In this document: piece after piece, positions 1 through 64,000 of the stretch
How positions within the stretch are numbered: the first letter of the stretch is position 1
Layout of the letters: every line of letters begins with the position of its first letter
Virus record (IMG/VR): IMGVR_UViG_3300021962_000046
Location: 1-64,000 of that record
Direction: 5' to 3' (one strand)
DNA length: 64,000 bases
Source of the DNA: a virus
Program-made: the position numbers and the translations under genes
Notes under the pieces: generated by a model
What the model saw: the letters and a program-made list of their open reading frames with translations, nothing else
Told to the model about the DNA's origin: nothing
Databases searched by the model: none

Positions 1-99
1 AACTACAACTGAAACCCCGACAACAACCACAACCAGTACGAGTACAACTACAACTGAAACCCCGACAACAACCACAACCAGTACGAGTACAACTACAAC
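1..99 (+). repeat. Perfect 45-bp coding tandem repeat (about 2.2 copies visible), encodes TTTETPTTTTTSTST
   Basis: Positions 1-45 are identical to 46-90, with a partial third copy at 91-99. Confidence 0.95.
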
Positions 100-1273
100 A
101 CCAGCATTTTTTACAGTAGGTACTACAACAAACTTGGCATCTACTCCATCTAGCGGATCTTCTGGTATTGTTTCTTGGAGTATTAATTCACTAACTGATC
201 CATCAACCGCCTCATTATCATTAACAGCAAATTCAACAGGCTTGGCTAATTTTACAATTGATTCCACAGCAGTAAGCAATAATGCCGATGTAATTATGTC
301 AATACTTATAAATGGAAACCCTACTGCTTATTACGAAACAACAGGTGGAAAAACCTATGTTATATTCAATCAAGCATCATTGAATACTAGCGACACAATA
401 GAAATAACAATAGCAACAAATGGATCAAGCTTGAATGCAGGAGACATAACTGGAACCTTCTCATATTCGACTATAAGATCCTCTTTTGGTATACAAAATG
501 AAACATCTGATTCTAATTTGTTTGATGTTGCAAGAGATCAAGTCAACAATGGATGGAGTTTTTCTAACCAGCAAATAGCAGGCGGGGCAGTCAATCCCTT
601 CATAACATGGACAACTCTTGAAGAAGGATGGATTTATTTTGGCCCTAATGTTACTGCATCATTGAATTATCCAACACAGAAATTAACATATAATGTATCA
701 AGCTTGGTTTCAAATGATTTTCAGACATCCCCAAGTGATTTATACTATTCTTACATGTTTGTTGGAGATACAGCAACACTAACAGTAACAAATCCAAGTG
801 GTCAGTCACTTATAAATGCTGGAGAAATTTCTGGTTATATTGCTAGACAATATTCTTTAGAAGTAATAGGACTGATAGCGCAGGGTGCAATCAATAGTGT
901 AGTAGATACTGGTATAGGTGGATTTGCATTCTACAACTCAAATTTACTTACGAACGATGTGATGTCAATACAAATGGAAGCTGTTAATACATTGTCAACA
1001 ATAAATTTAATTATTGATTACAATGGAACTGCTCCAGCAAATACTAATTTAAGTGTTGTTGTAACAAGAATTAGAGGAGGAAGTAGTTCTACAATGTACA
1101 CTTATTCAGGAGATGTTAGTGTTACTCCTTTGCATACTAGCAATATATTTAATTCAAATCTCCCGCAAACTGGGGATCTTTATGATGTAAGCATTCAGGT
1201 TACCAATGGTAGCGTACCATATGATGAAACAAAAACAAATACAATAAAAGTATCTTTCGTAAACATCGGTTAA
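2..1273 (+). CDS. 5'-truncated Thr-rich virion/surface protein (beta-sandwich modules)
   Basis: The frame of ORF 134..1273 stays open back to the window edge (TTTETPTTTTTSTSTTTTETP...), so the TTG at 134 is unlikely to be the true start. S/T/N/G-rich beta-type sequence. Confidence 0.75.
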   Translation, partial: TTTETPTTTTTSTSTTTTETPTTTTTSTSTTTTPAFFTVGTTTNLASTPSSGSSGIVSWSINSLTDPSTASLSLTANSTGLANFTIDSTAVSNNADVIMSILINGNPTAYYETTGGKTYVIFNQASLNTSDTIEITIATNGSSLNAGDITGTFSYSTIRSSFGIQNETSDSNLFDVARDQVNNGWSFSNQQIAGGAVNPFITWTTLEEGWIYFGPNVTASLNYPTQKLTYNVSSLVSNDFQTSPSDLYYSYMFVGDTATLTVTNPSGQSLINAGEISGYIARQYSLEVIGLIAQGAINSVVDTGIGGFAFYNSNLLTNDVMSIQMEAVNTLSTINLIIDYNGTAPANTNLSVVVTRIRGGSSSTMYTYSGDVSVTPLHTSNIFNSNLPQTGDLYDVSIQVTNGSVPYDETKTNTIKVSFVNIG

Positions 1274-1297
1274 AATTTAAAGTGGAGAAAAATGTAA

Positions 1298-3562
<2,265 letters not shown>

Positions 3563-3563
3563 C

Positions 3564-4190
3564 ATGAGCGAAGTATCAACAAATAAAAAGTTTAACTTAG
3601 TACAATGGTATGCAAGTGGAGGTCTGCTTTTATGGAGCGGAAGTCCAGGATATGGGATATTACAAGATGGCACAACATATGCGTCTGGAAGACTGGAAAG
3701 AATTCAATGGTTTACCTCTAACGGTCAATCAAGAATATGGGCCTCTGGAGCAACAATCGCATTTTTCCAGAATTTTTCAGGTTACTTAGGTTATACATTT
3801 ACGATCAACACAAACAATATAACTTCTTCTGGTTTTCCTTTATACAACACAAATCTACCTGTTTTAGATGCACAACAGGTAAATGCACGAATAGACATAT
3901 TGCAATTCCAAGGCCCAACAACAAATATTCCACAAAATTTTAACGGAAAGGTTATAAAAGCTTGGAAGGCATCAAACAATGGAAACTCATTGCAGACATA
4001 TACATCTGGTGCTGCTCTTAATTTTTTTAATACATTCCAATCTGGAACAACTTATTTAATAGAAAGTGCATCGGGTAGTTTTCCTTACGCTTTTTATAAT
4101 TTAACACCTAATCAAAATTTACCAATACAGCAACCTGATGCTGCTTATGTAAATCAATCGTACACATATCAACTTTCATCAGAGGGATAA
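3564..4190 (+). CDS. Putative anchor/adaptor protein, paralogous to the N-terminus of 1298..3562; ends in the first strands of a He_PIG-type Ig domain
   Basis: Aligns by eye with the 1298 ORF (NKKF..., GT.YASG, IWASG, NFF.T..SGT.Y.I). C-terminus is PDAAYVNQSYTYQLSSEG. Confidence 0.7.
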   Translation: MSEVSTNKKFNLVQWYASGGLLLWSGSPGYGILQDGTTYASGRLERIQWFTSNGQSRIWASGATIAFFQNFSGYLGYTFTINTNNITSSGFPLYNTNLPVLDAQQVNARIDILQFQGPTTNIPQNFNGKVIKAWKASNNGNSLQTYTSGAALNFFNTFQSGTTYLIESASGSFPYAFYNLTPNQNLPIQQPDAAYVNQSYTYQLSSEG

Positions 4191-4193
4191 GAA

Positions 4194-7100
4194 ATGGCAG
4201 TTACTGACTACACATGGAACATTCCAGTAGGCAAGCCAACATGGCTAAATATAGACCCAACAAATGGCTTGTTGACTGGCACACCATCTTCTTCAGATAC
4301 TGGATTTTATTATTTTACAGTAACGGCAACAAACAGGCAAACAGGACAAGTTCTTACTAGGGAATTATCTGTAGGTGTTTCTCAACCTGTATATCCATAC
4401 AATTTAGGTCTTTTATTAAACTGGTATGACAATACCTCCCTATCTAAGTTGGCATCTGGCGATCCTGTATCTTTGTGGGTTGACAAAGGATTAAGACCAA
4501 CAAATTTAGGTCAAACAAACATTTCACAAAGACCAGCAGCATTCATAATTCCAAATGGTGGAAAAGCAGTACAGTTTGAATCTGTAAATATGGAAAATTT
4601 GATTGGCTTAAACACAGTCAATCAAACAATATATCAAAAATGTACAGTTGCATTCTGGTATAATACTTCTTCAACAAGTTCATCCAATCTTTTTGGCCTA
4701 AACAATCAAGATTTAGTCTTACAGGACAGCTTTGGAACATTCCAAAAAGAAAACAATTCTGTGGTTTTTGACAGATACAAGACAAATGGAAACATTCAAA
4801 TAGCAAGTGTTTCAACAACACCCGCTTCTAACTCTTGGCAATTCTTGTCAGCTGTAATAAGTAAAAATTTGAATGGGAATTATGATGTAAGCATTTATGC
4901 TTATGACAAACTAACAAGCACAATGAATTTGATAGGACAAAATCCCAATTCATTTACTTTGGCAGCAAATTCAAATGTGACAGAACTTGTTTATAGACAA
5001 GCAGTCACTATGGGTGCTGCATATAATGGCAACCAAGATGTTGTTGGTTTTTTTGATGGTTATATTTCATCTTCATTTATATATGGAAGTGAATTATCCC
5101 AGTCACAACTTTTGACATTAGCTCAAAATTCAGATCCAACACAACCAGTTTCCACAACAACATCTACAACACCAGTTCCAGCATACTTTTATGTATTAAA
5201 TTCAGTAGAACCAGTTCCAACAACGACTCCAGCACCACCTCCATTCAATCCAAACTCATTAGGCAATCTAGTCAACTGGTATGATGCCAACGATCTTTCG
5301 GTGTATCAAGATGGTGCATCTGTATCTGTGTGGAACGACAAGGCGACTGCCTTGCCACCCGGAACACAAACACAAAACAGGCTAAACTTAACATTAAGCA
5401 CAAGTTCTTATGCTGGGAATGTTCCACCAGTAAAAAGAACTGATGGTAAACCATATTTGGATTTTACAGCCAATAACACAGGCTTCCTAGTATCAAATGC
5501 ATCTTACAATGTAACAAATTTCACATATAAAACATATGCTGCATGGATTTGGATTGATTCTCCTGAAGAAGGAACTTCTTCCAGTTTCAGAAATGCATTC
5601 GGATATGTAAACACAGATGGTTCTAAGACAAATTTCTGCTCATTAGGATTACAGCCTACAAATAACGCAAGACCGGGTTTTTTAAAATATAATGCCAATT
5701 CAACAAGTGTTGCGCCATTCTTCCAAGGTTCAACATCGGTAGGCCCACAAGGAACATGGTGTTTTGTAGCAATAACACTAGATGATTCAAATCTTTCAAA
5801 CAGACTGCCAACAATTTATTATGATATTAATGGAATAGTACAACAGAGAAGATTTGATACACTTTTTGTAGTCGATTCAACTCCAACAAATTGTTCGGTT
5901 GGTATCGGTGGTAGTTTAATTTCAAACGGTTCAGGTGGATTCAATTTCTTAAAGTGGGCTGGAAAAATATCTTCTTGCTTCTTCTATGCATCTCAAACAC
6001 AATCACAAGGAATGTTATCTCTTTCACAACTTCAAGAATTAAGAGACAGAACATATCCCGGCATAAATGATCCAAAAGTACCAACACCAGCACCGTTTAA
6101 TCCTGCAACATTAGGAACATTAACTACATGGCTTGACCAAAATTATTTGTTTGGATGCTACCCAGGCTATAAAGTTTTGCAGCTTCAAAACAAAGGAAGT
6201 CTTGGTGGTTACGCATATTCTTATGATTATTATAATCCAAGCAATCCATATGGAACATCTGCGCTAACTGTCGATCAACAAGATTATTATCCAGCTTTGT
6301 CATTCAATGGCACAAGTGATGGTTACACATTTAATCAAACACAAAGCATAAGTCAATCACAAGCATATACTGTTGCTGGTTGGGTATTTACCCCACCTGT
6401 TTCAACAACCACATCTACTACTTCAACTACATCTACAACTTCTTCCACTTCTTCCACTTCTTCCACTTCTTCCACTTCTTCCACTTCATCTACAACGCCA
6501 CAACCACTTAACAGAAGTTTCTTTGGTTCTTATTCAAGCATAAATGAAATACCATATGGAATTGGTCTAAACAAACAAACAGCAATATCAGAAACATACT
6601 ATCAAACTGGAAATCCACAAACAATATCCAGTAATACACCAATAAACACAGCTTATGGAACATGGTCATTTGTTGCAATAACAAGACAAAATGGAACTGG
6701 GTCTTCAACAGTATTATATGAAGACATAAGTGGAATTGTCAGCCAAGTAGGATCTGCTGTAATAAGCCAAACATCAGCCAATTACACAAATGTCAAAAAC
6801 TGGATCGGCAAATATTCTCCACAAAACTTAGGTGCCAAATATTTTAACGGTTATGTTGGTTCACAATTTGTCTATTCTCAAGCCTTGAATATTGGACAGC
6901 TTCAAATACTAAGAGATTCGACAAACCCAGGCGGTCCTCCAAATGAAGGTCAATTTAGTATTGATTGGGTAGCAACGGCAGGACAAACAAAAACAATACA
7001 AACATCAACAGGCTTGTTGACATCTATAAATTGGGGAGATGGAACAACAACATTTACTGATGGAATAACAACATCTTTTACACACACATACATTAATGCT

Positions 7101-10100
7101 GGAACATATACTGTTAATTTGAATTGTTCTTCAATTGTTGCGCCAAATACAAGCTTAACAATATCTAATCAAAATGTAATCAGAGTAAATACAACTAAAA
7201 TTCCTTCAGTAATAAAAGAACTTGATTTGTCACAAAACAATATCACATCTGTTTCTTTCTATGGAACTAGCATAAACAAAATAAAACTTGGAACTAATCC
7301 ACTAACATCACTAAACACAAGCATTCTTCCAAATATAACATTATTGGATTTGAGCAATTGTAATTTGATAACATCCTTAGATCTTACACAAAACACAGAA
7401 CTTTTAACTCTGAACTTAAATGGATGTACTCTTCTTGATAACATAACAAACTATCAAACTCTTACAAATCTTACATTCCTTGATATATCTGGGACACAAT
7501 TAAATTATAACAATTTAACATATTTCACAAACTTGCAAATATTTTATGGACAAAACGCAAAGATTTCAGGCGATTTTGTTGCAAACAACATGTCAAGTTT
7601 GACAACAATAAACATTGCAAACACAATTCCAACAACCACGACAACTCCACAACCAACAACAAGCACAACAACATCAACAAGCTCAACTTCAACAACAATA
7701 CCACCATTTTTCACAACGAACTGTAGGATTCTACTTGATGGAACAACATATTCTGGCTCTGGTACTACTTGGAATAGCTCGGTTGGTTCTCTAACGGGAA
7801 CACTAGTAAACAGCCCAACATATGATTCAACTCAAAAAGGATTCATACTCAATGGTGTTAATCAGTATATAAATTTAGGAAATGATTCAAGTATTGGGTT
7901 TTCAGGAAACAATCCATTCACAATACAAGCCTTCATAAAAGTAACACAAACAGGAATTGGAAATCAAGCAATAATAAGCAGATGGAACGAAAATGTTGGT
8001 GGAAGTTACCTGTTATACAAGAACACATTTGAAGATTTAAAAGCCAACAGAAATCCTGATTATACTGCACAAAGTCCATATAGCATTCCATTCAATGAAC
8101 AAATTCTTGTAACTATGGTTTACGATGGCAACCTAACAAGAATATACATCGATGATAATTCTGGCGTACCAATAACAGATATTTCAAGTACTGCATTTGC
8201 AGGAAACACATTGGTTGGTTCTTATTTGGTTAATTCAGTAATGTCTGGATTTTTCCAAGGCGAAATATATTCTGTTGCAGTTTATGGACAACCTTTAACA
8301 ATAGATCAAATTAGACAGAATTACAGGGCATGTATTGCAAGATATCAGATACCTCCAGAACCAACAACTACAACATCTACAACAAGCACATCAACAAGTT
8401 CTACAAGCTCTACCACAAGTTCAACGACAAGTTCTACAACCCCAATACCAGTTGGAATTACCAGCATAAATGTGTCTGGTAGTACAGCATTGACAACAAT
8501 AGACTTAACATCAAACAGCATATCATTGTTTGATGGAACAGGCCTTGTAAATCTTTCATCTTTAAATGTTTCTTACAACCCAAGCTTCTCACAGTCTGGT
8601 CTTGTTACATATAACTATCCATCATTGTTGACACTAAATGGAACAGGATGTAATTTCACAACCTTTGATGCTAGAACAACAACTGGTAATTTGTCTTATT
8701 TAAGAACACTTATATTAGATAGAAATTATTCTTTAACGACAATACTTGCAGACAACAATCCGAACTTATTGTCTATTTCTGCTAGTTATTGCGACCTTAG
8801 CAACCTTGATATTTCAAATTCAAGCAGTCTGGTTGTCAATAACCTCACAACAGTTGTAGCCAATTATAATCCGAATTTATCTTCGATAAATCTTACCAAT
8901 GTATTCAAACTTCAAAATCTAAGCCTTGTTGGTTGTAATTTGAATACATCTGAAATTTCAAATATAGTTGTGAAAATATACAATGGTGTTCAACTTTATG
9001 GCACAAGAAATGGCATATTAAGTGTTAACAATCAACTTGAATGGGCACCACCAGATCAAGGAACATTGACAACAATAAACATATTGAAATCAAATTATTC
9101 TTGGTCTGTCATAACAGATGAATATGCGCCATTTTTCATATGGAAATCTGTTGCTGCTGGCGAAACAAAAGGATTTACAATACAAGGCAAGATCAGCAAT
9201 ATTCGCTGGGGTGATGGCACAACATCTGCCGGTCCTTTCAAGGATCAAACAATAACACACACATATACTTCGGCAATAAACAATGCTGTCGTTCTATTTA
9301 ATATTGATTATCCTGTTGTTCCAGATGATCCAACAAACAGATTGACAGAATTCCTTGCAACAGTTGAAAACAACGGCGTGGGAATAAGCGATATAAACAA
9401 TCTTCAAAACTATGTTCAGACAATACAATTAGATAATTCTTACATAACAAAATGGGACAAGACAATTGAAAGCTTGCAGATTTTGATTTTAAGAAATTAC
9501 AAGGGATATTTGACCAATGTAGAAGCTTTGAATCATACATTCCTAACAACATTGGAGCTTTCTGCATCAGACACAGCTGTAGGTTCAGCATTAACAAATG
9601 TAAACATAACCAACTTGAATTCATTGATTGTGTTGAATGTTCAAAATGCATCGGGCTTGGCTGGAACTGGATCTGGAACCAGTCCTTTTTCAAAGATAAC
9701 AGGCTTTGCTGACAACACATCAATAATAAACTTGAACATAAACAATACTGGAATTCAGGTAAATGATTTAAGAACCATAAACAAAGCTAATTTAGTTAAT
9801 TATTATGCACAAGGAAACAATTGTTCTGGCGAATTCAATGCCACAAACACAATTGTTGAGGTTGTTGATATTTCAAACAATAACTTTACTTCTGCTATTT
9901 TCGATGGTTGTGTAAACATATTCGAAGTTTATTTAATAAACAACGCATTAAACAGAACAGAAATAGATAATGTTTTAACCACAATAAGAAATTTGGCGAC
10001 AACAAATTCTATTTATGAAGGATTTATAGATTTAAGAAGCCAAGCAAACAATCAAACGCACGGCTATACAAGCACATTCGGATATATTCAAGATTTAGGA

Positions 10101-13100
10101 TACAGATTAGAATGGGGAGTTCTTATTGATTATGATCCTGACTGGGTCATTACTATTACTCATTCAAAAAATTCCAACTCAGCAATATTTGCTGCTAATT
10201 CTATTAGTTGGTTTACACAGCAAGTTGGCATACCTCTTGTTTTTGAAGGTTCTTTTGAAGGACAACTCAACGATTTAGCTTTTATTGGTACTGGGCCTTA
10301 TGTAACAAAATTCTATCCCGGTTCTTCTCTTACAGATTTAGGATATGATTCAACATTAGAATCAATTATAATTAACAATTTTAATCTGTTTGAAATAGAA
10401 GGACTTCCTTCAACAGTAACAAGTTTAAACCTAAACAACAATTTAATTGAAAATATAAACTTGGAAGAATGTACTAATCTTCAAGATTTATCCATTAATG
10501 TCAATCAAATTCAAAATATAGATTTGTCAGCAAACACATCATTGACATCTCTTCAAATAGCTGAAAACAATTTGTTAAATCTTGACATCGCTGCGAATAC
10601 TCTTCTTACAAGTATAAATTGTTCTTACAATACAAACTTAATCACATTGAATGGATTTGTATTTAACAGAATGATTTACATAGATTTTAGTGGAACAAAA
10701 CTAACTTCTTATATTCCAATAGATTGTACTGGAGCAACCGATCTGACCTATTTGGGTGCAAGAGAAATCAACATTTCCAGCACTCTTAATTTTTCTGGTT
10801 TACAAAACCTTGTCGCTGTTGATGTAACATACAACATGCTTGGCGATATTTATTTTGAAGATTGTTCAAGTATAAAATACATACTGGCATCTTATAATAG
10901 CTTAAGCATAGTATCCATTAATTCAATATTGGCACAAGCTGTCATAAACGAGCAAACCAACAACATAACTTTTGGAATTATAAATTTACAAAACCAAAAT
11001 CCATTGTCTTATCCAACAGGACAAGGAATTGTAGATAAGCAAATTCTTGTGTCTTCACCATTCAACTGGACAGTAAATACAGATTCTGCTCCTGTGGCAC
11101 CCACAACATCAACCACAACAACATCTTCAACAACATCAACTACAATAGCTCCATCTATTGCTGTATTAACGAATTTTGGCAAAAATGCACCACTAACAAA
11201 TCAATATGCAATAACACCAGGAAGCACAACTGTTTTTTCAATTGATTATGATAATAGTGGTTGTACTGTTGGATATTTTAATTTTATCCAATTTATCATG
11301 TATGCAGGAACACTTCCTTCTGGATCTGATCCTTACGGGACATATCTTCAATTTTCATTTGATGGAGGCGTAACCTATCAAACAATTTATGGTCTTGCAA
11401 ATACCTCTCCCGGTCCTTGGATATCAACTACTGCCACAGTAACATTTAATCTTAGTGGAATAAAAGTTCCTGTTGGTCAGAGAAGCATTTACATGAAATG
11501 GGCCGATGGCCCAACAGGAAGCAGAACTGTCTATTTAAATTGTACATCGACATTATTCCAGTACTCAGCACAAGCTTCATGGGCAGAAACAGGATATTTA
11601 AATCTACCTTCTACACCAATTTACCAGCTTGTGGCACAAAGCACAACATTTACAAGACCAACAACAACTACTACAACTCCAGCCCCAACAACAACAACAA
11701 GCACAACATTTGCTCCTACAGGAACTGTAGTTACATATGATTCACTTGCAGCCCAGCCCGGAAACGGAAGTAACATTCCAACATTTAATACTGATGCATA
11801 TCCTTCTTACCCTTACCTACTTGATATTAAATTAAACCCTGGCATTTATTCTTCTGCGAACATGCGTGTAAGGATATCTTTTAAAGCATGGATTACAGCA
11901 TATATTGGACAATTTGCAGGACAAATTAAACTTAATTTTAGTACAGACAATGTTAATTTCACATATATAGAAAGTAGTGGATACCCAGCGTGGTGGGCTG
12001 ATGAAGATGTATATACTGGCTCATGGTATTTTACACCAAATTTCCAACCAACTGTATATCAAGATTTTGTTATTTATTTCAAACAATCACTTGAAAATAC
12101 CAATAGATACCTTCTAGTTAATGTTTACTCAGTAGGAAATATATGGTGGACACAGAAAAATAATAGTTGGGATCGTCAATGGGTTATGAAGCTGGAAAAT
12201 GATGCAGCCACGGTACAACCAAGAGCAACAACAACATCAACAACGACCACCACATCAACCACAACAACTTCTACTACAACAACACCTATTCCAAGCCTAA
12301 TCGTTTTGAATAGCTCAAATTATGCAAATGCAGGATCAACAACGATATCCAATGAAAATTATGTATTTGGAATATCTTATATAACAAATTATACTTGGTA
12401 CAACACACCATTAAACTACATTGAAATATTACTTACAAACGAATCTGGAACTGCTATTCAAGAATTGCAGCTTGATATTGGAAATTCTATTGAAGGTCCA
12501 TTCACAAGAGTTTCAGGAATTCCAACAACATTCTGGGATGATAACACAACTGCTTTTGTAAGATTTGATTTAAGTTTTATAAGAGCGTCAGGAAAAGAAC
12601 TGGTTGTTGATAACATTTACTTCAAACCAGTTTCTGGCCAACCTTTGTTTGCTTTGAACTATACTACAGTTGCAAATGCAGCAACAAATATTTGGCTAGA
12701 CTCTGGGACATTTAATTTACCAAATACATTATCAGCAATATACAAATTAGTATCTACATACCCTTACATACCACAAAATCCAATACAGGTATTAAGACCA
12801 AATCCTAATTTTACTCCAACAAGTATTGATGGGAAAGGCGTTATATTTAATGCCAATGGAACAGCAAATGGTCCGATTAGTAATATAATCCTTCTTTTAA
12901 GAAACATAACTCCAAATGAAACATTCTATTCAGTAACGATAGAAATGAGTACAGATGGCGTAAACTATCTGCCATTTTTAGGACTACCAACCACACTTTG
13001 GACATATTTATCTTATGCTTATGTTTCTTTCGACATAAGAAAGCTAGGAATAATTCCTAATGGTTACGAAAACACAACAATATATTTCAGATATTCCAAC

Positions 13101-16100
13101 ACAACTCAGCTAATAGCAATTTCACAAGCTGATCCAACACTTGGAAGTTCATACTTGTGGACAGATGTTGGCACAGTTAATAGTAGTGGAAAGCTTTCTT
13201 ACATAATAGAAACAAGCTATGCAAACATTTACACATATCCATACTATTCCGATAATTCATCAACTCCTACTGTTTGGTTATTAGATGCAAGCAATATTGT
13301 TAGTTACTCAGGTTCTGGAAACACATGGTACAATCTTGCGCCAAACGATGGAACAAACACTTCTGTAACATTGCAAAATTCACCACAATATTTTGTTTCA
13401 GAAAAGTGTTTCAATCTAAATGGAACAAATCAATCTTTTGTTTTCCCATCTCAGAACTTCATTATAGGTGCAAGACAACCATACACAGCACAAGTATTGT
13501 TCTCTTTAAATTCCTATCCTGCTTCTGGTCAATCATTTACGATATTTACAAATGAAAATATCAATTCAAGCCCAGCGGGTCAATTCCGCATATGGATAGA
13601 CAGTTCAAGACAAATTAAAGGAAATAGAGATACAGCATATCCTTGGTTACTAACAAATACACCAGCCATTTCTTTAAACACACCATATCTTGCAACATTT
13701 GTGTATGATGGAACATTCATGCAGCTTTATGTGAATGATTATCCAGTTGGATCTCAGGCAAGATCTGATACAAATAGTTATTCAGGATCATTTACTCCTG
13801 TTATAGGTGCAAGATATCAAGGAAGTTCTTTGGTAGAAAACCTAAATGGAAAGATTTACCAAGCTGCCTTCTATAGAAGAGCCTTGTCTCAGTCAGACAT
13901 AGTTCAATCATGGAAAGTTGTCACACAAAACTTCAATATTTTGCCAACCACAACTACAACCACATCCACAACTACAACACCAGTACCATATGCACAATAT
14001 GTTTTAGATAATAGTATTGTTATAGCAGATGGTGTTGCTACAAATAACACAAATGCGGAAATTTCTTCTGCACAAACAAGTGCTTATGGAATACAATACA
14101 GCAATTATGGATGTGTTGTAGGTTCTTTAAGAACATTGTCATTGTACATAAATCAACCAAATTCTAATCCATATAATTGGCCAGATGGATATTACACAAA
14201 TGTTACATTACAGTTTTCAACGAATGGAATAAATTATACTCCAATTACTGGCAGAACAGAAAATGGTCAGGAGCTATTTGGTGTTCAAAAAGTAACTTTT
14301 GATTTATCTTCATTGTCTTACAGTTCACCAAATGGGACTATTTATTTCAAATATTACAATGAGACAAGAACACTTTATTGGGTGACCACAAACATAGGAA
14401 TTGATGCAAGTTTGGTTTGGGGTGAAGCTGGTCAGGTATTAACTCCATCTGGATACAAGGGAATTTATCAATTAAGTGCAAACAGCACCGATTTTGATAG
14501 ACCAAAAGAACCAACTACAACCACAACAACAACTACTACAACAACTACACTTCCCCCCGGAAACTATATTGTTCTAGACAATCTATGGAAAACTCAAGGA
14601 AATGCCAACGCATATCCTTTGAATCCAGATGGAACTGCTGTTGAATTGAGAATTAATCCTAACGACTACTCATCTGGTGATGTGGACATGCAAATTACAC
14701 TTAATATGTTTGTTAATGGAACATGCAATCCATCTGGAAATATTGTTCTTGAGTTCAGTTTTGACAATGTAAACTGGATACCAGTTGAAGGAACCACATA
14801 TTCTGGTATTTGGAATGGACCAAGCGACATAAAAGCTGTAACTTTTGACATTTCAACTTCTTATGTAATACCAAGAAATGCAACAAATCCAATTTATGTC
14901 CGTGCGCCAATTAATACATATACAGGGTCTTGCATACCTTATGTTATGTTTAATAATGAAGCTTCTGGAACCACACAATATTGGGATCAAAGCAAATACA
15001 ATGAAGGCTACATGCTAACTAAAATAGTTGCTGATGCATCTATGATACAACCAGTAGCTCAAGCAACCAATGATGCACCTCCAGCACTATCTTTTTCAAA
15101 TGCAACAACAACACCATACCCATCTTTGGTTTTGAATAGCACACAAGCCACATCAAATGGAACATTGCCTCTAACAGCAACTTCCAACAAATACACAATA
15201 ACATATTCAGTTCCATTCTCATATTATGGAACCAATTTAAACAAGCTAAAAATACTTCTCAGAAACAATATGTCTTCTGTAAAGAATTCAACAAATATGT
15301 ATTTTAGCACAGATAATACAAATTACATACTTGTAACTGGAATTCCTCAGTCAACATGGCTCTCTGGAACTTCTGTTCTTGTTGAATTTGATTTGAGCAA
15401 CCTTGTAGTATTACAACAAGCAACAAATAACATTTATTTTTATCCAGCATCTACTGATTTGAATACTGCTGTTGATTATTCAAACGGATCAGGAAAAGCC
15501 ACATTAATATTCACAGATTTGCAACCAACAATCCCAGGAACAAACATAAGTTTTATTTATAACTTAACAGCTGGACAACCAATAAATACGACCAAAATTT
15601 TAACATTAAACAATACTAAATATAGTAATACAGGACAAATAGGATACATACAATTGGACACTCCAAAAACAATAACATTTACCTCAACAAGCTCCACAGG
15701 TGCAATATCCAATCTGGTATTAACACTCCAGAATAATTCCAATCGTAATTTGTATGGTGTTGGGTTGGACTTTAGCACAAATAATGGCGCATCATATTCA
15801 ACATTAATAGGCTATCCAGAAGCAACATGGAAGAATGGAGAAGTAAAAGACATAATATTTGATATTTCTTCTCTGAATATAGTGCCAACAGATGGAATAC
15901 AAAAATCAATTATTGTAAGAAACAATACAACATATCAATCAAACACAGACATTTCATGGAAACTATCAAGCACAGGAAATGCATCATATATTTGGACAGA
16001 TAATTCAGTATCATATACAGTTCCGGGTGGTACTGGATATGCCTTGTATTCGATTTCTACATCAAATATTTCGTCACCTCCTGTTGTAAACAATGGGAAA

Positions 16101-19100
16101 ATACTAGAACTTGATGCAAGTAATTCTGCAAGTTATCCAGGTTATGGAGCTTATTGGAAAGATGTTTCAGGAAGCAGACAACTTGCATTGCTTGTAAACA
16201 GTCCATCATTTGACACAACCTCAAAATCTTTCTTGCTTGATGGAAGCACACAATACATTAAGTTAACAAACTCATCCTTGTATAACTTTTCTGGAAATCA
16301 GTCATTTACATTGCTGGTTTATGGCAAAGTAAATGAAACAGGATTGGATAGCGGTATCATAACAATGCTAAACGAAGGCGTTGGTTATGAATATGCATTA
16401 AATTTGGACTACTCTGGTAAGTTGTTTGGAATTAGAAATGACGCATACCAAATACCAGCTACAACATCAAAAATAGATTTTACAGAAAAGCATCTTTTTG
16501 GTATTGTTTATGATGGAGTAAACAAAAGATTACAAATCTATATCGATGGAATACCAGCTAGTGAAAAAGTTTATTCTGACACAATATTGCCAGACTTACA
16601 AGACCTATTAATAGGTGCATACAAGCAGAACAGCATAATTTCAGGATTTTTATCATCAAGAATAAGTTATGTTTCAGCATATAATAGAAATTTATCTACA
16701 GATGAAATCAAACAATGTTATGTTTCAATTTATTCAAAATTCATAAATGCATATCCAACCACAACAACTCCAGCACCTTCTTTGGTTACAACAAATCTAC
16801 AAGCATTATTCAATGCAAAAGATTATTCAGGTGGAATATATTGGGTAGATAGTATTTCAAACATACAGGCCAGAATTGTAAATTCTGCGACTTATGATAG
16901 TATAAACAAATGTTTTATATTAAATGGAATAAATCAATATTTTGATTTGGGAACTGCTTCACAATTTAATGTTACGGGATCAGCCCCATACACTATACAA
17001 GTTTATTTGAACTTCAACGATATATCTGGGTATCAAACTTTATTTTCTAGCTGGAATACTGGAATAGCTGGCAAACTGCTTTTTATAAAAGATCAAGATA
17101 ATTTTGTAAGATCTAGTAGAAATAGCATTAGTGTAGGCGTATCGCCAACAACAGTAACCTCACAAACTATTTATCTCATAACGCTAACATATGATGGAAC
17201 AGCGATGAGAATATATTTGAACAACACATCTGGAAATGCAATAAATGATCAATTAACAGCTTTAGCAGCAACACCATTTTTAATTGGAGCAAATCTTTCC
17301 TCTAATATTACTACAAATTTCTTAAATGCAAACATATACTCAACAATAGTATACAACAGAGCATTATCTCCTTCCGAAATATCACAAAATTTAAACTACT
17401 TAACAACAATCTACAATCAAACAACAACAACAACATCAACAACACCACAGCCAGAAACAAATGTGTTCTATTTAAATTCTGACATATCTTGTGATGGTGG
17501 AAATGTTAATTTCTGCCCAATCAACATTTCAGGTTATTTGCAAACTTTGGGCGCAACAGAAACACAATTTTTACCTCCAGCATCTGGAAGTACTGGTATT
17601 AGTGCAAACATGGAAGCAGTTGACACTTCTTCTTCCTTTGATTCTTCTCTAAAACCATTGCCACCAAACAGTAGCATTGGAAATGCATACAGAACAGACC
17701 GAGCTTTAAACGGAACATTTTCAGCTGGTTCTTGGAACTTATCAATAAGCTTGCAAAGCACAAGAAGAAAAGGTTCTGGTCATATTGCCACAAGGATATT
17801 CAAATCATCCAATCCAGATGGAACTAATGCAACAGAATTAACAGCAACGACACTAAATGGAAATACATCAGATTTCACTTTGTCTACAATCTCAACATCT
17901 AAAGTTACATGGAACACATCTTCCATAACATTAAACAATGAATACTTGTTTTTCACAGTTGCTTGGGTAATAGATGGATATGCAACAACGACAACAACAA
18001 CACCAATTCCAAGCTTTGTATTATCTGGCTGCGAACTATTGCTTGATGCAAGCGATGCAGATTCTTATCCGGGCTTTGGAAGTGTCTGGTATGACATAAG
18101 CGGAAATCAAAGAGATGCAACAGTAATAAATAGTCCAACATTTAGTGCTGTAAACAAAAGCTTCACACTTAATGGAACAAATCAATATTTCAATCTTGGA
18201 AATAATTCTGCATTTTATAAGAATGGAACTGCGCCTTTTTCTTTATCGATATATTGCGACATAAATTCTACTGCTAATTATAAATCTATAATTTCAAGAC
18301 AAAACAACAATGTTCTTGGAGATTATGAACTATATGTTAATTCATCGAATACTGTTTTTGGAAAAAGAGATGTGTCACCATATGAGACATCTGGTGTTTC
18401 AAATCTAACACCAAATACAAAATATCTAATAACTATGGTTTATGATGGAACATTTTTAAAAGTATTCATAAATGATAAATCTGGAAATGAAATAAATTCT
18501 GGTTCTGTTGTAACTAATTCGCCAAATTTAAATCTACTGGTTGGTGCCAATTACACATCTGATGTTCTAGCTAATTTCTTTGGTGGCAACATCTACGCAG
18601 TAATGTTTTATAATAAAGCACTTGCATTTGAAGAAATCCAAAGAAACATTACTGCTGCAAGATTCAGATTTGGTTTTAGTCCAGAACCTTCCACAACTAC
18701 AACACCATACCCACAAAATTACAATTTGGTATTGTACCCAGATCCAGTTTGCAATATAAATTATAGATTTAAATATGGTTATGTCTCTACTGCTCCATAT
18801 GATTTTTATGGTCCAGAATCTGGATGGTCATTAGCAGCAGGGAATCAGTTAAACACATATGCTTTTTTATGTTTTGGTTTTCCAGTAACAAATGCATATA
18901 CCGCTACAAGCAATGCAATAACTCAAATTTTATATCCAAATAATTATCCTTCGTCTGCACCAAACCCATTAATTGGAATAGGATCTGTGCCAGCTAGTTG
19001 CACAAACTTAGAAATAAACAATCAACCATTAGGAAGAAATGGTTATCCTATAAATCTTAGAAATTTACAAAACCCCAATCAAATTATAAAACTACAAAAC

Positions 19101-21443
19101 TGTGATCCATCTACATTTACAAATGCAGTTCTAAAAGATTGTTTGTATCAAGTTTGGTACAATGCAATTACAAGAAATATAACAAACGGAACGCTTGTAT
19201 TAACTACTAGCAATTCAAGCACAAGATTGAAGGAAGAAGATTATTACCTTTACAATGATTTAGTTCAAAAAGGCTGGACTATAACTTTAGATGCTATTCC
19301 AACCACCACTACCACCACATCAACTACTACCACAGAGGAACCATCTCAGACATTAACAATAAGAAATACAGTTTATTCAAGCGTAGAATCACCAATATTC
19401 AATACCAATGTTGAAATACCACAACAAGGACCACCTTCTGCCTATAAGGGTGTTTTGTATACATATGCAATTCAAAGAAGTGGAGTACCACCTGTTACAA
19501 CCTCAACAACTCCAGCACCGCTTCAAGCAAATATAACAGCTGCTGTTTTAATTCAAAGCGTCACAACCACATCAAGCACAACATCATCGACAGCTGGACC
19601 GGGAACCAGATTTATTTCCATAAAAGTTTCTGATATAGCAACAATAAATTATATTAACTTTGGCGATGGTACAATTATTCGCAATCCATCATCTGAATTC
19701 GCAATAACATATGAATATAAGAACGATGGCCTCTATGATCTTTCAATTTCTGCAAACACTTCTGATATTGAAATAGATTGTAGAAACATAACATACTTGA
19801 CAGTTGAAGATTATATTTCTGGAACACCTGTATCAAGGATTGTTTTAACAAATTCAGCTATTCAATTTGCCGATTTGGATCACGCATTACAAACTTCTTA
19901 TGTTGATTTAAGAAACAATAATATGAATTCAAATTCTGTGACTAGTGCCTTGCAAGCAATAGCTGTAAGTCCAGAATTTAGCGGTTATGTTAATTTGACA
20001 GGGAATTCTATTCCAACAGCCGAAGGCCTAACAGCAGCACAAAATCTGGTCAACAATGGATGGACAGTTCTTATAGACGGTGGTGTTGTGACAACAACAC
20101 CAAGACCTCAATCTGATCATGCCATTTTGTGGGATACCGAAAGTAATCTAACTTGGGATTTCAATTCCTATATCTTATGGGATGAAATAACAACCACAAC
20201 GAATTTATCAAATATAGATTCAACATCTAATGGAACAAATCCACTTCCACAAATGTCTGGCTCTCCAGCTTTCGGAATCGAATTTAATGTTCCTCCTGCG
20301 TTTATACCAAATTATTATGGATATTATAAGTATTTGACATTGAAACTAACAGCAAATAGCAATATAAATGCTGGAACTACAATATCAATACAGGTAAGTA
20401 ATGTTCAAAATCCAGGAAATTCTACTGAGAACTTCATACTTGCTAATGCTTATATTGGTGAAAATATAAATTCTGGAGATGTTTTTGTTGCAAACTTTGA
20501 TATAAGCAGCTTGTATCCTTCATCTGGAACTAATTATATTTGGTTTAAAACAACAAGTGATACAATTAATGTTATCCCACAACTAAACTGGTGTTATAAT
20601 AGCTTCATACTTCCAACAGGAAGTTGGATTTTCAATCAATACTACAATGTTTCAACAGGAAATGGAATATTTTCAATAAGTGTAAACAACTATATTCCAA
20701 CAACTCTTCCTCCACCTACTACAACTCCACTACCAAACTCTTTGTTGTATACTTCAAATGGAATTCTTGAATATGTAAGTTCTGGACCTTTGTTGTGGTA
20801 TAATGTAAATATAACAACAACTAGTACCACTACAACAACAAGTACTACTACAACAACAAGTACTACTACAACAACAAGTACTACTACAACAACAAGTACT
20901 ACTACAACAGAAGCACCAACTAGTACTACTACAACAACTCCACCAATTAGAACAGTACTTGACAGTTCACTTTTGACAAATGATGCTGAAGCACCGATAA
21001 ACAATCCTTCTCAAGTTTATGGCGTAAGCTTTGACACTCTTGGCTTGCAGTTTAGCACAAATCCTCTGCAAGTATTGATATTAAGTTTACAAAACGATAC
21101 AGTTGCAGAAATTACTACATATTCTTTGGATGTAAGCACAAGTTCTACTGGCCCTTGGACAACAATTCAAGGTCAAATATTACAACCTTGGTTGCCAAGT
21201 ATTGACAGAGATATTTACTTTGATGTTAGTGGATTTACAATATCTCAAAATACAAATACCTTGTATTTTAAGTATGTTTCGGGGCAACCAGCAGCATCAT
21301 TTAACATATCGAATTCTGGTAGTTCTACGAGTATTTGGCAAGATACTGGTTATGTTGGAATAGTAGGGACTGGTATTTATAGACTTACAGCATATTCAAA
21401 TATTTCAACAACTACAAGTACAACAACTACTGCAACACCTTAG
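4194..21443 (+). CDS. Giant 5749-aa modular virion adhesin/fibre: partial He_PIG, about 8 LamG/ConA-like domains, PKD-like and LRR blocks, about 10 uncharacterised beta repeats, Thr/Ser linkers
   Basis: WLNIDPTNGLLTGTP (He_PIG); LLNWYD/LLDAS...YSGSG.TW...LNG.NQY...YDG...YNRALS (LamG-like); INWGDG..HTY (PKD); LxxLDLSxN (LRR). SD GAGGG upstream. No signal peptide seen. Confidence 0.85.
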   Translation: MAVTDYTWNIPVGKPTWLNIDPTNGLLTGTPSSSDTGFYYFTVTATNRQTGQVLTRELSVGVSQPVYPYNLGLLLNWYDNTSLSKLASGDPVSLWVDKGLRPTNLGQTNISQRPAAFIIPNGGKAVQFESVNMENLIGLNTVNQTIYQKCTVAFWYNTSSTSSSNLFGLNNQDLVLQDSFGTFQKENNSVVFDRYKTNGNIQIASVSTTPASNSWQFLSAVISKNLNGNYDVSIYAYDKLTSTMNLIGQNPNSFTLAANSNVTELVYRQAVTMGAAYNGNQDVVGFFDGYISSSFIYGSELSQSQLLTLAQNSDPTQPVSTTTSTTPVPAYFYVLNSVEPVPTTTPAPPPFNPNSLGNLVNWYDANDLSVYQDGASVSVWNDKATALPPGTQTQNRLNLTLSTSSYAGNVPPVKRTDGKPYLDFTANNTGFLVSNASYNVTNFTYKTYAAWIWIDSPEEGTSSSFRNAFGYVNTDGSKTNFCSLGLQPTNNARPGFLKYNANSTSVAPFFQGSTSVGPQGTWCFVAITLDDSNLSNRLPTIYYDINGIVQQRRFDTLFVVDSTPTNCSVGIGGSLISNGSGGFNFLKWAGKISSCFFYASQTQSQGMLSLSQLQELRDRTYPGINDPKVPTPAPFNPATLGTLTTWLDQNYLFGCYPGYKVLQLQNKGSLGGYAYSYDYYNPSNPYGTSALTVDQQDYYPALSFNGTSDGYTFNQTQSISQSQAYTVAGWVFTPPVSTTTSTTSTTSTTSSTSSTSSTSSTSSTSSTTPQPLNRSFFGSYSSINEIPYGIGLNKQTAISETYYQTGNPQTISSNTPINTAYGTWSFVAITRQNGTGSSTVLYEDISGIVSQVGSAVISQTSANYTNVKNWIGKYSPQNLGAKYFNGYVGSQFVYSQALNIGQLQILRDSTNPGGPPNEGQFSIDWVATAGQTKTIQTSTGLLTSINWGDGTTTFTDGITTSFTHTYINAGTYTVNLNCSSIVAPNTSLTISNQNVIRVNTTKIPSVIKELDLSQNNITSVSFYGTSINKIKLGTNPLTSLNTSILPNITLLDLSNCNLITSLDLTQNTELLTLNLNGCTLLDNITNYQTLTNLTFLDISGTQLNYNNLTYFTNLQIFYGQNAKISGDFVANNMSSLTTINIANTIPTTTTTPQPTTSTTTSTSSTSTTIPPFFTTNCRILLDGTTYSGSGTTWNSSVGSLTGTLVNSPTYDSTQKGFILNGVNQYINLGNDSSIGFSGNNPFTIQAFIKVTQTGIGNQAIISRWNENVGGSYLLYKNTFEDLKANRNPDYTAQSPYSIPFNEQILVTMVYDGNLTRIYIDDNSGVPITDISSTAFAGNTLVGSYLVNSVMSGFFQGEIYSVAVYGQPLTIDQIRQNYRACIARYQIPPEPTTTTSTTSTSTSSTSSTTSSTTSSTTPIPVGITSINVSGSTALTTIDLTSNSISLFDGTGLVNLSSLNVSYNPSFSQSGLVTYNYPSLLTLNGTGCNFTTFDARTTTGNLSYLRTLILDRNYSLTTILADNNPNLLSISASYCDLSNLDISNSSSLVVNNLTTVVANYNPNLSSINLTNVFKLQNLSLVGCNLNTSEISNIVVKIYNGVQLYGTRNGILSVNNQLEWAPPDQGTLTTINILKSNYSWSVITDEYAPFFIWKSVAAGETKGFTIQGKISNIRWGDGTTSAGPFKDQTITHTYTSAINNAVVLFNIDYPVVPDDPTNRLTEFLATVENNGVGISDINNLQNYVQTIQLDNSYITKWDKTIESLQILILRNYKGYLTNVEALNHTFLTTLELSASDTAVGSALTNVNITNLNSLIVLNVQNASGLAGTGSGTSPFSKITGFADNTSIINLNINNTGIQVNDLRTINKANLVNYYAQGNNCSGEFNATNTIVEVVDISNNNFTSAIFDGCVNIFEVYLINNALNRTEIDNVLTTIRNLATTNSIYEGFIDLRSQANNQTHGYTSTFGYIQDLGYRLEWGVLIDYDPDWVITITHSKNSNSAIFAANSISWFTQQVGIPLVFEGSFEGQLNDLAFIGTGPYVTKFYPGSSLTDLGYDSTLESIIINNFNLFEIEGLPSTVTSLNLNNNLIENINLEECTNLQDLSINVNQIQNIDLSANTSLTSLQIAENNLLNLDIAANTLLTSINCSYNTNLITLNGFVFNRMIYIDFSGTKLTSYIPIDCTGATDLTYLGAREINISSTLNFSGLQNLVAVDVTYNMLGDIYFEDCSSIKYILASYNSLSIVSINSILAQAVINEQTNNITFGIINLQNQNPLSYPTGQGIVDKQILVSSPFNWTVNTDSAPVAPTTSTTTTSSTTSTTIAPSIAVLTNFGKNAPLTNQYAITPGSTTVFSIDYDNSGCTVGYFNFIQFIMYAGTLPSGSDPYGTYLQFSFDGGVTYQTIYGLANTSPGPWISTTATVTFNLSGIKVPVGQRSIYMKWADGPTGSRTVYLNCTSTLFQYSAQASWAETGYLNLPSTPIYQLVAQSTTFTRPTTTTTTPAPTTTTSTTFAPTGTVVTYDSLAAQPGNGSNIPTFNTDAYPSYPYLLDIKLNPGIYSSANMRVRISFKAWITAYIGQFAGQIKLNFSTDNVNFTYIESSGYPAWWADEDVYTGSWYFTPNFQPTVYQDFVIYFKQSLENTNRYLLVNVYSVGNIWWTQKNNSWDRQWVMKLENDAATVQPRATTTSTTTTTSTTTTSTTTTPIPSLIVLNSSNYANAGSTTISNENYVFGISYITNYTWYNTPLNYIEILLTNESGTAIQELQLDIGNSIEGPFTRVSGIPTTFWDDNTTAFVRFDLSFIRASGKELVVDNIYFKPVSGQPLFALNYTTVANAATNIWLDSGTFNLPNTLSAIYKLVSTYPYIPQNPIQVLRPNPNFTPTSIDGKGVIFNANGTANGPISNIILLLRNITPNETFYSVTIEMSTDGVNYLPFLGLPTTLWTYLSYAYVSFDIRKLGIIPNGYENTTIYFRYSNTTQLIAISQADPTLGSSYLWTDVGTVNSSGKLSYIIETSYANIYTYPYYSDNSSTPTVWLLDASNIVSYSGSGNTWYNLAPNDGTNTSVTLQNSPQYFVSEKCFNLNGTNQSFVFPSQNFIIGARQPYTAQVLFSLNSYPASGQSFTIFTNENINSSPAGQFRIWIDSSRQIKGNRDTAYPWLLTNTPAISLNTPYLATFVYDGTFMQLYVNDYPVGSQARSDTNSYSGSFTPVIGARYQGSSLVENLNGKIYQAAFYRRALSQSDIVQSWKVVTQNFNILPTTTTTTSTTTTPVPYAQYVLDNSIVIADGVATNNTNAEISSAQTSAYGIQYSNYGCVVGSLRTLSLYINQPNSNPYNWPDGYYTNVTLQFSTNGINYTPITGRTENGQELFGVQKVTFDLSSLSYSSPNGTIYFKYYNETRTLYWVTTNIGIDASLVWGEAGQVLTPSGYKGIYQLSANSTDFDRPKEPTTTTTTTTTTTTLPPGNYIVLDNLWKTQGNANAYPLNPDGTAVELRINPNDYSSGDVDMQITLNMFVNGTCNPSGNIVLEFSFDNVNWIPVEGTTYSGIWNGPSDIKAVTFDISTSYVIPRNATNPIYVRAPINTYTGSCIPYVMFNNEASGTTQYWDQSKYNEGYMLTKIVADASMIQPVAQATNDAPPALSFSNATTTPYPSLVLNSTQATSNGTLPLTATSNKYTITYSVPFSYYGTNLNKLKILLRNNMSSVKNSTNMYFSTDNTNYILVTGIPQSTWLSGTSVLVEFDLSNLVVLQQATNNIYFYPASTDLNTAVDYSNGSGKATLIFTDLQPTIPGTNISFIYNLTAGQPINTTKILTLNNTKYSNTGQIGYIQLDTPKTITFTSTSSTGAISNLVLTLQNNSNRNLYGVGLDFSTNNGASYSTLIGYPEATWKNGEVKDIIFDISSLNIVPTDGIQKSIIVRNNTTYQSNTDISWKLSSTGNASYIWTDNSVSYTVPGGTGYALYSISTSNISSPPVVNNGKILELDASNSASYPGYGAYWKDVSGSRQLALLVNSPSFDTTSKSFLLDGSTQYIKLTNSSLYNFSGNQSFTLLVYGKVNETGLDSGIITMLNEGVGYEYALNLDYSGKLFGIRNDAYQIPATTSKIDFTEKHLFGIVYDGVNKRLQIYIDGIPASEKVYSDTILPDLQDLLIGAYKQNSIISGFLSSRISYVSAYNRNLSTDEIKQCYVSIYSKFINAYPTTTTPAPSLVTTNLQALFNAKDYSGGIYWVDSISNIQARIVNSATYDSINKCFILNGINQYFDLGTASQFNVTGSAPYTIQVYLNFNDISGYQTLFSSWNTGIAGKLLFIKDQDNFVRSSRNSISVGVSPTTVTSQTIYLITLTYDGTAMRIYLNNTSGNAINDQLTALAATPFLIGANLSSNITTNFLNANIYSTIVYNRALSPSEISQNLNYLTTIYNQTTTTTSTTPQPETNVFYLNSDISCDGGNVNFCPINISGYLQTLGATETQFLPPASGSTGISANMEAVDTSSSFDSSLKPLPPNSSIGNAYRTDRALNGTFSAGSWNLSISLQSTRRKGSGHIATRIFKSSNPDGTNATELTATTLNGNTSDFTLSTISTSKVTWNTSSITLNNEYLFFTVAWVIDGYATTTTTTPIPSFVLSGCELLLDASDADSYPGFGSVWYDISGNQRDATVINSPTFSAVNKSFTLNGTNQYFNLGNNSAFYKNGTAPFSLSIYCDINSTANYKSIISRQNNNVLGDYELYVNSSNTVFGKRDVSPYETSGVSNLTPNTKYLITMVYDGTFLKVFINDKSGNEINSGSVVTNSPNLNLLVGANYTSDVLANFFGGNIYAVMFYNKALAFEEIQRNITAARFRFGFSPEPSTTTTPYPQNYNLVLYPDPVCNINYRFKYGYVSTAPYDFYGPESGWSLAAGNQLNTYAFLCFGFPVTNAYTATSNAITQILYPNNYPSSAPNPLIGIGSVPASCTNLEINNQPLGRNGYPINLRNLQNPNQIIKLQNCDPSTFTNAVLKDCLYQVWYNAITRNITNGTLVLTTSNSSTRLKEEDYYLYNDLVQKGWTITLDAIPTTTTTTSTTTTEEPSQTLTIRNTVYSSVESPIFNTNVEIPQQGPPSAYKGVLYTYAIQRSGVPPVTTSTTPAPLQANITAAVLIQSVTTTSSTTSSTAGPGTRFISIKVSDIATINYINFGDGTIIRNPSSEFAITYEYKNDGLYDLSISANTSDIEIDCRNITYLTVEDYISGTPVSRIVLTNSAIQFADLDHALQTSYVDLRNNNMNSNSVTSALQAIAVSPEFSGYVNLTGNSIPTAEGLTAAQNLVNNGWTVLIDGGVVTTTPRPQSDHAILWDTESNLTWDFNSYILWDEITTTTNLSNIDSTSNGTNPLPQMSGSPAFGIEFNVPPAFIPNYYGYYKYLTLKLTANSNINAGTTISIQVSNVQNPGNSTENFILANAYIGENINSGDVFVANFDISSLYPSSGTNYIWFKTTSDTINVIPQLNWCYNSFILPTGSWIFNQYYNVSTGNGIFSISVNNYIPTTLPPPTTTPLPNSLLYTSNGILEYVSSGPLLWYNVNITTTSTTTTTSTTTTTSTTTTTSTTTTTSTTTTEAPTSTTTTTPPIRTVLDSSLLTNDAEAPINNPSQVYGVSFDTLGLQFSTNPLQVLILSLQNDTVAEITTYSLDVSTSSTGPWTTIQGQILQPWLPSIDRDIYFDVSGFTISQNTNTLYFKYVSGQPAASFNISNSGSSTSIWQDTGYVGIVGTGIYRLTAYSNISTTTSTTTTATP
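6441..6485 (+). repeat. (TCTTCCACT)x5 in-frame 9-bp repeat encoding SST
   Basis: Five perfect copies seen directly. Confidence 0.95.
20832..20903 (+). repeat. (ACAACAACAAGTACTACT)x4 in-frame 18-bp repeat encoding TTTSTT
   Basis: Four perfect copies seen directly. Confidence 0.9.
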
Positions 21444-21506
21444 AAATTAATTTGAAATAACTGGTTTTAATTAATAGATATTTAAAATAGCACAGGAGAT
21501 ATTAAA

Positions 21507-22553
21507 ATGGCAGATGCAAAAACAATAGACCAATTAACAACAGCCAGCACCATTAATCCAACAGATTTAATTGTTATATTGAATCCATCTAATCCAGATG
21601 CTCAAAAAGTAACTGTTTATAGCTTACTTTCATCTTTTACGCCAACAACGACTTCAACAACAAGCACAACATCGACATCGACATCGACAACAACAACAAC
21701 TACTACAACAACAACTATTCCACCTCTTAATTCTGTTGGTTATGTAGTTGCTGGTGTATCGAATAACTCCTATAATCAGTCAAACTTCCTTAAGCTAACA
21801 GATAGTTCTTCTCCAGGAGGAACTCTAAGCCTTGGATTTTTGGATCAAAGTGGTACTGCAAAAGGTTCAATAAATTTCAATCGTTCTAATCCTACAAACA
21901 TACCTTATACTGTTTTTCCCCAGTACTATGTTGATGGATTAAATGGAGGCGCATCTGCTGGTGTTTATTTTACGAATACTGGGAATACTTCTCAAATTCA
22001 GTTATCAGCAAACCCAACCAGTAGCTACCCCATGATTCTGCCTCCCGCACAGGCAACAAGCACAGGCAGAGGATTCCTTGCTTGCACAAATACTGGTACA
22101 GGACAATTAGGATTTGTTTATCCAGCACTACAGTATAACTATTACACTTTGGCAAGCAATTTCACGGTAAGTACCACTAGTGACCAGCCCCTCTCCAACT
22201 GGACGAATGTTGTAGAAGGCATAACCGGCGTTTCCCTTACAGGCGGTACTTTATTGAATAATAGTGGCGGGACCGTAACACTCAAAATTGAATACGGATT
22301 CTATTGGAGTGATTTAAATTCATCAGGTGCTAGAGTAGCTTACTTTGTTAATCCAGTAAGCTCAGAACGATTTGCATCCACTTGGGTGGCTGCTACAACA
22401 GATTATTCGTCGAACTGTTCATGCCAAATTGTAACCTTGGCGCAAGGTGCTTCTATTCAACCTAGAGTGTGGCAGAATAGTGGTTCAAACAAAACTGTTA
22501 CTACAGCAATAGTTGGTCAAAAAACATTCTTTCAGGTCACAAGAATCGCCTAA
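21507..22553 (+). CDS. Tail-fibre-like protein with C1q/BclA-like C-terminal domain
   Basis: N-terminal KTIDQL...DLIVI fibre motif, Thr tract, YPMILP...GQLGF shaft motif, C-terminal jelly-roll-like pattern (VTLAQGASIQPRVWQNSG). SD AGGAG. Confidence 0.65.
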   Translation: MADAKTIDQLTTASTINPTDLIVILNPSNPDAQKVTVYSLLSSFTPTTTSTTSTTSTSTSTTTTTTTTTTIPPLNSVGYVVAGVSNNSYNQSNFLKLTDSSSPGGTLSLGFLDQSGTAKGSINFNRSNPTNIPYTVFPQYYVDGLNGGASAGVYFTNTGNTSQIQLSANPTSSYPMILPPAQATSTGRGFLACTNTGTGQLGFVYPALQYNYYTLASNFTVSTTSDQPLSNWTNVVEGITGVSLTGGTLLNNSGGTVTLKIEYGFYWSDLNSSGARVAYFVNPVSSERFASTWVAATTDYSSNCSCQIVTLAQGASIQPRVWQNSGSNKTVTTAIVGQKTFFQVTRIA

Positions 22554-22659
22554 TAATCAAGCAGATCAAAAATGAAAAGTATAATAGTAAAAAACCCACT
22601 AATAGCAAAAACAACTGTCAGCAAAACGGATTGCTATTCAAATTAAAAATAAATGAATA

Positions 22660-22667
22660 TATAAATA
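22660..22667 (+). promoter_or_regulatory. T4-like late promoter TATAAATA
   Basis: Exact match 16 nt upstream of a structural-type gene; the AT-rich background lowers its significance. Confidence 0.45.
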
Positions 22668-22683
22668 TTAAAGGGAGATTTAA

Positions 22684-23634
22684 ATGGCTAATGATAGAAA
22701 AATAGAAAATTTAAATACTACATCAGGCATTGCTTCTAGTGATTTTTTTGCTGTTGCAACCTCTGGTTATCCGACCCAAAAAGCAACAATTGCACAAGTT
22801 GCAGCAGCAATAACGCCTAGCAACAGCATAGCAAGTGGAAACCTTTCTGTTTTGATTGGATCAACAGCCGACACCAGAAAAGGTTTATCTCAAACAACAA
22901 ATTTACAATACAATCAAAATGTTAATCCAACTTTGATTATTGGCTCTGGCTCTTTGGTATCTAATGCAAGTGGATTAAATGTTGTTGGTCAGAGTTTGAA
23001 TGCATTGGATATAAACACCAATTCAGCAAACATTTATGCTTCTGGAACTGCAAATTCAATCAATTTAACAACTTCAAGTTCTTTGTCTAGTGATCAAACA
23101 TGGGTTTTACCTAATGTTGCATCTGGCAGTTCTGGTAAAAGTCTTTACATAAGTTCATTGAGTTCTGGAAATTCAGTTGTAAATTTGGACTTTCAATTTC
23201 CCAAAATTGGAATTTACTACAAACAAGGTTCTGACCTTAGCGTTCCAAATGCAACCAATACAGTTTTACAAAACTACTTCCTTCAAGGAACAGATACAAC
23301 TGGATTAACTGTAAATGCTACCAGCGGTACATTTACAAATAATACTGGTGGAGATGTTTTGATAAGAACTACAATGAATTTACTTTGGGATATAAATTCT
23401 TCAGGAAGCAGAGTAGCTTGGGTGTCCATAAATAGTGGCGGGACAATAAGAAGATGTCAATCTTTTGCAGCAGCAGGAACAAATTTTAGTGCAAACAATG
23501 TCTCTGAAGTTTTCACTCTTTCTAGTGGAAGCACAATGAACATTCAATGCTGGCAAAACGCTGGCGCAAATGTTCTTTTAAAGTCTACATTATTAAACGG
23601 AAATACAAGTGTTATAATCGAAAGATTAGTATAA
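22684..23634 (+). CDS. Tail-fibre-like protein, paralog of 21507..22553
   Basis: RKIENL...DFFAV N-terminus; C-terminal W..NSSG.RVA...WQN.G.N shared with the 21507 ORF. Confidence 0.65.
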   Translation: MANDRKIENLNTTSGIASSDFFAVATSGYPTQKATIAQVAAAITPSNSIASGNLSVLIGSTADTRKGLSQTTNLQYNQNVNPTLIIGSGSLVSNASGLNVVGQSLNALDINTNSANIYASGTANSINLTTSSSLSSDQTWVLPNVASGSSGKSLYISSLSSGNSVVNLDFQFPKIGIYYKQGSDLSVPNATNTVLQNYFLQGTDTTGLTVNATSGTFTNNTGGDVLIRTTMNLLWDINSSGSRVAWVSINSGGTIRRCQSFAAAGTNFSANNVSEVFTLSSGSTMNIQCWQNAGANVLLKSTLLNGNTSVIIERLV

Positions 23635-23656
23635 ACAATATATTCAGGAGAATTAG

Positions 23657-26600
23657 ATGCCTTTTACTTGGGAAATAACAAAAGGAAATTTACCAGCTGG
23701 ATTATCACTAGATCCAAATACTGGTGTAGTTTCTGGAATTCCTACAGAAGAACTTGTTTATACAAGTGTTACCGTAAAAGTAAGTGACGGATTTAGTTCT
23801 TCAGAAAGAGAACTTTATTTTGGTTCTTCTCCTAATGAAAAACCATATACGGCAGGGACATTGTTGGATTGGTACGATCCATATGGTTTATTGGAATTAA
23901 GTAATGGAACTGCTGTATCGTCTTGGTCTGACTTCGGATTGAGAAACAAAGATATAAAACAGTCAGTTTCTTCATTGATGCCAAGTGTTTCTTTGACATC
24001 GGGAAATCTTCCAACAATATTGTCATCTGGTGATGATTATCTTTTATCAGATGGAACAGTAAATCATCAACCATATAAGCAAACAACATTGATAATTTGG
24101 GCAAAACCAACCGTAACAAACAACAATAACAGATTTTTATCTTTGTCGTCTGCCAATTCGTTTGGTGATTCATTTGGCGAAATAGGTCAATCTGCTGCTG
24201 GGCAAGCTGGAACATTTACAAGATTTTTCAAGGGAAGTCCTGTAACCAGTCAATCAACAATATTTTCAAATGATAATTTCTCACTAAACAATTGGTATTT
24301 TTATGCAGTAGTTATCAACCCAGACGATTCACAAGGCTATAAAGTAAGATGTTATCGTGACAATGGTGTTGCTGGATCAAATGTAGTTACACTAGAGGCA
24401 TACTCAACAACATTAACTGATTTTACAGAAGTAGACTCACAATTTATAGGTATGCTTGCATCCTTTGATAGTTCTTCTATAGTAAAAAACTTCTTTACAG
24501 GATATGCTGCCGGATCTCACATTTATGGTAGTGCCTTAACAATAAATCAGTTGCAAGAATTAAGAAACAACACAAATCCACAAACAAGAAAAGCTGGATA
24601 CAATGTGTTTACACTAGAATCTAGTGGTGCTGGAGATACTAAGACAATAAATTTAAATGGCACAGCAAGAAAAATAGATTGGGGTGACGGAACATATACA
24701 GAAGGATTTTTAAATGATAGTATAAGTCACACATATAATACAAAAGACTTTTACAATGTAACAGTATATCCTTGGGATCATTATTTCACAGGCGTTGATG
24801 TAAATGGACAAAATGTTCAAAGATGGCTTTATATTCCTGAATATTCTACCAATATGGATTTAAGAAACAATAGTCTTGATGTCTTTCAAACAAGCAATAT
24901 ATTAACTCAAGTTTACAACTATGCGTCTGCATACAATATAAGAAATGGAACATTAAGGTTAGAAGGCCAAAATCCAACTGCAATACCAAACACGGATGGG
25001 CAAAAAGCATGGTATAAGCTTGTAAATCAATATGGCTGGAATGTTACTGCGGATGGTCCACAACCAACATTAGAATTACTTTCATTTACTATCAGTCCGT
25101 CTTTAAACCAAGTAGCTAGAATTGTTCTTAATGGATATGTAGGTCAAATAGATTGGGGAGATGGAGTAGTTACCAATTGTTTTGGTTATTTTAATTATTT
25201 TACTTTTATTCACACATATGAACAATCATACCAAAACATAGTTGTTTCAATAATTGGAGAAATGACATATTTTGAGTGTTCCAACAATTTAAATATTTTA
25301 AATGTTATTTCAGCAAATCCTTCTCTTCAAACCTTTTATATTACTTCTTCATCAATATCAAGCTTTAATTTCACGCTACCAAATCTACAAGAATTATTTT
25401 TAATAAATTGCAGTATTTCATCTTTAAATCTACAACAATTTCCAAATTTAATAACTTTAAGCTTGTACAACAGTCCAACAGTAACCAGTATGACATTCGG
25501 TCAATTCAACCTGTTTCAAACAATTGCTTTAGTAGGATGTTCTATAAATCAATCTACTATAGATTCTTTACTGATCGGTTTAGCGCAAACAAGTAGCAAC
25601 AATATATTAGAACTAAGATTAGACAGAGGAAGCGGTCTTTCTGGCACAAATTCAGCACCAAGCTCTACCGGATTGGCAGCAGCTAATACCATAGCTTGTC
25701 GTGGAATAATAGAAACTTTTACTATATGGAATGGAACACAAAATGTGAATGTCGAATGTGTTAATCCATCGACCACAACCACAACATCAACAACATCGAC
25801 AACAACCACAGAAGCTCCATGCATAAATGTTGTAAGTGCAGAAAGAATAAATTACTCATCATCTGTCTGTTCAAATTTATACTGGAGTAATACTCAACTT
25901 GGTCCACTAGGAGTCCCAGTATATGGAACAATGTCTTTTACTGTTGAAGAAAGTTCAACTTTATATTACACAATAAATTCAAATATACAAGTGTATAATG
26001 GAATTAATTTAAAACTTAACAATAATACTATAAGAAATTTTCCTGGTAGTACTTCCTTCGCATTTGGACAACTAAATGTATCTTATAATGACTTAATATC
26101 AGTAGAATGTTATGTACAAGCAAATAGTGCCATTAGTGCAGGCGAAATAAACGGAACTTTCAACACAGTATTTTTACCAACAACAACGACATTGCCTCCA
26201 CCAGAAACAACTGTTTTATCAAACATAAGTGCAAGTGTGACTGGAAGTGTTGCTCTTCCACCTAATGGTACTTCAACACCATTTCAAATTCAATTCACAG
26301 CACCAGATAATACAGTTAGTTTGGGATATGCATCGCTTACTTTGGCTTTAGTTGCAACATCAAATATTACTCCAACAACATACTTGTCAATAGGATTATC
26401 TTTTGTTCAAAATCCTAGTGAAAGTGATTGGAATGATTATGAGATAAACAGCGTTGGCAATGTTACAGCAGGAACTCCTTTTACAGCAACAATACCTTTA
26501 TCAGAAGAAGTAACATTTGTGCCAAGAAAACCAATGAGTGGAGTAAATTACATCAACATAAGATCAACAAGAATATTCTTCCCAGTAGTACCAACATTCT

Positions 26601-27577
26601 CTTGGTGCTATAACGCATCAGCAAATCCAAGTGGCATATGGACATTTGATCAATATAATAATTTCTCCATAGGAAAAGGGTTGTTTACAATAAATGTTTA
26701 CCTTCAAGGTAGCACAACTACAACTACAAGTACTACAAGCACAACAACTACAACAACTCCTAGGCCAGCCATATCAGTTTTAGCGAATTCAAATTGGAAT
26801 TATACACAACAAAATGCACAAACCATTCAAATATCAAACCAAGCACTTTCTGGTAATTCATGCAACTTAGAATTAGGCCTGTCGAATAGTGGAACGCTTT
26901 ATTTCAACATATTCAACAATGCTTCTGGAAACAACTATATTTCTCTATTTAAAAATGGAGAAAGCTACGGAAATTCAATAGCCCCAGGATCAAACTTAAC
27001 ATCATCAACACCAATGCAACTTGGAGATAGATTTGAAATAGTTGGAAATACTCTATTAGACCCTAGCACTCCAGCTGGATCTTTCTCAGGAACTCTTTCT
27101 ACATATCCAATACCTTCACTATCTTTCAATGGTATTAATTTTTACAATTCTATTTTTGCATCATTGCAAAATGAAAACAAAGAATATTCAAACTATGAAG
27201 TTTTAGATGTTTTCTATATGCAGTTTGAAACAACAGAAAACATAAAAATAAAATCTATAAAAATAAAATTAGATTTTATAAAAAATCAAAATAATCTTAT
27301 GCAAATGAGTTTTTCAACAAACGGAATAGAATGGATTGGTTCAACAGGCAAAAAAACAAATGATGGAATGTATGAATTTGACATATCAAATTTAAATCTT
27401 TCTGTAAATTCAATAAATACTTTGGGTATAAAAAATCCCTTAAAAGACAGGCAAGAAATACTTGTTTATACAAATCAAACAGGTAATTTCAATGGGATTT
27501 GGAGATACATTCAAGCTTTGAATTTGCAAGGAGATCCTATTTTTATACTAAATGTTGAGGGCGAAACAAATGGCTAA
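23657..27577 (+). CDS. Modular virion/surface protein: partial He_PIG, LamG-like, PKD x2, LRR, beta repeats (smaller paralog of the giant ORF)
   Basis: FTWEITKGNLPAGLSLDPNTGVVSGIP; LLDWYD; IDWGDG twice; LQELFLINC; Thr tracts. SD AGGAG. Confidence 0.8.
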   Translation: MPFTWEITKGNLPAGLSLDPNTGVVSGIPTEELVYTSVTVKVSDGFSSSERELYFGSSPNEKPYTAGTLLDWYDPYGLLELSNGTAVSSWSDFGLRNKDIKQSVSSLMPSVSLTSGNLPTILSSGDDYLLSDGTVNHQPYKQTTLIIWAKPTVTNNNNRFLSLSSANSFGDSFGEIGQSAAGQAGTFTRFFKGSPVTSQSTIFSNDNFSLNNWYFYAVVINPDDSQGYKVRCYRDNGVAGSNVVTLEAYSTTLTDFTEVDSQFIGMLASFDSSSIVKNFFTGYAAGSHIYGSALTINQLQELRNNTNPQTRKAGYNVFTLESSGAGDTKTINLNGTARKIDWGDGTYTEGFLNDSISHTYNTKDFYNVTVYPWDHYFTGVDVNGQNVQRWLYIPEYSTNMDLRNNSLDVFQTSNILTQVYNYASAYNIRNGTLRLEGQNPTAIPNTDGQKAWYKLVNQYGWNVTADGPQPTLELLSFTISPSLNQVARIVLNGYVGQIDWGDGVVTNCFGYFNYFTFIHTYEQSYQNIVVSIIGEMTYFECSNNLNILNVISANPSLQTFYITSSSISSFNFTLPNLQELFLINCSISSLNLQQFPNLITLSLYNSPTVTSMTFGQFNLFQTIALVGCSINQSTIDSLLIGLAQTSSNNILELRLDRGSGLSGTNSAPSSTGLAAANTIACRGIIETFTIWNGTQNVNVECVNPSTTTTTSTTSTTTTEAPCINVVSAERINYSSSVCSNLYWSNTQLGPLGVPVYGTMSFTVEESSTLYYTINSNIQVYNGINLKLNNNTIRNFPGSTSFAFGQLNVSYNDLISVECYVQANSAISAGEINGTFNTVFLPTTTTLPPPETTVLSNISASVTGSVALPPNGTSTPFQIQFTAPDNTVSLGYASLTLALVATSNITPTTYLSIGLSFVQNPSESDWNDYEINSVGNVTAGTPFTATIPLSEEVTFVPRKPMSGVNYINIRSTRIFFPVVPTFSWCYNASANPSGIWTFDQYNNFSIGKGLFTINVYLQGSTTTTTSTTSTTTTTTPRPAISVLANSNWNYTQQNAQTIQISNQALSGNSCNLELGLSNSGTLYFNIFNNASGNNYISLFKNGESYGNSIAPGSNLTSSTPMQLGDRFEIVGNTLLDPSTPAGSFSGTLSTYPIPSLSFNGINFYNSIFASLQNENKEYSNYEVLDVFYMQFETTENIKIKSIKIKLDFIKNQNNLMQMSFSTNGIEWIGSTGKKTNDGMYEFDISNLNLSVNSINTLGIKNPLKDRQEILVYTNQTGNFNGIWRYIQALNLQGDPIFILNVEGETNG

Positions 27578-28196
27578 TATTCTTCTACAATCTGAAGGTT
27601 ATGCCCCAACAACAGAGATTACACCTAGTGGATGGCAACCTGGATCAATACCACCTGAATGGTATTCCTTATTGTCAGCTGGTAGAATCCAGCAATATTA
27701 TAATTTTTCCCCTATCCAACCAAATGGCATACCAAATGGTTTTGATTCCCTCATTAGTGAAAAAGTAAGCGGAAATTACATAGCTCCAGGAAATGGAAGC
27801 ATTGATTTAACATTTATAAACACAGGAACAGAAACGGCAAATGGCAGTCCAATATGCAAAGTCTGGAAAACTGCTGATTTTTCAACTTTTACATCATTGT
27901 CAGACTACTTGACCATAAATAATGTAAATCTTCCTTCAAACACAAATGTTGTTTGTTCAATAGCATGGCCAATTCAAACGCCAATAGCTATGAATAACGA
28001 ATATTTGTTGTTTCAGATTATATGGAAAAACAATTTTGCAAGCGCAGAACAAATACCAAATGCATTGATAAAATTAGTAACAGGATCAACAAGCAAGATA
28101 ACAACATTAAATGATCCCACAATACCTGTCCAAGCACTTGACCTTGGAGAAAACAGAGTGTTGGTATTACAGTTTGGACAATTTTTATCAACATAA
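27570..28196 (+). CDS. Stand-alone copy of a domain also embedded in the giant ORF
   Basis: NNEYLLFQIIW here versus NNEYLFFTVAW at about 17935-17970. Start moved to the ATG at 27570 (SD GAGGG), which overlaps the upstream stop. Confidence 0.65.
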   Translation: MANILLQSEGYAPTTEITPSGWQPGSIPPEWYSLLSAGRIQQYYNFSPIQPNGIPNGFDSLISEKVSGNYIAPGNGSIDLTFINTGTETANGSPICKVWKTADFSTFTSLSDYLTINNVNLPSNTNVVCSIAWPIQTPIAMNNEYLLFQIIWKNNFASAEQIPNALIKLVTGSTSKITTLNDPTIPVQALDLGENRVLVLQFGQFLST

Positions 28197-28227
28197 TAAA
28201 TAATTTAAAGGTTATTTTAGGAGAGAT

Positions 28228-30378
28228 ATGGCAGTACAACAAGTAACAATAGCACAATTAGCATCGGGAACACCAGCGAATACCGATGCCGTAATTTTTG
28301 CAGATAGCACAGGAACTGCTTATCAAACCCAAGCTTGGAACTTGGTTAGACAAGGACTTGTTCCACCAAATTCTTCAACACCTGTAGACATAACTATTGC
28401 TGCCCAACAAAGCACAACAAGTGGTGCAGCTGGTGGCAACATAAATCTTAAATTTTCAAATAATTCAGCAGTAAACATTCGAAATCAAGCAAATAGTACT
28501 GTGTTTAGCTTCACAGGATCTGGCTTTGTAGCACCGGGTCAGTTCTCCATGAACAGCACAGTTGCAGATTTCCAAAATCAAATAGCTCTAAATGCAACAG
28601 AAGTATCCCCCGTAGGTTCCTCCAGCGAGGTATATGTTGGAGATAACAATATAATTTATTTGCAACCAAGTCAGGATTTTAATTTACTTGGAATAAGCAC
28701 AGCACAAGAAGCATCTGTTTTAAACGGAACATTCCTGACCATCAAGAATAATAGCAATTTCAATGTTACACTTAAAGATAATTCATCAGCAAATCCAACA
28801 AATAAATTGGTCATAGGAAGTGACTATCAATTACAAGAAGGAAGCGCAATCCATCTTGTTTATACACAATCTTCTGGTGGTTGGGGTCTTTTTGCTCCAG
28901 AACAACAAATATTACCTTTGACATCTGGTAATGTTGCACCTATTATCGGCAACGATTTAAACAACAACCTTCGTTATTCAAACAATTTTTATCTAGAAAA
29001 CAATGGTGTATACGAAGGAATCCTTTGGAATAGCGGTCAAGGAGGATTAACAAAAAATTTATCCACGGAAGATGTTTCGATTTCAGCAAGTTATTTGACA
29101 TTAAATGCAAATGCTGGATATGTTCCAAGCTTAAATTTTGTTCAAAACACAAGTCAAGTAACAATACAAGCATCACAAACAGGATCTTCTGGGAATTACA
29201 CACTAACATTACCAGAATCTTTTGCATCACAAAGTGGATTTGCACTAGTTGGAAGCACAAGTGGAAAACTATCATGGGCTAATGCTGCTGGCATTTATCA
29301 GATAATAAACTCGCCAACAGCATCTGGTGTTGTAGCAAGTGGTTATTTGGCTTACGCTTCAAGTACAAATAATGAAAAAGCACTTGTTAGTGATGTTGTT
29401 AAAGTCGGCTTAATTCAATCAAATACGAATGTCAAAAACGATTTAACAATAAAGCCTTCTAATGTTACAAGTGGAAATGTAGGATCTGATTTGATACTAC
29501 AACTTGCAACAGGAACATCTGCTTATGGAAACTTGAATATTTCTACACAAATAAGTGGAAATTTAATTCAAAAAATAAATGATAAAACCATAACAAATTA
29601 TGTTCCTACTGTAGAAAACAATCAGACAATAACACAGGTTTCATCTGGTAACTTATGGTCAACATATCCATTAATTACCATCGCTTCTGGGTTGCCTAAT
29701 TTAAAGATTTCATCTTTTACAAGTTCGGGAAGTGCATCAGCATTTGAAGGTCAAATATTAACAGTAAGAAACTCTTCTGCCAATTATTTTGAATGTGTTG
29801 AAGATGCAAGTGTTCTTGTTGGTGGCATTTCAGTTCCAGACAGCGCACCAAGCATTATTTTAGCACCAAACTCTGTGAATAAATTTCAATATATTAGCAA
29901 TAAGTGGAATTTAATAGGTGATTATAATTATACACCTAATGCAAGAATAATATTGGCATCAGGATTTACAACATCATCAAATTCTGCTGATATAAACAAT
30001 TTGATTCTAGCCAGCGGAAGCACTTTACTTGGAACTGGTCTTGAATTACTTTCGGGTGGAAGAGGATTCCAAAATGTTGCTGGCAAGCCTTTGACATACA
30101 AGCTTGGTTATACAGTATCATTTGGTATTGGTGGAGATCTAAACTATAGAACAGCAGCATTAAACCTAAATGGCCTTGGTTCAACAATGGTTGCTGCTAG
30201 CATGGTTTCAATACCACAAACTGGCAACAATGGACTTTCATTATCAGCAGAAACAATTTACACTCTACAATCTGGAAATTCGTTTGTACTAAATGTATCG
30301 CAATTCACAGGAACATTCCCTGTGGAATCATCTTCCAATCGTGGCGTAACACAAATGTATGCGGAATTGCTAAAATAA
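28228..30378 (+). CDS. Tail-fibre-like protein with internal duplication and C1q-like tip
   Basis: VTIAQL...DAVIF N-terminus; YTLTLP...SGKLSW shaft motif; collinear paralog of the 30388 ORF. SD AGGAG. Confidence 0.65.
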   Translation: MAVQQVTIAQLASGTPANTDAVIFADSTGTAYQTQAWNLVRQGLVPPNSSTPVDITIAAQQSTTSGAAGGNINLKFSNNSAVNIRNQANSTVFSFTGSGFVAPGQFSMNSTVADFQNQIALNATEVSPVGSSSEVYVGDNNIIYLQPSQDFNLLGISTAQEASVLNGTFLTIKNNSNFNVTLKDNSSANPTNKLVIGSDYQLQEGSAIHLVYTQSSGGWGLFAPEQQILPLTSGNVAPIIGNDLNNNLRYSNNFYLENNGVYEGILWNSGQGGLTKNLSTEDVSISASYLTLNANAGYVPSLNFVQNTSQVTIQASQTGSSGNYTLTLPESFASQSGFALVGSTSGKLSWANAAGIYQIINSPTASGVVASGYLAYASSTNNEKALVSDVVKVGLIQSNTNVKNDLTIKPSNVTSGNVGSDLILQLATGTSAYGNLNISTQISGNLIQKINDKTITNYVPTVENNQTITQVSSGNLWSTYPLITIASGLPNLKISSFTSSGSASAFEGQILTVRNSSANYFECVEDASVLVGGISVPDSAPSIILAPNSVNKFQYISNKWNLIGDYNYTPNARIILASGFTTSSNSADINNLILASGSTLLGTGLELLSGGRGFQNVAGKPLTYKLGYTVSFGIGGDLNYRTAALNLNGLGSTMVAASMVSIPQTGNNGLSLSAETIYTLQSGNSFVLNVSQFTGTFPVESSSNRGVTQMYAELLK

Positions 30379-30387
30379 AGGAAATCC

Positions 30388-32925
30388 ATGCCAAAGATAA
30401 CAGAACTACCGCAAAACATACCATCAAATCAAGATTTAGTTTTAATTCAAAAGCCAACTTCTGGATTTCCTAATAAATCTGATGTTTGGAATTTTGTTAA
30501 AAATAATTTAATACCAATAAATTCTGATTCTCCACAAGACACAACCATTGCAGCACAAGGTGGAGTATCTGGAACTATAGGCAAGAATTTAAATTTAAAA
30601 TTATCAACCAACAAAAAAATAAGTATTATTGATCAAAATAACAATGAAGTTGCTTATTTTGATGCCACCACATTTGATTTTACAAATGTATTTACAAGTA
30701 CTGAGAATTATGCAAGGTTTCAAAATCAAATGAAAGTAAACCTTGATTTTAGAAATTATACATCATCACCACAAACATTAGTTGCAAATAAAAATAATTT
30801 TATAATTATAAATACAAACCAAGATCTCACAATAACAAATATATTAACAGATCAAGGAAATAGCATTGCAGATGGAACATTTGTTTTCATTAAAAACGAA
30901 AGTTCTTTCAACATATCATTATCCACTACAAACTTTAATTCTTCCATACCACACACAATTCCATCGTCTGATATTGCGTTATGCGTATGGCGCACTTCTG
31001 TTACAAAATGGGAGGTGTGTGATTACAAAATAAATGTTCAACCAAATATTGGTGTCAATAAACAAAAATTATCAATTGTTGGAAACAATAGTGGATTTAT
31101 AAATGAATCTTTTTATACAAATATTTCTTATCCATTAAATTCTGGGAATACATGGACAGAATATCTTGGTTTTCCTTACGAAACATTATCAACTTTTATT
31201 TTAAGAAACGATACCAATTCTTCACCAAATAAAGGACAAAGAATAAACATATCTTTAACGAATACTATTGGCTCTTCAGATATAGCAGGAGGTATTTATA
31301 GAGCAACAACTGATGGTACACTTAACTTTCAATCAGATCTTACATCAAAGCCAACATACAATTATTTGCAAGTGTTTATAAATGGAAGTTTTTATACTTC
31401 AAAGCAAGGTGGTCAAATATTATCTGGCAGTATAGCTTTTTCCAGCGGAAGTCTTTTTGATATTAGATTTAGGACACTCTCTGGTACATTAACACCTCCA
31501 TTAACAGCATTTGTAGAAAATTTAACGCCTGTATCACCACCCGGAATACAAGCAGCAAATCAAAGCCAACCAACACAAACATCTGTTTTAAAATTAAACA
31601 GAATCAACCTAAATGATTCAATAACACTAGAATCTCAAAACAACAGCAATATAAAAACAGGTTTAAAAATTGACAATTTAAACTCATCATATAATTTATA
31701 TTTGCCAGCACAACTTCCTACAGTAAATAATCAAATTATAACAACAGATGGAACAGGCAATTTATCATATAAAACTGTTGACATCTACACAATTAACAAC
31801 AATACTCAAGCTTCACCAATAAGTAGTGGTTTTATTGCAATAGATGTGGGAAATGGCAATGAAAAAGCATCTATTGAAAATATTGTAAAAACATCAGTAA
31901 ACAGTCAAGATTCTTATTTGGCAAACGACCTGTTGATTAGACCATCAAATAATAGTTCTGGCTTGGCCTCTGATTTTGTTTTGATGCAATCTACTGGAAC
32001 AAGTGGCAATGGACAAATTAGCGTAAATGCATCTGGAACTCTGGTTAACTATAACGAAAGAACTATTACACAATATGTGCCAAAAGTAGAAAACATACAA
32101 TTTGCCAACATAACAACAGCATCTGGGACAGTTAGCTGGGGATCTTATGATTCTGTTGTTATAGCAAGCGGTTTAAACCAAGCAAATATTGCAAGTTTTG
32201 GATCTGGAATAGAAGGTCAAAATTTACTTGTAACAAACAAATCAACAAGTTCATTTTCTCTATCTGACGATGGCAGTACTGGTGGAATACTAATTCCTGC
32301 AAATCTTCCAAATATAGTCTTGCATCCAAATACTTCTATTGAATTTACTTATACAAATAACAAATGGAGAGCAAGCAATTTACCACCAAGAAAATCTTAC
32401 TTAAAGATGGATTTAACTAATTTCACTCAAGCTACGGGTATTCCAACAAAAATTCAAAATCTGAACATTTCCGATGGTGGAACATTTGGAACAGGATTGT
32501 CTTTTGATTCTGTAAATAACAGATTAATAAATGTTGCCGAAAAACCCTTGTCTTTTAAAACATGTTGGAATATGCGTTTTGGATATGGGTCACCAACTAC
32601 TGCAACTTTGCCTTCAGCTGTAGCTGCTGAAAGAACTTGTTATGTTGCAATAAACGATAATGTTAATTCAGGAATGATCGCTGGTAGTTCTAAGTCTATG
32701 TGCAAAAATAGATTCAACAATGACACAACACAAACTATGTGCAACACAGGTGCTGGTATATTTACTTTGAATAGTGGACAATATGTTTCATTGTATGCTA
32801 TTGCTCCATATGATGGAGTTGGTCCAGCCAGCGGATTTTTGACAAGTAGAATAACACCGGGAGAAAATCTTCCTAATTCCTCCCGGTTTGCATCTTCAGC
32901 TTGGTGTATTGAACTTTTAAGCTAA
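30388..32925 (+). CDS. Tail-fibre-like protein, paralog of 28228..30378 with an extra inserted module
   Basis: MPKITEL N-terminus; YNLYLP...TDGTGNLSY; NVAEKPLSFK versus NVAGKPLTYK. Confidence 0.65.
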   Translation: MPKITELPQNIPSNQDLVLIQKPTSGFPNKSDVWNFVKNNLIPINSDSPQDTTIAAQGGVSGTIGKNLNLKLSTNKKISIIDQNNNEVAYFDATTFDFTNVFTSTENYARFQNQMKVNLDFRNYTSSPQTLVANKNNFIIINTNQDLTITNILTDQGNSIADGTFVFIKNESSFNISLSTTNFNSSIPHTIPSSDIALCVWRTSVTKWEVCDYKINVQPNIGVNKQKLSIVGNNSGFINESFYTNISYPLNSGNTWTEYLGFPYETLSTFILRNDTNSSPNKGQRINISLTNTIGSSDIAGGIYRATTDGTLNFQSDLTSKPTYNYLQVFINGSFYTSKQGGQILSGSIAFSSGSLFDIRFRTLSGTLTPPLTAFVENLTPVSPPGIQAANQSQPTQTSVLKLNRINLNDSITLESQNNSNIKTGLKIDNLNSSYNLYLPAQLPTVNNQIITTDGTGNLSYKTVDIYTINNNTQASPISSGFIAIDVGNGNEKASIENIVKTSVNSQDSYLANDLLIRPSNNSSGLASDFVLMQSTGTSGNGQISVNASGTLVNYNERTITQYVPKVENIQFANITTASGTVSWGSYDSVVIASGLNQANIASFGSGIEGQNLLVTNKSTSSFSLSDDGSTGGILIPANLPNIVLHPNTSIEFTYTNNKWRASNLPPRKSYLKMDLTNFTQATGIPTKIQNLNISDGGTFGTGLSFDSVNNRLINVAEKPLSFKTCWNMRFGYGSPTTATLPSAVAAERTCYVAINDNVNSGMIAGSSKSMCKNRFNNDTTQTMCNTGAGIFTLNSGQYVSLYAIAPYDGVGPASGFLTSRITPGENLPNSSRFASSAWCIELLS

Positions 32926-33579
32926 GTTTTCAGAATACACTTTCATTTTATTGAAAATATCTTCGAAATCATTTCTGATAAAGAATGTTGTTCCAACACC
33001 ACTCTTTATTTCAACAGTTTTATAATTTGCTGGAACTACGATCTTATCGTAACTGCACATGCTGACTTCATTTGAATCATGAATGATTACAAAAGGAATG
33101 TTGTTAGCCAATGCTGTATTGGCCAAATCTCCGTTTATAAAAATTGCCGAATCTACGAAAACAACATCAGGATTTTCTGAAGAATATAATGCTTGTGCAT
33201 AACTCTGTAATTCAGAAAGATAAGAAGCATCTACTTTTTCTGGATCTTTCTTTTCAACAATCTGATATTTTACCGCTTCTGATATTGTGTCAGAAACCAC
33301 CCAAAGAACAGAATTCCAATTAGGCAATACTTGCAAAATATTCTTGAAAAAATCGTAATAACTTGGCTGCATGAAATTAGACAAAGCCTCAACGCTTACG
33401 ACTTTGCTGCATTTATCAGCGAAAAACTTAGTCGAATAACCTAGTCCCCATTCCAACAAATTGTTTGGAACATAGAATTTAAAAAATTCTGCCATATGGG
33501 GCAAATGATCTGTATAACGAGTGAATTTTATAATATTTTCATAAACAAAATCTTCTATTTTTTCGAGTTTATCAGTCAT
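32917..33579 (-). CDS. Class I SAM-dependent methyltransferase-like protein (glycan-modifying type)
   Basis: LLEWGLGYST motif I-like, VVSVE, DVVFVD, IIHD pattern. SD GGAGA. Confidence 0.6.
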   Translation of the reverse strand: MTDKLEKIEDFVYENIIKFTRYTDHLPHMAEFFKFYVPNNLLEWGLGYSTKFFADKCSKVVSVEALSNFMQPSYYDFFKNILQVLPNWNSVLWVVSDTISEAVKYQIVEKKDPEKVDASYLSELQSYAQALYSSENPDVVFVDSAIFINGDLANTALANNIPFVIIHDSNEVSMCSYDKIVVPANYKTVEIKSGVGTTFFIRNDFEDIFNKMKVYSENLA

Positions 33580-33593
33580 GTTTTCTCCAAATT

Positions 33594-33623
33594 AAAAAGG
33601 CGCACCCCCTATTGGATGCGCCT
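33594..33623 (-). terminator. Probable intrinsic terminator
   Basis: AGGCGCA..TGCGCCT stem followed by a T run on the minus strand, just after the 33632 stop. Confidence 0.55.
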
Positions 33624-33631
33624 AAAAATGA

Positions 33632-34510
33632 TTAATTAGACCAAACAGGCTCATCAGTTAGATGCTTGTATTTTTCAAAGCCATCTGGATGAACTTCCAA
33701 AAATCTAACTTTGGCTCTTTCTACAAAGTTTTCTGGCTGATTTCTCTTGAACCAGTTACAAACTGTGTTTGGATTCTTGCCAGTTTCATAATAAGCAACT
33801 AGATAATTATAAATCTTGTCAATAATATCAAGCCTGTAGGTGATTGGCTTGCTTCTTAGGAAGCGATGAATCCATCCCAAAGCAGAATGAAGCATCACCT
33901 TTCCACCATTTCTCCTAACAAGCTCATGGACATATCCTTCCTCACCAGCAAAGCCTGAGAAATTAGGACTAAATCCAGGCCAATATTCTTTTTTCATCAA
34001 GAACATTGCGGTTCCATGCATGGGAATTTCTGAAACTGCTGGTAGTGGCCTGCGTGTATCCCAAATGCCGTAGAAATCTCCACGCCACTTTGGTTCCATA
34101 TGAGTAGCAATGACATCTTTGTTTTCATTGAGCAACGGGCCACACCACATATCCTTGCCAATAAAATTACCATTAATTCCATTCATAATATAATCAATTG
34201 CACCAGGTTGCAAAATAACATGGCTATCAAGCAAAAGAACATATTCACCATCTGCATTTTCAAAAACGCTATTTTTGGCGTGTGCTGGACCTTTTTCTTT
34301 TGGACAATGAACATACTTTGATCCAGAAAGACCACAAAGTTGTTCCAAAGATTCTGTTTTCTTTGGAAGGTCATCACACATTAACAATTGAATTTCTGGC
34401 TTTTCTCTTGAATTTCCTGTATGATACATTCTGAGACAAGATGCTGTCCAAAAGGCACCTTCGATATCATCATGACAAGCCCAACCAATAGTTAATTTAT
34501 ATTTAGACAT
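33632..34510 (-). CDS. GT-A fold glycosyltransferase (GT2-like) with polypeptide-GalNAc-transferase-like motifs
   Basis: LLMCDD, GPAHAKN, GEYVLLLDSH (DxH), GFAGEE, GGKV...IHRF...PITY. Confidence 0.8.
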   Translation of the reverse strand: MSKYKLTIGWACHDDIEGAFWTASCLRMYHTGNSREKPEIQLLMCDDLPKKTESLEQLCGLSGSKYVHCPKEKGPAHAKNSVFENADGEYVLLLDSHVILQPGAIDYIMNGINGNFIGKDMWCGPLLNENKDVIATHMEPKWRGDFYGIWDTRRPLPAVSEIPMHGTAMFLMKKEYWPGFSPNFSGFAGEEGYVHELVRRNGGKVMLHSALGWIHRFLRSKPITYRLDIIDKIYNYLVAYYETGKNPNTVCNWFKRNQPENFVERAKVRFLEVHPDGFEKYKHLTDEPVWSN

Positions 34511-34611
34511 TTGTTTCTCCTATATGTTGGTGTGACTATGCACACATTTTCTTTGAAAATATTATAGCGTCAAAACTATAATAAAAAAAAGACTTAATAG
34601 GAAATATTTAA

Positions 34612-35427
34612 ATGTCAAACTTGCCAACAACTGGATTTATACCCGCTCCTGTTTTTATAAAACCAGAAGAAAAATTTTCAGTATTAAAAAATACAGAAAA
34701 ACCAGCTGTTTCTTGTTATTGCAGCACTTATGGAAGACCTACAAGGCTTCTGGAAAGTTCTATTCAATGTTTTTTGAATCAAGATTATGATGGTCCCAAA
34801 GAGCTTGTTATACTAAATGATTTCAATCAACAAGAGTTGGTTTTTGATCATCCCGAAGTAAGGATTATAAATCATCCCGAAAGAATAAAGCCTCTAGGCA
34901 GAAAATTCAACGAAAATATCAAATTGTGCAAGTATGATATACTTGCCTGTTGGGAAGACGATGATATTTTTCTTCCAAATAGACTTTCTTACAGCATTGC
35001 AAACATGCGTAATGGAATATTCCATACTCATCATGCTTTCTTTGAACAAGCAGAAAAAAGTTTTATAAAATCACAAAATATTTTCCACAGCACACATGTT
35101 TTCACAAGGGAACTTTTTAACCAAGTTGGTGGGTATCCAGAAATAGACCAATGTAGTGTCGATATTTCAATAATGGATAGGTTTAGGCAAGCAGTTGGAA
35201 ATTACACACAAGATATAAATGATACAAAAGATTATGTTTATTGTTATGTTTGGGGTGGCGCACAATCATATCATGGTAGTGGATGGGGAGCCTCAAACAC
35301 AAATGTTTCTGATTCAGCTACAGACATAGTACAGATGCAAATTGGACAAGGCCATGTTCGTACAGGCGTAATAAATCTGGAACCGAAATTAAGATATAAT
35401 TTTTATGATTATCTACCAAGAGATTAA
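34612..35427 (+). CDS. Glycosyltransferase family 2
   Basis: VSCYCSTYGRP, FLNQDY..KELVILND, LGRKFN, WEDDD.FLPNRL. Confidence 0.85.
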   Translation: MSNLPTTGFIPAPVFIKPEEKFSVLKNTEKPAVSCYCSTYGRPTRLLESSIQCFLNQDYDGPKELVILNDFNQQELVFDHPEVRIINHPERIKPLGRKFNENIKLCKYDILACWEDDDIFLPNRLSYSIANMRNGIFHTHHAFFEQAEKSFIKSQNIFHSTHVFTRELFNQVGGYPEIDQCSVDISIMDRFRQAVGNYTQDINDTKDYVYCYVWGGAQSYHGSGWGASNTNVSDSATDIVQMQIGQGHVRTGVINLEPKLRYNFYDYLPRD

Positions 35428-35437
35428 AGGAGATTGA

Positions 35438-36313
35438 ATGTCTAAGTTAGATGAGATTTTTGAAAACAAAATAAACACACCGGGAGATATCTCGGAACAT
35501 CTTTTGACACTTAAAAAATATGCAGAAAGATGTGATGTTGTTGTCGAACTTGGTGTTCGCTGGTTGTGCAGCACCTATGCATTTCTTTCAGCAAGACCAA
35601 AGAAATTGTTGTCATTCGACACAGTACATTACAGGAGTCACGGAGCATCTGAAGAAGATTTAAATGAATCTGTTTCAGAATCGGGCACTAGCTTCGAATT
35701 CTTCCAAGAGAATGTCATCACAACAACAAACATTCCAGAATGTGATCTGTTGTTTATTGATACTCTTCATAGTTACAAACAATTAAAATTAGAACTATAT
35801 CTACATGCTACAAAAGCAAGAAAGTACATAATTTTACACGATGTTGTAACATATGGAAATCAAAACGAAGGAGAAGTTGTTTTGCCTGAAAGTTCTTCAG
35901 AAGAAACAAAAAATTATTTTAATTTATTGGTAGAAAGAAAAGGATTAATGCCAGCCGTAACTGAATTCCTCAATGAAAACAACGAATGGAAAATTTGTGA
36001 ATTTTTCGAAAACAACAATGGCTTATGCGTTTTAGAAAAAGTTCCTGTCAATACTGTAAATGGCTTGCCTGTTACTGTAAATGATGCAACCACAACATTT
36101 GTTGAAACACAAAACAAACCATTTGATACAAACACATGTGTCAAAGAAACGAATGTTGATAGTTCAGAAGTTGTTGCAGAACCAACTGTCACGAAAGAAA
36201 CATATCCAGAATTGCCAGATGTAAGACTTGAAATGCCAGAGAATAATCCAGAGCCACAACCAGAAAAGAAGAGTTTGCTGAAGCGAGTTCTTGGTTGGTT
36301 TGGCTGGAAGTAA
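35438..36313 (+). CDS. Class I SAM methyltransferase (Methyltransf_24-like) with low-complexity linker and basic amphipathic tail
   Basis: VVELGVR, DLLFIDTLHSY, IILHD, NNNGL; ends KKSLLKRVLGWFGWK. Confidence 0.8.
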   Translation: MSKLDEIFENKINTPGDISEHLLTLKKYAERCDVVVELGVRWLCSTYAFLSARPKKLLSFDTVHYRSHGASEEDLNESVSESGTSFEFFQENVITTTNIPECDLLFIDTLHSYKQLKLELYLHATKARKYIILHDVVTYGNQNEGEVVLPESSSEETKNYFNLLVERKGLMPAVTEFLNENNEWKICEFFENNNGLCVLEKVPVNTVNGLPVTVNDATTTFVETQNKPFDTNTCVKETNVDSSEVVAEPTVTKETYPELPDVRLEMPENNPEPQPEKKSLLKRVLGWFGWK

Positions 36314-38308
36314 TCAAGACTTCAAATTATTCAACAATGTTTCGGCCCGTATTCCAGCAATACGGGCTGCTTCATTTATATTTTCCATAATTTTATTTTT
36401 ATCAGTAAAGCCATTTTCATAAAGCTTCTCTGCTTTTATTTTCCCAACACCTTTAATGTCAATAATTTCAACCAGTCTTGCCGGAACACCATGCTGCATC
36501 CTTTTTCCCAGAAGTCTAAAAAAATCTTTCTTGTTCCACTTCTTTGACATTGAATCTATGGCATGTAAAACAGCAACAATCCTTGGAAAATCTTGTTGCA
36601 TATTCTTCATTATTGACGCATATTTCGCATCATATTGACCATACAAAACCTTGTTGTAAAGATAAGCTGTCTTCAATATGTTTTCTGGATAATCTTTTTT
36701 CGCAACACTCTTAACTTTTTTCAAAAAGGAAGACATGGCATATTTGTCATCTTTGTTCAAAGAACCAATAAGATTTTTTGATGTGTTGGATAATGCCAAA
36801 CATACTTCTACATCATCTATGGTTGGTTTTTTAAAAAGAACAGAAAAGTTTCTTGCCCAGCTGGCTATTTGAAGTGGCTCTGCATAGAAAAAAACAGAAA
36901 CTTTACCCAAGCCGGTCAAAACAAAATCCCCGGTAACATCATCTTTCAAAAGTATTCCTGTATTGCACAGTTTCTCAAATGTTATTTCTAGAATGTCTTT
37001 TTTCAATTTCTTGTTTTGGAAAAAAGCCAAAGTTCTTGAGAACCAAACTTCAGCATCTTGTATTGTCTTTATTGTTCCAGAATAAACTTCATAAAGAATA
37101 TGGAACGCAAGTTTTTCATAATCGCCAGCATTAGACAAATCCAACATTCTTGAATGTATTTCTTGCGGTGTCAAAACGATCTTTTGCAACTCCCTTCTTT
37201 TGCTGTTTGGAAAGAAAACATAAGCATCACCTTCGGGATCAAAAGCTGGCCTTCCTGCACGGCCAACCATCTGTAGGATGTCATAAGAAGCAACTATCTC
37301 ATTGCCTCTTGAAATACCCATAATTACAACTCTTCTTGCCGGGAGATTAACACCCCACGCCAAAGTACTTGTTGCAACAATAACACGCATATTTTTATCA
37401 TTCTTAAATGCGTTCTCCAAATTAGCTCTTTGTGTTTTATCCAGATTGGCATTATGAAATTCTGATTTTATTCCACGCCTCATCAATTCTTGTATGACCA
37501 ATTCGCCCATTTTTTTAGTATGAACAAAAACTAAAAATTTATCATTTATAAATCTTTGTATAACTTTGCAACCCTCATCAATTAATTCCAGATAAGGTGC
37601 CCTAATTGCTGATTCATCGTCATAAACACAAGAATGAATGTTTAATTTACATGGCCTGTAAGTACTTCTAAGTATGAAAGTTTCTTTTCCGTTTAAAATG
37701 TAACCCATCCATTTCGCTATATCATCAACATTTGGCATGGTTGCTGACAACAATATTATTCTTGTGGCTGGATTGATTTTGGTTATATTCATCAACGCAG
37801 ATTCAAGGTGATCTCCTCTGCCTTCGACAGTAAGCAAGTGAGATTCATCAACAACAATAACACCACACTCATCGATCCATTTTTTATTTTTCGAAGAAAC
37901 CCTCAATTTATGATTCAACATTTCTGATGTCATAATAATAACATCAGAATCATCAAAGTTAAGTTGTTCGAGATCGCCCTTGTAATCACCTGTAAGGATG
38001 CTTATTTTCAGATCAGAAAAATGATGTTTTTCTGCTGTCCAATCTTGGTACTTTTCGTTTGCCAAGGCTCTCAGAGGGCACAAGAAAATAAATTTCTTCT
38101 TCAATTGTCTTATTGCAAAGCTACCAAACATTTCTGATACAACAGTTTTGCCAGCACTTGTTGATGCTGCCACAAGACCATTGCAATTCTTGTCAACAAA
38201 AGAATAAAGAGAAGATTGAACTGGATTGAATTTTTCAAAAGGAAATTTGGCCCATTTAAATTCTGAAGTTGGGATTAATTCTTGTGCGTCAGTTATGTGA
38301 TTGATCAT
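36314..38308 (-). CDS. Ski2-like (Hel308/Hjm-type) SF2 helicase with C-terminal HhH
   Basis: FNPVQ (Q motif), TSAGKT, DESH, LSAT, TSTLAWGVNLPA, QMVGRAGRP, IKGVGKIKA. Confidence 0.9.
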   Translation of the reverse strand: MINHITDAQELIPTSEFKWAKFPFEKFNPVQSSLYSFVDKNCNGLVAASTSAGKTVVSEMFGSFAIRQLKKKFIFLCPLRALANEKYQDWTAEKHHFSDLKISILTGDYKGDLEQLNFDDSDVIIMTSEMLNHKLRVSSKNKKWIDECGVIVVDESHLLTVEGRGDHLESALMNITKINPATRIILLSATMPNVDDIAKWMGYILNGKETFILRSTYRPCKLNIHSCVYDDESAIRAPYLELIDEGCKVIQRFINDKFLVFVHTKKMGELVIQELMRRGIKSEFHNANLDKTQRANLENAFKNDKNMRVIVATSTLAWGVNLPARRVVIMGISRGNEIVASYDILQMVGRAGRPAFDPEGDAYVFFPNSKRRELQKIVLTPQEIHSRMLDLSNAGDYEKLAFHILYEVYSGTIKTIQDAEVWFSRTLAFFQNKKLKKDILEITFEKLCNTGILLKDDVTGDFVLTGLGKVSVFFYAEPLQIASWARNFSVLFKKPTIDDVEVCLALSNTSKNLIGSLNKDDKYAMSSFLKKVKSVAKKDYPENILKTAYLYNKVLYGQYDAKYASIMKNMQQDFPRIVAVLHAIDSMSKKWNKKDFFRLLGKRMQHGVPARLVEIIDIKGVGKIKAEKLYENGFTDKNKIMENINEAARIAGIRAETLLNNLKS

Positions 38309-38321
38309 AATTGTATTGTAT

Positions 38322-38362
38322 CAAAAAAACAAAAAAAACAAGCCGGATAAAAATCCGGCTTG
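38322..38362 (-). terminator. Intrinsic terminator
   Basis: Perfect 10-bp stem CAAGCCGGAT/ATCCGGCTTG followed by T runs on the minus strand. Confidence 0.7.
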
Positions 38363-38412
38363 CGATGATTGGATGAAATTGGAATCACCCCCTTAAAATA
38401 AAAAATATCCAA

Positions 38413-38712
38413 TCATGCTAATTGCTCCAGCTTACCACCTCTCTTCTCGTATTCCTTTACACAACACTTGGAAAGTAAATCAAGGCTCCTGTGGAAATCT
38501 TCACTCGTCCTAGATGTTGACAAAATCTTGTTCACATTAAAATCTTCAGAATCTTCATCGAATGTCATCTGCTCAAGGTTCAAAAAAACATCATATAAAT
38601 CATCCTGATATCTCCAATACAACCTACTAGTGATATCTTGCAATTCACTATCAGTCAAAGAATTACAAAAATTTTTAAAAATAACATCAACTTTCTTCTT
38701 GGCACCCTTCAT
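38413..38712 (-). CDS. Hypothetical protein
   Basis: ORF track; start moved to MKGAKKK, which has SD GGAG. Confidence 0.6.
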   Translation of the reverse strand: MKGAKKKVDVIFKNFCNSLTDSELQDITSRLYWRYQDDLYDVFLNLEQMTFDEDSEDFNVNKILSTSRTSEDFHRSLDLLSKCCVKEYEKRGGKLEQLA

Positions 38713-38836
38713 CACATACTCCAAGTAAAAATTAGTGTCATAAAGAGACACAAAGCTGAAACATAATAGTGTCATTTTTGACACAATTTATTATATTCAT
38801 AATATAAAAGATGTTCAAATTATCTGACTCAACTGT

Positions 38837-38844
38837 TATAAATA
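38837..38844 (+). promoter_or_regulatory. T4-like late promoter TATAAATA
   Basis: Exact match upstream of the likely start at 38877. Confidence 0.4.
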
Positions 38845-38876
38845 CTATGCAACCTTTTATTAAAAAGGATACTCCT

Positions 38877-39176
38877 ATGAAAACAAATAAAATACAATCA
38901 ATGCTAATCAGTCACCTTATGAAATATGGGACTATTCAGCTAAAATTACCAGATAATGTTACATTAGAAATAGGAATTACAGCGGAGGACAAAGAAGGAA
39001 ATATTAAAAAAACTGAGGACTATTGTTGGGTTATAGCTGCCCAAGAAAACAGGGCTACCTGTTTAGACAGCTACAATATTGGAATTCGGTTTGATGATGA
39101 AAAGAAAGCAATTGTTTTAGATGACAGCTTTATAGACTGCGAGGGGAATCAAATAAGACAGCTAAATGTAGTTTGA
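38877..39176 (+). CDS. Hypothetical protein
   Basis: ORF 38811..39176; likely start MKTNK with SD AAGGA. Confidence 0.6.
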   Translation: MKTNKIQSMLISHLMKYGTIQLKLPDNVTLEIGITAEDKEGNIKKTEDYCWVIAAQENRATCLDSYNIGIRFDDEKKAIVLDDSFIDCEGNQIRQLNVV

Positions 39177-39611
39177 TCATTCAAACAAACAGGCAAATTC
39201 GTAGTTTAGATATTTTTCTGTTCTTATTTCTTTATTGTATGAAAGTTTGTTCCCGTTCATGTCCATAAGACATGTCCAACAACAAACTTGACGACCATCT
39301 TTAAAGAAATTGAAGTATACTATTTTTTCTAAACCTAAAAATGCCGACCCTATCTTAAAGACAACATGAAAAGGCAATGATATCAAATGTTTTGAAAATA
39401 TTTGAACATTGCTGGCTATGTTTTCGTCTATCTCAAACTCTGTATAACTAATACAAACATCATAACCATCAATTTGAAACTCCCATGTCTTATAGGGAGT
39501 TATTTTTACTTCTACTTCAGGCGAAACTCTAGGATATGTAAAAGGACGCAATACCCTTCCAAATATCTTCAACAATCTCACACCGTCTTTAAAAGATTTT
39601 ACTTTAATCAT
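39177..39611 (-). CDS. Hypothetical protein
   Basis: 144-aa ORF with ATGA overlap to the amidoligase gene. Confidence 0.65.
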   Translation of the reverse strand: MIKVKSFKDGVRLLKIFGRVLRPFTYPRVSPEVEVKITPYKTWEFQIDGYDVCISYTEFEIDENIASNVQIFSKHLISLPFHVVFKIGSAFLGLEKIVYFNFFKDGRQVCCWTCLMDMNGNKLSYNKEIRTEKYLNYEFACLFE

Positions 39612-40543
39612 TTTTGAACTTCCAAAATATTGATTGAATGATCTATATCATCTTTTGAAAACTCTATTATTTTTTCCCAAACAGGATTTTTCACCCCAAG
39701 TCCATCTGCTTTCTGTGCTAATTTCAATTTTTCAGCAATCCATCCACAAATGTTTTTATCATTGAAAAAACCATCAAAATCCATGAAGCTAATTGTTTCA
39801 GGAAAATTAGCATATGACATTGATTTAATCCATTTTTCCATACTAATGTCCTTTGCTCTTTCAACAAAGCAAATTAAAATTTTACACCAGTTTACAGCAT
39901 CAATAGAATTTATACAAGCATTGTTACCCATAATCCTAAATTCCATAGTTTTTTTTCTTTTTTTCTTATAATGATACAAATTAATTGCATAATACTTATA
40001 TTCACTCAGCCTTCTCAACATATTCGAATAAGTTAAAGCCTCATGTTTATCAAAAATTGCCGAAAAACCTATTGGCTGACAATAATGATTCAACCACCTG
40101 TCATTGTTAGTTAACAAATAAAAAAACAATTCATTTCTAACCCAATTTAAAAAAAGATTCCAAACTTGATTTTCAGACAAATCCTCAATTTCAACATGAA
40201 CATGAAAGCTGCAACGACCATCAGATCTGGCAAATTTACTATCATTTAAACCATCAACAACATCTTTTAATTGATGAATAGCCTCGCTGGCAACCATCGG
40301 TGGACTACATACTTCCAACCCACAACTAGAATCTGGTTTTACAACCCATGCATTGTTATTGTTTGTATATTGCCAACCATTAACATCAACGCTTTTGCCA
40401 ATTTTTTTAGCAATCGAATTTGAATATGAAAAAATACCAACGGGAAGATTGTTTTTATCTTTAGATCTTGAATTATTATCAAGAGCATTGTACTCAAGCT
40501 CCACACCAAATCTTCTATTACACCTATCAAATAAACTATGCAT
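39608..40543 (-). CDS. Putative amidoligase (COOH-NH2 ligase, Amidoligase_2 type)
   Basis: RFGVELEY, W.VKPDSS..LEVCSPP, CSFHVHV, KY.AIN, TMEFR. Confidence 0.85.
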   Translation of the reverse strand: MHSLFDRCNRRFGVELEYNALDNNSRSKDKNNLPVGIFSYSNSIAKKIGKSVDVNGWQYTNNNNAWVVKPDSSCGLEVCSPPMVASEAIHQLKDVVDGLNDSKFARSDGRCSFHVHVEIEDLSENQVWNLFLNWVRNELFFYLLTNNDRWLNHYCQPIGFSAIFDKHEALTYSNMLRRLSEYKYYAINLYHYKKKRKKTMEFRIMGNNACINSIDAVNWCKILICFVERAKDISMEKWIKSMSYANFPETISFMDFDGFFNDKNICGWIAEKLKLAQKADGLGVKNPVWEKIIEFSKDDIDHSINILEVQK

Positions 40544-40601
40544 AATTAGAACTCAATTTGCCTTGTTAATATCATTATAGTAGAATATTTAAGGGGCTTT
40601 T

Positions 40602-41078
40602 ATGGCAGATAAATTATGTTTAATGCTTCAATGCAATAATGATAAAAATATTTTTTTATCGAAAAAGTACCTGAAACAATTAATCGAATTCATAAAAGAA
40701 TTTGATATTAAAGCACATTACGCCAAAACAGACCAAAACAACATAATATCAATAGAAAAACTTCCCGAAGTTTTTTGTGACCAATCATATGCTGGTGCAA
40801 GGGAATATAAAATAATAAACAGAAACATTCTAAAAAAGAACAATAATCGTGGAAATATATTGATGAAAGCAAGCGAAATTAGAACAATAATAAAAGAAAC
40901 ACTTATAAAAAATAAAAAGATCTCATTCAAGGAAATCCAAAAACAATTTATTCAAGAAAATATTTCAACCAGCGCACTAAGCAATCATTTCAGCCAAGTA
41001 AGACAAGAATTAGTAAATCGTGGAATAAACATAATAAAAGTAAAAAATGGATTATATGAAATGGAGGAGGGATTTTAA
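40602..41078 (+). CDS. Hypothetical protein with possible C-terminal winged helix
   Basis: ISFKEIQKQF..ISTSALSNHFSQVRQEL..RGINIIKVKNGLY resembles an HTH plus wing. SD AGGGG. Confidence 0.55.
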   Translation: MADKLCLMLQCNNDKNIFLSKKYLKQLIEFIKEFDIKAHYAKTDQNNIISIEKLPEVFCDQSYAGAREYKIINRNILKKNNNRGNILMKASEIRTIIKETLIKNKKISFKEIQKQFIQENISTSALSNHFSQVRQELVNRGINIIKVKNGLYEMEEGF

Positions 41079-41100
41079 TATCTCCCCTCCTCCATTTTTA
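41059..41100 (+). terminator. Terminator hairpin between convergent genes
   Basis: 13-bp stem AAATGGAGGAGGG/CCCTCCTCCATTT plus T run. Confidence 0.6.
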
Positions 41101-41104
41101 AAAA

Positions 41105-41356
41105 TCAATAAGCCAATTTCTGAGCATTCACATCTGCCAAAACCAAATCAACAAACTCAGAATATGTGATTTCTGGATTTTCTTTTATTTCTATTCTTCT
41201 GCTCGTATCTAATCTATTTTCTATTTCATAAACAACATCAATAAAATCTAAACTATCCATACCAATATCTTTTAAAGGTATGGACTTTTGATCTTGCTCG
41301 ATCTTCTTGCCCAAAACAGTCTCAAAGCAATCATCAATCACTTGTTCGTATTGCAT
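41105..41356 (-). CDS. Acyl carrier protein-like (83 aa)
   Basis: LKDIGMDSLDFIDVVYEIE phosphopantetheine-attachment motif; acidic; SD GGAGG before the ATG at 41356. Confidence 0.85.
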   Translation of the reverse strand: MQYEQVIDDCFETVLGKKIEQDQKSIPLKDIGMDSLDFIDVVYEIENRLDTSRRIEIKENPEITYSEFVDLVLADVNAQKLAY

Positions 41357-41384
41357 ACATCCTCCATGATTTGAGTATACATTC

Positions 41385-41420
41385 AGCAAGCAGGCATAGT
41401 TTAAACCATGCCTGCTTGCT
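41385..41420. other. Perfect 13-bp inverted repeat between recA/uvsX and the ACP gene
   Basis: AGCAAGCAGGCAT/ATGCCTGCTTGCT; no clear U tail on the minus strand. Confidence 0.7.
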
Positions 41421-41430
41421 TTGTCAAACA

Positions 41431-43737
41431 TTAACCAAGCATTTCATCAATTTCATCATCAGAATCACCAGCATCAAAAGCTTCTACATCTGGTGATTCC
41501 GTTGCATCTATGGCACTCATAAATGGTTCCAAATATGCAAGAACTTCTTCTTTTGTATTGGCATCAATCAATTTAGGACAATCAATCAATACCTGAATTG
41601 GAACATCATTTCTTTCAATAGAAGACTTAAATTTATATTCTTCTTCTGTTGATGCGTATTCTGGCTTGACTTTAAAGTTGCCAGCACCAGAGGCAATTAT
41701 TCTTTCAGCATCAAGCAAAGCACCCAGCAATCCTCCCAGAGGATTCATGCCTTTTTCAAAAAACAAAGGAATGTTTTCTATCTCAATAAATGGTCTCACA
41801 TTCCTGTTTTTCTTGTTGCTAATCTTTATGTTGATGCCGATGCTTTTCTTCTTAGCCAAACCCGGAACCTTCTGTTCAATCTTCTTTTGGGTTTGTGTTC
41901 GGAAGCGAAGAGACGCATAGAATGGAAGTGCATTTCCACCGCCTGCGGTTGTTTCTGGAGAATTATGAACAATTGCACCATCAACTACATAAGTGTGATT
42001 ATCCTCGATTGCAAGATCAAATTTAACCTTAGATTTAGTTGCTGGCTTCTCATGAATAGCAAGAACCATTGATTTTGCTACATCATAAAGCACAGAATCT
42101 TCATCCACTTCTTGAATTTCATAATTGAATTTACCATGAAAATCTGGATGAATCTTATATTGCATAGAATCTGGCACAAATTGAGCAATCATGCTATGCA
42201 ATTTATAAGTATTCTCAGCATCAAATATAAAACCTTTCTTGTCAATTTTAGCTTTCAAACCAAATTTCTTTTCAAAAATAGGAAGCATGTTTTTCATGTT
42301 TTTGAATTTTACACAACACAAACGAGCCTTGCCCTTGCCCCATTTTGCATAATTTCCACCATAAGTGCCATCATCCAAATACCAAATTGCAAGAGCAAGC
42401 AATCCAATCTTTTCAAATGCAATTTGTGGGATCACACAATCTCTGTTTTCCTGACCCCATTTATATTTTGATTTTCTAAAACCGAATTTGTTCAATTCAG
42501 GCATTGGGATTGTATCAAATCCAACTCTGCGCTCTTCAGAGTAAGAATAACCAACCCAAGGCGACAAAATAGATTCCTTCCATAGACAATATTCTGCTTG
42601 TTTTAACCCATGATTGATTCTTAATTGGGTTGCAGAATAGTTCTTTTTGCCAGTCCTTAGACTGCCATCTCCCAAAATTGAACCAATAACAACTTGTTCT
42701 TGTTCTTGAGTCAAATACTTAGGCTGAACTTGTGCCAGAGTATCACCGATTTTAATTTCACCGGCTGGTTTTTCAATAATTTTATCATCCTCCCACACAA
42801 ACATCATGTGGTTAGGTGTTGCTCCAAATTGTGATACACCATTTCCCCAAGGCTTTGTAGCAGTAAATTGCAAAAATTTCTGTCCTTCTTGCAAATTACC
42901 GTTATTGTGCCAAGCAATAACTTTCTTGGGTTCTACAACACCAGTTTTGGTATTATAAGATAATACTTCAACTGGAATCTTTTGATTGACAATTTTGCCA
43001 ATTTTCATGGTACTACCATCTGCCAACATTACCCTGCTTGAATAATGAAAGCACCCATACATAATTCCAATTTTTTCCCTAATTTGGTTCATAATAACAA
43101 CAGAAACATTATTTTCTTCCATTACTGTATTTAATTTACGAAGCTCTTTAGAACAGATCTTGGCTCTTTCTCCAGGTTGCTCATTGGCACCCACGATTTT
43201 TTTAAACTGTTCTTTGGTATATCCTTCAGGAAGATCAACTTCCCTGAACTCTCTGGAGCAAGGACTGACAGAGATAGAATCATAAACAATAACAATAGGC
43301 TTATCAGCATACTTTTTATTTGAACGAATATGCTCGATTGCCCTATACATCACATGAAAACATTTCTCCAAAGTTTCAGGTGTGTATCTGACGATCTTGT
43401 TCAAATCGGCATGGCTTGCTTTTTTAATAAAATCTTTATTAATAGCATTTTCACTATCAATAAGAATTGGAACACCACCAAGCTTTTGGCATCCAAACAG
43501 CAAGTTTGTTCCCAGTAAAGATTTAGAAGAAGCACTAGGCCCATAAATCTCAGTCAGCCTTCCACCCGGAACGCCACCATTTATGAATCTTCCTGAACAA
43601 CAATAATTAATAGCTAAATTTCCTGTATCAATAAAATACTTGCTTTCTTTTTCACCCTCTCCAACAACCTCACCGCCTGTTTCATTGGCTAAGGTTGAAA
43701 AAATATCATCATCAGTTTCTTTCTTTTGACGAGCCAT
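41431..43737 (-). CDS. uvsX: RecA/UvsX-like recombinase with intein
   Basis: IDTG, GRLTEIYGPSASSKS, IDSENA, YDSI, NQIREKIG, PETTAGGNALPFYASLR. Start at MARQKK with SD GAGGT. Confidence 0.9.
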   Translation of the reverse strand: MARQKKETDDDIFSTLANETGGEVVGEGEKESKYFIDTGNLAINYCCSGRFINGGVPGGRLTEIYGPSASSKSLLGTNLLFGCQKLGGVPILIDSENAINKDFIKKASHADLNKIVRYTPETLEKCFHVMYRAIEHIRSNKKYADKPIVIVYDSISVSPCSREFREVDLPEGYTKEQFKKIVGANEQPGERAKICSKELRKLNTVMEENNVSVVIMNQIREKIGIMYGCFHYSSRVMLADGSTMKIGKIVNQKIPVEVLSYNTKTGVVEPKKVIAWHNNGNLQEGQKFLQFTATKPWGNGVSQFGATPNHMMFVWEDDKIIEKPAGEIKIGDTLAQVQPKYLTQEQEQVVIGSILGDGSLRTGKKNYSATQLRINHGLKQAEYCLWKESILSPWVGYSYSEERRVGFDTIPMPELNKFGFRKSKYKWGQENRDCVIPQIAFEKIGLLALAIWYLDDGTYGGNYAKWGKGKARLCCVKFKNMKNMLPIFEKKFGLKAKIDKKGFIFDAENTYKLHSMIAQFVPDSMQYKIHPDFHGKFNYEIQEVDEDSVLYDVAKSMVLAIHEKPATKSKVKFDLAIEDNHTYVVDGAIVHNSPETTAGGGNALPFYASLRFRTQTQKKIEQKVPGLAKKKSIGINIKISNKKNRNVRPFIEIENIPLFFEKGMNPLGGLLGALLDAERIIASGAGNFKVKPEYASTEEEYKFKSSIERNDVPIQVLIDCPKLIDANTKEEVLAYLEPFMSAIDATESPDVEAFDAGDSDDEIDEMLG
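41962..43053 (-). mobile_element. 364-aa intein with LAGLIDADG homing endonuclease at the RecA-b site
   Basis: G|CFHYSSRVMLADG start, ATPNH block B, IGSILGDG and LAIWYLDDG endonuclease motifs, IVHN|S end. Confidence 0.93.
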
Positions 43738-43795
43738 AAAACACCTCTTTTGATTTGCTTGCAACCCAAATTTATAACTTAAAAATGAACACGAA

Positions 43796-43829
43796 GAGAC
43801 ACCCCATACATTAATGCATAGGGTGTCTC
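43796..43829. terminator. Hairpin/possible terminator after the SSB gene
   Basis: GAGACACCC/GGGTGTCTC stem extended by ATACAT/ATGCAT. Confidence 0.5.
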
Positions 43830-43840
43830 AATTGATTGGA

Positions 43841-44815
43841 TTAACCGTCTGCTATTCCTTCCAAAGCTTTTTGGAAGTCATCGTCGATAACATCATCTTC
43901 TTCGGTCAAAACCTTTTTGGGCTGTACTTTCACAACCTCTTCTTTGACAGCTGCTGCCTTTTGAGTTGGTGCGGAAGTTTTCTTTTCTTCCCAATCAGAA
44001 GTTGATTCTGACTGACCACCACTAAAGAAAACCTTAACGGCTTTCTTCACTTCAGTAACTGGCAGCAATGCTCTCAACGAATCAAGATCATGCATATTTT
44101 CAAGCCAAATCTTGATTTGCTCATCTGTTCCCAAAGGACTTGGATCTTCAAAAGATGATTGGTCATACTTGGGGTATTCCATGCCGGAAGTACCCTTCGT
44201 AATCTTCTTGACCAATCTGAAATCTCTTCCAGTTACTGGATGAGTGACATTGCCCAGCTTTTTACGACCAGTAAGCTCACTACCATTAATCGATTCAAGA
44301 ATAATGGCCTGAAGAGTCTTACCGCAGCTGAGAATCTTAGGGCCGACATTCTTTTCGACAGTACCAGTCTTGGTATTGACCTGTTGTCGGACAATCACAT
44401 TCCAGTAATACCTTTCTACAGGCTTAATGCTTCTAGCCTGAGACTCCATGCGAATTTTCTCTTCGCCATGAAGGTTATTACTGATCTTCCAAAGTCTGCT
44501 GTACTCTTGGCAAACAGGACAATCCAAATCATGATTATTGCTTGGATTAATCCATTGCAAACCTCTTGAAGGAATGTTTACTCTGCTGCGAAGGCAATGA
44601 TAGGTTTTGGAATTAGGATAAGTTCCTAATGTGTGGATTCTTGTTGAGCAGAAAAGAGACTTGCCTTTTTGAGGGGGCAAAAACCTTAATAAAACATACC
44701 CGTCTTTTTCGGGCATTTTGACATAGTTGTCCATCACATTATTTTCTTTTGCGATGGCAGAGGCTTCTAAGCCAATCTGTCCCATGTCAATATCTTCAAA
44801 CTCGTAACTTGCCAT
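43841..44815 (-). CDS. T4 gp32-like single-stranded DNA-binding protein
   Basis: LRFLPP, HC...DCPVC zinc motif, RYYWNVIV, GRDFRLVK, YD.SSF, acidic C-terminal tail; adjacent to uvsX. Confidence 0.85.
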   Translation of the reverse strand: MASYEFEDIDMGQIGLEASAIAKENNVMDNYVKMPEKDGYVLLRFLPPQKGKSLFCSTRIHTLGTYPNSKTYHCLRSRVNIPSRGLQWINPSNNHDLDCPVCQEYSRLWKISNNLHGEEKIRMESQARSIKPVERYYWNVIVRQQVNTKTGTVEKNVGPKILSCGKTLQAIILESINGSELTGRKKLGNVTHPVTGRDFRLVKKITKGTSGMEYPKYDQSSFEDPSPLGTDEQIKIWLENMHDLDSLRALLPVTEVKKAVKVFFSGGQSESTSDWEEKKTSAPTQKAAAVKEEVVKVQPKKVLTEEDDVIDDDFQKALEGIADG

Positions 44816-44951
44816 GATGTAACCTCGTTAAAAAAGTAAAAAAGTAAAAAATTGTAAACATTGTAAATGTGTTTTCACACAAAACAAAATTTTATTAGTC
44901 ATCACACACTTGTGCGACAACATAATTAATATACACACTCAAGAAAATTTT

Positions 44952-45356
44952 TCAAGCAGAATTTTCAGAATTATTTTCTTCTTCTTTTGCTAACTCTTCT
45001 GCTTTAACTACTTCTTCCATCTGTTTTGTCAGTTCACTAATATGTGTTACTGTTCCCGTCTTTCCTTCTTCAATTTGCTTGTGCGCTTCCTTTCTAACTT
45101 CATCCTCTTTTACATATTCCTCTTCTAGTGCTTCCAATATTTTCATATTGTTTTCTAATCTTTCTTTTATTTCCTCCTTGCTAAGTCCAAGATTTTGTTT
45201 TTGTGCAAACTCCTTTTCAAAAGCTTGCTCTCTTGTTTTTTCATCTTTTCTTTCTTGTCTCAATGCAGTCCTGCGCTCCAAAACCTTTTTGCGAACCAAC
45301 TTTTCTCTGGCTTTTCTTTTTTGAAATTTACTTTTGCTTTCACGCCTACCTGACAT
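44952..45356 (-). CDS. Hypothetical charged coiled-coil protein
   Basis: K/R/E-rich; start MSGRRES with SD GAGAGG. Confidence 0.65.
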   Translation of the reverse strand: MSGRRESKSKFQKRKAREKLVRKKVLERRTALRQERKDEKTREQAFEKEFAQKQNLGLSKEEIKERLENNMKILEALEEEYVKEDEVRKEAHKQIEEGKTGTVTHISELTKQMEEVVKAEELAKEEENNSENSA

Positions 45357-45370
45357 GATCAACCTCTCAT

Positions 45371-46189
45371 TCATCTTAGTTTTGGTACAGAATCTTTTAT
45401 AACACCCGACCAATTCAACCTGTCATCAACAAGACCGTTTCCACTTCTTGAATCCATTAGATCGCCACCAACCAAATTCTGATCAGCTGGGATAAAAAGC
45501 TCGTCAACAACTTTAACACGATTGTTTGTGTCATCAATCGTATCAATCATCATCCCAATGCCATTTGAAGAAAAGGTCTCATGAAAAACAGGATATTTTT
45601 TATTATATGTAAATTTATATGGAAATTTAACTCTGTCTTCTACTTTGCTTGGAGAAAACAAAACATACCTGAGTATTCTCTCTTGTTTTGCTTGTGGTCT
45701 ATTTCTTGGATCAACTAAATTAATATTCTGATTATGCTTCACAGGAACAAGATTTACAGCTGTAGGAGATGGCATAGGTGTATATTGACAAGTTGGTTCG
45801 CCAACAGGAATCATTGGCACACCATTGGATTCATCAATTTCCTCATCTGATTGAGGTAAATTTAAAATCCCAGTATTTGTAAATTTTTTATTCTTTATTA
45901 TAAAATCACTTTTATTTTGTTTAAAAGTAATTTTTTTCTTCTGGAACTCATAAATTTCAACATCAAATACAAATATATCTCTTCTTGCCATCTGTTGCAT
46001 GACGGCCTGTGCTAGATTTTCCAATGAAAAATCTTCATTTTGTTTACCGAAAGTTTTCTTAAGAATCTTCGGATTATCACGATCATAATCAAAAGAATCT
46101 TTCAATTTGTCGTAATAATGATATTGAACTTCAAATCCGATGGGACACCTCTTAAAACAATCAATAAAATAATTATAGTAAATTTTCAA
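45371..46189 (-). CDS. Hypothetical protein
   Basis: 272-aa ORF in the operon, TTG start overlapping the upstream TGA; true start uncertain. Confidence 0.65.
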   Translation of the reverse strand: MKIYYNYFIDCFKRCPIGFEVQYHYYDKLKDSFDYDRDNPKILKKTFGKQNEDFSLENLAQAVMQQMARRDIFVFDVEIYEFQKKKITFKQNKSDFIIKNKKFTNTGILNLPQSDEEIDESNGVPMIPVGEPTCQYTPMPSPTAVNLVPVKHNQNINLVDPRNRPQAKQERILRYVLFSPSKVEDRVKFPYKFTYNKKYPVFHETFSSNGIGMMIDTIDDTNNRVKVVDELFIPADQNLVGGDLMDSRSGNGLVDDRLNWSGVIKDSVPKLR

Positions 46190-46764
46190 TCAAAATCAGA
46201 TTTATCAAGCTCAATTATTTCCACATTTGCCTTTTCAAACAAAAATCTACTACCTACCGAATAATCTTTTTCTTCTTTAAAACAATAAACTTTTTTGATA
46301 CCTGCATTAATCACAAGTTTTGTGCATTCAATACAAGGCACAGGACACCATGCAAACATAACACATCCATATAAATCAGTAGAAGCATTTATAATTGCAT
46401 TCGCTTCAGCATGAGCGCAACTACATAATTCCAATCTCTTTCCAGACCCTGCCTTAATCAATTTTCTGGGACAAACCTTACAATCTGTATATTTGTCCAA
46501 AAACTCACTTTGAGTCATAGGCTTCAATTCAATTAAAGAAACCTCGTTTTCAGTAAGTTGTGGCCACACTATCTTCTGAAGATGCTCCCTGCTATCACAA
46601 TGAGGAACATCTCTTGGTGGGCCATTGTAGCCCGTGCCAACTATCTTGTTGATTTTTTCATCAACAATCAATACACCTATTTTTCTTGAATAACATGGAT
46701 TGGATTCTTCTCCGAGAAGTTTTGCCAAACGCATGTATTTTTTAATAAATTTATCTTTAATCAT
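46186..46764 (-). CDS. dCMP deaminase
   Basis: TGYNG, HAEANAI, PCIEC zinc motifs. Confidence 0.92.
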   Translation of the reverse strand: MIKDKFIKKYMRLAKLLGEESNPCYSRKIGVLIVDEKINKIVGTGYNGPPRDVPHCDSREHLQKIVWPQLTENEVSLIELKPMTQSEFLDKYTDCKVCPRKLIKAGSGKRLELCSCAHAEANAIINASTDLYGCVMFAWCPVPCIECTKLVINAGIKKVYCFKEEKDYSVGSRFLFEKANVEIIELDKSDFD

Positions 46765-46765
46765 A

Positions 46766-47203
46766 TTAAAACTCACTAGGGAAATTTATATCAGAATTAA
46801 GCTTGCTCATTTCCTTGCGGATCATATGACCACGATTATGAGCATCCTCTCTAGCTGAATTAAGAGCATTTAAATGAGCATAAATCAAATCCTTGATGTA
46901 CTTTGCATCAAGATACTTTTGTTTCAAATCACATACCTCTGGATCTCCTTCGGCATACAAATCAGCTGTTTTGTCACTCTTACCATCCTCTTTATAAATT
47001 TTATATTTTTCAATATATTTTTGCTTGTGTTTCTGCTCCAATGAAGCAACCCATCTGATACACCTTGCATGACCTGCACCAACATAATCGATGATACCAG
47101 AAACCTTTTCAAAAAAAGGATTCAAGGTTGCATCCGAAAACTTGAGGTCATCGGTGTTCAATTCCCAATTCTCGTCATCAATAACAATCTTTTTAACTGG
47201 CAT
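46766..47203 (-). CDS. UvsY-like recombination mediator (tentative)
   Basis: About 145-aa helical protein with KTADLYAEGD pattern, in a uvsX/gp32/helicase context. SD GAGGAG before MPVKK. Confidence 0.5.
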   Translation of the reverse strand: MPVKKIVIDDENWELNTDDLKFSDATLNPFFEKVSGIIDYVGAGHARCIRWVASLEQKHKQKYIEKYKIYKEDGKSDKTADLYAEGDPEVCDLKQKYLDAKYIKDLIYAHLNALNSAREDAHNRGHMIRKEMSKLNSDINFPSEF

Positions 47204-48704
47204 AATCTGACTCCTCATCAAACTCTGTGAAATCCGAATCCTTTTTAACTTTCCCGTCAACTGATACTTTGTCTGCCTTTGAGGCAGCTAAGTTATGCAT
47301 AGCCTTCCTGTATTCCTCTGCTGAACACTCTGTAATGTCAAGCGTTTGTTTGTTGTACTTGACGAAGAAACTAAATTTGCTACTGCCCGTTCTGTTTTTT
47401 GCCACATAAAATATACCATAACCCGCTTCAGTTTCATTGTCTTTCTGATTTATCGACCACATACCATCCAAAGTTTTGAATTGATCATAACTAGTACCGA
47501 TGACACCTTCATCTATCAGCTGATTTTCAGCAAGTTTTTTGGCTTCCTTGTTTGGCTGCATAGCTGTGAAGACACACATATTCTTCTCCCTAGCCATGCC
47601 ACGCAAATCACGCATGATTAAATATTTACTTTCATGAAGCGGTATTCCCGGCTTGTCTTTCATTTCACCCGGATAATCAACTATTAACAAGTCGGGAACG
47701 AAACCCGACAATTCTAACTGGGTCAAATAAGCTTTTATATCATCAATATCTGCCTGACCTGAAGGAAATTGCTTGATGATAAAACGACTTTTATCATCGT
47801 ATTCCTTGAGTATAGCATCTGTAGTTGATTGAATTATAGTCTTGTTATCCATGAGCGCATTGTGTTCAACCAGAGCAAACTGGCTGATAAAACGCTTGGC
47901 AACAGAAACCCAATCCATTTCAAGCGATATATAAACAGCCTTTTTGCCCATTTTTACATTTTCAACAGCACCTTTTGTAAGACATAAACTCTTGCCTTTA
48001 CCCGGCAATCCTATCCAAGCATAAATCTCACCACGCTTAGGCCCACCAGCAGCAATACTATTGTCAATTTTTGGAAAACCACTTGTGAATCTTTCCTCTG
48101 GGGAGACATCTTTTTGAAGCTCTTCAAACATTTGACTAATGTTGGGAAATAAATCAAAACCTAATTCAAAGTTTTTGTTTACATTCATTGCACCTTTGAA
48201 TTTTTCATAAACACGAGTCCACATTTCCTCATTTTCAGGATCTTTCTTCATCTCCTTTTGAAAATAATCAGCTGCAATACGCAAAGATTGCATTCTTGCG
48301 AAAACTAAAACCTTGTCCAAAAGAATCTTCCTTGATTCTGAATTCGGAACAAATGATTCATAAATGTTTTCAAGCTCAACTTTATAAAATGTTATTATTG
48401 ATTCTTGCCTGTCCTTAATCTTGTCCAGCATCAGTTTTTCAACAATAAACTTTTCTGGAATGCCGTTGTATTCTGCAAAATAATCATAAAGTATTTTTGC
48501 GATTACAACATGGCTTTCCATAGTGAAGTAATCTGGTTCAATCAAAGCTTTTGCTTGAACCAGAAAATGCTTGTCTGTCATCAATAAAGCAAGAATACGC
48601 CGTTGGAAATTTTCATCCCAACGGTATTTGAGTTTTTGTGTTTCGGCTGATGCTGGGGATAAGCTGTCGATGATCTTCTTTTGTTCTTCAGAAAGACCAG
48701 ACAT
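47193..48704 (-). CDS. Replicative DnaB/gp41-like helicase
   Basis: SGFPKID, GLPGKGKS, YISLEM, LIVDY, TAMQPN, KNRTG. Confidence 0.9.
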   Translation of the reverse strand: MSGLSEEQKKIIDSLSPASAETQKLKYRWDENFQRRILALLMTDKHFLVQAKALIEPDYFTMESHVVIAKILYDYFAEYNGIPEKFIVEKLMLDKIKDRQESIITFYKVELENIYESFVPNSESRKILLDKVLVFARMQSLRIAADYFQKEMKKDPENEEMWTRVYEKFKGAMNVNKNFELGFDLFPNISQMFEELQKDVSPEERFTSGFPKIDNSIAAGGPKRGEIYAWIGLPGKGKSLCLTKGAVENVKMGKKAVYISLEMDWVSVAKRFISQFALVEHNALMDNKTIIQSTTDAILKEYDDKSRFIIKQFPSGQADIDDIKAYLTQLELSGFVPDLLIVDYPGEMKDKPGIPLHESKYLIMRDLRGMAREKNMCVFTAMQPNKEAKKLAENQLIDEGVIGTSYDQFKTLDGMWSINQKDNETEAGYGIFYVAKNRTGSSKFSFFVKYNKQTLDITECSAEEYRKAMHNLAASKADKVSVDGKVKKDSDFTEFDEESDYAS

Positions 48705-48707
48705 TTT

Positions 48708-49268
48708 TTATCCCCCATAAACCAAGTAATCGTGATCGGACAAACTAACTTGTCCACTTCTGACAGGTTTTTCTCTTGTTATCTTTTTACCAAGATTCCT
48801 CTGAGCATTCCAGATGATTTGTTTACAATATGTAAAAAATTTAGTGTCAAATATCAAACTCTTCGTTTTTTGGGGCAATTCATCTGGATTTAAATATATT
48901 AAACAAATCTTGCCCAACAAGTCTTCTTGATAATCACCAAACTTCTGCCTGTTTGCTCCATGTCGGGTTCTGTTGTGCCATAAATTTTGCAGTTCATCTA
49001 TTATCATTCTCACAACATGATTGATTTTTTTGTTTCTTAACTTCTCAAAACAAGAGTCTATGTAAACCTGCCTCTTGTAATAAGAGCCTGCACGAATAAC
49101 AGATACCATCAATTCCTGATTGAAATCATCCAGATCGAATTGATGATTGTTTGCCGAGTTCTTTCGGTTCAACTGCCAAGATGCGTAATAACACAATTGA
49201 CCAAACTTCTTATCCAACAAATTGTACTCATCTGCGTTTATTGGAAAATTCTTGTATATAGAACTCAA
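48708..49268 (-). CDS. Sigma-factor region-2-like protein (possible gp55-like late sigma)
   Basis: DLDDFNQELMVSVIRA and KFFTYCKQIIWNA resemble sigma regions 2.2-2.4; no region 4; 186 aa. Confidence 0.55.
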   Translation of the reverse strand: MSSIYKNFPINADEYNLLDKKFGQLCYYASWQLNRKNSANNHQFDLDDFNQELMVSVIRAGSYYKRQVYIDSCFEKLRNKKINHVVRMIIDELQNLWHNRTRHGANRQKFGDYQEDLLGKICLIYLNPDELPQKTKSLIFDTKFFTYCKQIIWNAQRNLGKKITREKPVRSGQVSLSDHDYLVYGG

Positions 49269-50581
49269 TTTTTCGCCTTTCTCTTTAGTTTCTGCATTTT
49301 GTCCAAACTTTTACCAGCCATAACCGATACGGAAAGTTTTAACTCAGGTATCAATTCTGTTTGTTTTTCCAAAATACTTCTGGCAGCCATATATGCGTCT
49401 TGCATATCTTTTTGCCTGACTGCCAGACAATAACCATCATGAACGCTGTAAACAATCTGATACAAATTGCTACTCTGCTTGTATAATTTTACCAAAGATT
49501 CCAAACAAATCAAAGCAGCAGGTGATTGAATTGCAAAATTCCTTGCCTTATAAGATTCTTTTGAATCAAAAAATCTTTTTCTACCAAATTTGTCTTTTAC
49601 AAATTCATTCTTGGATGCCAAATCTTGATGCCCCTCAACATAGTCAAAACTTTTACTAAAAGTTTTTCTTACTATATCAAAATAGATTTGTGCTTGATCG
49701 AATGATATTTCTAGATTTCTGGCAAGACCGGCTGCTGTTTGTCCATATATAATCGGCAAAAATGTTTTTTTTGCTATATCTTTTGCATTTTCGCTGGCTA
49801 CATTAAACACCTTTTGAAAAATAATCTCATAAACAGAATCAGAATTATTATTGATTATATCTTGCAACACCTCATCCTCTGCAAGACAGGCAAGAACACC
49901 TACTTCCATGCTTCGATAATCAAATTGAAAAAAGATATGATCTTGATTTAACAATCTAAAATTCGACTTGTAATCACCCAAAGAATGCGGGTTGTAACAA
50001 CGCTTCATCTCACAACTACATGACAACCTGCCGTTTTCTTGACCCTCAATGTGATAGTTCGGATAAACCAATTGACCTATATTATCATCTATCAAACAAT
50101 AACTCTCTATAGCTGGAATAACTTCGCAAATAATCGGCTGAAAAACCTTCTTGTAAATGCTTATCAACACCTTGTTGGTAACCCATTCCTTAAAATGCCT
50201 TTCTTGCCTTGAAATTTCGCTTATAGACGATTCTTTTGCCAAATATGACTCGTACCACAATAAATCAAAAACATTCTTTAAAACGATGTTTTTGCCAGTC
50301 AGGCGGGTAAAGAGGGTGAATATCTGTTTCCAGTCATGTCCAATCAGAGGAATGTTCTTCTTGGATACAAAAGCTTCAAATAATTTAAGGAATAAAAACA
50401 CATTTTCGGAATGAAGATTCATTTGAACCATTTTGCCAGAAATGGTTTCTATCTTGAATTTGACGAATATCTTGGATTTGCTGGTAGAATCTATTTTCTC
50501 TGGATTCCAAGAACAAAAAATGTAACTCTCTGATTTCAATAATTCATCCAAGGATCTGCTCAAATCTTCAAGGTTGGCCAT
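49265..50581 (-). CDS. Minimal family A DNA polymerase lacking thumb, with degenerate exonuclease domain
   Basis: NGRLS, motif A DYRSME, motif B KDIAKKTFLPIIYG, FGRKR, NFAIQS, motif C VHDG. Confidence 0.88.
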   Translation of the reverse strand: MANLEDLSRSLDELLKSESYIFCSWNPEKIDSTSKSKIFVKFKIETISGKMVQMNLHSENVFLFLKLFEAFVSKKNIPLIGHDWKQIFTLFTRLTGKNIVLKNVFDLLWYESYLAKESSISEISRQERHFKEWVTNKVLISIYKKVFQPIICEVIPAIESYCLIDDNIGQLVYPNYHIEGQENGRLSCSCEMKRCYNPHSLGDYKSNFRLLNQDHIFFQFDYRSMEVGVLACLAEDEVLQDIINNNSDSVYEIIFQKVFNVASENAKDIAKKTFLPIIYGQTAAGLARNLEISFDQAQIYFDIVRKTFSKSFDYVEGHQDLASKNEFVKDKFGRKRFFDSKESYKARNFAIQSPAALICLESLVKLYKQSSNLYQIVYSVHDGYCLAVRQKDMQDAYMAARSILEKQTELIPELKLSVSVMAGKSLDKMQKLKRKAKN

Positions 50582-50687
50582 CAGAAGTTCACCTCAGTTC
50601 TGTTTCCACTTAACCTAACATAGAAGCCCCAAAAAACACAAATAAGTACTGGAAATAATAATCTACAAAATTTATCTTTTATATGTC

Positions 50688-51180
50688 CATACCGGGGGGC
50701 GGGTCTAAGGTGGTGAAGAAAAAAAATATAATAATGACTTTTTATCATTATTATGGGTTTTTTTTCGATACCACTCTAGATTTGAGATCAGTATTGCTAG
50801 TGATGTGCATCATTTGATGATATCCTTAGCTTTACTGAATTGTGTGTTTGGGTAACACACAGTTAACTTGTCGGTTTGAGAATCCTAACCGTACATCATG
50901 TCTCAACTTGAAAAGTTTAATTTTCAATTTGAGAACAGCCCGCCTTAATTTGGCTGATGTAGGCTCACCTAGTCTCATGCCGGTTCATTAGGTTCCCGTA
51001 TTACCTAATGGGTCTAGCAGGGTGTACCGCCCCAGCAAGGTTTATATTGCTCAAATCTCACGAATTGAACTCAGTAACTTTTCAGGCCGACAATTCGCCT
51101 TACTAGGTTACAAACAAAATAATAACAATTATAAAAATAAAAATCAAACTAATTGGCGAAAAGTCATAACTACCTGTATG
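50688..51180 (+). ncRNA. Putative large structured non-coding RNA (family not recognised)
   Basis: At least 10 stems found by eye, several long-range; wobble pairs read as G-U on the + strand; no credible ORF. Ends are approximate. Confidence 0.65.
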
Positions 51181-51220
51181 ATTTCTTTTGAGAAACATAA
51201 ACTCAAAGGAAGTAAACTAA

Positions 51221-51931
51221 ATGGAAATATTCATGAAATATGAACCAGAAATAGCGATCAATTTGAATATGACCGAAGAAGAAAGCATGGCTTACTACCT
51301 GCTCTGTTTCTACATCAATAAAACCAGAGAACTTATTCCAAATTATCGCCATCCAAGAATCACAACAAAAATAGAAAAACTTAAAACTAGCCTCGCATTT
51401 AAACACATGATGAAATTTGTTCGTGAAAAAAGAAAAAAATTCAAAGATCCAAAGTATTTGGAAATTTACATACTTGCACAAATAGTCATTATGAAAAAAC
51501 AACACGAAATGGGAAACAACGCATTAGTTGATTTTCAAATGCTACATGGTGAAGGGGCAAACAGAAGGTGGGAAATCTGGAAGAAGATGTACAGAGATAA
51601 AAATATGGTTAGTGATATTAACTATACATTCACAAAAACAAATATAGAGAATGAATTTAACAAAACCATAAATACACTCAATAAAATACTAGGTGATGAT
51701 AAAAGTTTAGAAAATTATGTTACTCATGCAAACGAAATACTAACAAACATAATTATAAAAAGAATAAGTCATATGTATGTCTACTTTTCAAAGTGGATTA
51801 AGAAACTTCCAGAAGAAATACGAGGCGAGATAAAAGACATAATCAACACAGATGCCTTGAAAACTTTTGACTTATCAGCTGTAAAAAAATGCTATGAGAA
51901 AAATTTTGAATATGAAATTAATATGTCATGA
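51221..51931 (+). CDS. Basic helical protein, possibly a distant gp59-like helicase loader
   Basis: 236 aa, SD AAGGA; the function rests on a loose pattern resemblance only. Confidence 0.55.
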   Translation: MEIFMKYEPEIAINLNMTEEESMAYYLLCFYINKTRELIPNYRHPRITTKIEKLKTSLAFKHMMKFVREKRKKFKDPKYLEIYILAQIVIMKKQHEMGNNALVDFQMLHGEGANRRWEIWKKMYRDKNMVSDINYTFTKTNIENEFNKTINTLNKILGDDKSLENYVTHANEILTNIIIKRISHMYVYFSKWIKKLPEEIRGEIKDIINTDALKTFDLSAVKKCYEKNFEYEINMS

Positions 51932-52733
51932 ATATTTTCATCAAACAGTCAATTATCTCTTCAGGCTTTTGTCTAGGACTAAAAAGCTCATCCCATTCAC
52001 TTGGGGTAGACATATAAAGCCTTGTTCTAGAAGGACTTGTGACTTCACACCCCCACGAATGTATTAATCCTTTATTCGGTTTGTATTGCATGTATATGTT
52101 AAACGATTCTGCTTTTTGGTTATTTGGTACTCCATTTCCAAAACCTCTATAGTTCATGTATATTAAATAAACATTTTCTTGAAGCTTAATTATTCCACCA
52201 TATGTCATGATTGATGGGTGTTCCAACCTAATTCTCTGTGCTAATCTTAATGTCAAATCTTCAAGACCTTTGTAATTATTGTCTACTGGATCTATCGGTT
52301 CTTTTTCTATTTCAACAAGTTTTTTATACAAGTCATCAGCAAGTATTTCTTCAGATGGATCGTTGTCACCCTTGTGATCATAGTCATTAAGCAAAGGAAT
52401 AACAGATTTACATACTGGAATTAAGTTGCCACCTTCATTTTTGATGAATTTTCTAATTATTATCTTATAAGATCCTAAAGGACTTACACTTACATGCAAA
52501 CCACCAGCTTCATTGCCATATTCGACAATATTAGGCCAATTTTTTACTGGAACTTTGTTGCCTATCATGCCCAAATGGAATAAATCGTCTAGAACTAAAG
52601 TACTTCTAAGGTTTTCTATTGGTTGTTCTTCATAGAATGGAGTCTTTTTCTCAATTTTATGTTGAGGAGCAAAACCAAAAATATCTTCTGGTCTTTTTGC
52701 AAGCCATTCTTTAAACAAACTTATTTTTTTCAT
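51918..52733 (-). CDS. Hypothetical protein with FKEWL N-terminal motif
   Basis: Likely start MKKISLFKEWL, preceded by GGGG. Confidence 0.65.
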   Translation of the reverse strand: MKKISLFKEWLAKRPEDIFGFAPQHKIEKKTPFYEEQPIENLRSTLVLDDLFHLGMIGNKVPVKNWPNIVEYGNEAGGLHVSVSPLGSYKIIIRKFIKNEGGNLIPVCKSVIPLLNDYDHKGDNDPSEEILADDLYKKLVEIEKEPIDPVDNNYKGLEDLTLRLAQRIRLEHPSIMTYGGIIKLQENVYLIYMNYRGFGNGVPNNQKAESFNIYMQYKPNKGLIHSWGCEVTSPSRTRLYMSTPSEWDELFSPRQKPEEIIDCLMKIFMTY

Positions 52734-52776
52734 TTTCCCCACTAAATATATGATAATTCTATATATTGGAACATAC

Positions 52777-53061
52777 ATGAATAAATTTTCAATTTGGCTG
52801 GAAGAGCGTGATAATACAATTCAAGATGTTCACACAACTACCTTGAAGAATTTTTTGGGTCTAAGTCCCCTTAAAGATTCTAGTTTCATGCAAATCCAAT
52901 TAAGTGATTTTGAAAAAATGCAGGAAATCCATACAAAAATAACACATTGGAATTTCTTCACGGACAAGCTTTCTGAAGTTTCAAAAAACAAAATATACGA
53001 ACTTTTAAAGAACGAAAACACAAGGATGATAGATCTTATTGAAAATATGGAAGTCAATTAG
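52777..53061 (+). CDS. Hypothetical protein with FSIWLEE N-terminal motif
   Basis: Likely start MNKFSIWLEE. Confidence 0.6.
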   Translation: MNKFSIWLEERDNTIQDVHTTTLKNFLGLSPLKDSSFMQIQLSDFEKMQEIHTKITHWNFFTDKLSEVSKNKIYELLKNENTRMIDLIENMEVN

Positions 53062-54473
53062 TCCTCAACTATTTTTATTTCATGACCTTGCTGCTTGAGG
53101 ATTTTTATTCTCTTCATGCTGTGCTTGTATAAATACGGATTCATTTCAAACACAAAATCAATATAATTAAGACCATCTTTATCTTTTGCTGTTCTTAAGC
53201 CACGACCCATTCTTTGGATGATGAGATGATCTGCCTGACCACCAGCAGCATTTATGAGGTTGTGGACAAAAACATTGATTCCGGTGTTGAAAATACCTTG
53301 TGTTGCTATGGCAATACATTCCTTGTCCTTTTGCAACTTCTCAATGACATACTTTCTTGTTTCATCATTATCCTTGCCTTGCACCCACAAAGCATGAGGT
53401 ATCAACGCTTGCAATGCGTCACCATGAGCCAATCTGTCAACCAATATAAGTGTTCTACCCTTAAGTTCAGTTGTTAAGCTTATAACTTTTTGATGAAAAG
53501 CATCATTCTCGACTAATCCCTTGGTGACAGCGTCAATATAAATCTCAAAATCAAGTTCGGGTTCTTTTATTTTATAAAAAGTACAATGACTCTTAGAAAG
53601 CCTACCTCTCTTTTGTAGTTCTTTTGTCGTAACAACTCCAGTTTCAGTTGATTTAATCTTGAACGGAGGGCCAAAAAAACCTTTGACATAGTATTTCTGT
53701 ATTTTATCTGTTTCACCGAATTTGAACGGAGTAGCACTTACAGCAATTCTTACGCTGCAATTTTTAAGTCTTCTATAAACACTTTTTGGTGCTGCACTCA
53801 TCATGTCATGAATTTCATCAACTAAAAGTACTTTGACTTCTGGCAAAAGATCTTCTGCTTTAGATATAGATTGAACAGTAGACACAGTAATGTCATTGGG
53901 TTCATTACTGCCACCCCATATGCGTCCCACATTGTGTAATCCCCATTTAACATACTCTTCATAGTTTTGAATAGCTAATGTTTTTCTATTCTGAAGGACT
54001 AATGTTTTTGTGCCAGATGGCAAACATTTAAGTATGGAAAGCATGGTTAAAGATTTTCCAGCCGAAGTTGGCGCAAATATAACACCTCTTTTATTTTTAA
54101 TAGCTGCATTTACAAGATCTACTTGGTAATCTTCCAAAGTAATTGGTTGTGATTCTTTTGGCGTACAAGAATGAAGAAATGTAGAATTTATTTCTTTTAT
54201 TGAAAATTCAAAAGGCAATCGTTTATCAATAATTTCAACTTCTTCATTGAAAGCCTTGCATGAAGCAAGTATCTCAGGAAGAAGTCCTGTCAAAAATTTT
54301 CCATTTTTGTCATTAAAAAAATTAGTGTAACCATCCCATAAACGCTGTCTATATCTTGGGTTATGAAAATATCCACGATCACGGAATCTCAAATTATCAA
54401 ATATAAATTTGATTAATTTGGTATTCGCAGTCTGCATTATTGAAATGTCATTTTGTAGAAGTATTCTTGTCAT
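53058..54473 (-). CDS. uvsW: UvsW-like SF2 DNA helicase
   Basis: WDGY N-terminal motif, DYQ, APTSAGKS, DEIH, SATP, QRMGRGLR. Confidence 0.85.
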   Translation of the reverse strand: MTRILLQNDISIMQTANTKLIKFIFDNLRFRDRGYFHNPRYRQRLWDGYTNFFNDKNGKFLTGLLPEILASCKAFNEEVEIIDKRLPFEFSIKEINSTFLHSCTPKESQPITLEDYQVDLVNAAIKNKRGVIFAPTSAGKSLTMLSILKCLPSGTKTLVLQNRKTLAIQNYEEYVKWGLHNVGRIWGGSNEPNDITVSTVQSISKAEDLLPEVKVLLVDEIHDMMSAAPKSVYRRLKNCSVRIAVSATPFKFGETDKIQKYYVKGFFGPPFKIKSTETGVVTTKELQKRGRLSKSHCTFYKIKEPELDFEIYIDAVTKGLVENDAFHQKVISLTTELKGRTLILVDRLAHGDALQALIPHALWVQGKDNDETRKYVIEKLQKDKECIAIATQGIFNTGINVFVHNLINAAGGQADHLIIQRMGRGLRTAKDKDGLNYIDFVFEMNPYLYKHSMKRIKILKQQGHEIKIVED

Positions 54474-54510
54474 GATTAATCCTTGGGCAACAAATAATTA
54501 ATATACATTA

Positions 54511-55563
54511 TTAGACTGCCCAATACAACATTTCTTTTGCTCTGCTTGCTGCTGTGTATGCCCATCTTTCATGACTCCACAAATCACACTTTTCTTCATA
54601 AACAAGAACTTTATCCCATTCATCACCTTGGGCTTTATGGGTTGTGATCGCATAAGAATAATCAAAAAAACCAGTTTCTCTGTCTGAGTTAGCAGCTTCA
54701 AGCAGTTTTTCTTGATTGAATTGTTTTTGATCAATTGGTATTTCGCAAAAACCATTGTCGGTTTGTATTTTCACCTTGTTCTTCTTGATGGTTTTAACCG
54801 TGCCTTGCATGCCGTTAAAAATATTAAGGGTCTTGTTGTTTTTAAGACATATAATTCTCTCGCCTTTTACCAACACATCTTCATATCCAAGATGCTCTCT
54901 AATTCGTTTATTGAAGCTGATTCTGGTTCTGTTAAAACCACAAATAATCTGGTCAACATCAGCAAGTAGTTCATTTTTCAATGTTTTCTTTGCAACAAGT
55001 TTGACTCTGTCATCTGAAGAATATTCAATCGCAGAATTTCCTTTTCTCAAAAAGTCAGCAAACTTTGCAATGCTATTGGCATTTCGGTGAATGGTTTCCA
55101 GTTTGTAATGAGGCTTCTTCATCAGATTGAAGGACGAGCCTACTGGTTCTAATTGACCATGATCACCGAAGAAGACAACTGGCAAATCAAAAGACATAAT
55201 GTCAGAAAATAATTCCTCGCTTATCATACTTGCTTCATCTATAAAAAATCCTCTGAAATCTATCTTGTTTTTAGGTTTCAAATAAAATTTAGGATTTCCT
55301 TTATAATCTTCTTCAACATGATATATTGTTGAATGGATTGTAGCTGCGTCACCTATGCCTTTTTTACGCAAAACATTTGCAGCTTTGCCTGTGAATGCAC
55401 AAACGGCAAAGTTTGGGTATGCGTTAGTAAGTTCGGAAAGACAAGTACTTTTACCAGAACCAGCGTATCCACCGATACAAATAAACTGCTTGTTTTGTAT
55501 TTCTTTTTTGATTGATGACAATAAGTGATTTTGTTCTTCGGTAAGAATTGGTTTCTTTTCCAT
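54511..55563 (-). CDS. SF1B helicase (Dda/RecD2-like)
   Basis: GYAGSGKS, AFTGKAA, TIHS, DEASM, GDHGQL, YAITTHKAQG, YTAASRA. Start MEKKP with SD GGAGA. Confidence 0.9.
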   Translation of the reverse strand: MEKKPILTEEQNHLLSSIKKEIQNKQFICIGGYAGSGKSTCLSELTNAYPNFAVCAFTGKAANVLRKKGIGDAATIHSTIYHVEEDYKGNPKFYLKPKNKIDFRGFFIDEASMISEELFSDIMSFDLPVVFFGDHGQLEPVGSSFNLMKKPHYKLETIHRNANSIAKFADFLRKGNSAIEYSSDDRVKLVAKKTLKNELLADVDQIICGFNRTRISFNKRIREHLGYEDVLVKGERIICLKNNKTLNIFNGMQGTVKTIKKNKVKIQTDNGFCEIPIDQKQFNQEKLLEAANSDRETGFFDYSYAITTHKAQGDEWDKVLVYEEKCDLWSHERWAYTAASRAKEMLYWAV

Positions 55564-55646
55564 ACAAATGTATCTCCAAAAAGTGTTCAGCCTATGTAAA
55601 TAATGTTGTTCGGATGTGATTAAACCACATTTGGGGGTACAAGCAA

Positions 55647-55826
55647 ATGTTAAATGAAGAATTGGCAGAAGTAGTTCGAATGGTAACGGTACTAGACGAT
55701 AAAGTAGATAATCTAACCAACAGGCAAAAAGATCTTTTCGAAAAATTAAATAGATCAATTTATAGAACGGAAAGATTTTTAGAAAAAACGGAAACTCCAA
55801 AAGATATAGCAGCTACAAAAAACTAA
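55647..55826 (+). CDS. Small 59-aa helical protein absent from the ORF track
   Basis: MLNEELAEVVRMVTVLDDKVDNLTNRQKDLFEKLNRSIYRTERFLEKTETPKDIAATKN; SD GGGGG; fills the intergenic gap; stop overlaps the convergent stop. Confidence 0.6.
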   Translation: MLNEELAEVVRMVTVLDDKVDNLTNRQKDLFEKLNRSIYRTERFLEKTETPKDIAATKN

Positions 55827-56269
55827 TTCTTTCCTCGTTTTTTAGCCTGTAGATAGAATATAAAGCTATTCCTGTTTCCGGGGACAAAGCTTTTTGGTGA
55901 TTGCCTATAAGCAACCATCAATTTTGTTTCTGGGTTTTCATAAGAAATAAAATCTTTTAATCTACTTAAAACAGTTGTGATAAATTCCTTACTACCAGTA
56001 ATTCTGATGCCATCTTCTTGAATTGTTGAGCCTTTGTGATCATATTCTATTGGTTTGAAATTCAAAGGTATACTCGGTTGTACACCCTTCCAAAAAGACA
56101 TAATATCTTCTTTGCCAGCTTTCCAAGGTTTTATTTTTAACTTTGGAGATTTTGGTTTTTCCGGTTGTGCTGTTTGTGGTGATGCTGGGCTGGAAACAAC
56201 CGGATTGGTTGTTGGAACAACAGGAGCATCAACTTCATTTAATTTTTTCCATTCAGCAAAGTTTTTCAT
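55823..56269 (-). CDS. Hypothetical protein, possible internal head protein
   Basis: MKNFAEWKKLNEVDAP N-terminus, Pro-rich linker; ATAAATA just upstream. Confidence 0.65.
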   Translation of the reverse strand: MKNFAEWKKLNEVDAPVVPTTNPVVSSPASPQTAQPEKPKSPKLKIKPWKAGKEDIMSFWKGVQPSIPLNFKPIEYDHKGSTIQEDGIRITGSKEFITTVLSRLKDFISYENPETKLMVAYRQSPKSFVPGNRNSFIFYLQAKKRGKN

Positions 56270-56317
56270 GTAAATATTTATTCGTTTGATTGATAAATAT
56301 TATGGGAGAATAAAAAA

Positions 56318-56632
56318 TTGATTACATTTCAAAAGTTTTTAGAAACCTACATTTTGAACGAGGTAGATGCACCACCAGCTGGTGCTGCGCCTCCACCTGA
56401 CGCAGCAGCTGGTGCTGGTGCTGCGCCTCCACCTGATCTGGGAGGAGGCTTAGGTGGAGCATTGGGAGGCGCACCACCCGGAGGGGCACCTGACTTAGGA
56501 GGTGGCTTGGGTGGAGCAGTAGGTGCTGGTGATGCTGGTGGTCAACCAAATACAAATGTCAAGATTTATAATTTCTGGGATGCCACAAAAGCACATTTTG
56601 ACAAATTCAAACCAGAGAATCAAAAAAAATAA
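56318..56632 (+). CDS. Gly/Ala/Pro-rich low-complexity protein, possible internal head protein
   Basis: TTG start with SD GGGAG; MITFQKFLETYILNEVDAP; PDLGGGLGGA twice. Confidence 0.65.
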   Translation: MITFQKFLETYILNEVDAPPAGAAPPPDAAAGAGAAPPPDLGGGLGGALGGAPPGGAPDLGGGLGGAVGAGDAGGQPNTNVKIYNFWDATKAHFDKFKPENQKK

Positions 56633-56660
56633 TTGAAAAAAATTTAAAGTTTTATATGAT
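56633..56660 (+). promoter_or_regulatory. Possible sigma70-type promoter TTGAAA-N16-TATGAT
   Basis: Near-consensus boxes ending 7 nt before an ATG that lacks an SD (possibly leaderless). Confidence 0.35.
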
Positions 56661-56667
56661 TTAATCT

Positions 56668-57183
56668 ATGGAAGAAATCATATTTAACAGAAAATTTTGT
56701 ATGCCATCTCCTTACACATTTGAGATGCGTCCAGTCGCAGATTTAATTCAAAAGTACATAAAAAAAGATTGGATTGTAGTTGATCCATTTGCAGGCAAAA
56801 GCGAAATAGCAACATATAGAAACGATTTGGCACATAGTGGCAAACATGCGGTAGAGTGGTTGTCAGATTTGGTTAACAATAATGTACATGCTGATGCCGT
56901 TTTGCTAGACCCACCTTATAGTCCAAGACAAATAGCGGAAGTTTATAAATCGGTTGGATTGAAGGTTTCAGGAACTGATACACAAAATGCAAAGTTGTAT
57001 AGCGATTGCAGACTTTTACTTGATAAAATTTTGAAACCAAATGGCATAGCCATGTCTTTTGGTTGGAGTTCAAATGGATTTGGAAAGAAGTACAATTACA
57101 GGATGTTGGAAATACTTTTGGTTCCGCATGGTGGCGCACACAACGATACAATTTGCATCGTTGAGAAAAAAGTGAGGGATTAA
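56668..57183 (+). CDS. Small adenine-specific DNA methylase-like protein
   Basis: DPFAG SAM-binding motif followed by the DPPY catalytic motif; 171 aa. Confidence 0.8.
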   Translation: MEEIIFNRKFCMPSPYTFEMRPVADLIQKYIKKDWIVVDPFAGKSEIATYRNDLAHSGKHAVEWLSDLVNNNVHADAVLLDPPYSPRQIAEVYKSVGLKVSGTDTQNAKLYSDCRLLLDKILKPNGIAMSFGWSSNGFGKKYNYRMLEILLVPHGGAHNDTICIVEKKVRD

Positions 57184-58268
57184 TGTCAAAGTTCCTTTTG
57201 TTTTCTGATATTCATGTGCATCCCCACAAGAGAAGTCAAAACAGACTTTTTGATTGTTTGAAAGCACTTGATTGGTGTTTGGAAAAAGCAGTTGAAAATT
57301 CAGTTGATGCTGTGATGTTTGGTGGCGATCTTCTGCATGATAGGCAGAAGATTGATAGTCAAACTTATGTTGAGGTGTTCAAGGTCTTAGAAAAGTATCA
57401 AAAAGAAAAATTTAAAGTTTACTTATTGGTTGGCAACCATGACATGTGGTTTGCCAGCGCATGGTCTGTAGCAAGCGTTTATCCATTCAAATCTTTGAGC
57501 AATTTTGAAGTAATAGACAAAACAACTTCATTTGATGTTTGTGGTGTTGAATGGCATTTCATGCCTTACACACATCATCCAATAGAAGAGCTTGAAAAAT
57601 TACCTCAGTCAAACATCAAAAACAGCTACTTATTGGGACATCTTTCCATCGATGGAGCGAAGTTGAATTCTGCTGGATCAATTGCTGATGTTGTAATAGA
57701 ACATGATGGAGAAATGGTTAAGGTAAACAGAAATTTGTTTACCAAATACAAACATGTTTTTCTCGGGCATTATCACAGCTCTCAAAAACTTACTCCGACA
57801 ATTGAGTACATCGGAAGTCCTCTTCAATTGTCGTATGGTGAAGCTGGAGAGAAAAAACACATCATCATCCTTGATTCAGACACAAACGAAAGAACTTATA
57901 TAGAGAATGATTTTAGCCCAAGGCACTATTACATCGAACAAAGCCGTGTCGATGACATCAATGAGATTGTTGGCGAAAAGCATTTGAAAGATGCTTTCAT
58001 AACTGTTTTGGCTGACGATTTAACAGACAAAAATATCAAAAAGGAAATAGAAACTTTAGTTGAATCACATGGATTGCAAGGTGTTCAAATCAAGCAAAAA
58101 AAATCAAAAGATGATGAGCATGTCATTTTAGATGCCAAGGAAATATTGATAGATGAAGACAAGATGCTTGAAAAATATGTTGATCAAGTGAATATGGACA
58201 AGCTAGAAAAAAAATTATTACTTGATATTGGACATCAAATTATAAATTTCAGTAAATCAGAAGAATAA
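57183..58268 (+). CDS. SbcD/Mre11/gp47-like nuclease
   Basis: SDIH, GGDLLHD, GNHD, GHYH, YIGSP metallophosphoesterase motifs. Confidence 0.92.
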   Translation: MSKFLLFSDIHVHPHKRSQNRLFDCLKALDWCLEKAVENSVDAVMFGGDLLHDRQKIDSQTYVEVFKVLEKYQKEKFKVYLLVGNHDMWFASAWSVASVYPFKSLSNFEVIDKTTSFDVCGVEWHFMPYTHHPIEELEKLPQSNIKNSYLLGHLSIDGAKLNSAGSIADVVIEHDGEMVKVNRNLFTKYKHVFLGHYHSSQKLTPTIEYIGSPLQLSYGEAGEKKHIIILDSDTNERTYIENDFSPRHYYIEQSRVDDINEIVGEKHLKDAFITVLADDLTDKNIKKEIETLVESHGLQGVQIKQKKSKDDEHVILDAKEILIDEDKMLEKYVDQVNMDKLEKKLLLDIGHQIINFSKSEE

Positions 58269-58271
58269 TAT

Positions 58272-58299
58272 TTGATTTTTTGTGTGTTGTGTGTAGAAT
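58272..58299 (+). promoter_or_regulatory. Possible sigma70-type promoter TTGATT-N16-TAGAAT
   Basis: Near-consensus boxes upstream of the 58372 gene. Confidence 0.45.
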
Positions 58300-58371
58300 C
58301 ATCCTGTCTGCAAGTCAGACCTTGGCGCATCGGAAGTACCGATGCATATCACGGAAGATTGGGGTTGTGAA

Positions 58372-58743
58372 ATGAATATGAAGAATCTTGTTGCTGTTGC
58401 TGTTGTTGCTGTTTTAGCTGCACAATCTTTTGCTGGGCCTTTCGGGCTATTCAGCAGAAAAAGCTATAACAACAATAGTGGCAACACAACGAATAATCAG
58501 ACATACTATTATGACAACTCTGAGTTGTATTCTGCCCAAGGAGTTGCGAACAGAATGGCCCGTTTGCTTCGGATGCAGCATCTGGGAAACCCAACAGGAG
58601 GCTATGAGGGTGTGGGCATGAGCGCACATTCCCCCCAAGCTGCAATCCAAAATTGCTGCTATTATGGCCGAAGGCCTCTCCGTGACAGCGGTGTAGCGCA
58701 GGGCGCAAACGGCATGTGGTATGCATGTTGCCGATACAACTAA
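58372..58743 (+). CDS. Small secreted protein, reduced CAP/SCP-like domain of a type I associate with Planctomycetota
   Basis: Signal peptide MKNLVAVAVVAVLAAQSFA; AQGVANRMA...H...GYEGVG...NCCY...GVAQGANGMWYACCRY; higher GC than neighbours. Confidence 0.7.
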   Translation: MNMKNLVAVAVVAVLAAQSFAGPFGLFSRKSYNNNSGNTTNNQTYYYDNSELYSAQGVANRMARLLRMQHLGNPTGGYEGVGMSAHSPQAAIQNCCYYGRRPLRDSGVAQGANGMWYACCRYN

Positions 58744-58765
58744 GATAAAGTAAAAATTAAATTTG

Positions 58766-58803
58766 AACAAAACCCCGTTGTAAAAGACGGGGTTTTGTTT
58801 TTT
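58766..58803 (+). terminator. Intrinsic terminator
   Basis: AACAAAACCCCGT/ACGGGGTTTTGTT stem plus T run. Confidence 0.8.
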
Positions 58804-58853
58804 AAACATTTTATGTTATTCTTCTTAAATCAGTTTTGTATAGGAGTTCAAAC

Positions 58854-60887
58854 ATGAAAAAGATTGATTTCAAAAAGATCAAAGCAGAAAATTTTGTTTG
58901 TTTTGGCGACAAGGGAATTGAAATAAATTTTCAAAAGTATGGCAATATAGTTTTGATAAAAGGGAAAAATCTGGATACCGCACTTAGTGAATCAACTAGT
59001 GAAGCGAAAATATCAAGTAATGGTTGTGGCAAATCAAGTATTCCAGAAATACTTGTTTATGGCTTGTTTGGCAAAACCATCAAAAAACCCAAGAAGATAT
59101 CTCATAAAGACTTGCTGAATCACACTACTGGCAAAAAGATGCGTGTTGAAATTGAATGGGATCAATACAAAGTTTTGAGAACACGAAAACCAGATGGATT
59201 GCGTTTATGGAAAAGTGCCGAAGGAATTTGGGACGATACAACAGAAATCACCTTGGGCACTATGGCTTCAACTCAAAAGAGCATTGAAGATATCCTAGGT
59301 CTTTCTTATGAGACATTTGTCAACATAGTCATTTTTACCGATGATAATAGTTCTTCCTTTTTAGAATGCGATGCAGCTGAGAAAAGACAGATAGTAGAAA
59401 ATTTATTATCGCTTGAAAAATACAGAACTTACAATGAATCAGCCAAGAAACTTCTTAAAGAACACAAGGATAAAATAAAATCCTTGGACAAGGATATTGA
59501 ACATGAAACAAGATTGCTACAAGAAATAAACAATCAATCCGTCAGATATGCATCCTCAAAAACAGAATGGGAAAAAAATAAGAAACAAGAAATAAAAAAC
59601 ACAGAACTTTTGATCGAACAACTAAAAAGCAAAATTGAAAATTATAAAGTTGATAATAAACCACTTATAGAATATGAAAATTCTCAAAAATTAATTCCCG
59701 AAATAGAACAAAAACTTCTCAAATTGGAAGAAGTTTTAAAGACAACCAATGATGTGATAGCAGAACAAGAATCCAAAATTTCCGAGATTGTTGATGAACA
59801 ATCAAAAATAAAAGCTGATGTTTTATCTTTTGAAAATGAAAAGAAAAATCTGTTGGAACAAGGAAAGAAACTGGCTGCTGTTGTTGAAAAAATAAAAAAG
59901 TTGGAACCCGGAGTAACTTGTGATCATTGTTTTTCAATTGTTGATTCATCCAACTATGCAAAAATAGAGGAACAACATCAGCACGAACTTAAAAATTGTC
60001 GTGAAGCATATAAAGCGGTCGAATCACAATTAAAAGATAAAAAAGATAGTCTTAATACTTTGACAGAACAAGCAACAAAACTGCAAACGGAAAAATTGGA
60101 TAAGAAGACAAAGGTGTCCGAATTAATTAAAACAGATGGTATTTTGAGGAAAAAATTGAATCAAATATTGGCTATGGAGAAGCCAATATTAAATGATGAG
60201 CATACTGCCCTTTTGATATCATTGGAAACCCTTCAAAAACAGCTTTTAACGAAGGAAGAGGAGGCTAGAGGCTCTTCGCCCTACGATGATCTAATTGTTG
60301 AAAATATGACCAAAAAAGAGGCCCAAAATGAGGTCTTGAAAACGAAGACAGAAGAGGTCAAGAAACTGAATGATTTGACAAAATATTATGATTATTGGAC
60401 GGTGGCGTTTGGTGATGCTGGTATTCGTCGTTACATAATTGACGAAATTATTCCAGCATTGAATAAGAATATTGAATATTGGCTGCAATTTTTGATTGAC
60501 AACAAGTTATCGATTACTTTCAACAATGAATTGGAGGAGCATATTGAAAAATATCCTTCTGATGGAAATCCCTACATTTACGAGGTTTTAAGCAATGGTC
60601 AAAGAAGAAGGATTAATTTGGCATTAAGTCAGGCTTTTGCTCATGTGATGAGTTTGAATACTGGTAAATTTCCAAGCCTTGTATTTTTGGACGAGGTTAC
60701 TACTAATATCGATCAAATAGGTGTTCAAGGAATTTATAAAATGATTTGTGAAATTTCTAAAGAAAAACAAGTTTTTGTTACAACCCATGATCAAGATTTA
60801 CTAGAATTACTTAACGGCTGTGAAAACATAGGACTTACGATGAAAAATGGAATATCTACACTTGATTTTTTTGAGTATAAATTATAA
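58854..60887 (+). CDS. SbcC/Rad50/gp46-like SMC ATPase
   Basis: SNGCGKSS Walker A, coiled coil with CDHC zinc hook, LSNGQ signature, FLDE, TTH. Start MKKID with SD AGGAG. Confidence 0.92.
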   Translation: MKKIDFKKIKAENFVCFGDKGIEINFQKYGNIVLIKGKNLDTALSESTSEAKISSNGCGKSSIPEILVYGLFGKTIKKPKKISHKDLLNHTTGKKMRVEIEWDQYKVLRTRKPDGLRLWKSAEGIWDDTTEITLGTMASTQKSIEDILGLSYETFVNIVIFTDDNSSSFLECDAAEKRQIVENLLSLEKYRTYNESAKKLLKEHKDKIKSLDKDIEHETRLLQEINNQSVRYASSKTEWEKNKKQEIKNTELLIEQLKSKIENYKVDNKPLIEYENSQKLIPEIEQKLLKLEEVLKTTNDVIAEQESKISEIVDEQSKIKADVLSFENEKKNLLEQGKKLAAVVEKIKKLEPGVTCDHCFSIVDSSNYAKIEEQHQHELKNCREAYKAVESQLKDKKDSLNTLTEQATKLQTEKLDKKTKVSELIKTDGILRKKLNQILAMEKPILNDEHTALLISLETLQKQLLTKEEEARGSSPYDDLIVENMTKKEAQNEVLKTKTEEVKKLNDLTKYYDYWTVAFGDAGIRRYIIDEIIPALNKNIEYWLQFLIDNKLSITFNNELEEHIEKYPSDGNPYIYEVLSNGQRRRINLALSQAFAHVMSLNTGKFPSLVFLDEVTTNIDQIGVQGIYKMICEISKEKQVFVTTHDQDLLELLNGCENIGLTMKNGISTLDFFEYKL

Positions 60888-60950
60888 AATTTCCTCACAT
60901 CCAAGTAGATAAGTTTTTTAAAGAAACCAAAATCAGAAAGAGGCTAACAG

Positions 60951-63407
60951 ATGTTCAGTTATGAGTCTGCGTTCAATGCTTGTGTTGAATATTTTGAAGG
61001 TGATGAATTAGCTGCCAAAGTTTTTTTGGACAAGTATGCTTTGAAAGATGTTAATGGAAACTTATTAGAGAAAACACCTGTTGATATGCATCACAGGATT
61101 GCCAAGGAATTCGCAAGAATTGAAAGCAAGAAATTCAAGAATCCTCTGACAGAAGAAGAGGTTTTTGGGCTTCTGGATCATTTCAAATATGTTGTGCCTC
61201 AAGGTTCACCGATGTTTGGAATCGGTAACAACCATCAGATTATCAGCTTGTCAAATTGTTATGTTGTGGAATCTCCTGTTGACAGCTATGCGGGAATCAT
61301 GCGAGTTGATGAGACACTCGCACAGATCAGCAAGAGAAGAGGTGGTGTGGGTGTAGACATTTCAAATCTAAGACCAGCTAATGCACCAGTAAAAAATGCT
61401 GCCAGAAGCAGTACTGGCATTACTTCTTGGATGGAAAGGTACTCCAATACCATTCGTGAAGTAGGTCAAAGTGGTCGCCGTGGCGCATTGATGTTGTCCA
61501 TCAATGTTGCACACAAAGATGTTGAGAATTTTATTACTGTTAAAAATGATGACACCAAAGTCACAGGAGCAAATGTTTCTGTGCTATTGAGTGACGAGTT
61601 TTTAAAAGCCGTCGAGAATGACGAAGATTTTCGTCTTCGTTTTCCCGTTGATGCTCCACCTAGTGACAATGATAAAGTTGTCAAGGCAAGAGATTTGTGG
61701 AAGAAGATTATCCATAATGCATGGTTGAGAGCAGAGCCCGGATTGTTGTTCTGGGATAAAGTAACCAAGTACAATGCAGTAGACTGCTATGCAGAAGAGG
61801 GTTATAAAACTATATCAACCAACCCTTGTTCGGAATTGCCATTGTGCAGCTACGATAGCTGCCGTTTGATGGTATTGAATTTGTTTAGTTATGTTGTCAA
61901 TCCATTTACCAAGGATGCATATTTTGATTATGATCTTTTCTCAAAACATGGAGAAATTCTACAGAGATTGATGGATGATATGATTGACATGGAACTTGAA
62001 AAAGTTCATCAAATCATAGAGAAAATCAAAAAAGACCCAGAAGATAAAATTATCAAACAGCGTGAGCTTGAACTGTGGAAAACTGTTTATGATAAATGCG
62101 AAAATGGCAGAAGAACAGGAACTGGTATTACAGCATTGGGTGATACTTTAGCTGCCTTGAATGTTGGATATGGAACCAAGGAAAGTATTGAAATTACTGG
62201 CAAAATAATGAGTACATTATGCTTGTCAAGCTTCAGGGCAAGTTGTGATATGGCCAAGGAAATTGGAGCATTCCCAATATGGAAATGGGAAAAAGAAAAG
62301 GATTCCGAATTTCTTTTGATGATTAAAGAAAAAGATCCACAACTTTATTCAGATATTTCAAAATATGGTCGTAGAAATATCGCTAACTTAACGATTGCTC
62401 CTACGGGTAGTGTGTCGATCATGACACAAACTACTTCTGGTATTGAACCATTGTTTATGCTTAATCCATACACAAGAAGGAAGAAGGTTAATCCTACTGA
62501 CAAGAATGTGCGAGTTGACTTCAAAGACCAGAATGGTGATTGTTGGCAAGAGTTTGAGGTTATTCACCCTAAAGTTGCCATGTGGAGAACAGTTAGTGGC
62601 AACACTAATCTCCAAGAATCACCTTGGCATGGGTATTGTGCAGAGGACATAGATTGGGTTGCAGCAGTTGAACTTCAAGCTGAAGCTCAGAAATATATTG
62701 ACCATGCTATATCAAAGACAGTAAATCTGCCAGAAGATGTAACTGAAGAACAAGTTGCCAAAATATATGAGGCTGCTTGGAAATTTGGTTGCAAAGGTAT
62801 GACAGTATATCGAAAGAATTGTCGCACAGGTGTGCTAGTAGAAAAACCTAAAAAAGAAGAAAAGAAAGATAATCATAAGATCCAGAAAAATGACGCACCA
62901 AAGCGTCCTTCTAGCATTGAAGCTGAGGTTTACTTCCCGATCATCAAGGGAGAACCTTATTATGTTATTGTGGGACTTTTTGGCAACGATCCTTATGAAG
63001 TTTTTGCAGGCTTGAATTCTCAAGATGGAAACGCCATCATCAAGAAAACACACACAAGAGGAAAACTTCAAAAGAAAGCTAGAGGCAAGTATGTTTTTGT
63101 TGCTGATGGAGAAGTATCTTGTGATTTAACCAACATCAATAACCATGAAAATGGTGATGCCTTATGCAGAATGTTAAGTACTGCTTTGAGGCATGGTGCT
63201 GATATTAGTTTTGTTGTTCATCAACTTGAAAAAACTGAAGGTGATTTGGCATCGCTAGGAAAAGTTCTTGCCAGAACACTCAAGAAATATATTAAAGATG
63301 GCACCAAGGTTCATGGCGAGGAATGTCCAGAATGCAAAGGAACAAACATACAAAGAGATGATGGATGTGTTGTATGTAGAGATTGCGGTTGGACAAAGTG
63401 TGGTTAA
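60951..63407 (+). CDS. nrdJ: Class II (adenosylcobalamin-dependent) ribonucleotide reductase
   Basis: SLSNC, GRRGALM, AEPG, TNPCSEL, TIAPTGS, ISKTVN, C-terminal CPEC...GCVVCRDCGWTKCG; no beta subunit adjacent. Confidence 0.92.
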   Translation: MFSYESAFNACVEYFEGDELAAKVFLDKYALKDVNGNLLEKTPVDMHHRIAKEFARIESKKFKNPLTEEEVFGLLDHFKYVVPQGSPMFGIGNNHQIISLSNCYVVESPVDSYAGIMRVDETLAQISKRRGGVGVDISNLRPANAPVKNAARSSTGITSWMERYSNTIREVGQSGRRGALMLSINVAHKDVENFITVKNDDTKVTGANVSVLLSDEFLKAVENDEDFRLRFPVDAPPSDNDKVVKARDLWKKIIHNAWLRAEPGLLFWDKVTKYNAVDCYAEEGYKTISTNPCSELPLCSYDSCRLMVLNLFSYVVNPFTKDAYFDYDLFSKHGEILQRLMDDMIDMELEKVHQIIEKIKKDPEDKIIKQRELELWKTVYDKCENGRRTGTGITALGDTLAALNVGYGTKESIEITGKIMSTLCLSSFRASCDMAKEIGAFPIWKWEKEKDSEFLLMIKEKDPQLYSDISKYGRRNIANLTIAPTGSVSIMTQTTSGIEPLFMLNPYTRRKKVNPTDKNVRVDFKDQNGDCWQEFEVIHPKVAMWRTVSGNTNLQESPWHGYCAEDIDWVAAVELQAEAQKYIDHAISKTVNLPEDVTEEQVAKIYEAAWKFGCKGMTVYRKNCRTGVLVEKPKKEEKKDNHKIQKNDAPKRPSSIEAEVYFPIIKGEPYYVIVGLFGNDPYEVFAGLNSQDGNAIIKKTHTRGKLQKKARGKYVFVADGEVSCDLTNINNHENGDALCRMLSTALRHGADISFVVHQLEKTEGDLASLGKVLARTLKKYIKDGTKVHGEECPECKGTNIQRDDGCVVCRDCGWTKCG

Positions 63408-63411
63408 AAAC

Positions 63412-63449
63412 AAAAAGAAAACCCCGCCACTTGGCGGGGTTTTCTTTTT
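63412..63449 (+). terminator. Intrinsic (possibly bidirectional) terminator
   Basis: AAAAAGAAAACCCCGCCA/TGGCGGGGTTTTCTTTTT inverted repeat. Confidence 0.85.
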
Positions 63450-63502
63450 ACAAAACCATAAATACACTATAATTAAATGCTGTCATAATGACACGGGGTT
63501 TT

Positions 63503-64000
63503 ATGGGTTACATTAAAAACTTTAGTTTCAAAAATTTTTTTCTCAGAGAAGATGCCAACTTCTTCAAAGAACAAATTGCAGAAATAATGCAAACACTTCA
63601 AAATATGTTAGATGGCATGAAAAGCATGGGTGCTGAGGAATTTGTTGAAGATGCAAAAACCGTAACCAGCAAGATCAGAGGGATTATTCAAGGTAGCTGG
63701 GTGGGACAAAAAGAAAACATAGAAAAACTTCAAAGGATAGGAGTTTATCTATGCAAAGCTTTGGATGAGAATGATGATTTGGAAATGGCTGTTAGAAGTT
63801 CTTTGGAATCAATAAAAAATGAAATAATCAAAACTCTAGCTGGTCCTGTGAATCAACTTGGTGTTGATTCTGAAGAGCAGCAAGCTGAAGAACCCGTGGA
63901 GGAACCAGTATCAGAACCTGAAGTACAAGGCAAACCATCTGCTGTTTCAGGTTTTTCAAATGCTGGCGCACCACCTTTGGGTATGCCTCCGAATCAATCG
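63503..64000 (+). CDS. 3'-truncated hypothetical protein
   Basis: Open frame MGYIKNFSFKNFFLREDANFFKEQ... runs to the window end; ATAAATA at 63458-63464. Confidence 0.7.
   Translation, partial: MGYIKNFSFKNFFLREDANFFKEQIAEIMQTLQNMLDGMKSMGAEEFVEDAKTVTSKIRGIIQGSWVGQKENIEKLQRIGVYLCKALDENDDLEMAVRSSLESIKNEIIKTLAGPVNQLGVDSEEQQAEEPVEEPVSEPEVQGKPSAVSGFSNAGAPPLGMPPNQS

Follow-up and report, generated by a model that had tools for sequence, protein, structure and literature searches.

One Ig-like He_PIG domain divided between two adjacent in-frame genes of a very large aquatic phage: a candidate in-trans joint between a small adaptor and a giant fibre-like protein

Results

A single He_PIG/cadherin-like Ig domain is encoded in two pieces on adjacent genes in the virion fibre module of a very large aquatic phage, the first gene coding for a protein of 208 aa and the second for a giant fibre-like protein of 5749 aa. 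We put at about one in two (0.5) the probability that these two coupled proteins rejoin through a predicted in-trans completion of the domain, with the 208-aa protein acting as an adaptor.

Layout of the two genes

The window, that is, the whole stretch of 64,000 nt that was analysed, corresponds to positions 1 to 64,000 of the record IMGVR_UViG_3300021962_000046, and all coordinates refer to it. The complete record, of 106.6 kb, is a fragment estimated to represent 21% of the genome, and the fibre module occupies positions 1-33 kb. The 208-aa ORF (3564-4190) and the 5749-aa ORF (4194-21443) are neighbours there. The small protein ends in ...YTYQLSSEG, followed by TAA (4188-4190), GAA (4191-4193), and the ATG of the giant gene (4194), all in a single frame, and the open frame across both genes amounts to 5981 codons with one internal TAA. 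The in-frame layout by itself is not special, as a stop-NNN-ATG arrangement in the same frame was found at three further gene pairs of the genome. The relevant features are the following:

1298..1813, + strand: N-terminal domain of the 754-aa protein, paralogous to that of the 208-aa protein and joined in one chain, by a Thr linker, to further modules
3564..4097, + strand: residues 1-178 of the 208-aa protein; N-terminal domain that matches no known family, candidate anchor of the proposed adaptor
4098..4187, + strand: C-terminal tail of the 208-aa protein, 30 residues (the "plug"); about 10 linker residues, then predicted strands A and B
4182..4186, + strand: GAGGG, ribosome-binding site of the giant gene, within the last codons of the 208-aa gene and 7 nt 5' of the ATG
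4188..4193, + strand: TAA stop plus one GAA codon; gene boundary, located in the B-C loop of the He_PIG domain
4194..4391, + strand: N-terminus of the 5749-aa protein, residues 1-66 (the "socket"); predicted strands C to G of the He_PIG domain
4392..21443, + strand: remainder of the giant fibre-like protein, with LamG-like, PKD-like, and LRR modules, other repeats, and Thr-rich linkers
23657..23839, + strand: N-terminus of the 1306-aa paralogue (gene 23657-27577); predicted strands C to G, with the same profile start

Both genes seem to be closely coupled, since only 3 nt separate the stop from the next start and the ribosome-binding site of the giant gene lies inside the upstream gene. Motifs of the AGGAG, GGAG, or GAGG type were found at similar spacing in many genes of this phage. 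No terminator was detected around the junction between the 208-aa gene and the giant gene, and promoter-like sites around it were not more frequent than in shuffled sequences.

The 208-aa protein is made up of two parts. Its N-terminal domain, for which searches of Pfam, PHROG, and PDB gave no match and a search of the Atlas no usable one, is paralogous to residues 1-172 of the protein encoded by ORF 1298-3562 (34% identity, E 1e-23), and the 30-residue tail extends beyond the domain boundary set by this 754-aa paralogue as a free C-terminal two-strand extension. This composition, a paralogous N-terminal domain followed by a free tail, fits the first-pass annotation of the region, in which the small protein had been proposed as an adaptor. 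Regarding the giant protein, a strong match to Laminin_G_3 (5.2e-38) was detected, along with weak matches, below the cut-off, to LRR_Zer-1 and PKD_4, and its residues 347-383 matched a PHROG annotated as "virion structural protein". Neighbouring proteins carry at their start either the N-terminal domain or a short N-terminal motif common to them, which we read as fibre-type; in our reading, the 5749-aa and 1306-aa proteins, unlike these neighbours, do not carry this usual N-terminal end.

One He_PIG domain on two genes

That the Ig domain is divided over two in-frame genes had been claimed from the letters alone, and both Pfam coverage and profiles independent of the query bear it out. Against the Pfam He_PIG profile (PF05345, gathering cut-off of 24 bits), the giant ORF alone matched positions 39-84 with 34.9 bits, above the cut-off, and the read-through sequence matched positions 12-84, with 41.3 bits in a 610-aa sequence and 47.6 bits in a 97-aa piece. 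No single polypeptide holds the complete domain, positions 12-38 being located on the 208-aa protein. In addition, two He_PIG profiles were built from repeats of other organisms, with the query excluded. With these profiles, the N-terminus of the giant protein scored 42.3 and 28.1 bits. When the real upstream 30 aa were added, the score rose from 42.9 to 50.4 bits with one profile and from 28.7 to 36.7 bits with the other. Random 30-mers taken from the phage's own proteins matched this gain in 0 and 1 of 1000 trials, respectively, and shuffles of the upstream 30 residues did so in 6 and 2 of 1000.

Many bacterial He_PIG repeats, collected in an exhaustive search, align unbroken over query positions of about 185-275, the stop being at position 209. 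In an alignment of 137 rows, it is the 208-aa protein that contributes the Tyr nearly invariant in the domain's first half, a residue located on strand B in the structural model. The stop, the Glu, and the Met appear in the alignments to both profiles as an insertion relative to the repeat consensus, at a loop position. In the 106.6-kb record, He_PIG was significant only as two truncated N-terminal copies, those of the 5749-aa and 1306-aa proteins, and never as a spacer repeat.

The A-B half taken alone is a low-information motif: the tail ranked 76th among 33,826 windows of the phage proteome, and a profile of this first half could not single it out, the top scores being noise. None of the 269 He_PIG proteins fetched begins at the B-C loop. 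Truncated N-terminal starts occur among them at varied positions and look like contig ends or mis-called starts; as none falls at this loop, the sample shows no general pattern.

The stop codon and the start of the giant gene

The TAA at 4188-4190, which had been flagged for checking as a possible assembly error, is carried unchanged by independent contigs. Contigs from four runs, belonging to four studies, cross the stop without change; one of them, of depth 18, comes from a strain with 8 differences in 465 bases, an identity of about 98%. The identical 208-aa product was found on contigs from three sources (JGI/IMG, Logan, and ENA), and its only outside relative, a 96% variant, likewise stops after 208 residues. 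An error of sequencing or assembly inside one continuous gene, for which the in-frame layout is the single argument, can be given practically no credence in the face of these data.

A real stop could nevertheless be read through or hopped by some ribosomes, yielding a 5981-residue fusion with an intact domain beside the 208-aa product. The shared frame and the complete, confidently folded domain of the fused sequence would agree with such recoding, as would the GGA codon preceding the stop, which is also the take-off codon of the T4 gene 60 bypass. However, TAA ends 43 of the 62 long ORFs of the genome and, being its main stop, is not reassigned; the folding of the 131-nt region around this codon does not stand out from that of shuffled sequences (z -1.47); the sole GGA within the first 30 nt past it lies in another frame, which then meets a stop; the giant gene is equipped with a ribosome-binding site (GAGGG) and an ATG of its own; and the 1306-aa paralogue starts at the same point without any upstream frame. 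The hallmarks of programmed readthrough or bypass, namely a leaky or reassigned stop, an RNA element, and the lack of an independent start, were not found at this junction. Stop readthrough, raised earlier as an alternative, gained no support from the status of TAA as the main stop, from the RNA, which has no notable structure, or from the giant gene's own start signals, and we regard recoding as very improbable.

A paralogue with the same start, and the case for gene fission

The 1306-aa protein matched PF05345 at positions 39-88 from its residue 3, with 34.5 bits, above the 24-bit cut-off, and its gene has its own AGGAG ribosome-binding site at 23646-23650. It is 30% identical to the N-terminus of the giant protein over 318 aa, colinear from residues 3 and 6, respectively, and in this comparison, the half-domain is as conserved as the LamG part. 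The frame upstream of 23657 is full of stops, so this protein has no upstream half. Pfam, the AGGAG motif, and the stop-filled frame all agree with the first-pass annotation, according to which this protein starts at the same point with its own Shine-Dalgarno sequence and no donor strands upstream. Reassignment of TAG upstream of 23657 was considered and ruled out, as TAA and TGA stops are also present in that frame. Given that a paralogue of 30% identity starts within three residues of the same point and that the half-domain is conserved like LamG, it follows that the truncated start is ancient and constrained.

Split and fused homologues had been proposed as a check, and neither kind was found outside this phage. 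Searches of viral contigs and metagenome contigs returned no split or fused relatives beyond this phage population, and no longer proteins matching the 208-aa query; a profile of the two N-terminal modules recovered, apart from the window's own protein, nothing but bacterial He_PIG repeat proteins, no match was obtained with tblastn in isolated phages, and no relative was present in the nearest huge-phage record, LR756511.1. As no relatives were found beyond the population, there is no homologue set that could show selection on the split, and the divergence among the strains retaining the stop is just 2-4%, which a recent neutral mutation would survive too.

These data bear on whether the two pieces are simply the outcome of a gene fission without docking, in which a nonsense change would have divided what was once one gene, coding for the N-terminal domain, He_PIG, LamG, and further modules, with translation restarting at the nearby ATG. 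The giant protein would then work without a complete first domain, the 208-aa tail would be a remnant, and the small protein might be without function. The genes are in frame with just one codon separating stop and start, the paralogous N-terminal domain sits in a single chain in the 754-aa neighbour, and no relatives were found that would show long-term retention. Moreover, the stop could be young, as all strains carrying it are 96-100% alike. However, the 1306-aa paralogue, at 30% identity, has the same domain start and its own ribosome-binding site, and two independent truncations at that point are unlikely. Given that old start, a useless tail should have lost the residues of the family, yet it keeps them, including the nearly invariant Tyr, and the stop, Glu, and Met align as a loop insertion and not as a substituted codon of a continuous repeat. 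We consider such a fission without docking somewhat unlikely.

Predicted fold and proposed assembly

Once joined, the two pieces form a foldable sequence. AlphaFold2 modelled the joined 102 residues (137 rows) with a pLDDT of 86.5 and a pTM of 0.75 as a whole Ig sandwich in which the stop falls within the B-C loop. The complete cadherin-like beta-sandwich thus predicted applies to the joined sequence only, and the prediction leans on homology. Strand B of the model corresponds to residues 22-25, and short strand contacts at residues 10 and 16-17 may, in our reading of the model, represent strand A. Mean pLDDT was 93 and 84 in the blocks covering model residues 11-30 and 74 in the loop block, and on the socket side, strands were modelled at residues 38-44, 50-52, 58-61, 69-79, and 85-95. 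Foldseek matched the model to whole Ig/cadherin-like domains with TM values of 0.57-0.74, including Rib Long (0.74), dystroglycan, SraP, and cadherin EC domains. This fold stems from the homology of the joined sequence and does not bear on assembly between chains. Complex predictions for the 208-aa protein with giant residues 1-70, run without controls, gave scores of 0.40, 0.15, and 0.20 against a mark of 0.34, which speak neither for nor against binding. For the 280-residue read-through, with an alignment of only 3 rows, AlphaFold2 gave a pLDDT of 39.5, too low for a usable model.

According to the in-trans completion that we favour, the 208-aa and 5749-aa genes would be separate, co-transcribed, and closely coupled, producing two polypeptides. 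Strands A and B would be provided by roughly the 20 C-terminal residues of the small protein and strands C to G by the first 66 residues of the giant protein, and both pieces would complete one domain between chains, during or after translation. The N-terminal domain of the small protein would in this way become the attachment end of the giant fibre, which is what would make this protein an adaptor. We infer both the binding of the pieces to each other and the attachment target of the N-terminal domain.

Comparison with known systems

The kind of joint proposed here is, by analogy, already known from one solved phage baseplate, and would differ here in being predicted and in its domain and gene layout. 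In the crystal structure of the Lactococcus phage Tuc2009, a C-terminal hairpin of about 25 residues of BppU completes the beta-sheet of the Ig-like (titin-like) domain 2 of BppA, forming a non-covalent plug-and-socket mount for an accessory carbohydrate-binding protein (PMC4742702). Both cases would combine the C-terminal tail of one virion protein with a small Ig-like sandwich of a separately encoded protein of receptor-binding type. In contrast to Tuc2009, where the joint was solved, the one described here is only predicted, and involves a He_PIG/cadherin-like domain cut at the B-C loop, adjacent in-frame genes, and a passenger of 5749 residues. No sequence homology to BppU or BppA was detected, and the 208-aa protein had no PHROG, Pfam, or phage-record match. 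Judged as an analogy, BppU-BppA is a closer solved counterpart than the pili.

Donor-strand complementation in pili had been the comparison first suggested for this locus, and it holds as far as the predicted completion of an Ig fold in trans is concerned, failing on the missing strand, on the donor end, and on the chaperone and usher, so that overall it is a loose one. In chaperone-usher pilins (Fim, Pap, Caf1), the last (G) strand is absent and supplied by the N-terminal extension of another subunit, and a periplasmic chaperone and an usher are needed. In both systems, an Ig-like fold incomplete in one polypeptide would be completed by a strand of another. However, here strands A and B are missing, the donor would be a C-terminal tail, and assembly would be cytoplasmic and limited to a single joint, not a polymer. 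No match to a PapD-like chaperone or to an usher (PF00345, PF00577) was found in the 106.6-kb record, estimated at 21% of the genome.

Other phage fibres offer partial parallels. In the T4 gp34-gp37 chain and in SP6/K1-5-like adaptors, a small protein bearing the virion-attachment end has a gene separate from that of the large distal, receptor-binding part, which can thus be exchanged; this layout of small anchor and large passenger is similar to the one found here, although no homology was found and, to our knowledge, those joints have not been described as one Ig domain cut in two. Fraser and co-workers reportedly described, in 2006, Ig-like domains on phage structural proteins, some of them added by programmed frameshifts. 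The present case shares with these an accessory Ig-like domain at the end of a virion gene and a translation event at the boundary, but there a whole domain is appended by recoding, whereas here an ordinary stop and start separate the two halves of a domain, with no recoding signal seen. Finally, in classical cadherin EC1, complete domains reversibly swap their N-terminal strand between like partners; the broad fold class is the same, but here one domain is spread over two genes.

If the joint is real, it would reveal the way in which a 5749-residue multi-lectin appendage is held on the virion of a huge phage, namely through a very small modular connector that inserts two strands into five, and would constitute a second, unrelated case beside the single solved example, that of Tuc2009. 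It would also explain how distal parts of the fibre could be exchanged by recombination at the gene boundary without disturbing the anchor, and would provide a natural pair of split-Ig tag and socket for protein engineering.

A more speculative extension, which we hold to be unlikely, is that the half-Ig N-terminus works as a general socket and the two-strand tail as a general plug, so that one 208-aa adaptor could mount either the 5749-aa or the 1306-aa passenger at the same virion site. If this were true, mixed or switchable fibres would be expected. Because of its noise, a scan of all 28-residue windows for further plugs did not point to a donor for the 1306-aa protein.

Within the same unlikely extension, a plug-like segment with Thr linkers on either side, located inside the giant protein itself (19401-19484), might serve as the point at which the 1306-aa protein branches off.

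A He_PIG Domain Divided over Two Adjacent Genes

The genes concerned here, all within the window, are the following:

1298–3562, plus strand, 754-aa protein
3564–4190, plus strand, 208-aa protein, the presumed small adaptor
4194–21443, plus strand, giant fibre-like protein of 5749 aa
23657–27577, plus strand, 1306-aa protein

The 208-aa protein ends in ...YTYQLSSEG, followed in a single frame by TAA (4188–4190), a GAA codon, and the ATG (4194) of the 5749-codon ORF. The Pfam He_PIG profile (PF05345) matched the giant N-terminus alone at profile positions 39–84 (34.9 bits), and positions 12–84 when read across the stop (41.3 bits; 47.6 bits for a 97-residue piece). Hundreds of bacterial multi-repeat He_PIG proteins, recovered in an exhaustive protein search, aligned without a break over query residues ~185–275, the stop lying at 209. 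Chance was assessed with two He_PIG profiles made from repeats of other organisms, the query being left out: adding the real upstream 30 residues gained 7.5 and 8.0 bits, which was equalled by 0 and 1 of 1000 random 30-mers of the phage's own proteins and by 6 and 2 of 1000 sequences shuffled from those 30 residues. The near-invariant Tyr of the first half of the domain is supplied by the 208-aa protein (137-row alignment). With this alignment, AlphaFold2 modelled the 102 joined residues at a mean pLDDT of 86.5 and a pTM of 0.75, placing the stop, Glu and Met within the loop that joins strand B (residues 22–25) to strand C (38–44). The model resembles whole Ig/cadherin-like domains (Rib Long, TM 0.74; dystroglycan, SraP and GH107 accessory domains), a fold that derives from homology and carries no information on assembly between chains. 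The split proposed in the first-pass annotation is therefore real and statistically supported.

The Stop Codon and Its Translation

An assembly error at the TAA is excluded for practical purposes, since positions 4188–4190 are unchanged in contigs of four runs, each from a different study of an estuary, aquatic, or freshwater metagenome, and a 96% variant of the 208-aa protein is likewise exactly 208 residues long. The identical protein was found on contigs of three sources (JGI/IMG, Logan, and ENA), and one stop-carrying contig, assembled at a depth of 18, shows 8 differences over 465 bases and represents a separate strain; the stop-carrying strains are closely alike, and long-term selection on the stop is not provable from them. 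Contigs near-identical to 3900–4500 come from estuary, aquatic, and freshwater metagenomes of four different studies, and the phage population is therefore widespread across salinities.

Readthrough of the TAA, offered earlier as an alternative, found no support: TAA is the stop codon of 43 of the genome's 62 long ORFs, the RNA around this stop is no better folded than shuffles, and the giant ATG has its own GAGGG 7 nt upstream, a spacing common to many genes here. No terminator was found between the two genes. The products are likely two polypeptides. The same-frame stop-NNN-ATG layout recurs at three other gene pairs of the record, so the junction seems to be an instance of the close gene coupling usual in this phage:

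G000:C1 (whole-record coordinates) 70751–71467, same-frame pair
G000:C1 88017–93170, same-frame pair
Window 47193–49268, minus strand, same-frame pair

A Paralogue Starting at the Same Point

The 1306-aa protein and the N-terminal module of the giant are paralogous (30% identity over 318 residues) and colinear from residues 3 and 6. As had been noted, it starts at the same domain point without an upstream half: it begins at profile position 39, as the giant does, an AGGAG of its own precedes it, and several stops close the reading frame before 23657. By hand count from the alignment, the half-domain and the LamG part are equally well conserved (about 32% and 30%). Since the two genes are unlikely to have been truncated independently at a single loop, their common ancestor would already have begun at this point, and the split is probably old. 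This bears on the main rival explanation, a gene fission that left the 208-aa tail without importance; over such a span a functionless tail should have decayed, yet the family residues have been kept. Readthrough and artefact rank as lesser rivals.

Over the entire record, significant He_PIG matches are confined to these two N-terminal, truncated copies. Both proteins lack the N-terminal ends found in neighbouring proteins, one a novel domain common to ORFs 1298 and 3564 (34% identity, E 1e-23) and the other a short motif common to ORFs 21507, 22684, 28228, and 30388, which we read as fibre-type. The novel domain (3564–4097 and 1298–1813) apparently consists of two duplicated units, each of ~85 residues, a weak signal (E 0.01–0.02); no family, fold, or relative of it was found outside this phage.

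A Putative Plug-and-Socket Joint

The best reading, in our view, is a plug-and-socket joint between the 208-aa and giant proteins. The former would act as an adaptor in which a 10-residue linker joins an N-terminal domain of ~178 residues to a plug of two strands. The giant would begin with a five-strand socket, and tight translational coupling would bring both ends near each other. Co-expression of two short constructs would be a cheap test.

The likeness to pilus donor-strand complementation suggested earlier holds only loosely: compared with chaperone-usher pili, other strands are missing here, the donor contributes the opposite end, and no chaperone or usher gene was found in the 106.6-kb record. 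A closer analogue is the solved joint of phage Tuc2009: in BppA domain 2, a 25-residue C-terminal hairpin contributed by BppU "completes one of the beta-sheets", and the composite is similar to a titin Ig domain (PMC4742702); the joint here is predicted. The kind of joint is already known, and the version here, with its predicted binding, would be new. Fused or split homologues were also sought, and many searches, LR756511.1 (an uncultured 595-kb phage) included, found none outside this phage population.

As also suggested earlier, the 1306-aa protein may dock on the same 208-aa anchor; no convincing alternative donor was found. A tail-like segment of the giant (19401–19484, residues about 5070–5097), lying between Thr-rich linkers, could be an internal plug for it, matching the 208-aa tail at 10 of 21 residues by hand alignment, although it is statistically indistinguishable from background (BLAST E 2.5; rank 88 in a scan of 33,826 windows). 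The segment has a Gly at its end, directly before the linker.

The Phage and Its Genome

The IMG/VR virus record (CheckV completeness 21%) contributes its first 64 kb as the window. The right half of the window encodes phage replication proteins, namely a UvsX-like recombinase, Dda-, DnaB-, and UvsW-type helicases, an SbcC-like nuclease, and a ribonucleotide reductase, and the DnaB-like helicase (47193–48704, minus strand) has its best phage-record match, at 32.5% identity, in LR756511.1, where no relative of the split module was found. This gene set and this nearest helicase mark the record as a piece of the genome of a very large phage; the match and the completeness together suggest a genome of several hundred kb. 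The recombinase (41431–43764, minus strand) carries an intein-like LAGLIDADG homing-endonuclease region inserted at residues 351–539. Of the 62 long ORFs of the record, 43 stop at TAA, 17 at TGA, and only 2 at TAG, a scarcity that probably reflects no more than the low G+C (about 34%).

The first 1–33 kb form a block of fibre-like genes, all on one strand and with abundant Thr linkers; two of the genes match PHROG "virion structural protein" families. Outside the window, four large ORFs (G000:C1 88017–100717) have in common a repeated ~28-residue block that closes with ...ATVSGG, after which come long stretches of short Ser/Gly/Ile-rich repeats; these ORFs are probably a second fibre protein family.

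Follow-up and report, generated by a model that had tools for sequence, protein, structure and literature searches.

A phage gene cassette with a GT27-like glycosyltransferase may O-glycosylate the poly-Thr linkers of fibre proteins

The glycosyltransferase GT1 encoded by the phage DNA studied here is, as judged from its structural model, a GT-A enzyme closest in structure to the GT27 polypeptide GalNAc-transferases. A GT27-shaped enzyme, together with a family of relatives that lie beside Thr-run genes in many phages and bacteria, suggests that the phage probably sugar-coats its own fibres. In the fuller reading, which we hold to be somewhat better than even, the phage encodes a system that O-glycosylates its own poly-Thr linkers. 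GT1 would take the first sugar from a nucleotide-sugar of the host and attach it to a tract Thr (or Ser) in the host cytoplasm, a second glycosyltransferase, GT2, would add a further sugar after GT1, the methyltransferase MT2 would O-methylate the resulting glycan, and the glycosylated tract proteins would end up in the virion. The acceptor tracts would be the joints between folded lectin, LRR, and Ig modules of giant fibre proteins. The Thr tract as acceptor, the order of the steps, and the virion destination are what we infer, and the label 'mucin-type' for the predicted sugar transfer is an analogy. We found no publication describing such a system.

To our knowledge, glycosylated virions have been demonstrated in no more than a few actinobacteriophages, and the initiation of mucin-type glycosylation counts as a eukaryotic feature. 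If the prediction holds, many uncultured phages, among them very large phages whose fibres are giant and adhesin-like, would carry on their surface a glycan coat of their own making, with possible effects on stiffness, resistance to proteases, adhesion, and the way hosts or grazers recognise them. A dedicated enzyme would also be assigned to the poly-Thr linkers that have long been noted in proteins of phages and bacteria, and a compact soluble enzyme of 290 residues would be on hand for making O-glycans on Thr tracts in bacteria.

The window is the whole stretch of 64,000 nucleotides that was analysed (IMG/VR record IMGVR_UViG_3300021962_000046, positions 1 to 64,000). The source phage is very large and uncultured, and is known here from DNA alone. 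The first-pass annotation had described a four-gene cassette at 32917-36313, and all four ORFs lie exactly there (Table 1). It had read the genes as methyltransferase, glycosyltransferase, glycosyltransferase, and methyltransferase. This holds for both glycosyltransferases, which match PF00535 above the cut-off, and for the fold of MT2, which is supported by profile and Atlas neighbours, but MT1 is only weakly methyltransferase-like. None of the four proteins contains a hydrophobic segment (the KD19 maximum of GT1 is 1.21), indicating that all are soluble.

Table 1 Features of the cassette and of the upstream genes in the window
Feature	Position	Strand	Size or remark
MT1 ORF	32917-33579	-	220 aa
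GT1 ORF	33632-34510	-	292 aa
GT2 ORF	34612-35427	+	271 aa
MT2 ORF	35438-36313	+	291 aa
Terminator-like hairpin between GT1 and MT1	33598-33623	-	10-bp stem with 7 G-C pairs, then T-rich tail; consensus match only
Divergent intergenic region GT1/GT2	34511-34611		101 bp
Candidate substrate, Thr-tract ORF	2-1273	+	open at 5' end
Candidate substrate, Thr-tract ORF	1298-3562	+
Main candidate substrate, multi-domain fibre/adhesin-like protein	4194-21443	+	5749 aa
Candidate substrate, Thr tracts	21507-22553	+
Match to PHROG virion structural protein, no Thr tract	22684-23634	+	phrog_13989, E 4e-8
Candidate substrate, Thr tracts, He_PIG Ig domain, LRR	23657-27577	+

The AF2 model of GT1 has a pLDDT of 93. 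In a Foldseek search with this model, the list holds GT27 entries down to rank 47, and TarP, at rank 48, is the first match from another family. In a VIA search of 48,161 representative chains, GT1 matches GalNAc-T1 with a Z score of 20.9 (259 aa, 3.3 Å), TgGalNAc-T3 with 20.2, and K4CP with 18.3. In a second VIA search, GT27 accounts for every one of the 28 best PDB entries (Z 19.6-23.0), and the best entry outside GT27 has a Z score of 19.3. About 255 residues (245-269) are aligned with the GT27 entries, at an rmsd of 3.0-3.9 Å and an identity of 11-16%. In particular, residues 4-292 of the GT1 model superpose on residues 136-440 of GalNAc-T2, and the C-terminus of GT1 coincides with the end of the T2 catalytic domain (residue 440). 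GT2 of the phage, modelled alike (pLDDT 86), ranks a GT27 enzyme only 20th (GalNAc-T1, Z 13.7), indicating that the GT27 likeness is specific to GT1. Thus, the earlier proposal that GT1 resembles polypeptide GalNAc-transferases, rather than DNA-base or polysaccharide enzymes, is borne out by the best structural matches. The GT-A fold by itself leaves the acceptor unfixed.

With the GT27 enzymes of known structure (human GalNAc-T2, 6nqt and 2ffu; mouse T1, 8v9q; Toxoplasma T3, 8uhv), GT1 has in common the GT-A catalytic domain (Z up to 23.0) and, presumably, an acceptor that is a Thr-rich, Pro-flanked disordered tract; its D-x-H motif, C-terminal His, and G-E-E 'Gal/GalNAc-T'-like motif may correspond to theirs. 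GT1 differs from them in that it lacks the ricin-type lectin domain, the type II membrane anchor, and the secretory-pathway setting, and in that its sequence ties it to them weakly, with the GT2 family placed first by Pfam and HMM searches.

GT1 matches PF00535 (Glycos_transf_2) with an E value of 2.9e-8 and 34.2 bits against a cut-off of 23.3, as do 24 of 24 aligned family members. However, we take PF00535 to span the N-terminal half of GT27 enzymes as well, so the match cannot separate the GT2 family from GT27. When the GT1 family profile is searched against the PDB, the top matches are GT2-family teichoic-acid and polysaccharide enzymes, and GalNAc-T4 (E 0.0022) and T12 (E 0.0046) rank under them, over about 185 residues. 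The profile aligns GalNAc-T4 and GalNAc-T2 over positions 37-224, whereas the GT2-family hits reach only positions 31-121. Neither the single GT1 sequence against the PDB nor the C-terminal half of the family profile, searched alone, found a GT27 entry. Glyco_transf_7C (PF02709) matches three of the 24 family members weakly (best E 0.0065) and leaves the query unmatched. The GT60 family profile, presumably Pfam 'GlcNAc' (PF11397), is not listed for GT1 or the 24 family members at E values up to 1, and viral proteins named 'Glycosyltransferase, GlcNAc' are distant structural neighbours of GT1 (TM 0.50-0.60).

Three key motifs, D95-S-H97, G186-F-x-G-E-E191, and W213-x-H-R-F217, are invariant across the 24 aligned sequences, whose identity to the query goes down to 34%; the invariant residues are D95, H97, G186, F187, G189, E190, E191, W213, H215, R216, and F217. 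The ends of the profile alignment put D95 and H97 at residues 224 and 226 of T2, and H215 no more than two residues from residue 359. If the metal ligands of GalNAc-T2 are numbered 224, 226, and 359, as we assume, D95, H97, and H215 would be the equivalents of its Mn2+ ligands.

The sequence matches also accord with another role, in which GT1 and GT2 build up or modify a glycan of the host surface (capsule, LPS, or teichoic acid), for instance to hide a receptor after infection, and their adjacency to fibre genes reflects a shared host-interaction module. The nearest solved proteins by sequence are TarP/TarS, chondroitin and heparosan synthases, PglI, and WcaA-type enzymes, both phage enzymes fall in the Pfam GT2-type family, and serotype-converting transferases are known in phages (reviewed in PMC12619734). 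We nevertheless regard this role as unlikely, in that GT27 outranks every polysaccharide enzyme for the GT1 fold, the four cassette proteins are soluble, and no flippase or lipid-carrier gene is found in the cassette. A host-glycan role also leaves unexplained why relatives of GT1 have poly-Thr neighbours from at least seven unrelated families, and have them in bacteria too.

The candidate acceptors lie upstream of the cassette. With a tract defined as at least six T/S/P residues including at least four Thr, five upstream ORFs contain 30 Thr-rich tracts, whereas 200 shuffles of these proteins gave 1.7 on average and never more than 6; the tracts reported earlier in structural-type genes are therefore real. 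In the two most upstream ORFs, the tracts are up to 41 residues long and Thr makes up 18% of each protein. The main candidate substrate has 28 T/S/P tracts, spaced by about 170-390 residues, which join its domains; these include four Laminin_G_3 domains (E 5e-38), LRR, and PKD. One PHROG hit and the gene position suggest that the tract proteins are virion parts. The tract genes had also been said to abut the cassette directly. They do lie upstream, but the three ORFs closest to the cassette (27552-32925) contain no tract, which puts the end of the nearest ORF with a tract at a distance of 5.3 kb. GT1 is on the strand opposite to the tract-bearing ORFs of the window.

Relatives of GT1 also lie near Thr tracts. 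Among 80 viral loci, in which lineages sharing a module are not fully independent, 60 of the 186 ORFs (32%) located within 2 kb upstream of a GT1 relative and on its strand contain Thr tracts (45 loci), as do 17 of 82 at 2-4 kb upstream, compared with 9 of 1,119 (about 1%) at all other positions. The tract proteins belong to at least seven unrelated families after masking, and the genomes range from 35 to 69% G+C. Bacterial GT1 relatives have the same bias (10/109 vs 9/803), and the tract ORFs beside them carry Tat-like leaders, which fits cytoplasmic modification prior to export. Hence, the co-occurrence that the first-pass annotation had wanted tested is found well above positional expectation, in many phage lineages and in bacteria. 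In addition, two loci found by a P-T8-P DNA pattern alone have the genes in the same order, the glycosyltransferase beginning 3 nt beyond the tract ORF in one and 123 nt beyond it in the other, and in a siphovirus relative of 23 kb the cassette comes after the last ORFs with tracts in a block of head, neck, and tail genes. About 22 of some 70 testable viral loci (about a third) have no tract within 10 kb. These include the closest relatives after locus L002, among which the two large contigs have tracts 40-48 kb away.

It is also conceivable, with a probability that we put as low as that of the host-glycan role, that phage proteins are glycosylated away from the Thr tracts, which would be plain flexible linkers, or that GT2 initiates and GT1 extends. 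Of the 120 viral P-T8-P loci that were sampled, only 3 have the GT1-like glycosyltransferase in the fetched stretch and 117 do not, so most viral Thr tracts manage without one nearby, and Thr-rich linkers are common without a dedicated enzyme. In mycobacteriophages, as far as the citing papers describe it, it is the capsid and tail-tube subunits that bear glycans, at their C-termini (Freeman et al. 2023, Cell Host Microbe, cited in PMC12619734 and PMC12801897). According to the same accounts, phage-encoded glycosyltransferases act there within the host cell on proteins of the phage's own particle, as is predicted here from genes, but at subunit C-termini rather than at long poly-Thr linkers of fibre proteins, the candidate sites here. 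Against modification away from the tracts, the positional link is to tract-bearing ORFs from unrelated families. Against initiation by GT2, the likeness to peptide-accepting enzymes is in GT1, not GT2, and many loci have tracts and GT1 without GT2 or MT2, making GT1 the constant partner.

Gene position also bears on a role of GT1 in glycosylating modified phage DNA bases as an anti-restriction measure. Phage glycosyltransferases are best known for such a role and have diverse folds (Pyle et al. 2024, as cited in PMC12619734), and a replication module adjoins the cassette in the window. However, in most relatives GT1 closes the run of tail genes and shares their strand, relatives on bacterial chromosomes are fusions with TPR and glycan-enzyme domains, and no DNA glycosyltransferase is among the structural matches listed for GT1. 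We consider a DNA-base role very improbable.

The GT1-like family comprises more than 1,400 clusters at 50% identity and carries no name in the annotation libraries searched. A tblastn search of GT1 against 50,697 GenBank phage records gave no match at E ≤1e-3. Family members are fused to TPR, GT25, GT2, sulfotransferase, and sialyltransferase-like domains. A bolder possibility, which we put forward only tentatively from sequences and models, is that this soluble GT27-like family performs mucin-like O-glycosylation of poly-Thr tracts across the prokaryotic world. Phages would coat giant fibres and adhesins, bacteria would glycosylate Thr-rich proteins before Tat export, and the family might be a prokaryotic or viral sister, or even a source, of the eukaryotic mucin-initiating enzymes.

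GT2 of the phage is, by sequence and model, an ordinary SpsA-like GT2-type enzyme. It matches PF00535 (E 2.4e-5, 24.7 bits against the cut-off of 23.3) and contains an invariant D116-D-D118 motif. Its profile finds heparosan synthase and SpsA in the PDB (E about 6e-8), and the top VIA matches of its model include SpsA (Z 18.2) and CgT (Z 17.9). Gram-positive serine-rich repeat adhesins are glycosylated by GtfA/GtfB and then by GT-A enzymes that extend the glycan, for example GalT1/CgT (5hea). The system proposed here would resemble them in stepwise cytoplasmic addition of sugars to long Ser/Thr repeats before export or assembly, and in GT2-like extending enzymes. In contrast, the adhesin initiator is a GT-B (GT4) pair whereas the phage candidate is a GT27-like GT-A enzyme, and the adhesin repeats are Ser-rich dipeptides, with export by the accessory Sec system.

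GT2 accompanies GT1 in 30 of the 80 viral loci, and MT2 lies directly 3' of GT2 in 29 loci. This conserved pair, found in about 30 loci and travelling with GT1, fits an 'extend and cap' role. MT2 probably has a class I (Methyltransf_24/CmcI-like) methyltransferase domain at residues 1-205 and an 85-aa C-terminal extension that is absent from other aligned family members. Enzymes of the cation-dependent and CmcI types are its closest known counterparts. Its family profile matches O-methyltransferases in the PDB (E 0.0055), but MT2 itself scores under the Pfam cut-off (PF13578 Methyltransf_24, E 0.0023, 19.2 bits against 26.3). In the Atlas, MT2 neighbours clusters of viral methyltransferases, several of them fused to GT2-family or GT90 domains and some carrying PF13578 or PF04989 (RMNT_CmcI). 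The MT2 family is viral and largely unnamed.

MT1 probably has a methyltransferase-type Rossmann fold. Its matches are weak (CMAS, E 0.005; NCBIfam, E 0.0018 and far under cut-off; PDB, E 0.07), and its Atlas structural neighbours include O-methyltransferases (TM 0.61-0.62). Its membership of the glycosylation system is doubtful: no MT1 homologue is present in the 80 viral GT1 loci, and hhalign finds MT1 unrelated to the MT2 family. Between GT1 and GT2, promoter-like sites are no more numerous than the shuffled expectation; one of them, a sigma-70-like site at 34553-34582 (+), agrees with the consensus at 11 of 12 positions.

All four ORFs that the first-pass annotation grouped into a glycosylation cassette (MT1, GT1, GT2, and MT2) are present at the positions it gave. 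Both predicted glycosyltransferases, GT1 and GT2, score above the Pfam Glycos_transf_2 cut-off. Of the two methyltransferases it named, MT2 is the better supported one: it matches Methyltransf_24 weakly, its family profile matches O-methyltransferases in the PDB, and in the Atlas it sits among viral clusters of methyltransferases, several of which include a fused GT2 or GT90 domain. For MT1, the claim is reduced to a probable methyltransferase fold. The idea that MT1 and MT2 are paralogues was dropped, as hhalign of MT1 against the MT2 family showed no relation. No PHROGs family corresponds to any of the four proteins, and NCBIfam gives matches only far below its cut-offs. GT1, GT2, MT1, and MT2 all lack hydrophobic segments, from which we would expect all four to act in the cytoplasm. 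Residues 206–291 of MT2 (window 36053–36313) form an acidic, Pro-rich C-terminal extension of 85 residues with a basic, Trp-rich end (KKSLLKRVLGWFGWK), which is missing from the other aligned family members, except that its first part is shared with the relative in locus L002.

The source record of the window, of which it forms the first 64 kb, is a linear IMG/VR virus of 106,620 bp with a CheckV completeness of 21%, which suggests a whole genome of several hundred kb. The G+C content of the window is ~34%, and no tRNA gene is found in its 64 kb. Ten plus-strand ORFs in head-to-tail order fill 1–32.9 kb. Identifiable within them are four Laminin_G_3 lectin domains, LRR, PKD, and He_PIG Ig modules, a weak match to a depolymerase β-sandwich, and one match to a PHROG 'virion structural protein'. 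From 36 kb on lies a T4-like replication and repair module with a Hel308-like helicase, a UvsX homologue, a gp32-like SSB, DnaB, Dda, SbcCD, and ribonucleotide reductase. Therefore, the element carrying the cassette is a tailed phage. The UvsX-like recombinase (41431–43764) contains an interrupting segment, similar to LAGLIDADG homing endonucleases (phrog_11023, residues 351–539), that is probably an intein.

The AlphaFold model of GT1 (pLDDT 93, pTM 0.91) was compared with known structures in three ways, which concur that polypeptide GalNAc-transferases (GT27) are the best matches, as the first-pass annotation had anticipated from motif order. In Foldseek against the PDB, these enzymes fill every rank to 47 (E down to 3e-13, query TM 0.60–0.70), and the first other family, TarP, appears at rank 48. 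A Foldseek-independent search returns mouse GalNAc-T1 (Z 20.9, 259 residues, 3.3 Å) and Toxoplasma GalNAc-T3 (Z 20.2), followed by K4 chondroitin polymerase (Z 18.3, 216 residues). In a further structural search, the 28 best entries are all GT27, with Z 19.6–23.0. Residues 4–292 of the model cover residues 136–440 of GalNAc-T2, the catalytic domain as far as the start of the lectin domain. An internal structural control comes from GT2 of the same cassette, for which an equivalent model was made (pLDDT 86). The structures nearest to GT2 are SpsA, heparosan synthase, WrtF, and CgT (Z ~18), and GalNAc-T1 ranks only 20th (Z 13.7); the models thus indicate that the GT27 likeness is specific to GT1 and not general to GT-A folds.

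The sequence link between GT1 and GT27 is weak but consistent. The best PDB matches of the GT1 family profile are GT2-family enzymes, aligned at positions 3–121 only, and over positions 37–224 the profile matches GalNAc-T4 (E 0.0022), T12 (0.0046), and T2 (0.11). Among 24 aligned members with identities to GT1 down to 34%, residues D95, H97, G186, F187, G189, E190, E191, W213, H215, R216, and F217 are invariant. The ends of the T2 alignment put D95/H97 at T2 residues 224/226 and H215 at most two residues from T2 359, positions that we take to be Mn2+ ligands of GalNAc-T2. Weak matches to Glyco_transf_7C, a Pfam domain common to GT7 and GT27 enzymes, occur in three of the 24 members. GT7 enzymes are inverting, GT27 enzymes are retaining, and both have the acidic motif; therefore, the anomeric outcome is not readable from the GT1 sequence. 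A profile of the C-terminal half of the family alone finds no relative among solved structures. Therefore, the GT27 link rests on the fold and the whole-domain alignment, and we do not assign GT1 to GT27. In contrast to GT27 enzymes, GT1 has neither a lectin domain nor a membrane anchor. Classified by sequence, it would probably be placed in GT2 or in a new group.

The family is widespread, with 33 close GT1 clusters in a 90%-identity database and 1,405 representative clusters at E up to 0.001 in a 50%-identity library, many of the latter being domains within proteins of 500–1,350 residues. Relatives occur on at least 509 IMG/VR contigs and in at least 257 stretches of prokaryotic genomes. Among 50,697 GenBank phage records, blastn with the cassette and tblastn with GT1 give no match even at E 1e-3.

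The Thr/Ser/Pro tracts noticed at first pass are real: five upstream ORFs contain 30 Thr-rich tracts (runs of at least six T/S/P residues with at least four Thr), compared with 1.7 expected from shuffles of the same proteins. All four Thr codons occur in the tracts, in the proportions seen for Thr elsewhere in these genes. A single ORF (4194–21443) encodes a protein of 5749 residues in which 28 Thr/Ser/Pro linkers accompany the four Laminin_G_3 domains and modules of the LRR and PKD types; it lacks an export signal and has fibre-type genes around it. Its tracts recur every ~170–390 residues, that is, at domain-sized intervals, as linkers would. The cassette does directly abut the structural-type genes, but the three ORFs nearest to it carry no tracts.

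To assess whether GT1 relatives go with such tracts, we use 80 viral loci (34–88% identity to GT1, G+C 27–69%). In 45 of them, a same-strand Thr-tract ORF lies at most 2 kb upstream; the gap between its end and the GT1-family gene is often a few to ~400 nt. The control is the positional distribution within the same loci; the neighbouring helicase, as a control anchor in a single-protein query, found no relatives. After removal of overlapping frames, tract ORFs account for 60/186 ORFs at ≤2 kb upstream on the same strand and 17/82 at 2–4 kb, versus 9/1,119 in the remaining bins, taken over both sides and both strands, in line with the predicted co-occurrence. Once the tracts are masked, the tract proteins fall into 22 clusters, and between at least seven phage groups no similarity is detectable. 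What the GT1 family associates with is therefore the Thr tract and not one protein family. In a maximum-likelihood tree, the association is spread across the whole family. The GT1 of the window falls within a clade of 43 rows that is well supported and contains viruses only; of its 36 testable loci, 31 carry tracts at a distance of 4 kb or less.

In the reverse direction, we scanned IMG/VR for DNA encoding P-T8-P and obtained a sample of 120 stretches (mean 8.6 kb). Three contain a GT1 relative: one is the close relative of the window, and in the other two the glycosyltransferase starts 3 and 123 nt after the tract ORF. The family accounts for roughly one protein cluster in a million, so three of 120 is a large excess; the same count means that an enzyme of this family is absent from the vicinity of most viral Thr tracts. 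Conversely, no tract lies within 10 kb in ~22 viral loci with enough flank, including the closest relatives after L002 (69–72% identity). These relatives come from four contigs: in the two large contigs (165 and 87 kb), Thr-tract clusters lie 40–48 kb from the glycosyltransferase, and the two small fragments have no Thr tracts.

In bacteria, the GT1-family domain usually lies in proteins of ~600 residues, behind an N-terminal extension of ~330 residues; other fusions in the family involve TPR repeats, GT25, GT2, sulfotransferase, DUF7164, and a sialyltransferase-like domain. With overlapping frames removed, tract ORFs make up 10/109 ORFs at ≤2 kb upstream on the same strand versus 9/803 elsewhere. 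We prefer this filtered count to the unfiltered six-frame count in high-G+C bacterial loci (39/79), which is probably inflated by wrong-frame ORFs. Eleven of 14 inspected upstream tract ORFs are small and combine a twin-arginine-type leader (S/T-R-R-x-[VL], then a hydrophobic stretch) with a C-terminal poly-Thr tract. These bacteria include Chloroflexota, Thermomicrobiota, Acidobacteriota, Actinomycetota, and Alpha- and Gammaproteobacteria. This arrangement suggests glycosylation in the cytoplasm followed by Tat export, and a soluble enzyme with a substrate leaving by a folded-protein route argues for a protein acceptor. Modification of host-surface glycans, the role that the sequence matches favour, is unlikely: the proteins are soluble, the association is specific to tracts, and the fold ranking speaks against it.

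We therefore consider it reasonably likely that the cassette glycosylates the Thr linkers of the fibre proteins. We propose that GT1, late in infection, recognises the extended Thr/Pro linkers of freshly synthesised fibre proteins and primes them with a sugar taken from a host nucleotide-sugar, using its presumed D-x-H/His metal site. The next sugar would come from GT2, an inverting-type D-D-D enzyme, and MT2 would methylate it. If these products are present in the virion, its lectin, LRR, and Ig modules would be separated by spacers that are stiffened and resist proteases. The genes, folds, motifs, and neighbourhoods are observed; from them we infer the acceptor, the step order, the sugar, and the virion location of the products. 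Neither an epimerase gene nor another GT2 gene is present in the 106-kb record; therefore, nothing indicates the donor sugar.

GT2 homologues are found in 30 and MT2 homologues in 29 of the 80 viral loci, MT2 always directly 3′ of GT2, and MT1 homologues in none. In a ~23-kb siphovirus relative, major head protein, adaptor, neck, and tail genes are followed by two tract ORFs, GT1, four ORFs, GT2, and MT2, and then by replication genes on the opposite strand. In many loci (e.g., L046–L054, L065, L069, and L077), tracts and GT1 occur without GT2 or MT2; therefore, the initiating step is assigned to GT1. Swapped roles of GT1 and GT2, or protein glycosylation at other sites, we regard as improbable.

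Recent papers describe phage glycosyltransferases only in DNA modification, serotype conversion, and a mycobacteriophage case (PMC12619734; PMC12801897). DNA glycosylation is a very improbable role for this cassette. Linker glycosylation would belong to the known phenomenon of phage self-glycosylation, and in the literature we found no description of poly-Thr proteins paired with a GT27-like enzyme from phages. The window adds an occurrence in a very large phage, with 28 linkers in one fibre protein, and offers the GT1/GT2 structural contrast, the conserved GT2–MT2 pair, and the positional control for the tract association.

Coordinates of the cassette, further tract ORFs, and genes near GT1 relatives (L numbers, loci with GT1 relatives)
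Feature	Location	Remark
MT1	32917–33579 (−)	220 aa
GT1	33632–34510 (−)	292 aa
GT2	34612–35427 (+)	271 aa
MT2	35438–36313 (+)	291 aa
Tract ORF	92798–94600	full record, beyond the window
Tract ORF	100725–102731	full record, beyond the window
ORF with leader and poly-Thr tract	L224, L231, L278, L259, L286, L219, L270, L290, L253, L285	bacterial loci; small proteins, twin-arginine-type leader; directly upstream of GT1-family gene
GT4-GT2-Methyltransf_24 fusion	L007:11293–13755	821 aa; after GT1, 192-kb viral contig
GT2-TPR protein	L007:13773–14885	same 192-kb contig
Papain-family cysteine peptidase (Peptidase_C1, E 3.5e-6)	L010:11727–12608	between GT1 and GT2–MT2 pair, one phage group
Major tropism determinant N-terminal domain (Mtd_N) gene	L065:10958–12067	after GT1
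Mtd_N gene with phage tail repeats	L077:10943–12631	after GT1

The Mtd_N genes set GT1 among fibre genes in two loci; fibre genes of this type can be targets of diversity-generating retroelements. The fusion and the GT2-TPR protein of L007 are part of a glycosylation island of ~8 kb, whose final members are a GT2–MT2 pair. In the metagenomic protein P0031 (447 aa), a GT1-family domain is fused to Glyco_transf_29 (sialyltransferase-like), and its nearest viral relatives (L134:8777–9901 and L168:3572–4363) lie directly after P-T-rich ORFs.

Follow-up and report, generated by a model that had tools for sequence, protein, structure and literature searches.

On the minus strand, positions 51112-50688 most likely form the gene for a large, pseudoknotted non-coding RNA of an undescribed family, and we put the probability of this reading at about 0.8. 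The window, a stretch of 64,000 nt with a GC content of about 34%, comes from a 106.6-kb IMG/VR viral contig whose completeness is 21% according to CheckV; the contig is thus a piece of a large phage. The RNA gene occupies most of an ORF-free gap beside a compact family A DNA polymerase (PolA). What is new here is the RNA family, and the two pseudoknots of the RNA are supported by covariation. The original prediction had placed a new multi-domain, pseudoknotted RNA in the replication core at 50688-51180, and the covariation, the two pseudoknots and the lack of an Rfam family bear it out. The gap and its surroundings contain the following features.

50582-51220: gap of 639 nt without a credible ORF
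50688-51112, minus strand: predicted ncRNA gene of about 425 nt, supported by blocks conserved in 16-18 homologues, a folding z-score of -8.92 and a constrained fold
49265-50581, minus strand: compact PolA of 438 aa (Pfam DNA_pol_A, 1e-28), 3' of the RNA and on the same strand
Past PolA, on the downstream side: a 186-aa protein (p186), a DnaB-like helicase and a dCMP deaminase
51221-51931, plus strand: p236, an unannotated protein of 236 aa, divergent, on the other flank of the gap
Beyond p236: SF2 and Dda-like helicases
51119-51124, minus strand: predicted -10 box TATTAT of the RNA promoter (alignment A4)
51142-51147, minus strand: predicted -35 box TTGATT of the RNA promoter (promoter scan)
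51153-51182, plus strand: promoter-like site for the divergent p236 gene (promoter scan), back to back with the RNA promoter and outside the RNA

With PolA, p186, the DnaB-like helicase, the dCMP deaminase and the SF2 and Dda-like helicases around the gap, the locus is a replication module. PolA is the sole DNA polymerase detected on the contig, which is itself a fragment. In its AF2 model (pLDDT 93) the protein matches the Klenow fragment with a TMq of 0.81, and it has 438 residues compared with about 600 in the Klenow fragment, being shorter by about 140 residues. It has no close relative, and the top matches are 52% identical. The model of p236 is confident and all-helical (pLDDT 89.7), with a fold that is not recognisable; p236 has no match among Pfam families and PDB sequences, a Foldseek search of the model against the PDB returns nothing, and the protein atlas is uninformative. 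A resemblance of p236 to phage helicase loaders stays below significance (BFVD E 0.065, TM 0.34-0.37; Z 4.4 for SPP1 G39P). Across the clade, p236 (divergent), the RNA, PolA, p186 and the DnaB-like helicase follow one another in this order.

The element is exceptionally structured and non-coding, as had been predicted. Against dinucleotide shuffles, the folding z-score of 50688-51180 is -8.27 on the plus strand and -6.91 on the minus strand. For the minus strand of 50688-51112 the z-score is -8.92, compared with +0.74 for a PolA coding control of equal length. The minimum free energy (MFE) of 50688-51180 is -157.9 kcal/mol on the plus strand and -146.9 kcal/mol on the minus strand. A protein-coding reading was rejected, because stop-free stretches are short in every homologue (75 aa or less in all, and 29 aa or less in locus L009). 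No known family was recognised either, again in line with the prediction. Rfam 15 (4227 models) gives no match in the window at the gathering threshold. At E values up to 10 it gives just sub-threshold miRNA-like matches on one hairpin (P2) in the window, and nothing for the element in 11 homologous loci. ARAGORN finds no tRNA and no tmRNA on either strand of the 64 kb, blastn of the gap against GenBank phages returns no match, and no iterons or meaningful direct repeats were found at the element. We found no earlier description of such an RNA in the literature.

A single-sequence PolA search of viral contigs gave nothing, and an alignment query was needed to reach the homologues. The alignment of 40 PolA homologues (A1) retrieved 80 loci of viral and 80 of metagenomic origin, most of them from lakes, and nearly all of these have an ORF-free gap of 400-1000 nt upstream of PolA. 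Iterated nhmmer recovers the gap sequence in about 20 loci with PolA 43-52% identical; parts of the gap are 76-78% identical in DNA, above the expectation from protein identity. Covariance model R1 and its iterations R2 and R3, which cover a 114-position core only (the pairings PK1, PK2 and P1 were tested apart), add further members down to about 30% PolA identity. The element is thereby found upstream of short PolA genes in about 60 distinct phage loci with PolA 30-52% identical, and in all homologues found the RNA lies directly upstream of PolA on the PolA-sense strand. Two MAG contigs outside the model building also carry it, with 86 and 38 bits. In a motif scan of viral contigs, true copies occur solely beside PolA, and the model confirmed none of six extra matches. 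The RNA model has no match in four whole phage genomes of 380-595 kb with a related PolA; either the family is not universal in those phages or it has diverged past detection. The carriers are freshwater phages, partly huge, whose genomes reach at least 381 kb, and the RNA grows from about 425 nt in the window to about 650 nt in relatives. In the alignment, invariant blocks alternate with hairpins of wholly different sequence and length, a combination that is the signature of a structured RNA.

The 5' end of the RNA is placed by the predicted promoter and the 3' end by the last conserved nucleotides, the tail GGUAUG. From 5' to 3' along the RNA, the elements are as follows.

51100-51097 with 51087-51084, minus strand: PI, a 5' hairpin of 4 bp with a conserved 9-nt loop
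51089-51093, minus strand: PK1 5' strand, in the PI loop, pairing with 50868-50872
51049-51070, minus strand: variable hairpin H, different in sequence and length in each homologue and followed by an A-rich junction
50978-51037, minus strand: core three-way junction P5/Pb/PF (models R1-R3, alignments A10 and A6)
51037-51032 with 50983-50978, minus strand: P5, enclosing Pb and PF
51031-51027 with 51020-51016, minus strand: Pb
51010-51004 with 50992-50986, minus strand: PF, with a conserved 11-nt loop
50995-50998, minus strand: PK2 5' strand CGGG, in the conserved PF loop, pairing with 50693-50696
50962-50971, minus strand: near-invariant unpaired block AGGU-R-AGCC after P5, invariant in alignments A4, A5 and A7 and kept in distant homologues
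50939-50944, minus strand: P1 5' strand, pairing with 50698-50703 and closing the 3' domain
50899-50937, minus strand: variable hairpin P4, in the same place in 18/18 homologues with unrelated sequences
50873-50890, minus strand: conserved junction that contains an invariant GGUUA and immediately precedes the PK1 3' strand
50868-50872, minus strand: PK1 3' strand, in the junction of the 3' domain, about 220 nt downstream of the 5' hairpin
50788-50861, minus strand: P3 region, whose hairpin 50861-50841 is shared with homologues
50704-50780, minus strand: long hairpin P2, in the same place in 18/18 homologues
50688-50703, minus strand: 3' end, with the P1 3' strand (50703-50698), the PK2 3' strand (50696-50693) and the conserved tail

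The transcript would start near 51112, from a sigma70-type promoter on the minus strand, and end near 50688. The loop of its 5' hairpin forms PK1 with the junction of the 3' domain. P1 closes this domain, which holds the variable hairpins P4, P3 and P2. The PK2 3' strand begins one nucleotide after P1, and PK2 ties the PF loop to the very end of the tail, so that both ends of the RNA are locked in one fold. The 3' side of P2 contains a conserved U-run (50719-50726) with nearly invariant columns, and the arm 50838-50788 in the P3 region is an insertion specific to the window.

Several of the local stems that the original prediction listed coincide with conserved or covarying features: the long hairpin 50710-50774 is P2, 50838-48/50854-64 is P3, 50901-14/50921-34 is P4 and 51020-24/51028-32 is Pb. 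Two others survive in part. Stem 50982-93/51003-14 corresponds to PF, of which a core of 7 bp is conserved, and the long crossing pairing 50868-82/51079-93 is reduced to its 5-bp core 50868-72/51089-93, the covarying PK1. The larger frame drawn around these stems finds no counterpart in the homologues: the four nested closing stems (50778-86/51050-58 and others), the crossing pairing 50734-42/51159-67 and the terminal stem 50688-92/51176-80 are not conserved. The crossing pairing 50696-702/51027-33 is also unconserved, and it would use bases that the covarying P1 and Pb need. Two further proposals, the helix 50936-40/50952-56 and the small hairpin 50960-63/50968-71, could not be supported, as they overlap P1 or are made up of invariant bases. 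P1 (50939-44/50698-703), P5 and the pseudoknot between the PF loop and the 3' tail were absent from that earlier list.

Covariation beside homologous short PolA genes, proposed as a check on the RNA, is strong. Alignment A7 was made by plain MAFFT from 16 sequences and without reference to structure. Here 86.7% of the cells are paired and 25 of the 37 pairs have changed on both sides. The covariation score is 0.427, compared with 0.173 for shuffles (0/500 reach it), and slid partners give at most 0.136. Individual pairings follow the same trend. PK1 is 98.8% paired in the 16 sequences, with compensatory changes in three of its five pairs (GC 8 / UA 7; UA 8 / AU 6). PI is 100% paired and two of its four pairs covary, while P1 is 94.8% paired in A7 with covariation in four of six pairs; among 37 homologues P1 is built from 10 different complementary sequence pairs. 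PK2 occurs as CGGG/CCCG, UGGG/CCCA, CGAG/CUCG, ACGA/UCGU and CAAG/CUUG. In the core alignment A10 (39 sequences), 90.9% of the cells are paired, 17 of 18 pairs covary and none of 500 shuffles matches the score. A10, like A6, is fitted to the structure of the model, and a fit-free search for P1 and PK2 was therefore added. It takes 6 nt of the P1 5' strand and 4 nt of the PF loop and looks for their side-by-side complements within 650 nt downstream. Scoring is Watson-Crick-only, a G-U-tolerant version having been dropped as too permissive. A perfect 10/10 site is present in 24 of the 37 homologues, where 0.03 are expected from shuffles, and a site of at least 9/10 in 33 of the 37, where 0.52 are expected. 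These sites comprise 18 different sequence combinations. P1 and PK2 are thus supported as far as comparative analysis permits. RNAalifold on the raw MAFFT alignments finds three helices only, because the variable hairpins misalign.

The RNA is predicted to be read from the minus strand, co-oriented with PolA, and not from the plus strand divergent from PolA as had originally been suggested. A sigma70-type promoter is predicted just upstream of the RNA. Positions T1, A2 and T6 of its -10 box are invariant in 16 homologues, and most homologues have TTGnnn 15-18 nt upstream of the -10. The -10 and -35 boxes lie in 51113-51180, together with the p236 promoter-like site, so this segment holds promoters and the right boundary moves from 51180 to about 51112. 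Wobble pairs point to the same strand. The original prediction saw G-U wobbles consistently on the plus strand, but the conserved helices do not bear this out: in the minus-strand reading, those of A7 contain 40 G-U compared with 13 A-C, in an alignment made without structure, and the nine best-aligned sequences contain 17 G-U compared with 2 A-C. At the base of Pb, 27 of 38 sequences share a G-U pair that on the plus strand would be a conserved C-A mismatch; the other sequences have G-C or A-U there. The conserved promoter, the G-U excess in A7 and the Pb-base pair together indicate that the RNA runs in the PolA direction. The whole-element MFE and the G-U counts in the variable hairpins leave the strand undecided.

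Three readings that would place the element outside a new minus-strand RNA family can be weighed on this evidence. An RNA on the plus strand, divergent from PolA and upstream of the 51221 gene, draws on the slightly better plus-strand folding of the window, where P2 and P3 fold better on plus and their region is richer in plus-strand G-U. However, the homologues favour the minus strand by 5.5 kcal/mol of folding energy on average, no conserved plus-strand promoter is found left of 50688 while the -10 and -35 are conserved on the minus strand, and the 40 to 13 ratio in the conserved helices favours minus; we regard the plus-strand RNA as highly implausible. Nearly as improbable is an element that acts at the level of DNA, as single-stranded hairpins or cruciforms at an origin (the alternative offered in the original prediction) or as a packaging site. 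Both strands do fold far beyond shuffles, and the variable hairpins have no strand bias, as such an element would have it. The wobble pairs of the conserved helices are strand-asymmetric, though, and a conserved promoter sits exactly at the 5' edge. P1 and the two pseudoknots covary over distances of 140-340 nt, invariant unpaired blocks of the kind typical of RNA tertiary folds are present, and the iterons of an origin are missing. It is likewise barely credible that one of the known large RNA families (RNase P RNA, tmRNA, group I intron or GOLLD/ROOL) has a far-diverged member here, despite a length of 400-650 nt, pseudoknots and a phage setting where such RNAs occur. The RNase P models (at E up to 10), the Intron_gpI model and the GOLLD and ROOL covariance models match neither the window nor the 11 homologous loci, and ARAGORN reports no tmRNA. 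The helix order fits none of these families, and the motifs that we take to define them are absent; for RNase P, with its P4 pseudoknot, those of the conserved regions CR-I and CR-V are missing from the RNA consensus. A tmRNA would join its two ends in a tRNA-like domain and carry a tag reading frame, whereas the ends of the RNA described here are not paired to one another. The element is intergenic with its own predicted promoter and not inserted within a gene, which speaks against a group I intron.

A closer question is whether the RNA is a gene of its own or the beginning of the PolA message. The RNA is probably its own transcription unit rather than a leader; its promoter, its two ends and its independence of the PolA mRNA are all predictions. 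Four distant loci (L012, L014, L029 and L058) have a -10-like hexamer that ends 6-7 nt ahead of the PolA ATG and is accompanied by a suitable -35; protein alignment confirms the start codons. This layout appears to be that of a leaderless PolA mRNA with its own promoter, and a read-through transcript would lack an AUG at its 5' end. Between RNA and PolA, the Group B loci have TTGnnn-17-TAGAAT and then a Shine-Dalgarno (SD) sequence, and several close relatives have a U-run immediately after PK2. The PolA -10 in the four loci, the Group B promoter with its SD and the U-run all favour a gene of its own for the RNA. In the AT-rich spacer of about 100 nt, however, the window and its nearest relatives have promoter-like matches no better than those in shuffles, and no intrinsic terminator was found between RNA and PolA in the window, so read-through into PolA is possible there. 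For this reason we retain, as unlikely yet carrying appreciable weight, the reading that the element is a long, structured leader at the 5' end of the PolA operon mRNA that regulates the polymerase in cis by sensing a protein, a ligand or an RNA. The position of the RNA, directly upstream of PolA and on its strand in every locus, is as expected of a leader, and the nearest relatives have SD-like (AGGUGA) and anti-SD-like (CCUCCUU) blocks. In distant members, however, the SD-like block is not SD-like and reads AAGUAAGCC. The spacer of about 90-110 nt is unconserved, no conserved pairing with the PolA start region is seen, and P1 and PK2 close the 3' end of the fold well ahead of the PolA start. 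Together with the leaderless layout in the four loci and the Group B promoter, these features argue for a separate gene.

Because the RNA lies directly upstream of the compact PolA across a broad phage group, it probably belongs to the DNA-replication toolkit. The single argument for a replication role is this strict PolA linkage, which may merely reflect a conserved order of the module. A folded, probably protein-bound and trans-acting RNA would work within the replication module of PolA, p186, the DnaB-like helicase and p236. From this context we tentatively suggest that the RNA serves the polymerase or replisome as a cofactor or scaffold, or that it is an origin-specific primer; taken together these roles are possible but fall short of an even chance, and the remaining probability goes to functions not nameable from sequence. 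The most specific version, in which the RNA is a true replicase subunit that binds the compact PolA and/or p186 or p236, or is the dedicated primer or template of PolA, is doubtful. Such a subunit would supply a function that PolA lacks, for example holding the primer-template or tethering the polymerase at the origin. If this were true, the complex would be a ribonucleoprotein family A DNA polymerase. More generally, an RNA that works with the replisome would make this the first phage DNA-replication machine with a structured RNA component, and it might explain how a PolA about 140 residues below Klenow serves as a replicase.

An origin primer in the manner of ColE1 RNA II or the T4/T7 origin transcripts, with a persistent hybrid near the 3' end that PolA extends, is a rather improbable role for the RNA. 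ColE1 RNA II is a folded pre-primer of about 550 nt that forms a persistent RNA-DNA hybrid at the origin, is processed by RNase H and is extended by a family A polymerase. The RNA described here resembles it and the T4/T7 transcripts in being non-coding, in having a predicted sigma70-type promoter and in lying in or beside replication genes, here a family A polymerase and a DnaB-like helicase within a replication module. The AT-rich surroundings and the fold matches of p236 to phage helicase loaders also fit a primer, though the latter are sub-significant. The differences are considerable. The element has no iterons, no sign of an RNA-DNA hybrid or an origin is seen here, and the cumulative GC skew has its minimum near 54-55 kb, at a distance of about 4 kb. 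Rather than being free, the C-rich 3' tail is locked in P1 and PK2. Invariant loops and two pseudoknots kept to 30% PolA identity exceed the known needs of a primer; to our knowledge, deep conservation of tertiary pairings together with invariant loops is not a feature of the ColE1 and T4/T7 primers.

Large RNAs with a conserved tertiary architecture are rare, and those whose function has been solved have usually proved to be ribozymes, RNP cores or sophisticated sensors. The RNA of phi29, pRNA, has about 170 nt, is encoded at the genome end and acts as part of a DNA-handling machine, the packaging motor. It is likewise a phage structural RNA whose structure rather than sequence is conserved among relatives; it has no sequence or structure similarity to the RNA described here. 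The latter is recognisable even at about 30% PolA identity and heads a replication operon beside an unusually compact PolA. Whatever its role, it represents a well-defined new RNA family, for which a covariance model is now available for virome annotation. In size (400-800 nt), multiple pseudoknots, phage origin and discovery by comparative metagenomics it is similar to GOLLD and ROOL, large ornate RNAs from phages and prophages that have been studied by cryo-EM (PMC12286853). GOLLD likewise comes from lakes, and GOLLD and ROOL are also without an established biochemical function. However, the RNA fails their covariance models, has another helix order and a strict PolA linkage, and does not lie beside tRNA genes, of which the 64 kb contain none.

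Another similar arrangement is observed in retron msr-msd and in the defence reverse transcriptases DRT2 and DRT9, where a structured ncRNA precedes, in the same orientation, the gene of the polymerase that makes use of it (PMC11974808, PMC13174585). In the phage, the polymerase belongs to family A and is Klenow-like (Pfam DNA_pol_A, TMq 0.81) rather than a reverse transcriptase, the setting is a phage replication operon rather than a defence island, and no cDNA product is known. In every RNA-carrying locus the ncRNA is immediately upstream of the polymerase gene and co-oriented with it. The ncRNAs of DRT9 type contain a U-rich template (PMC11974808, PMC13174585), and the RNA here has its conserved U-run in P2.

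The predicted structured RNA lies upstream of the compact family A DNA polymerase PolA (window 49265-50581, minus strand), on the same strand. Compared with the Klenow fragment, PolA has about 140 fewer residues, yet its AF2 model superposes on Klenow with a TMq of 0.81. Motif C is an invariant VHDG in the PolA clade, compared with HDE in Pol I. In the RNA, a run of eight U residues is nearly invariant among homologues and is always preceded by an inner hairpin, resembling an internal terminator. The conserved strands of the long-range helix P1 and of the pseudoknot PK2 are located beyond it.

50719-50726, within the RNA, run of eight U on the 3' side of the long hairpin P2
51153-51182, plus strand, promoter-like site of p236
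51221-51931, plus strand, p236, divergent neighbour of the RNA

Homologues of p236 are present at about 100 PolA loci, always upstream of PolA and on the opposite strand. The protein has no match among Pfam and PDB sequences. AF2 confidently models it as an all-alpha fold that has no clear structural relative; the only hits are weak ones, to phage helicase loaders. Between the RNA and p236 (51112-51220), promoter-like sites for the RNA (minus) and p236 (plus) are arranged back-to-back, with only 5 nt separating their -35 boxes.

In four distant relatives, a -10-like hexamer is found near the PolA start, together with a suitable -35. The ATG is only 6-7 nt past the hexamer, which suggests that the PolA mRNA is leaderless in these loci.

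L012, about 3840-3875, -10-like hexamer and PolA ATG
L014, about 3950-3990, same region
L029, about 3915-3953, same region
L058, about 3920-3960, same region

Two other loci show group I intron model matches below the gathering threshold of 50 bits. The matches are located downstream of PolA, and the replication genes run on the other strand.

L088, 3594-3780, minus strand, 35.5 bits
L085, 3510-3696, minus strand, 34.1 bits

Among GenBank phages, only the uncultured LR756511.1 (595 kb) carries this PolA type, at 28.9% identity. The covariance model iteration R2 detected no RNA copy in this phage or in three 380-530 kb relatives (the IMG/VR contigs behind L023, L071 and L016); the later iteration R3 detected one upstream of PolA in L016. 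Both PolA and the RNA are carried by CAYVOK010000001.1 (L173, 271 kb) and RXKI01000130.1 (L174), which are probably phage contigs. They are binned in two MAGs, one Acidimicrobiaceae and one Neisseriaceae, and this binning may point to their hosts.
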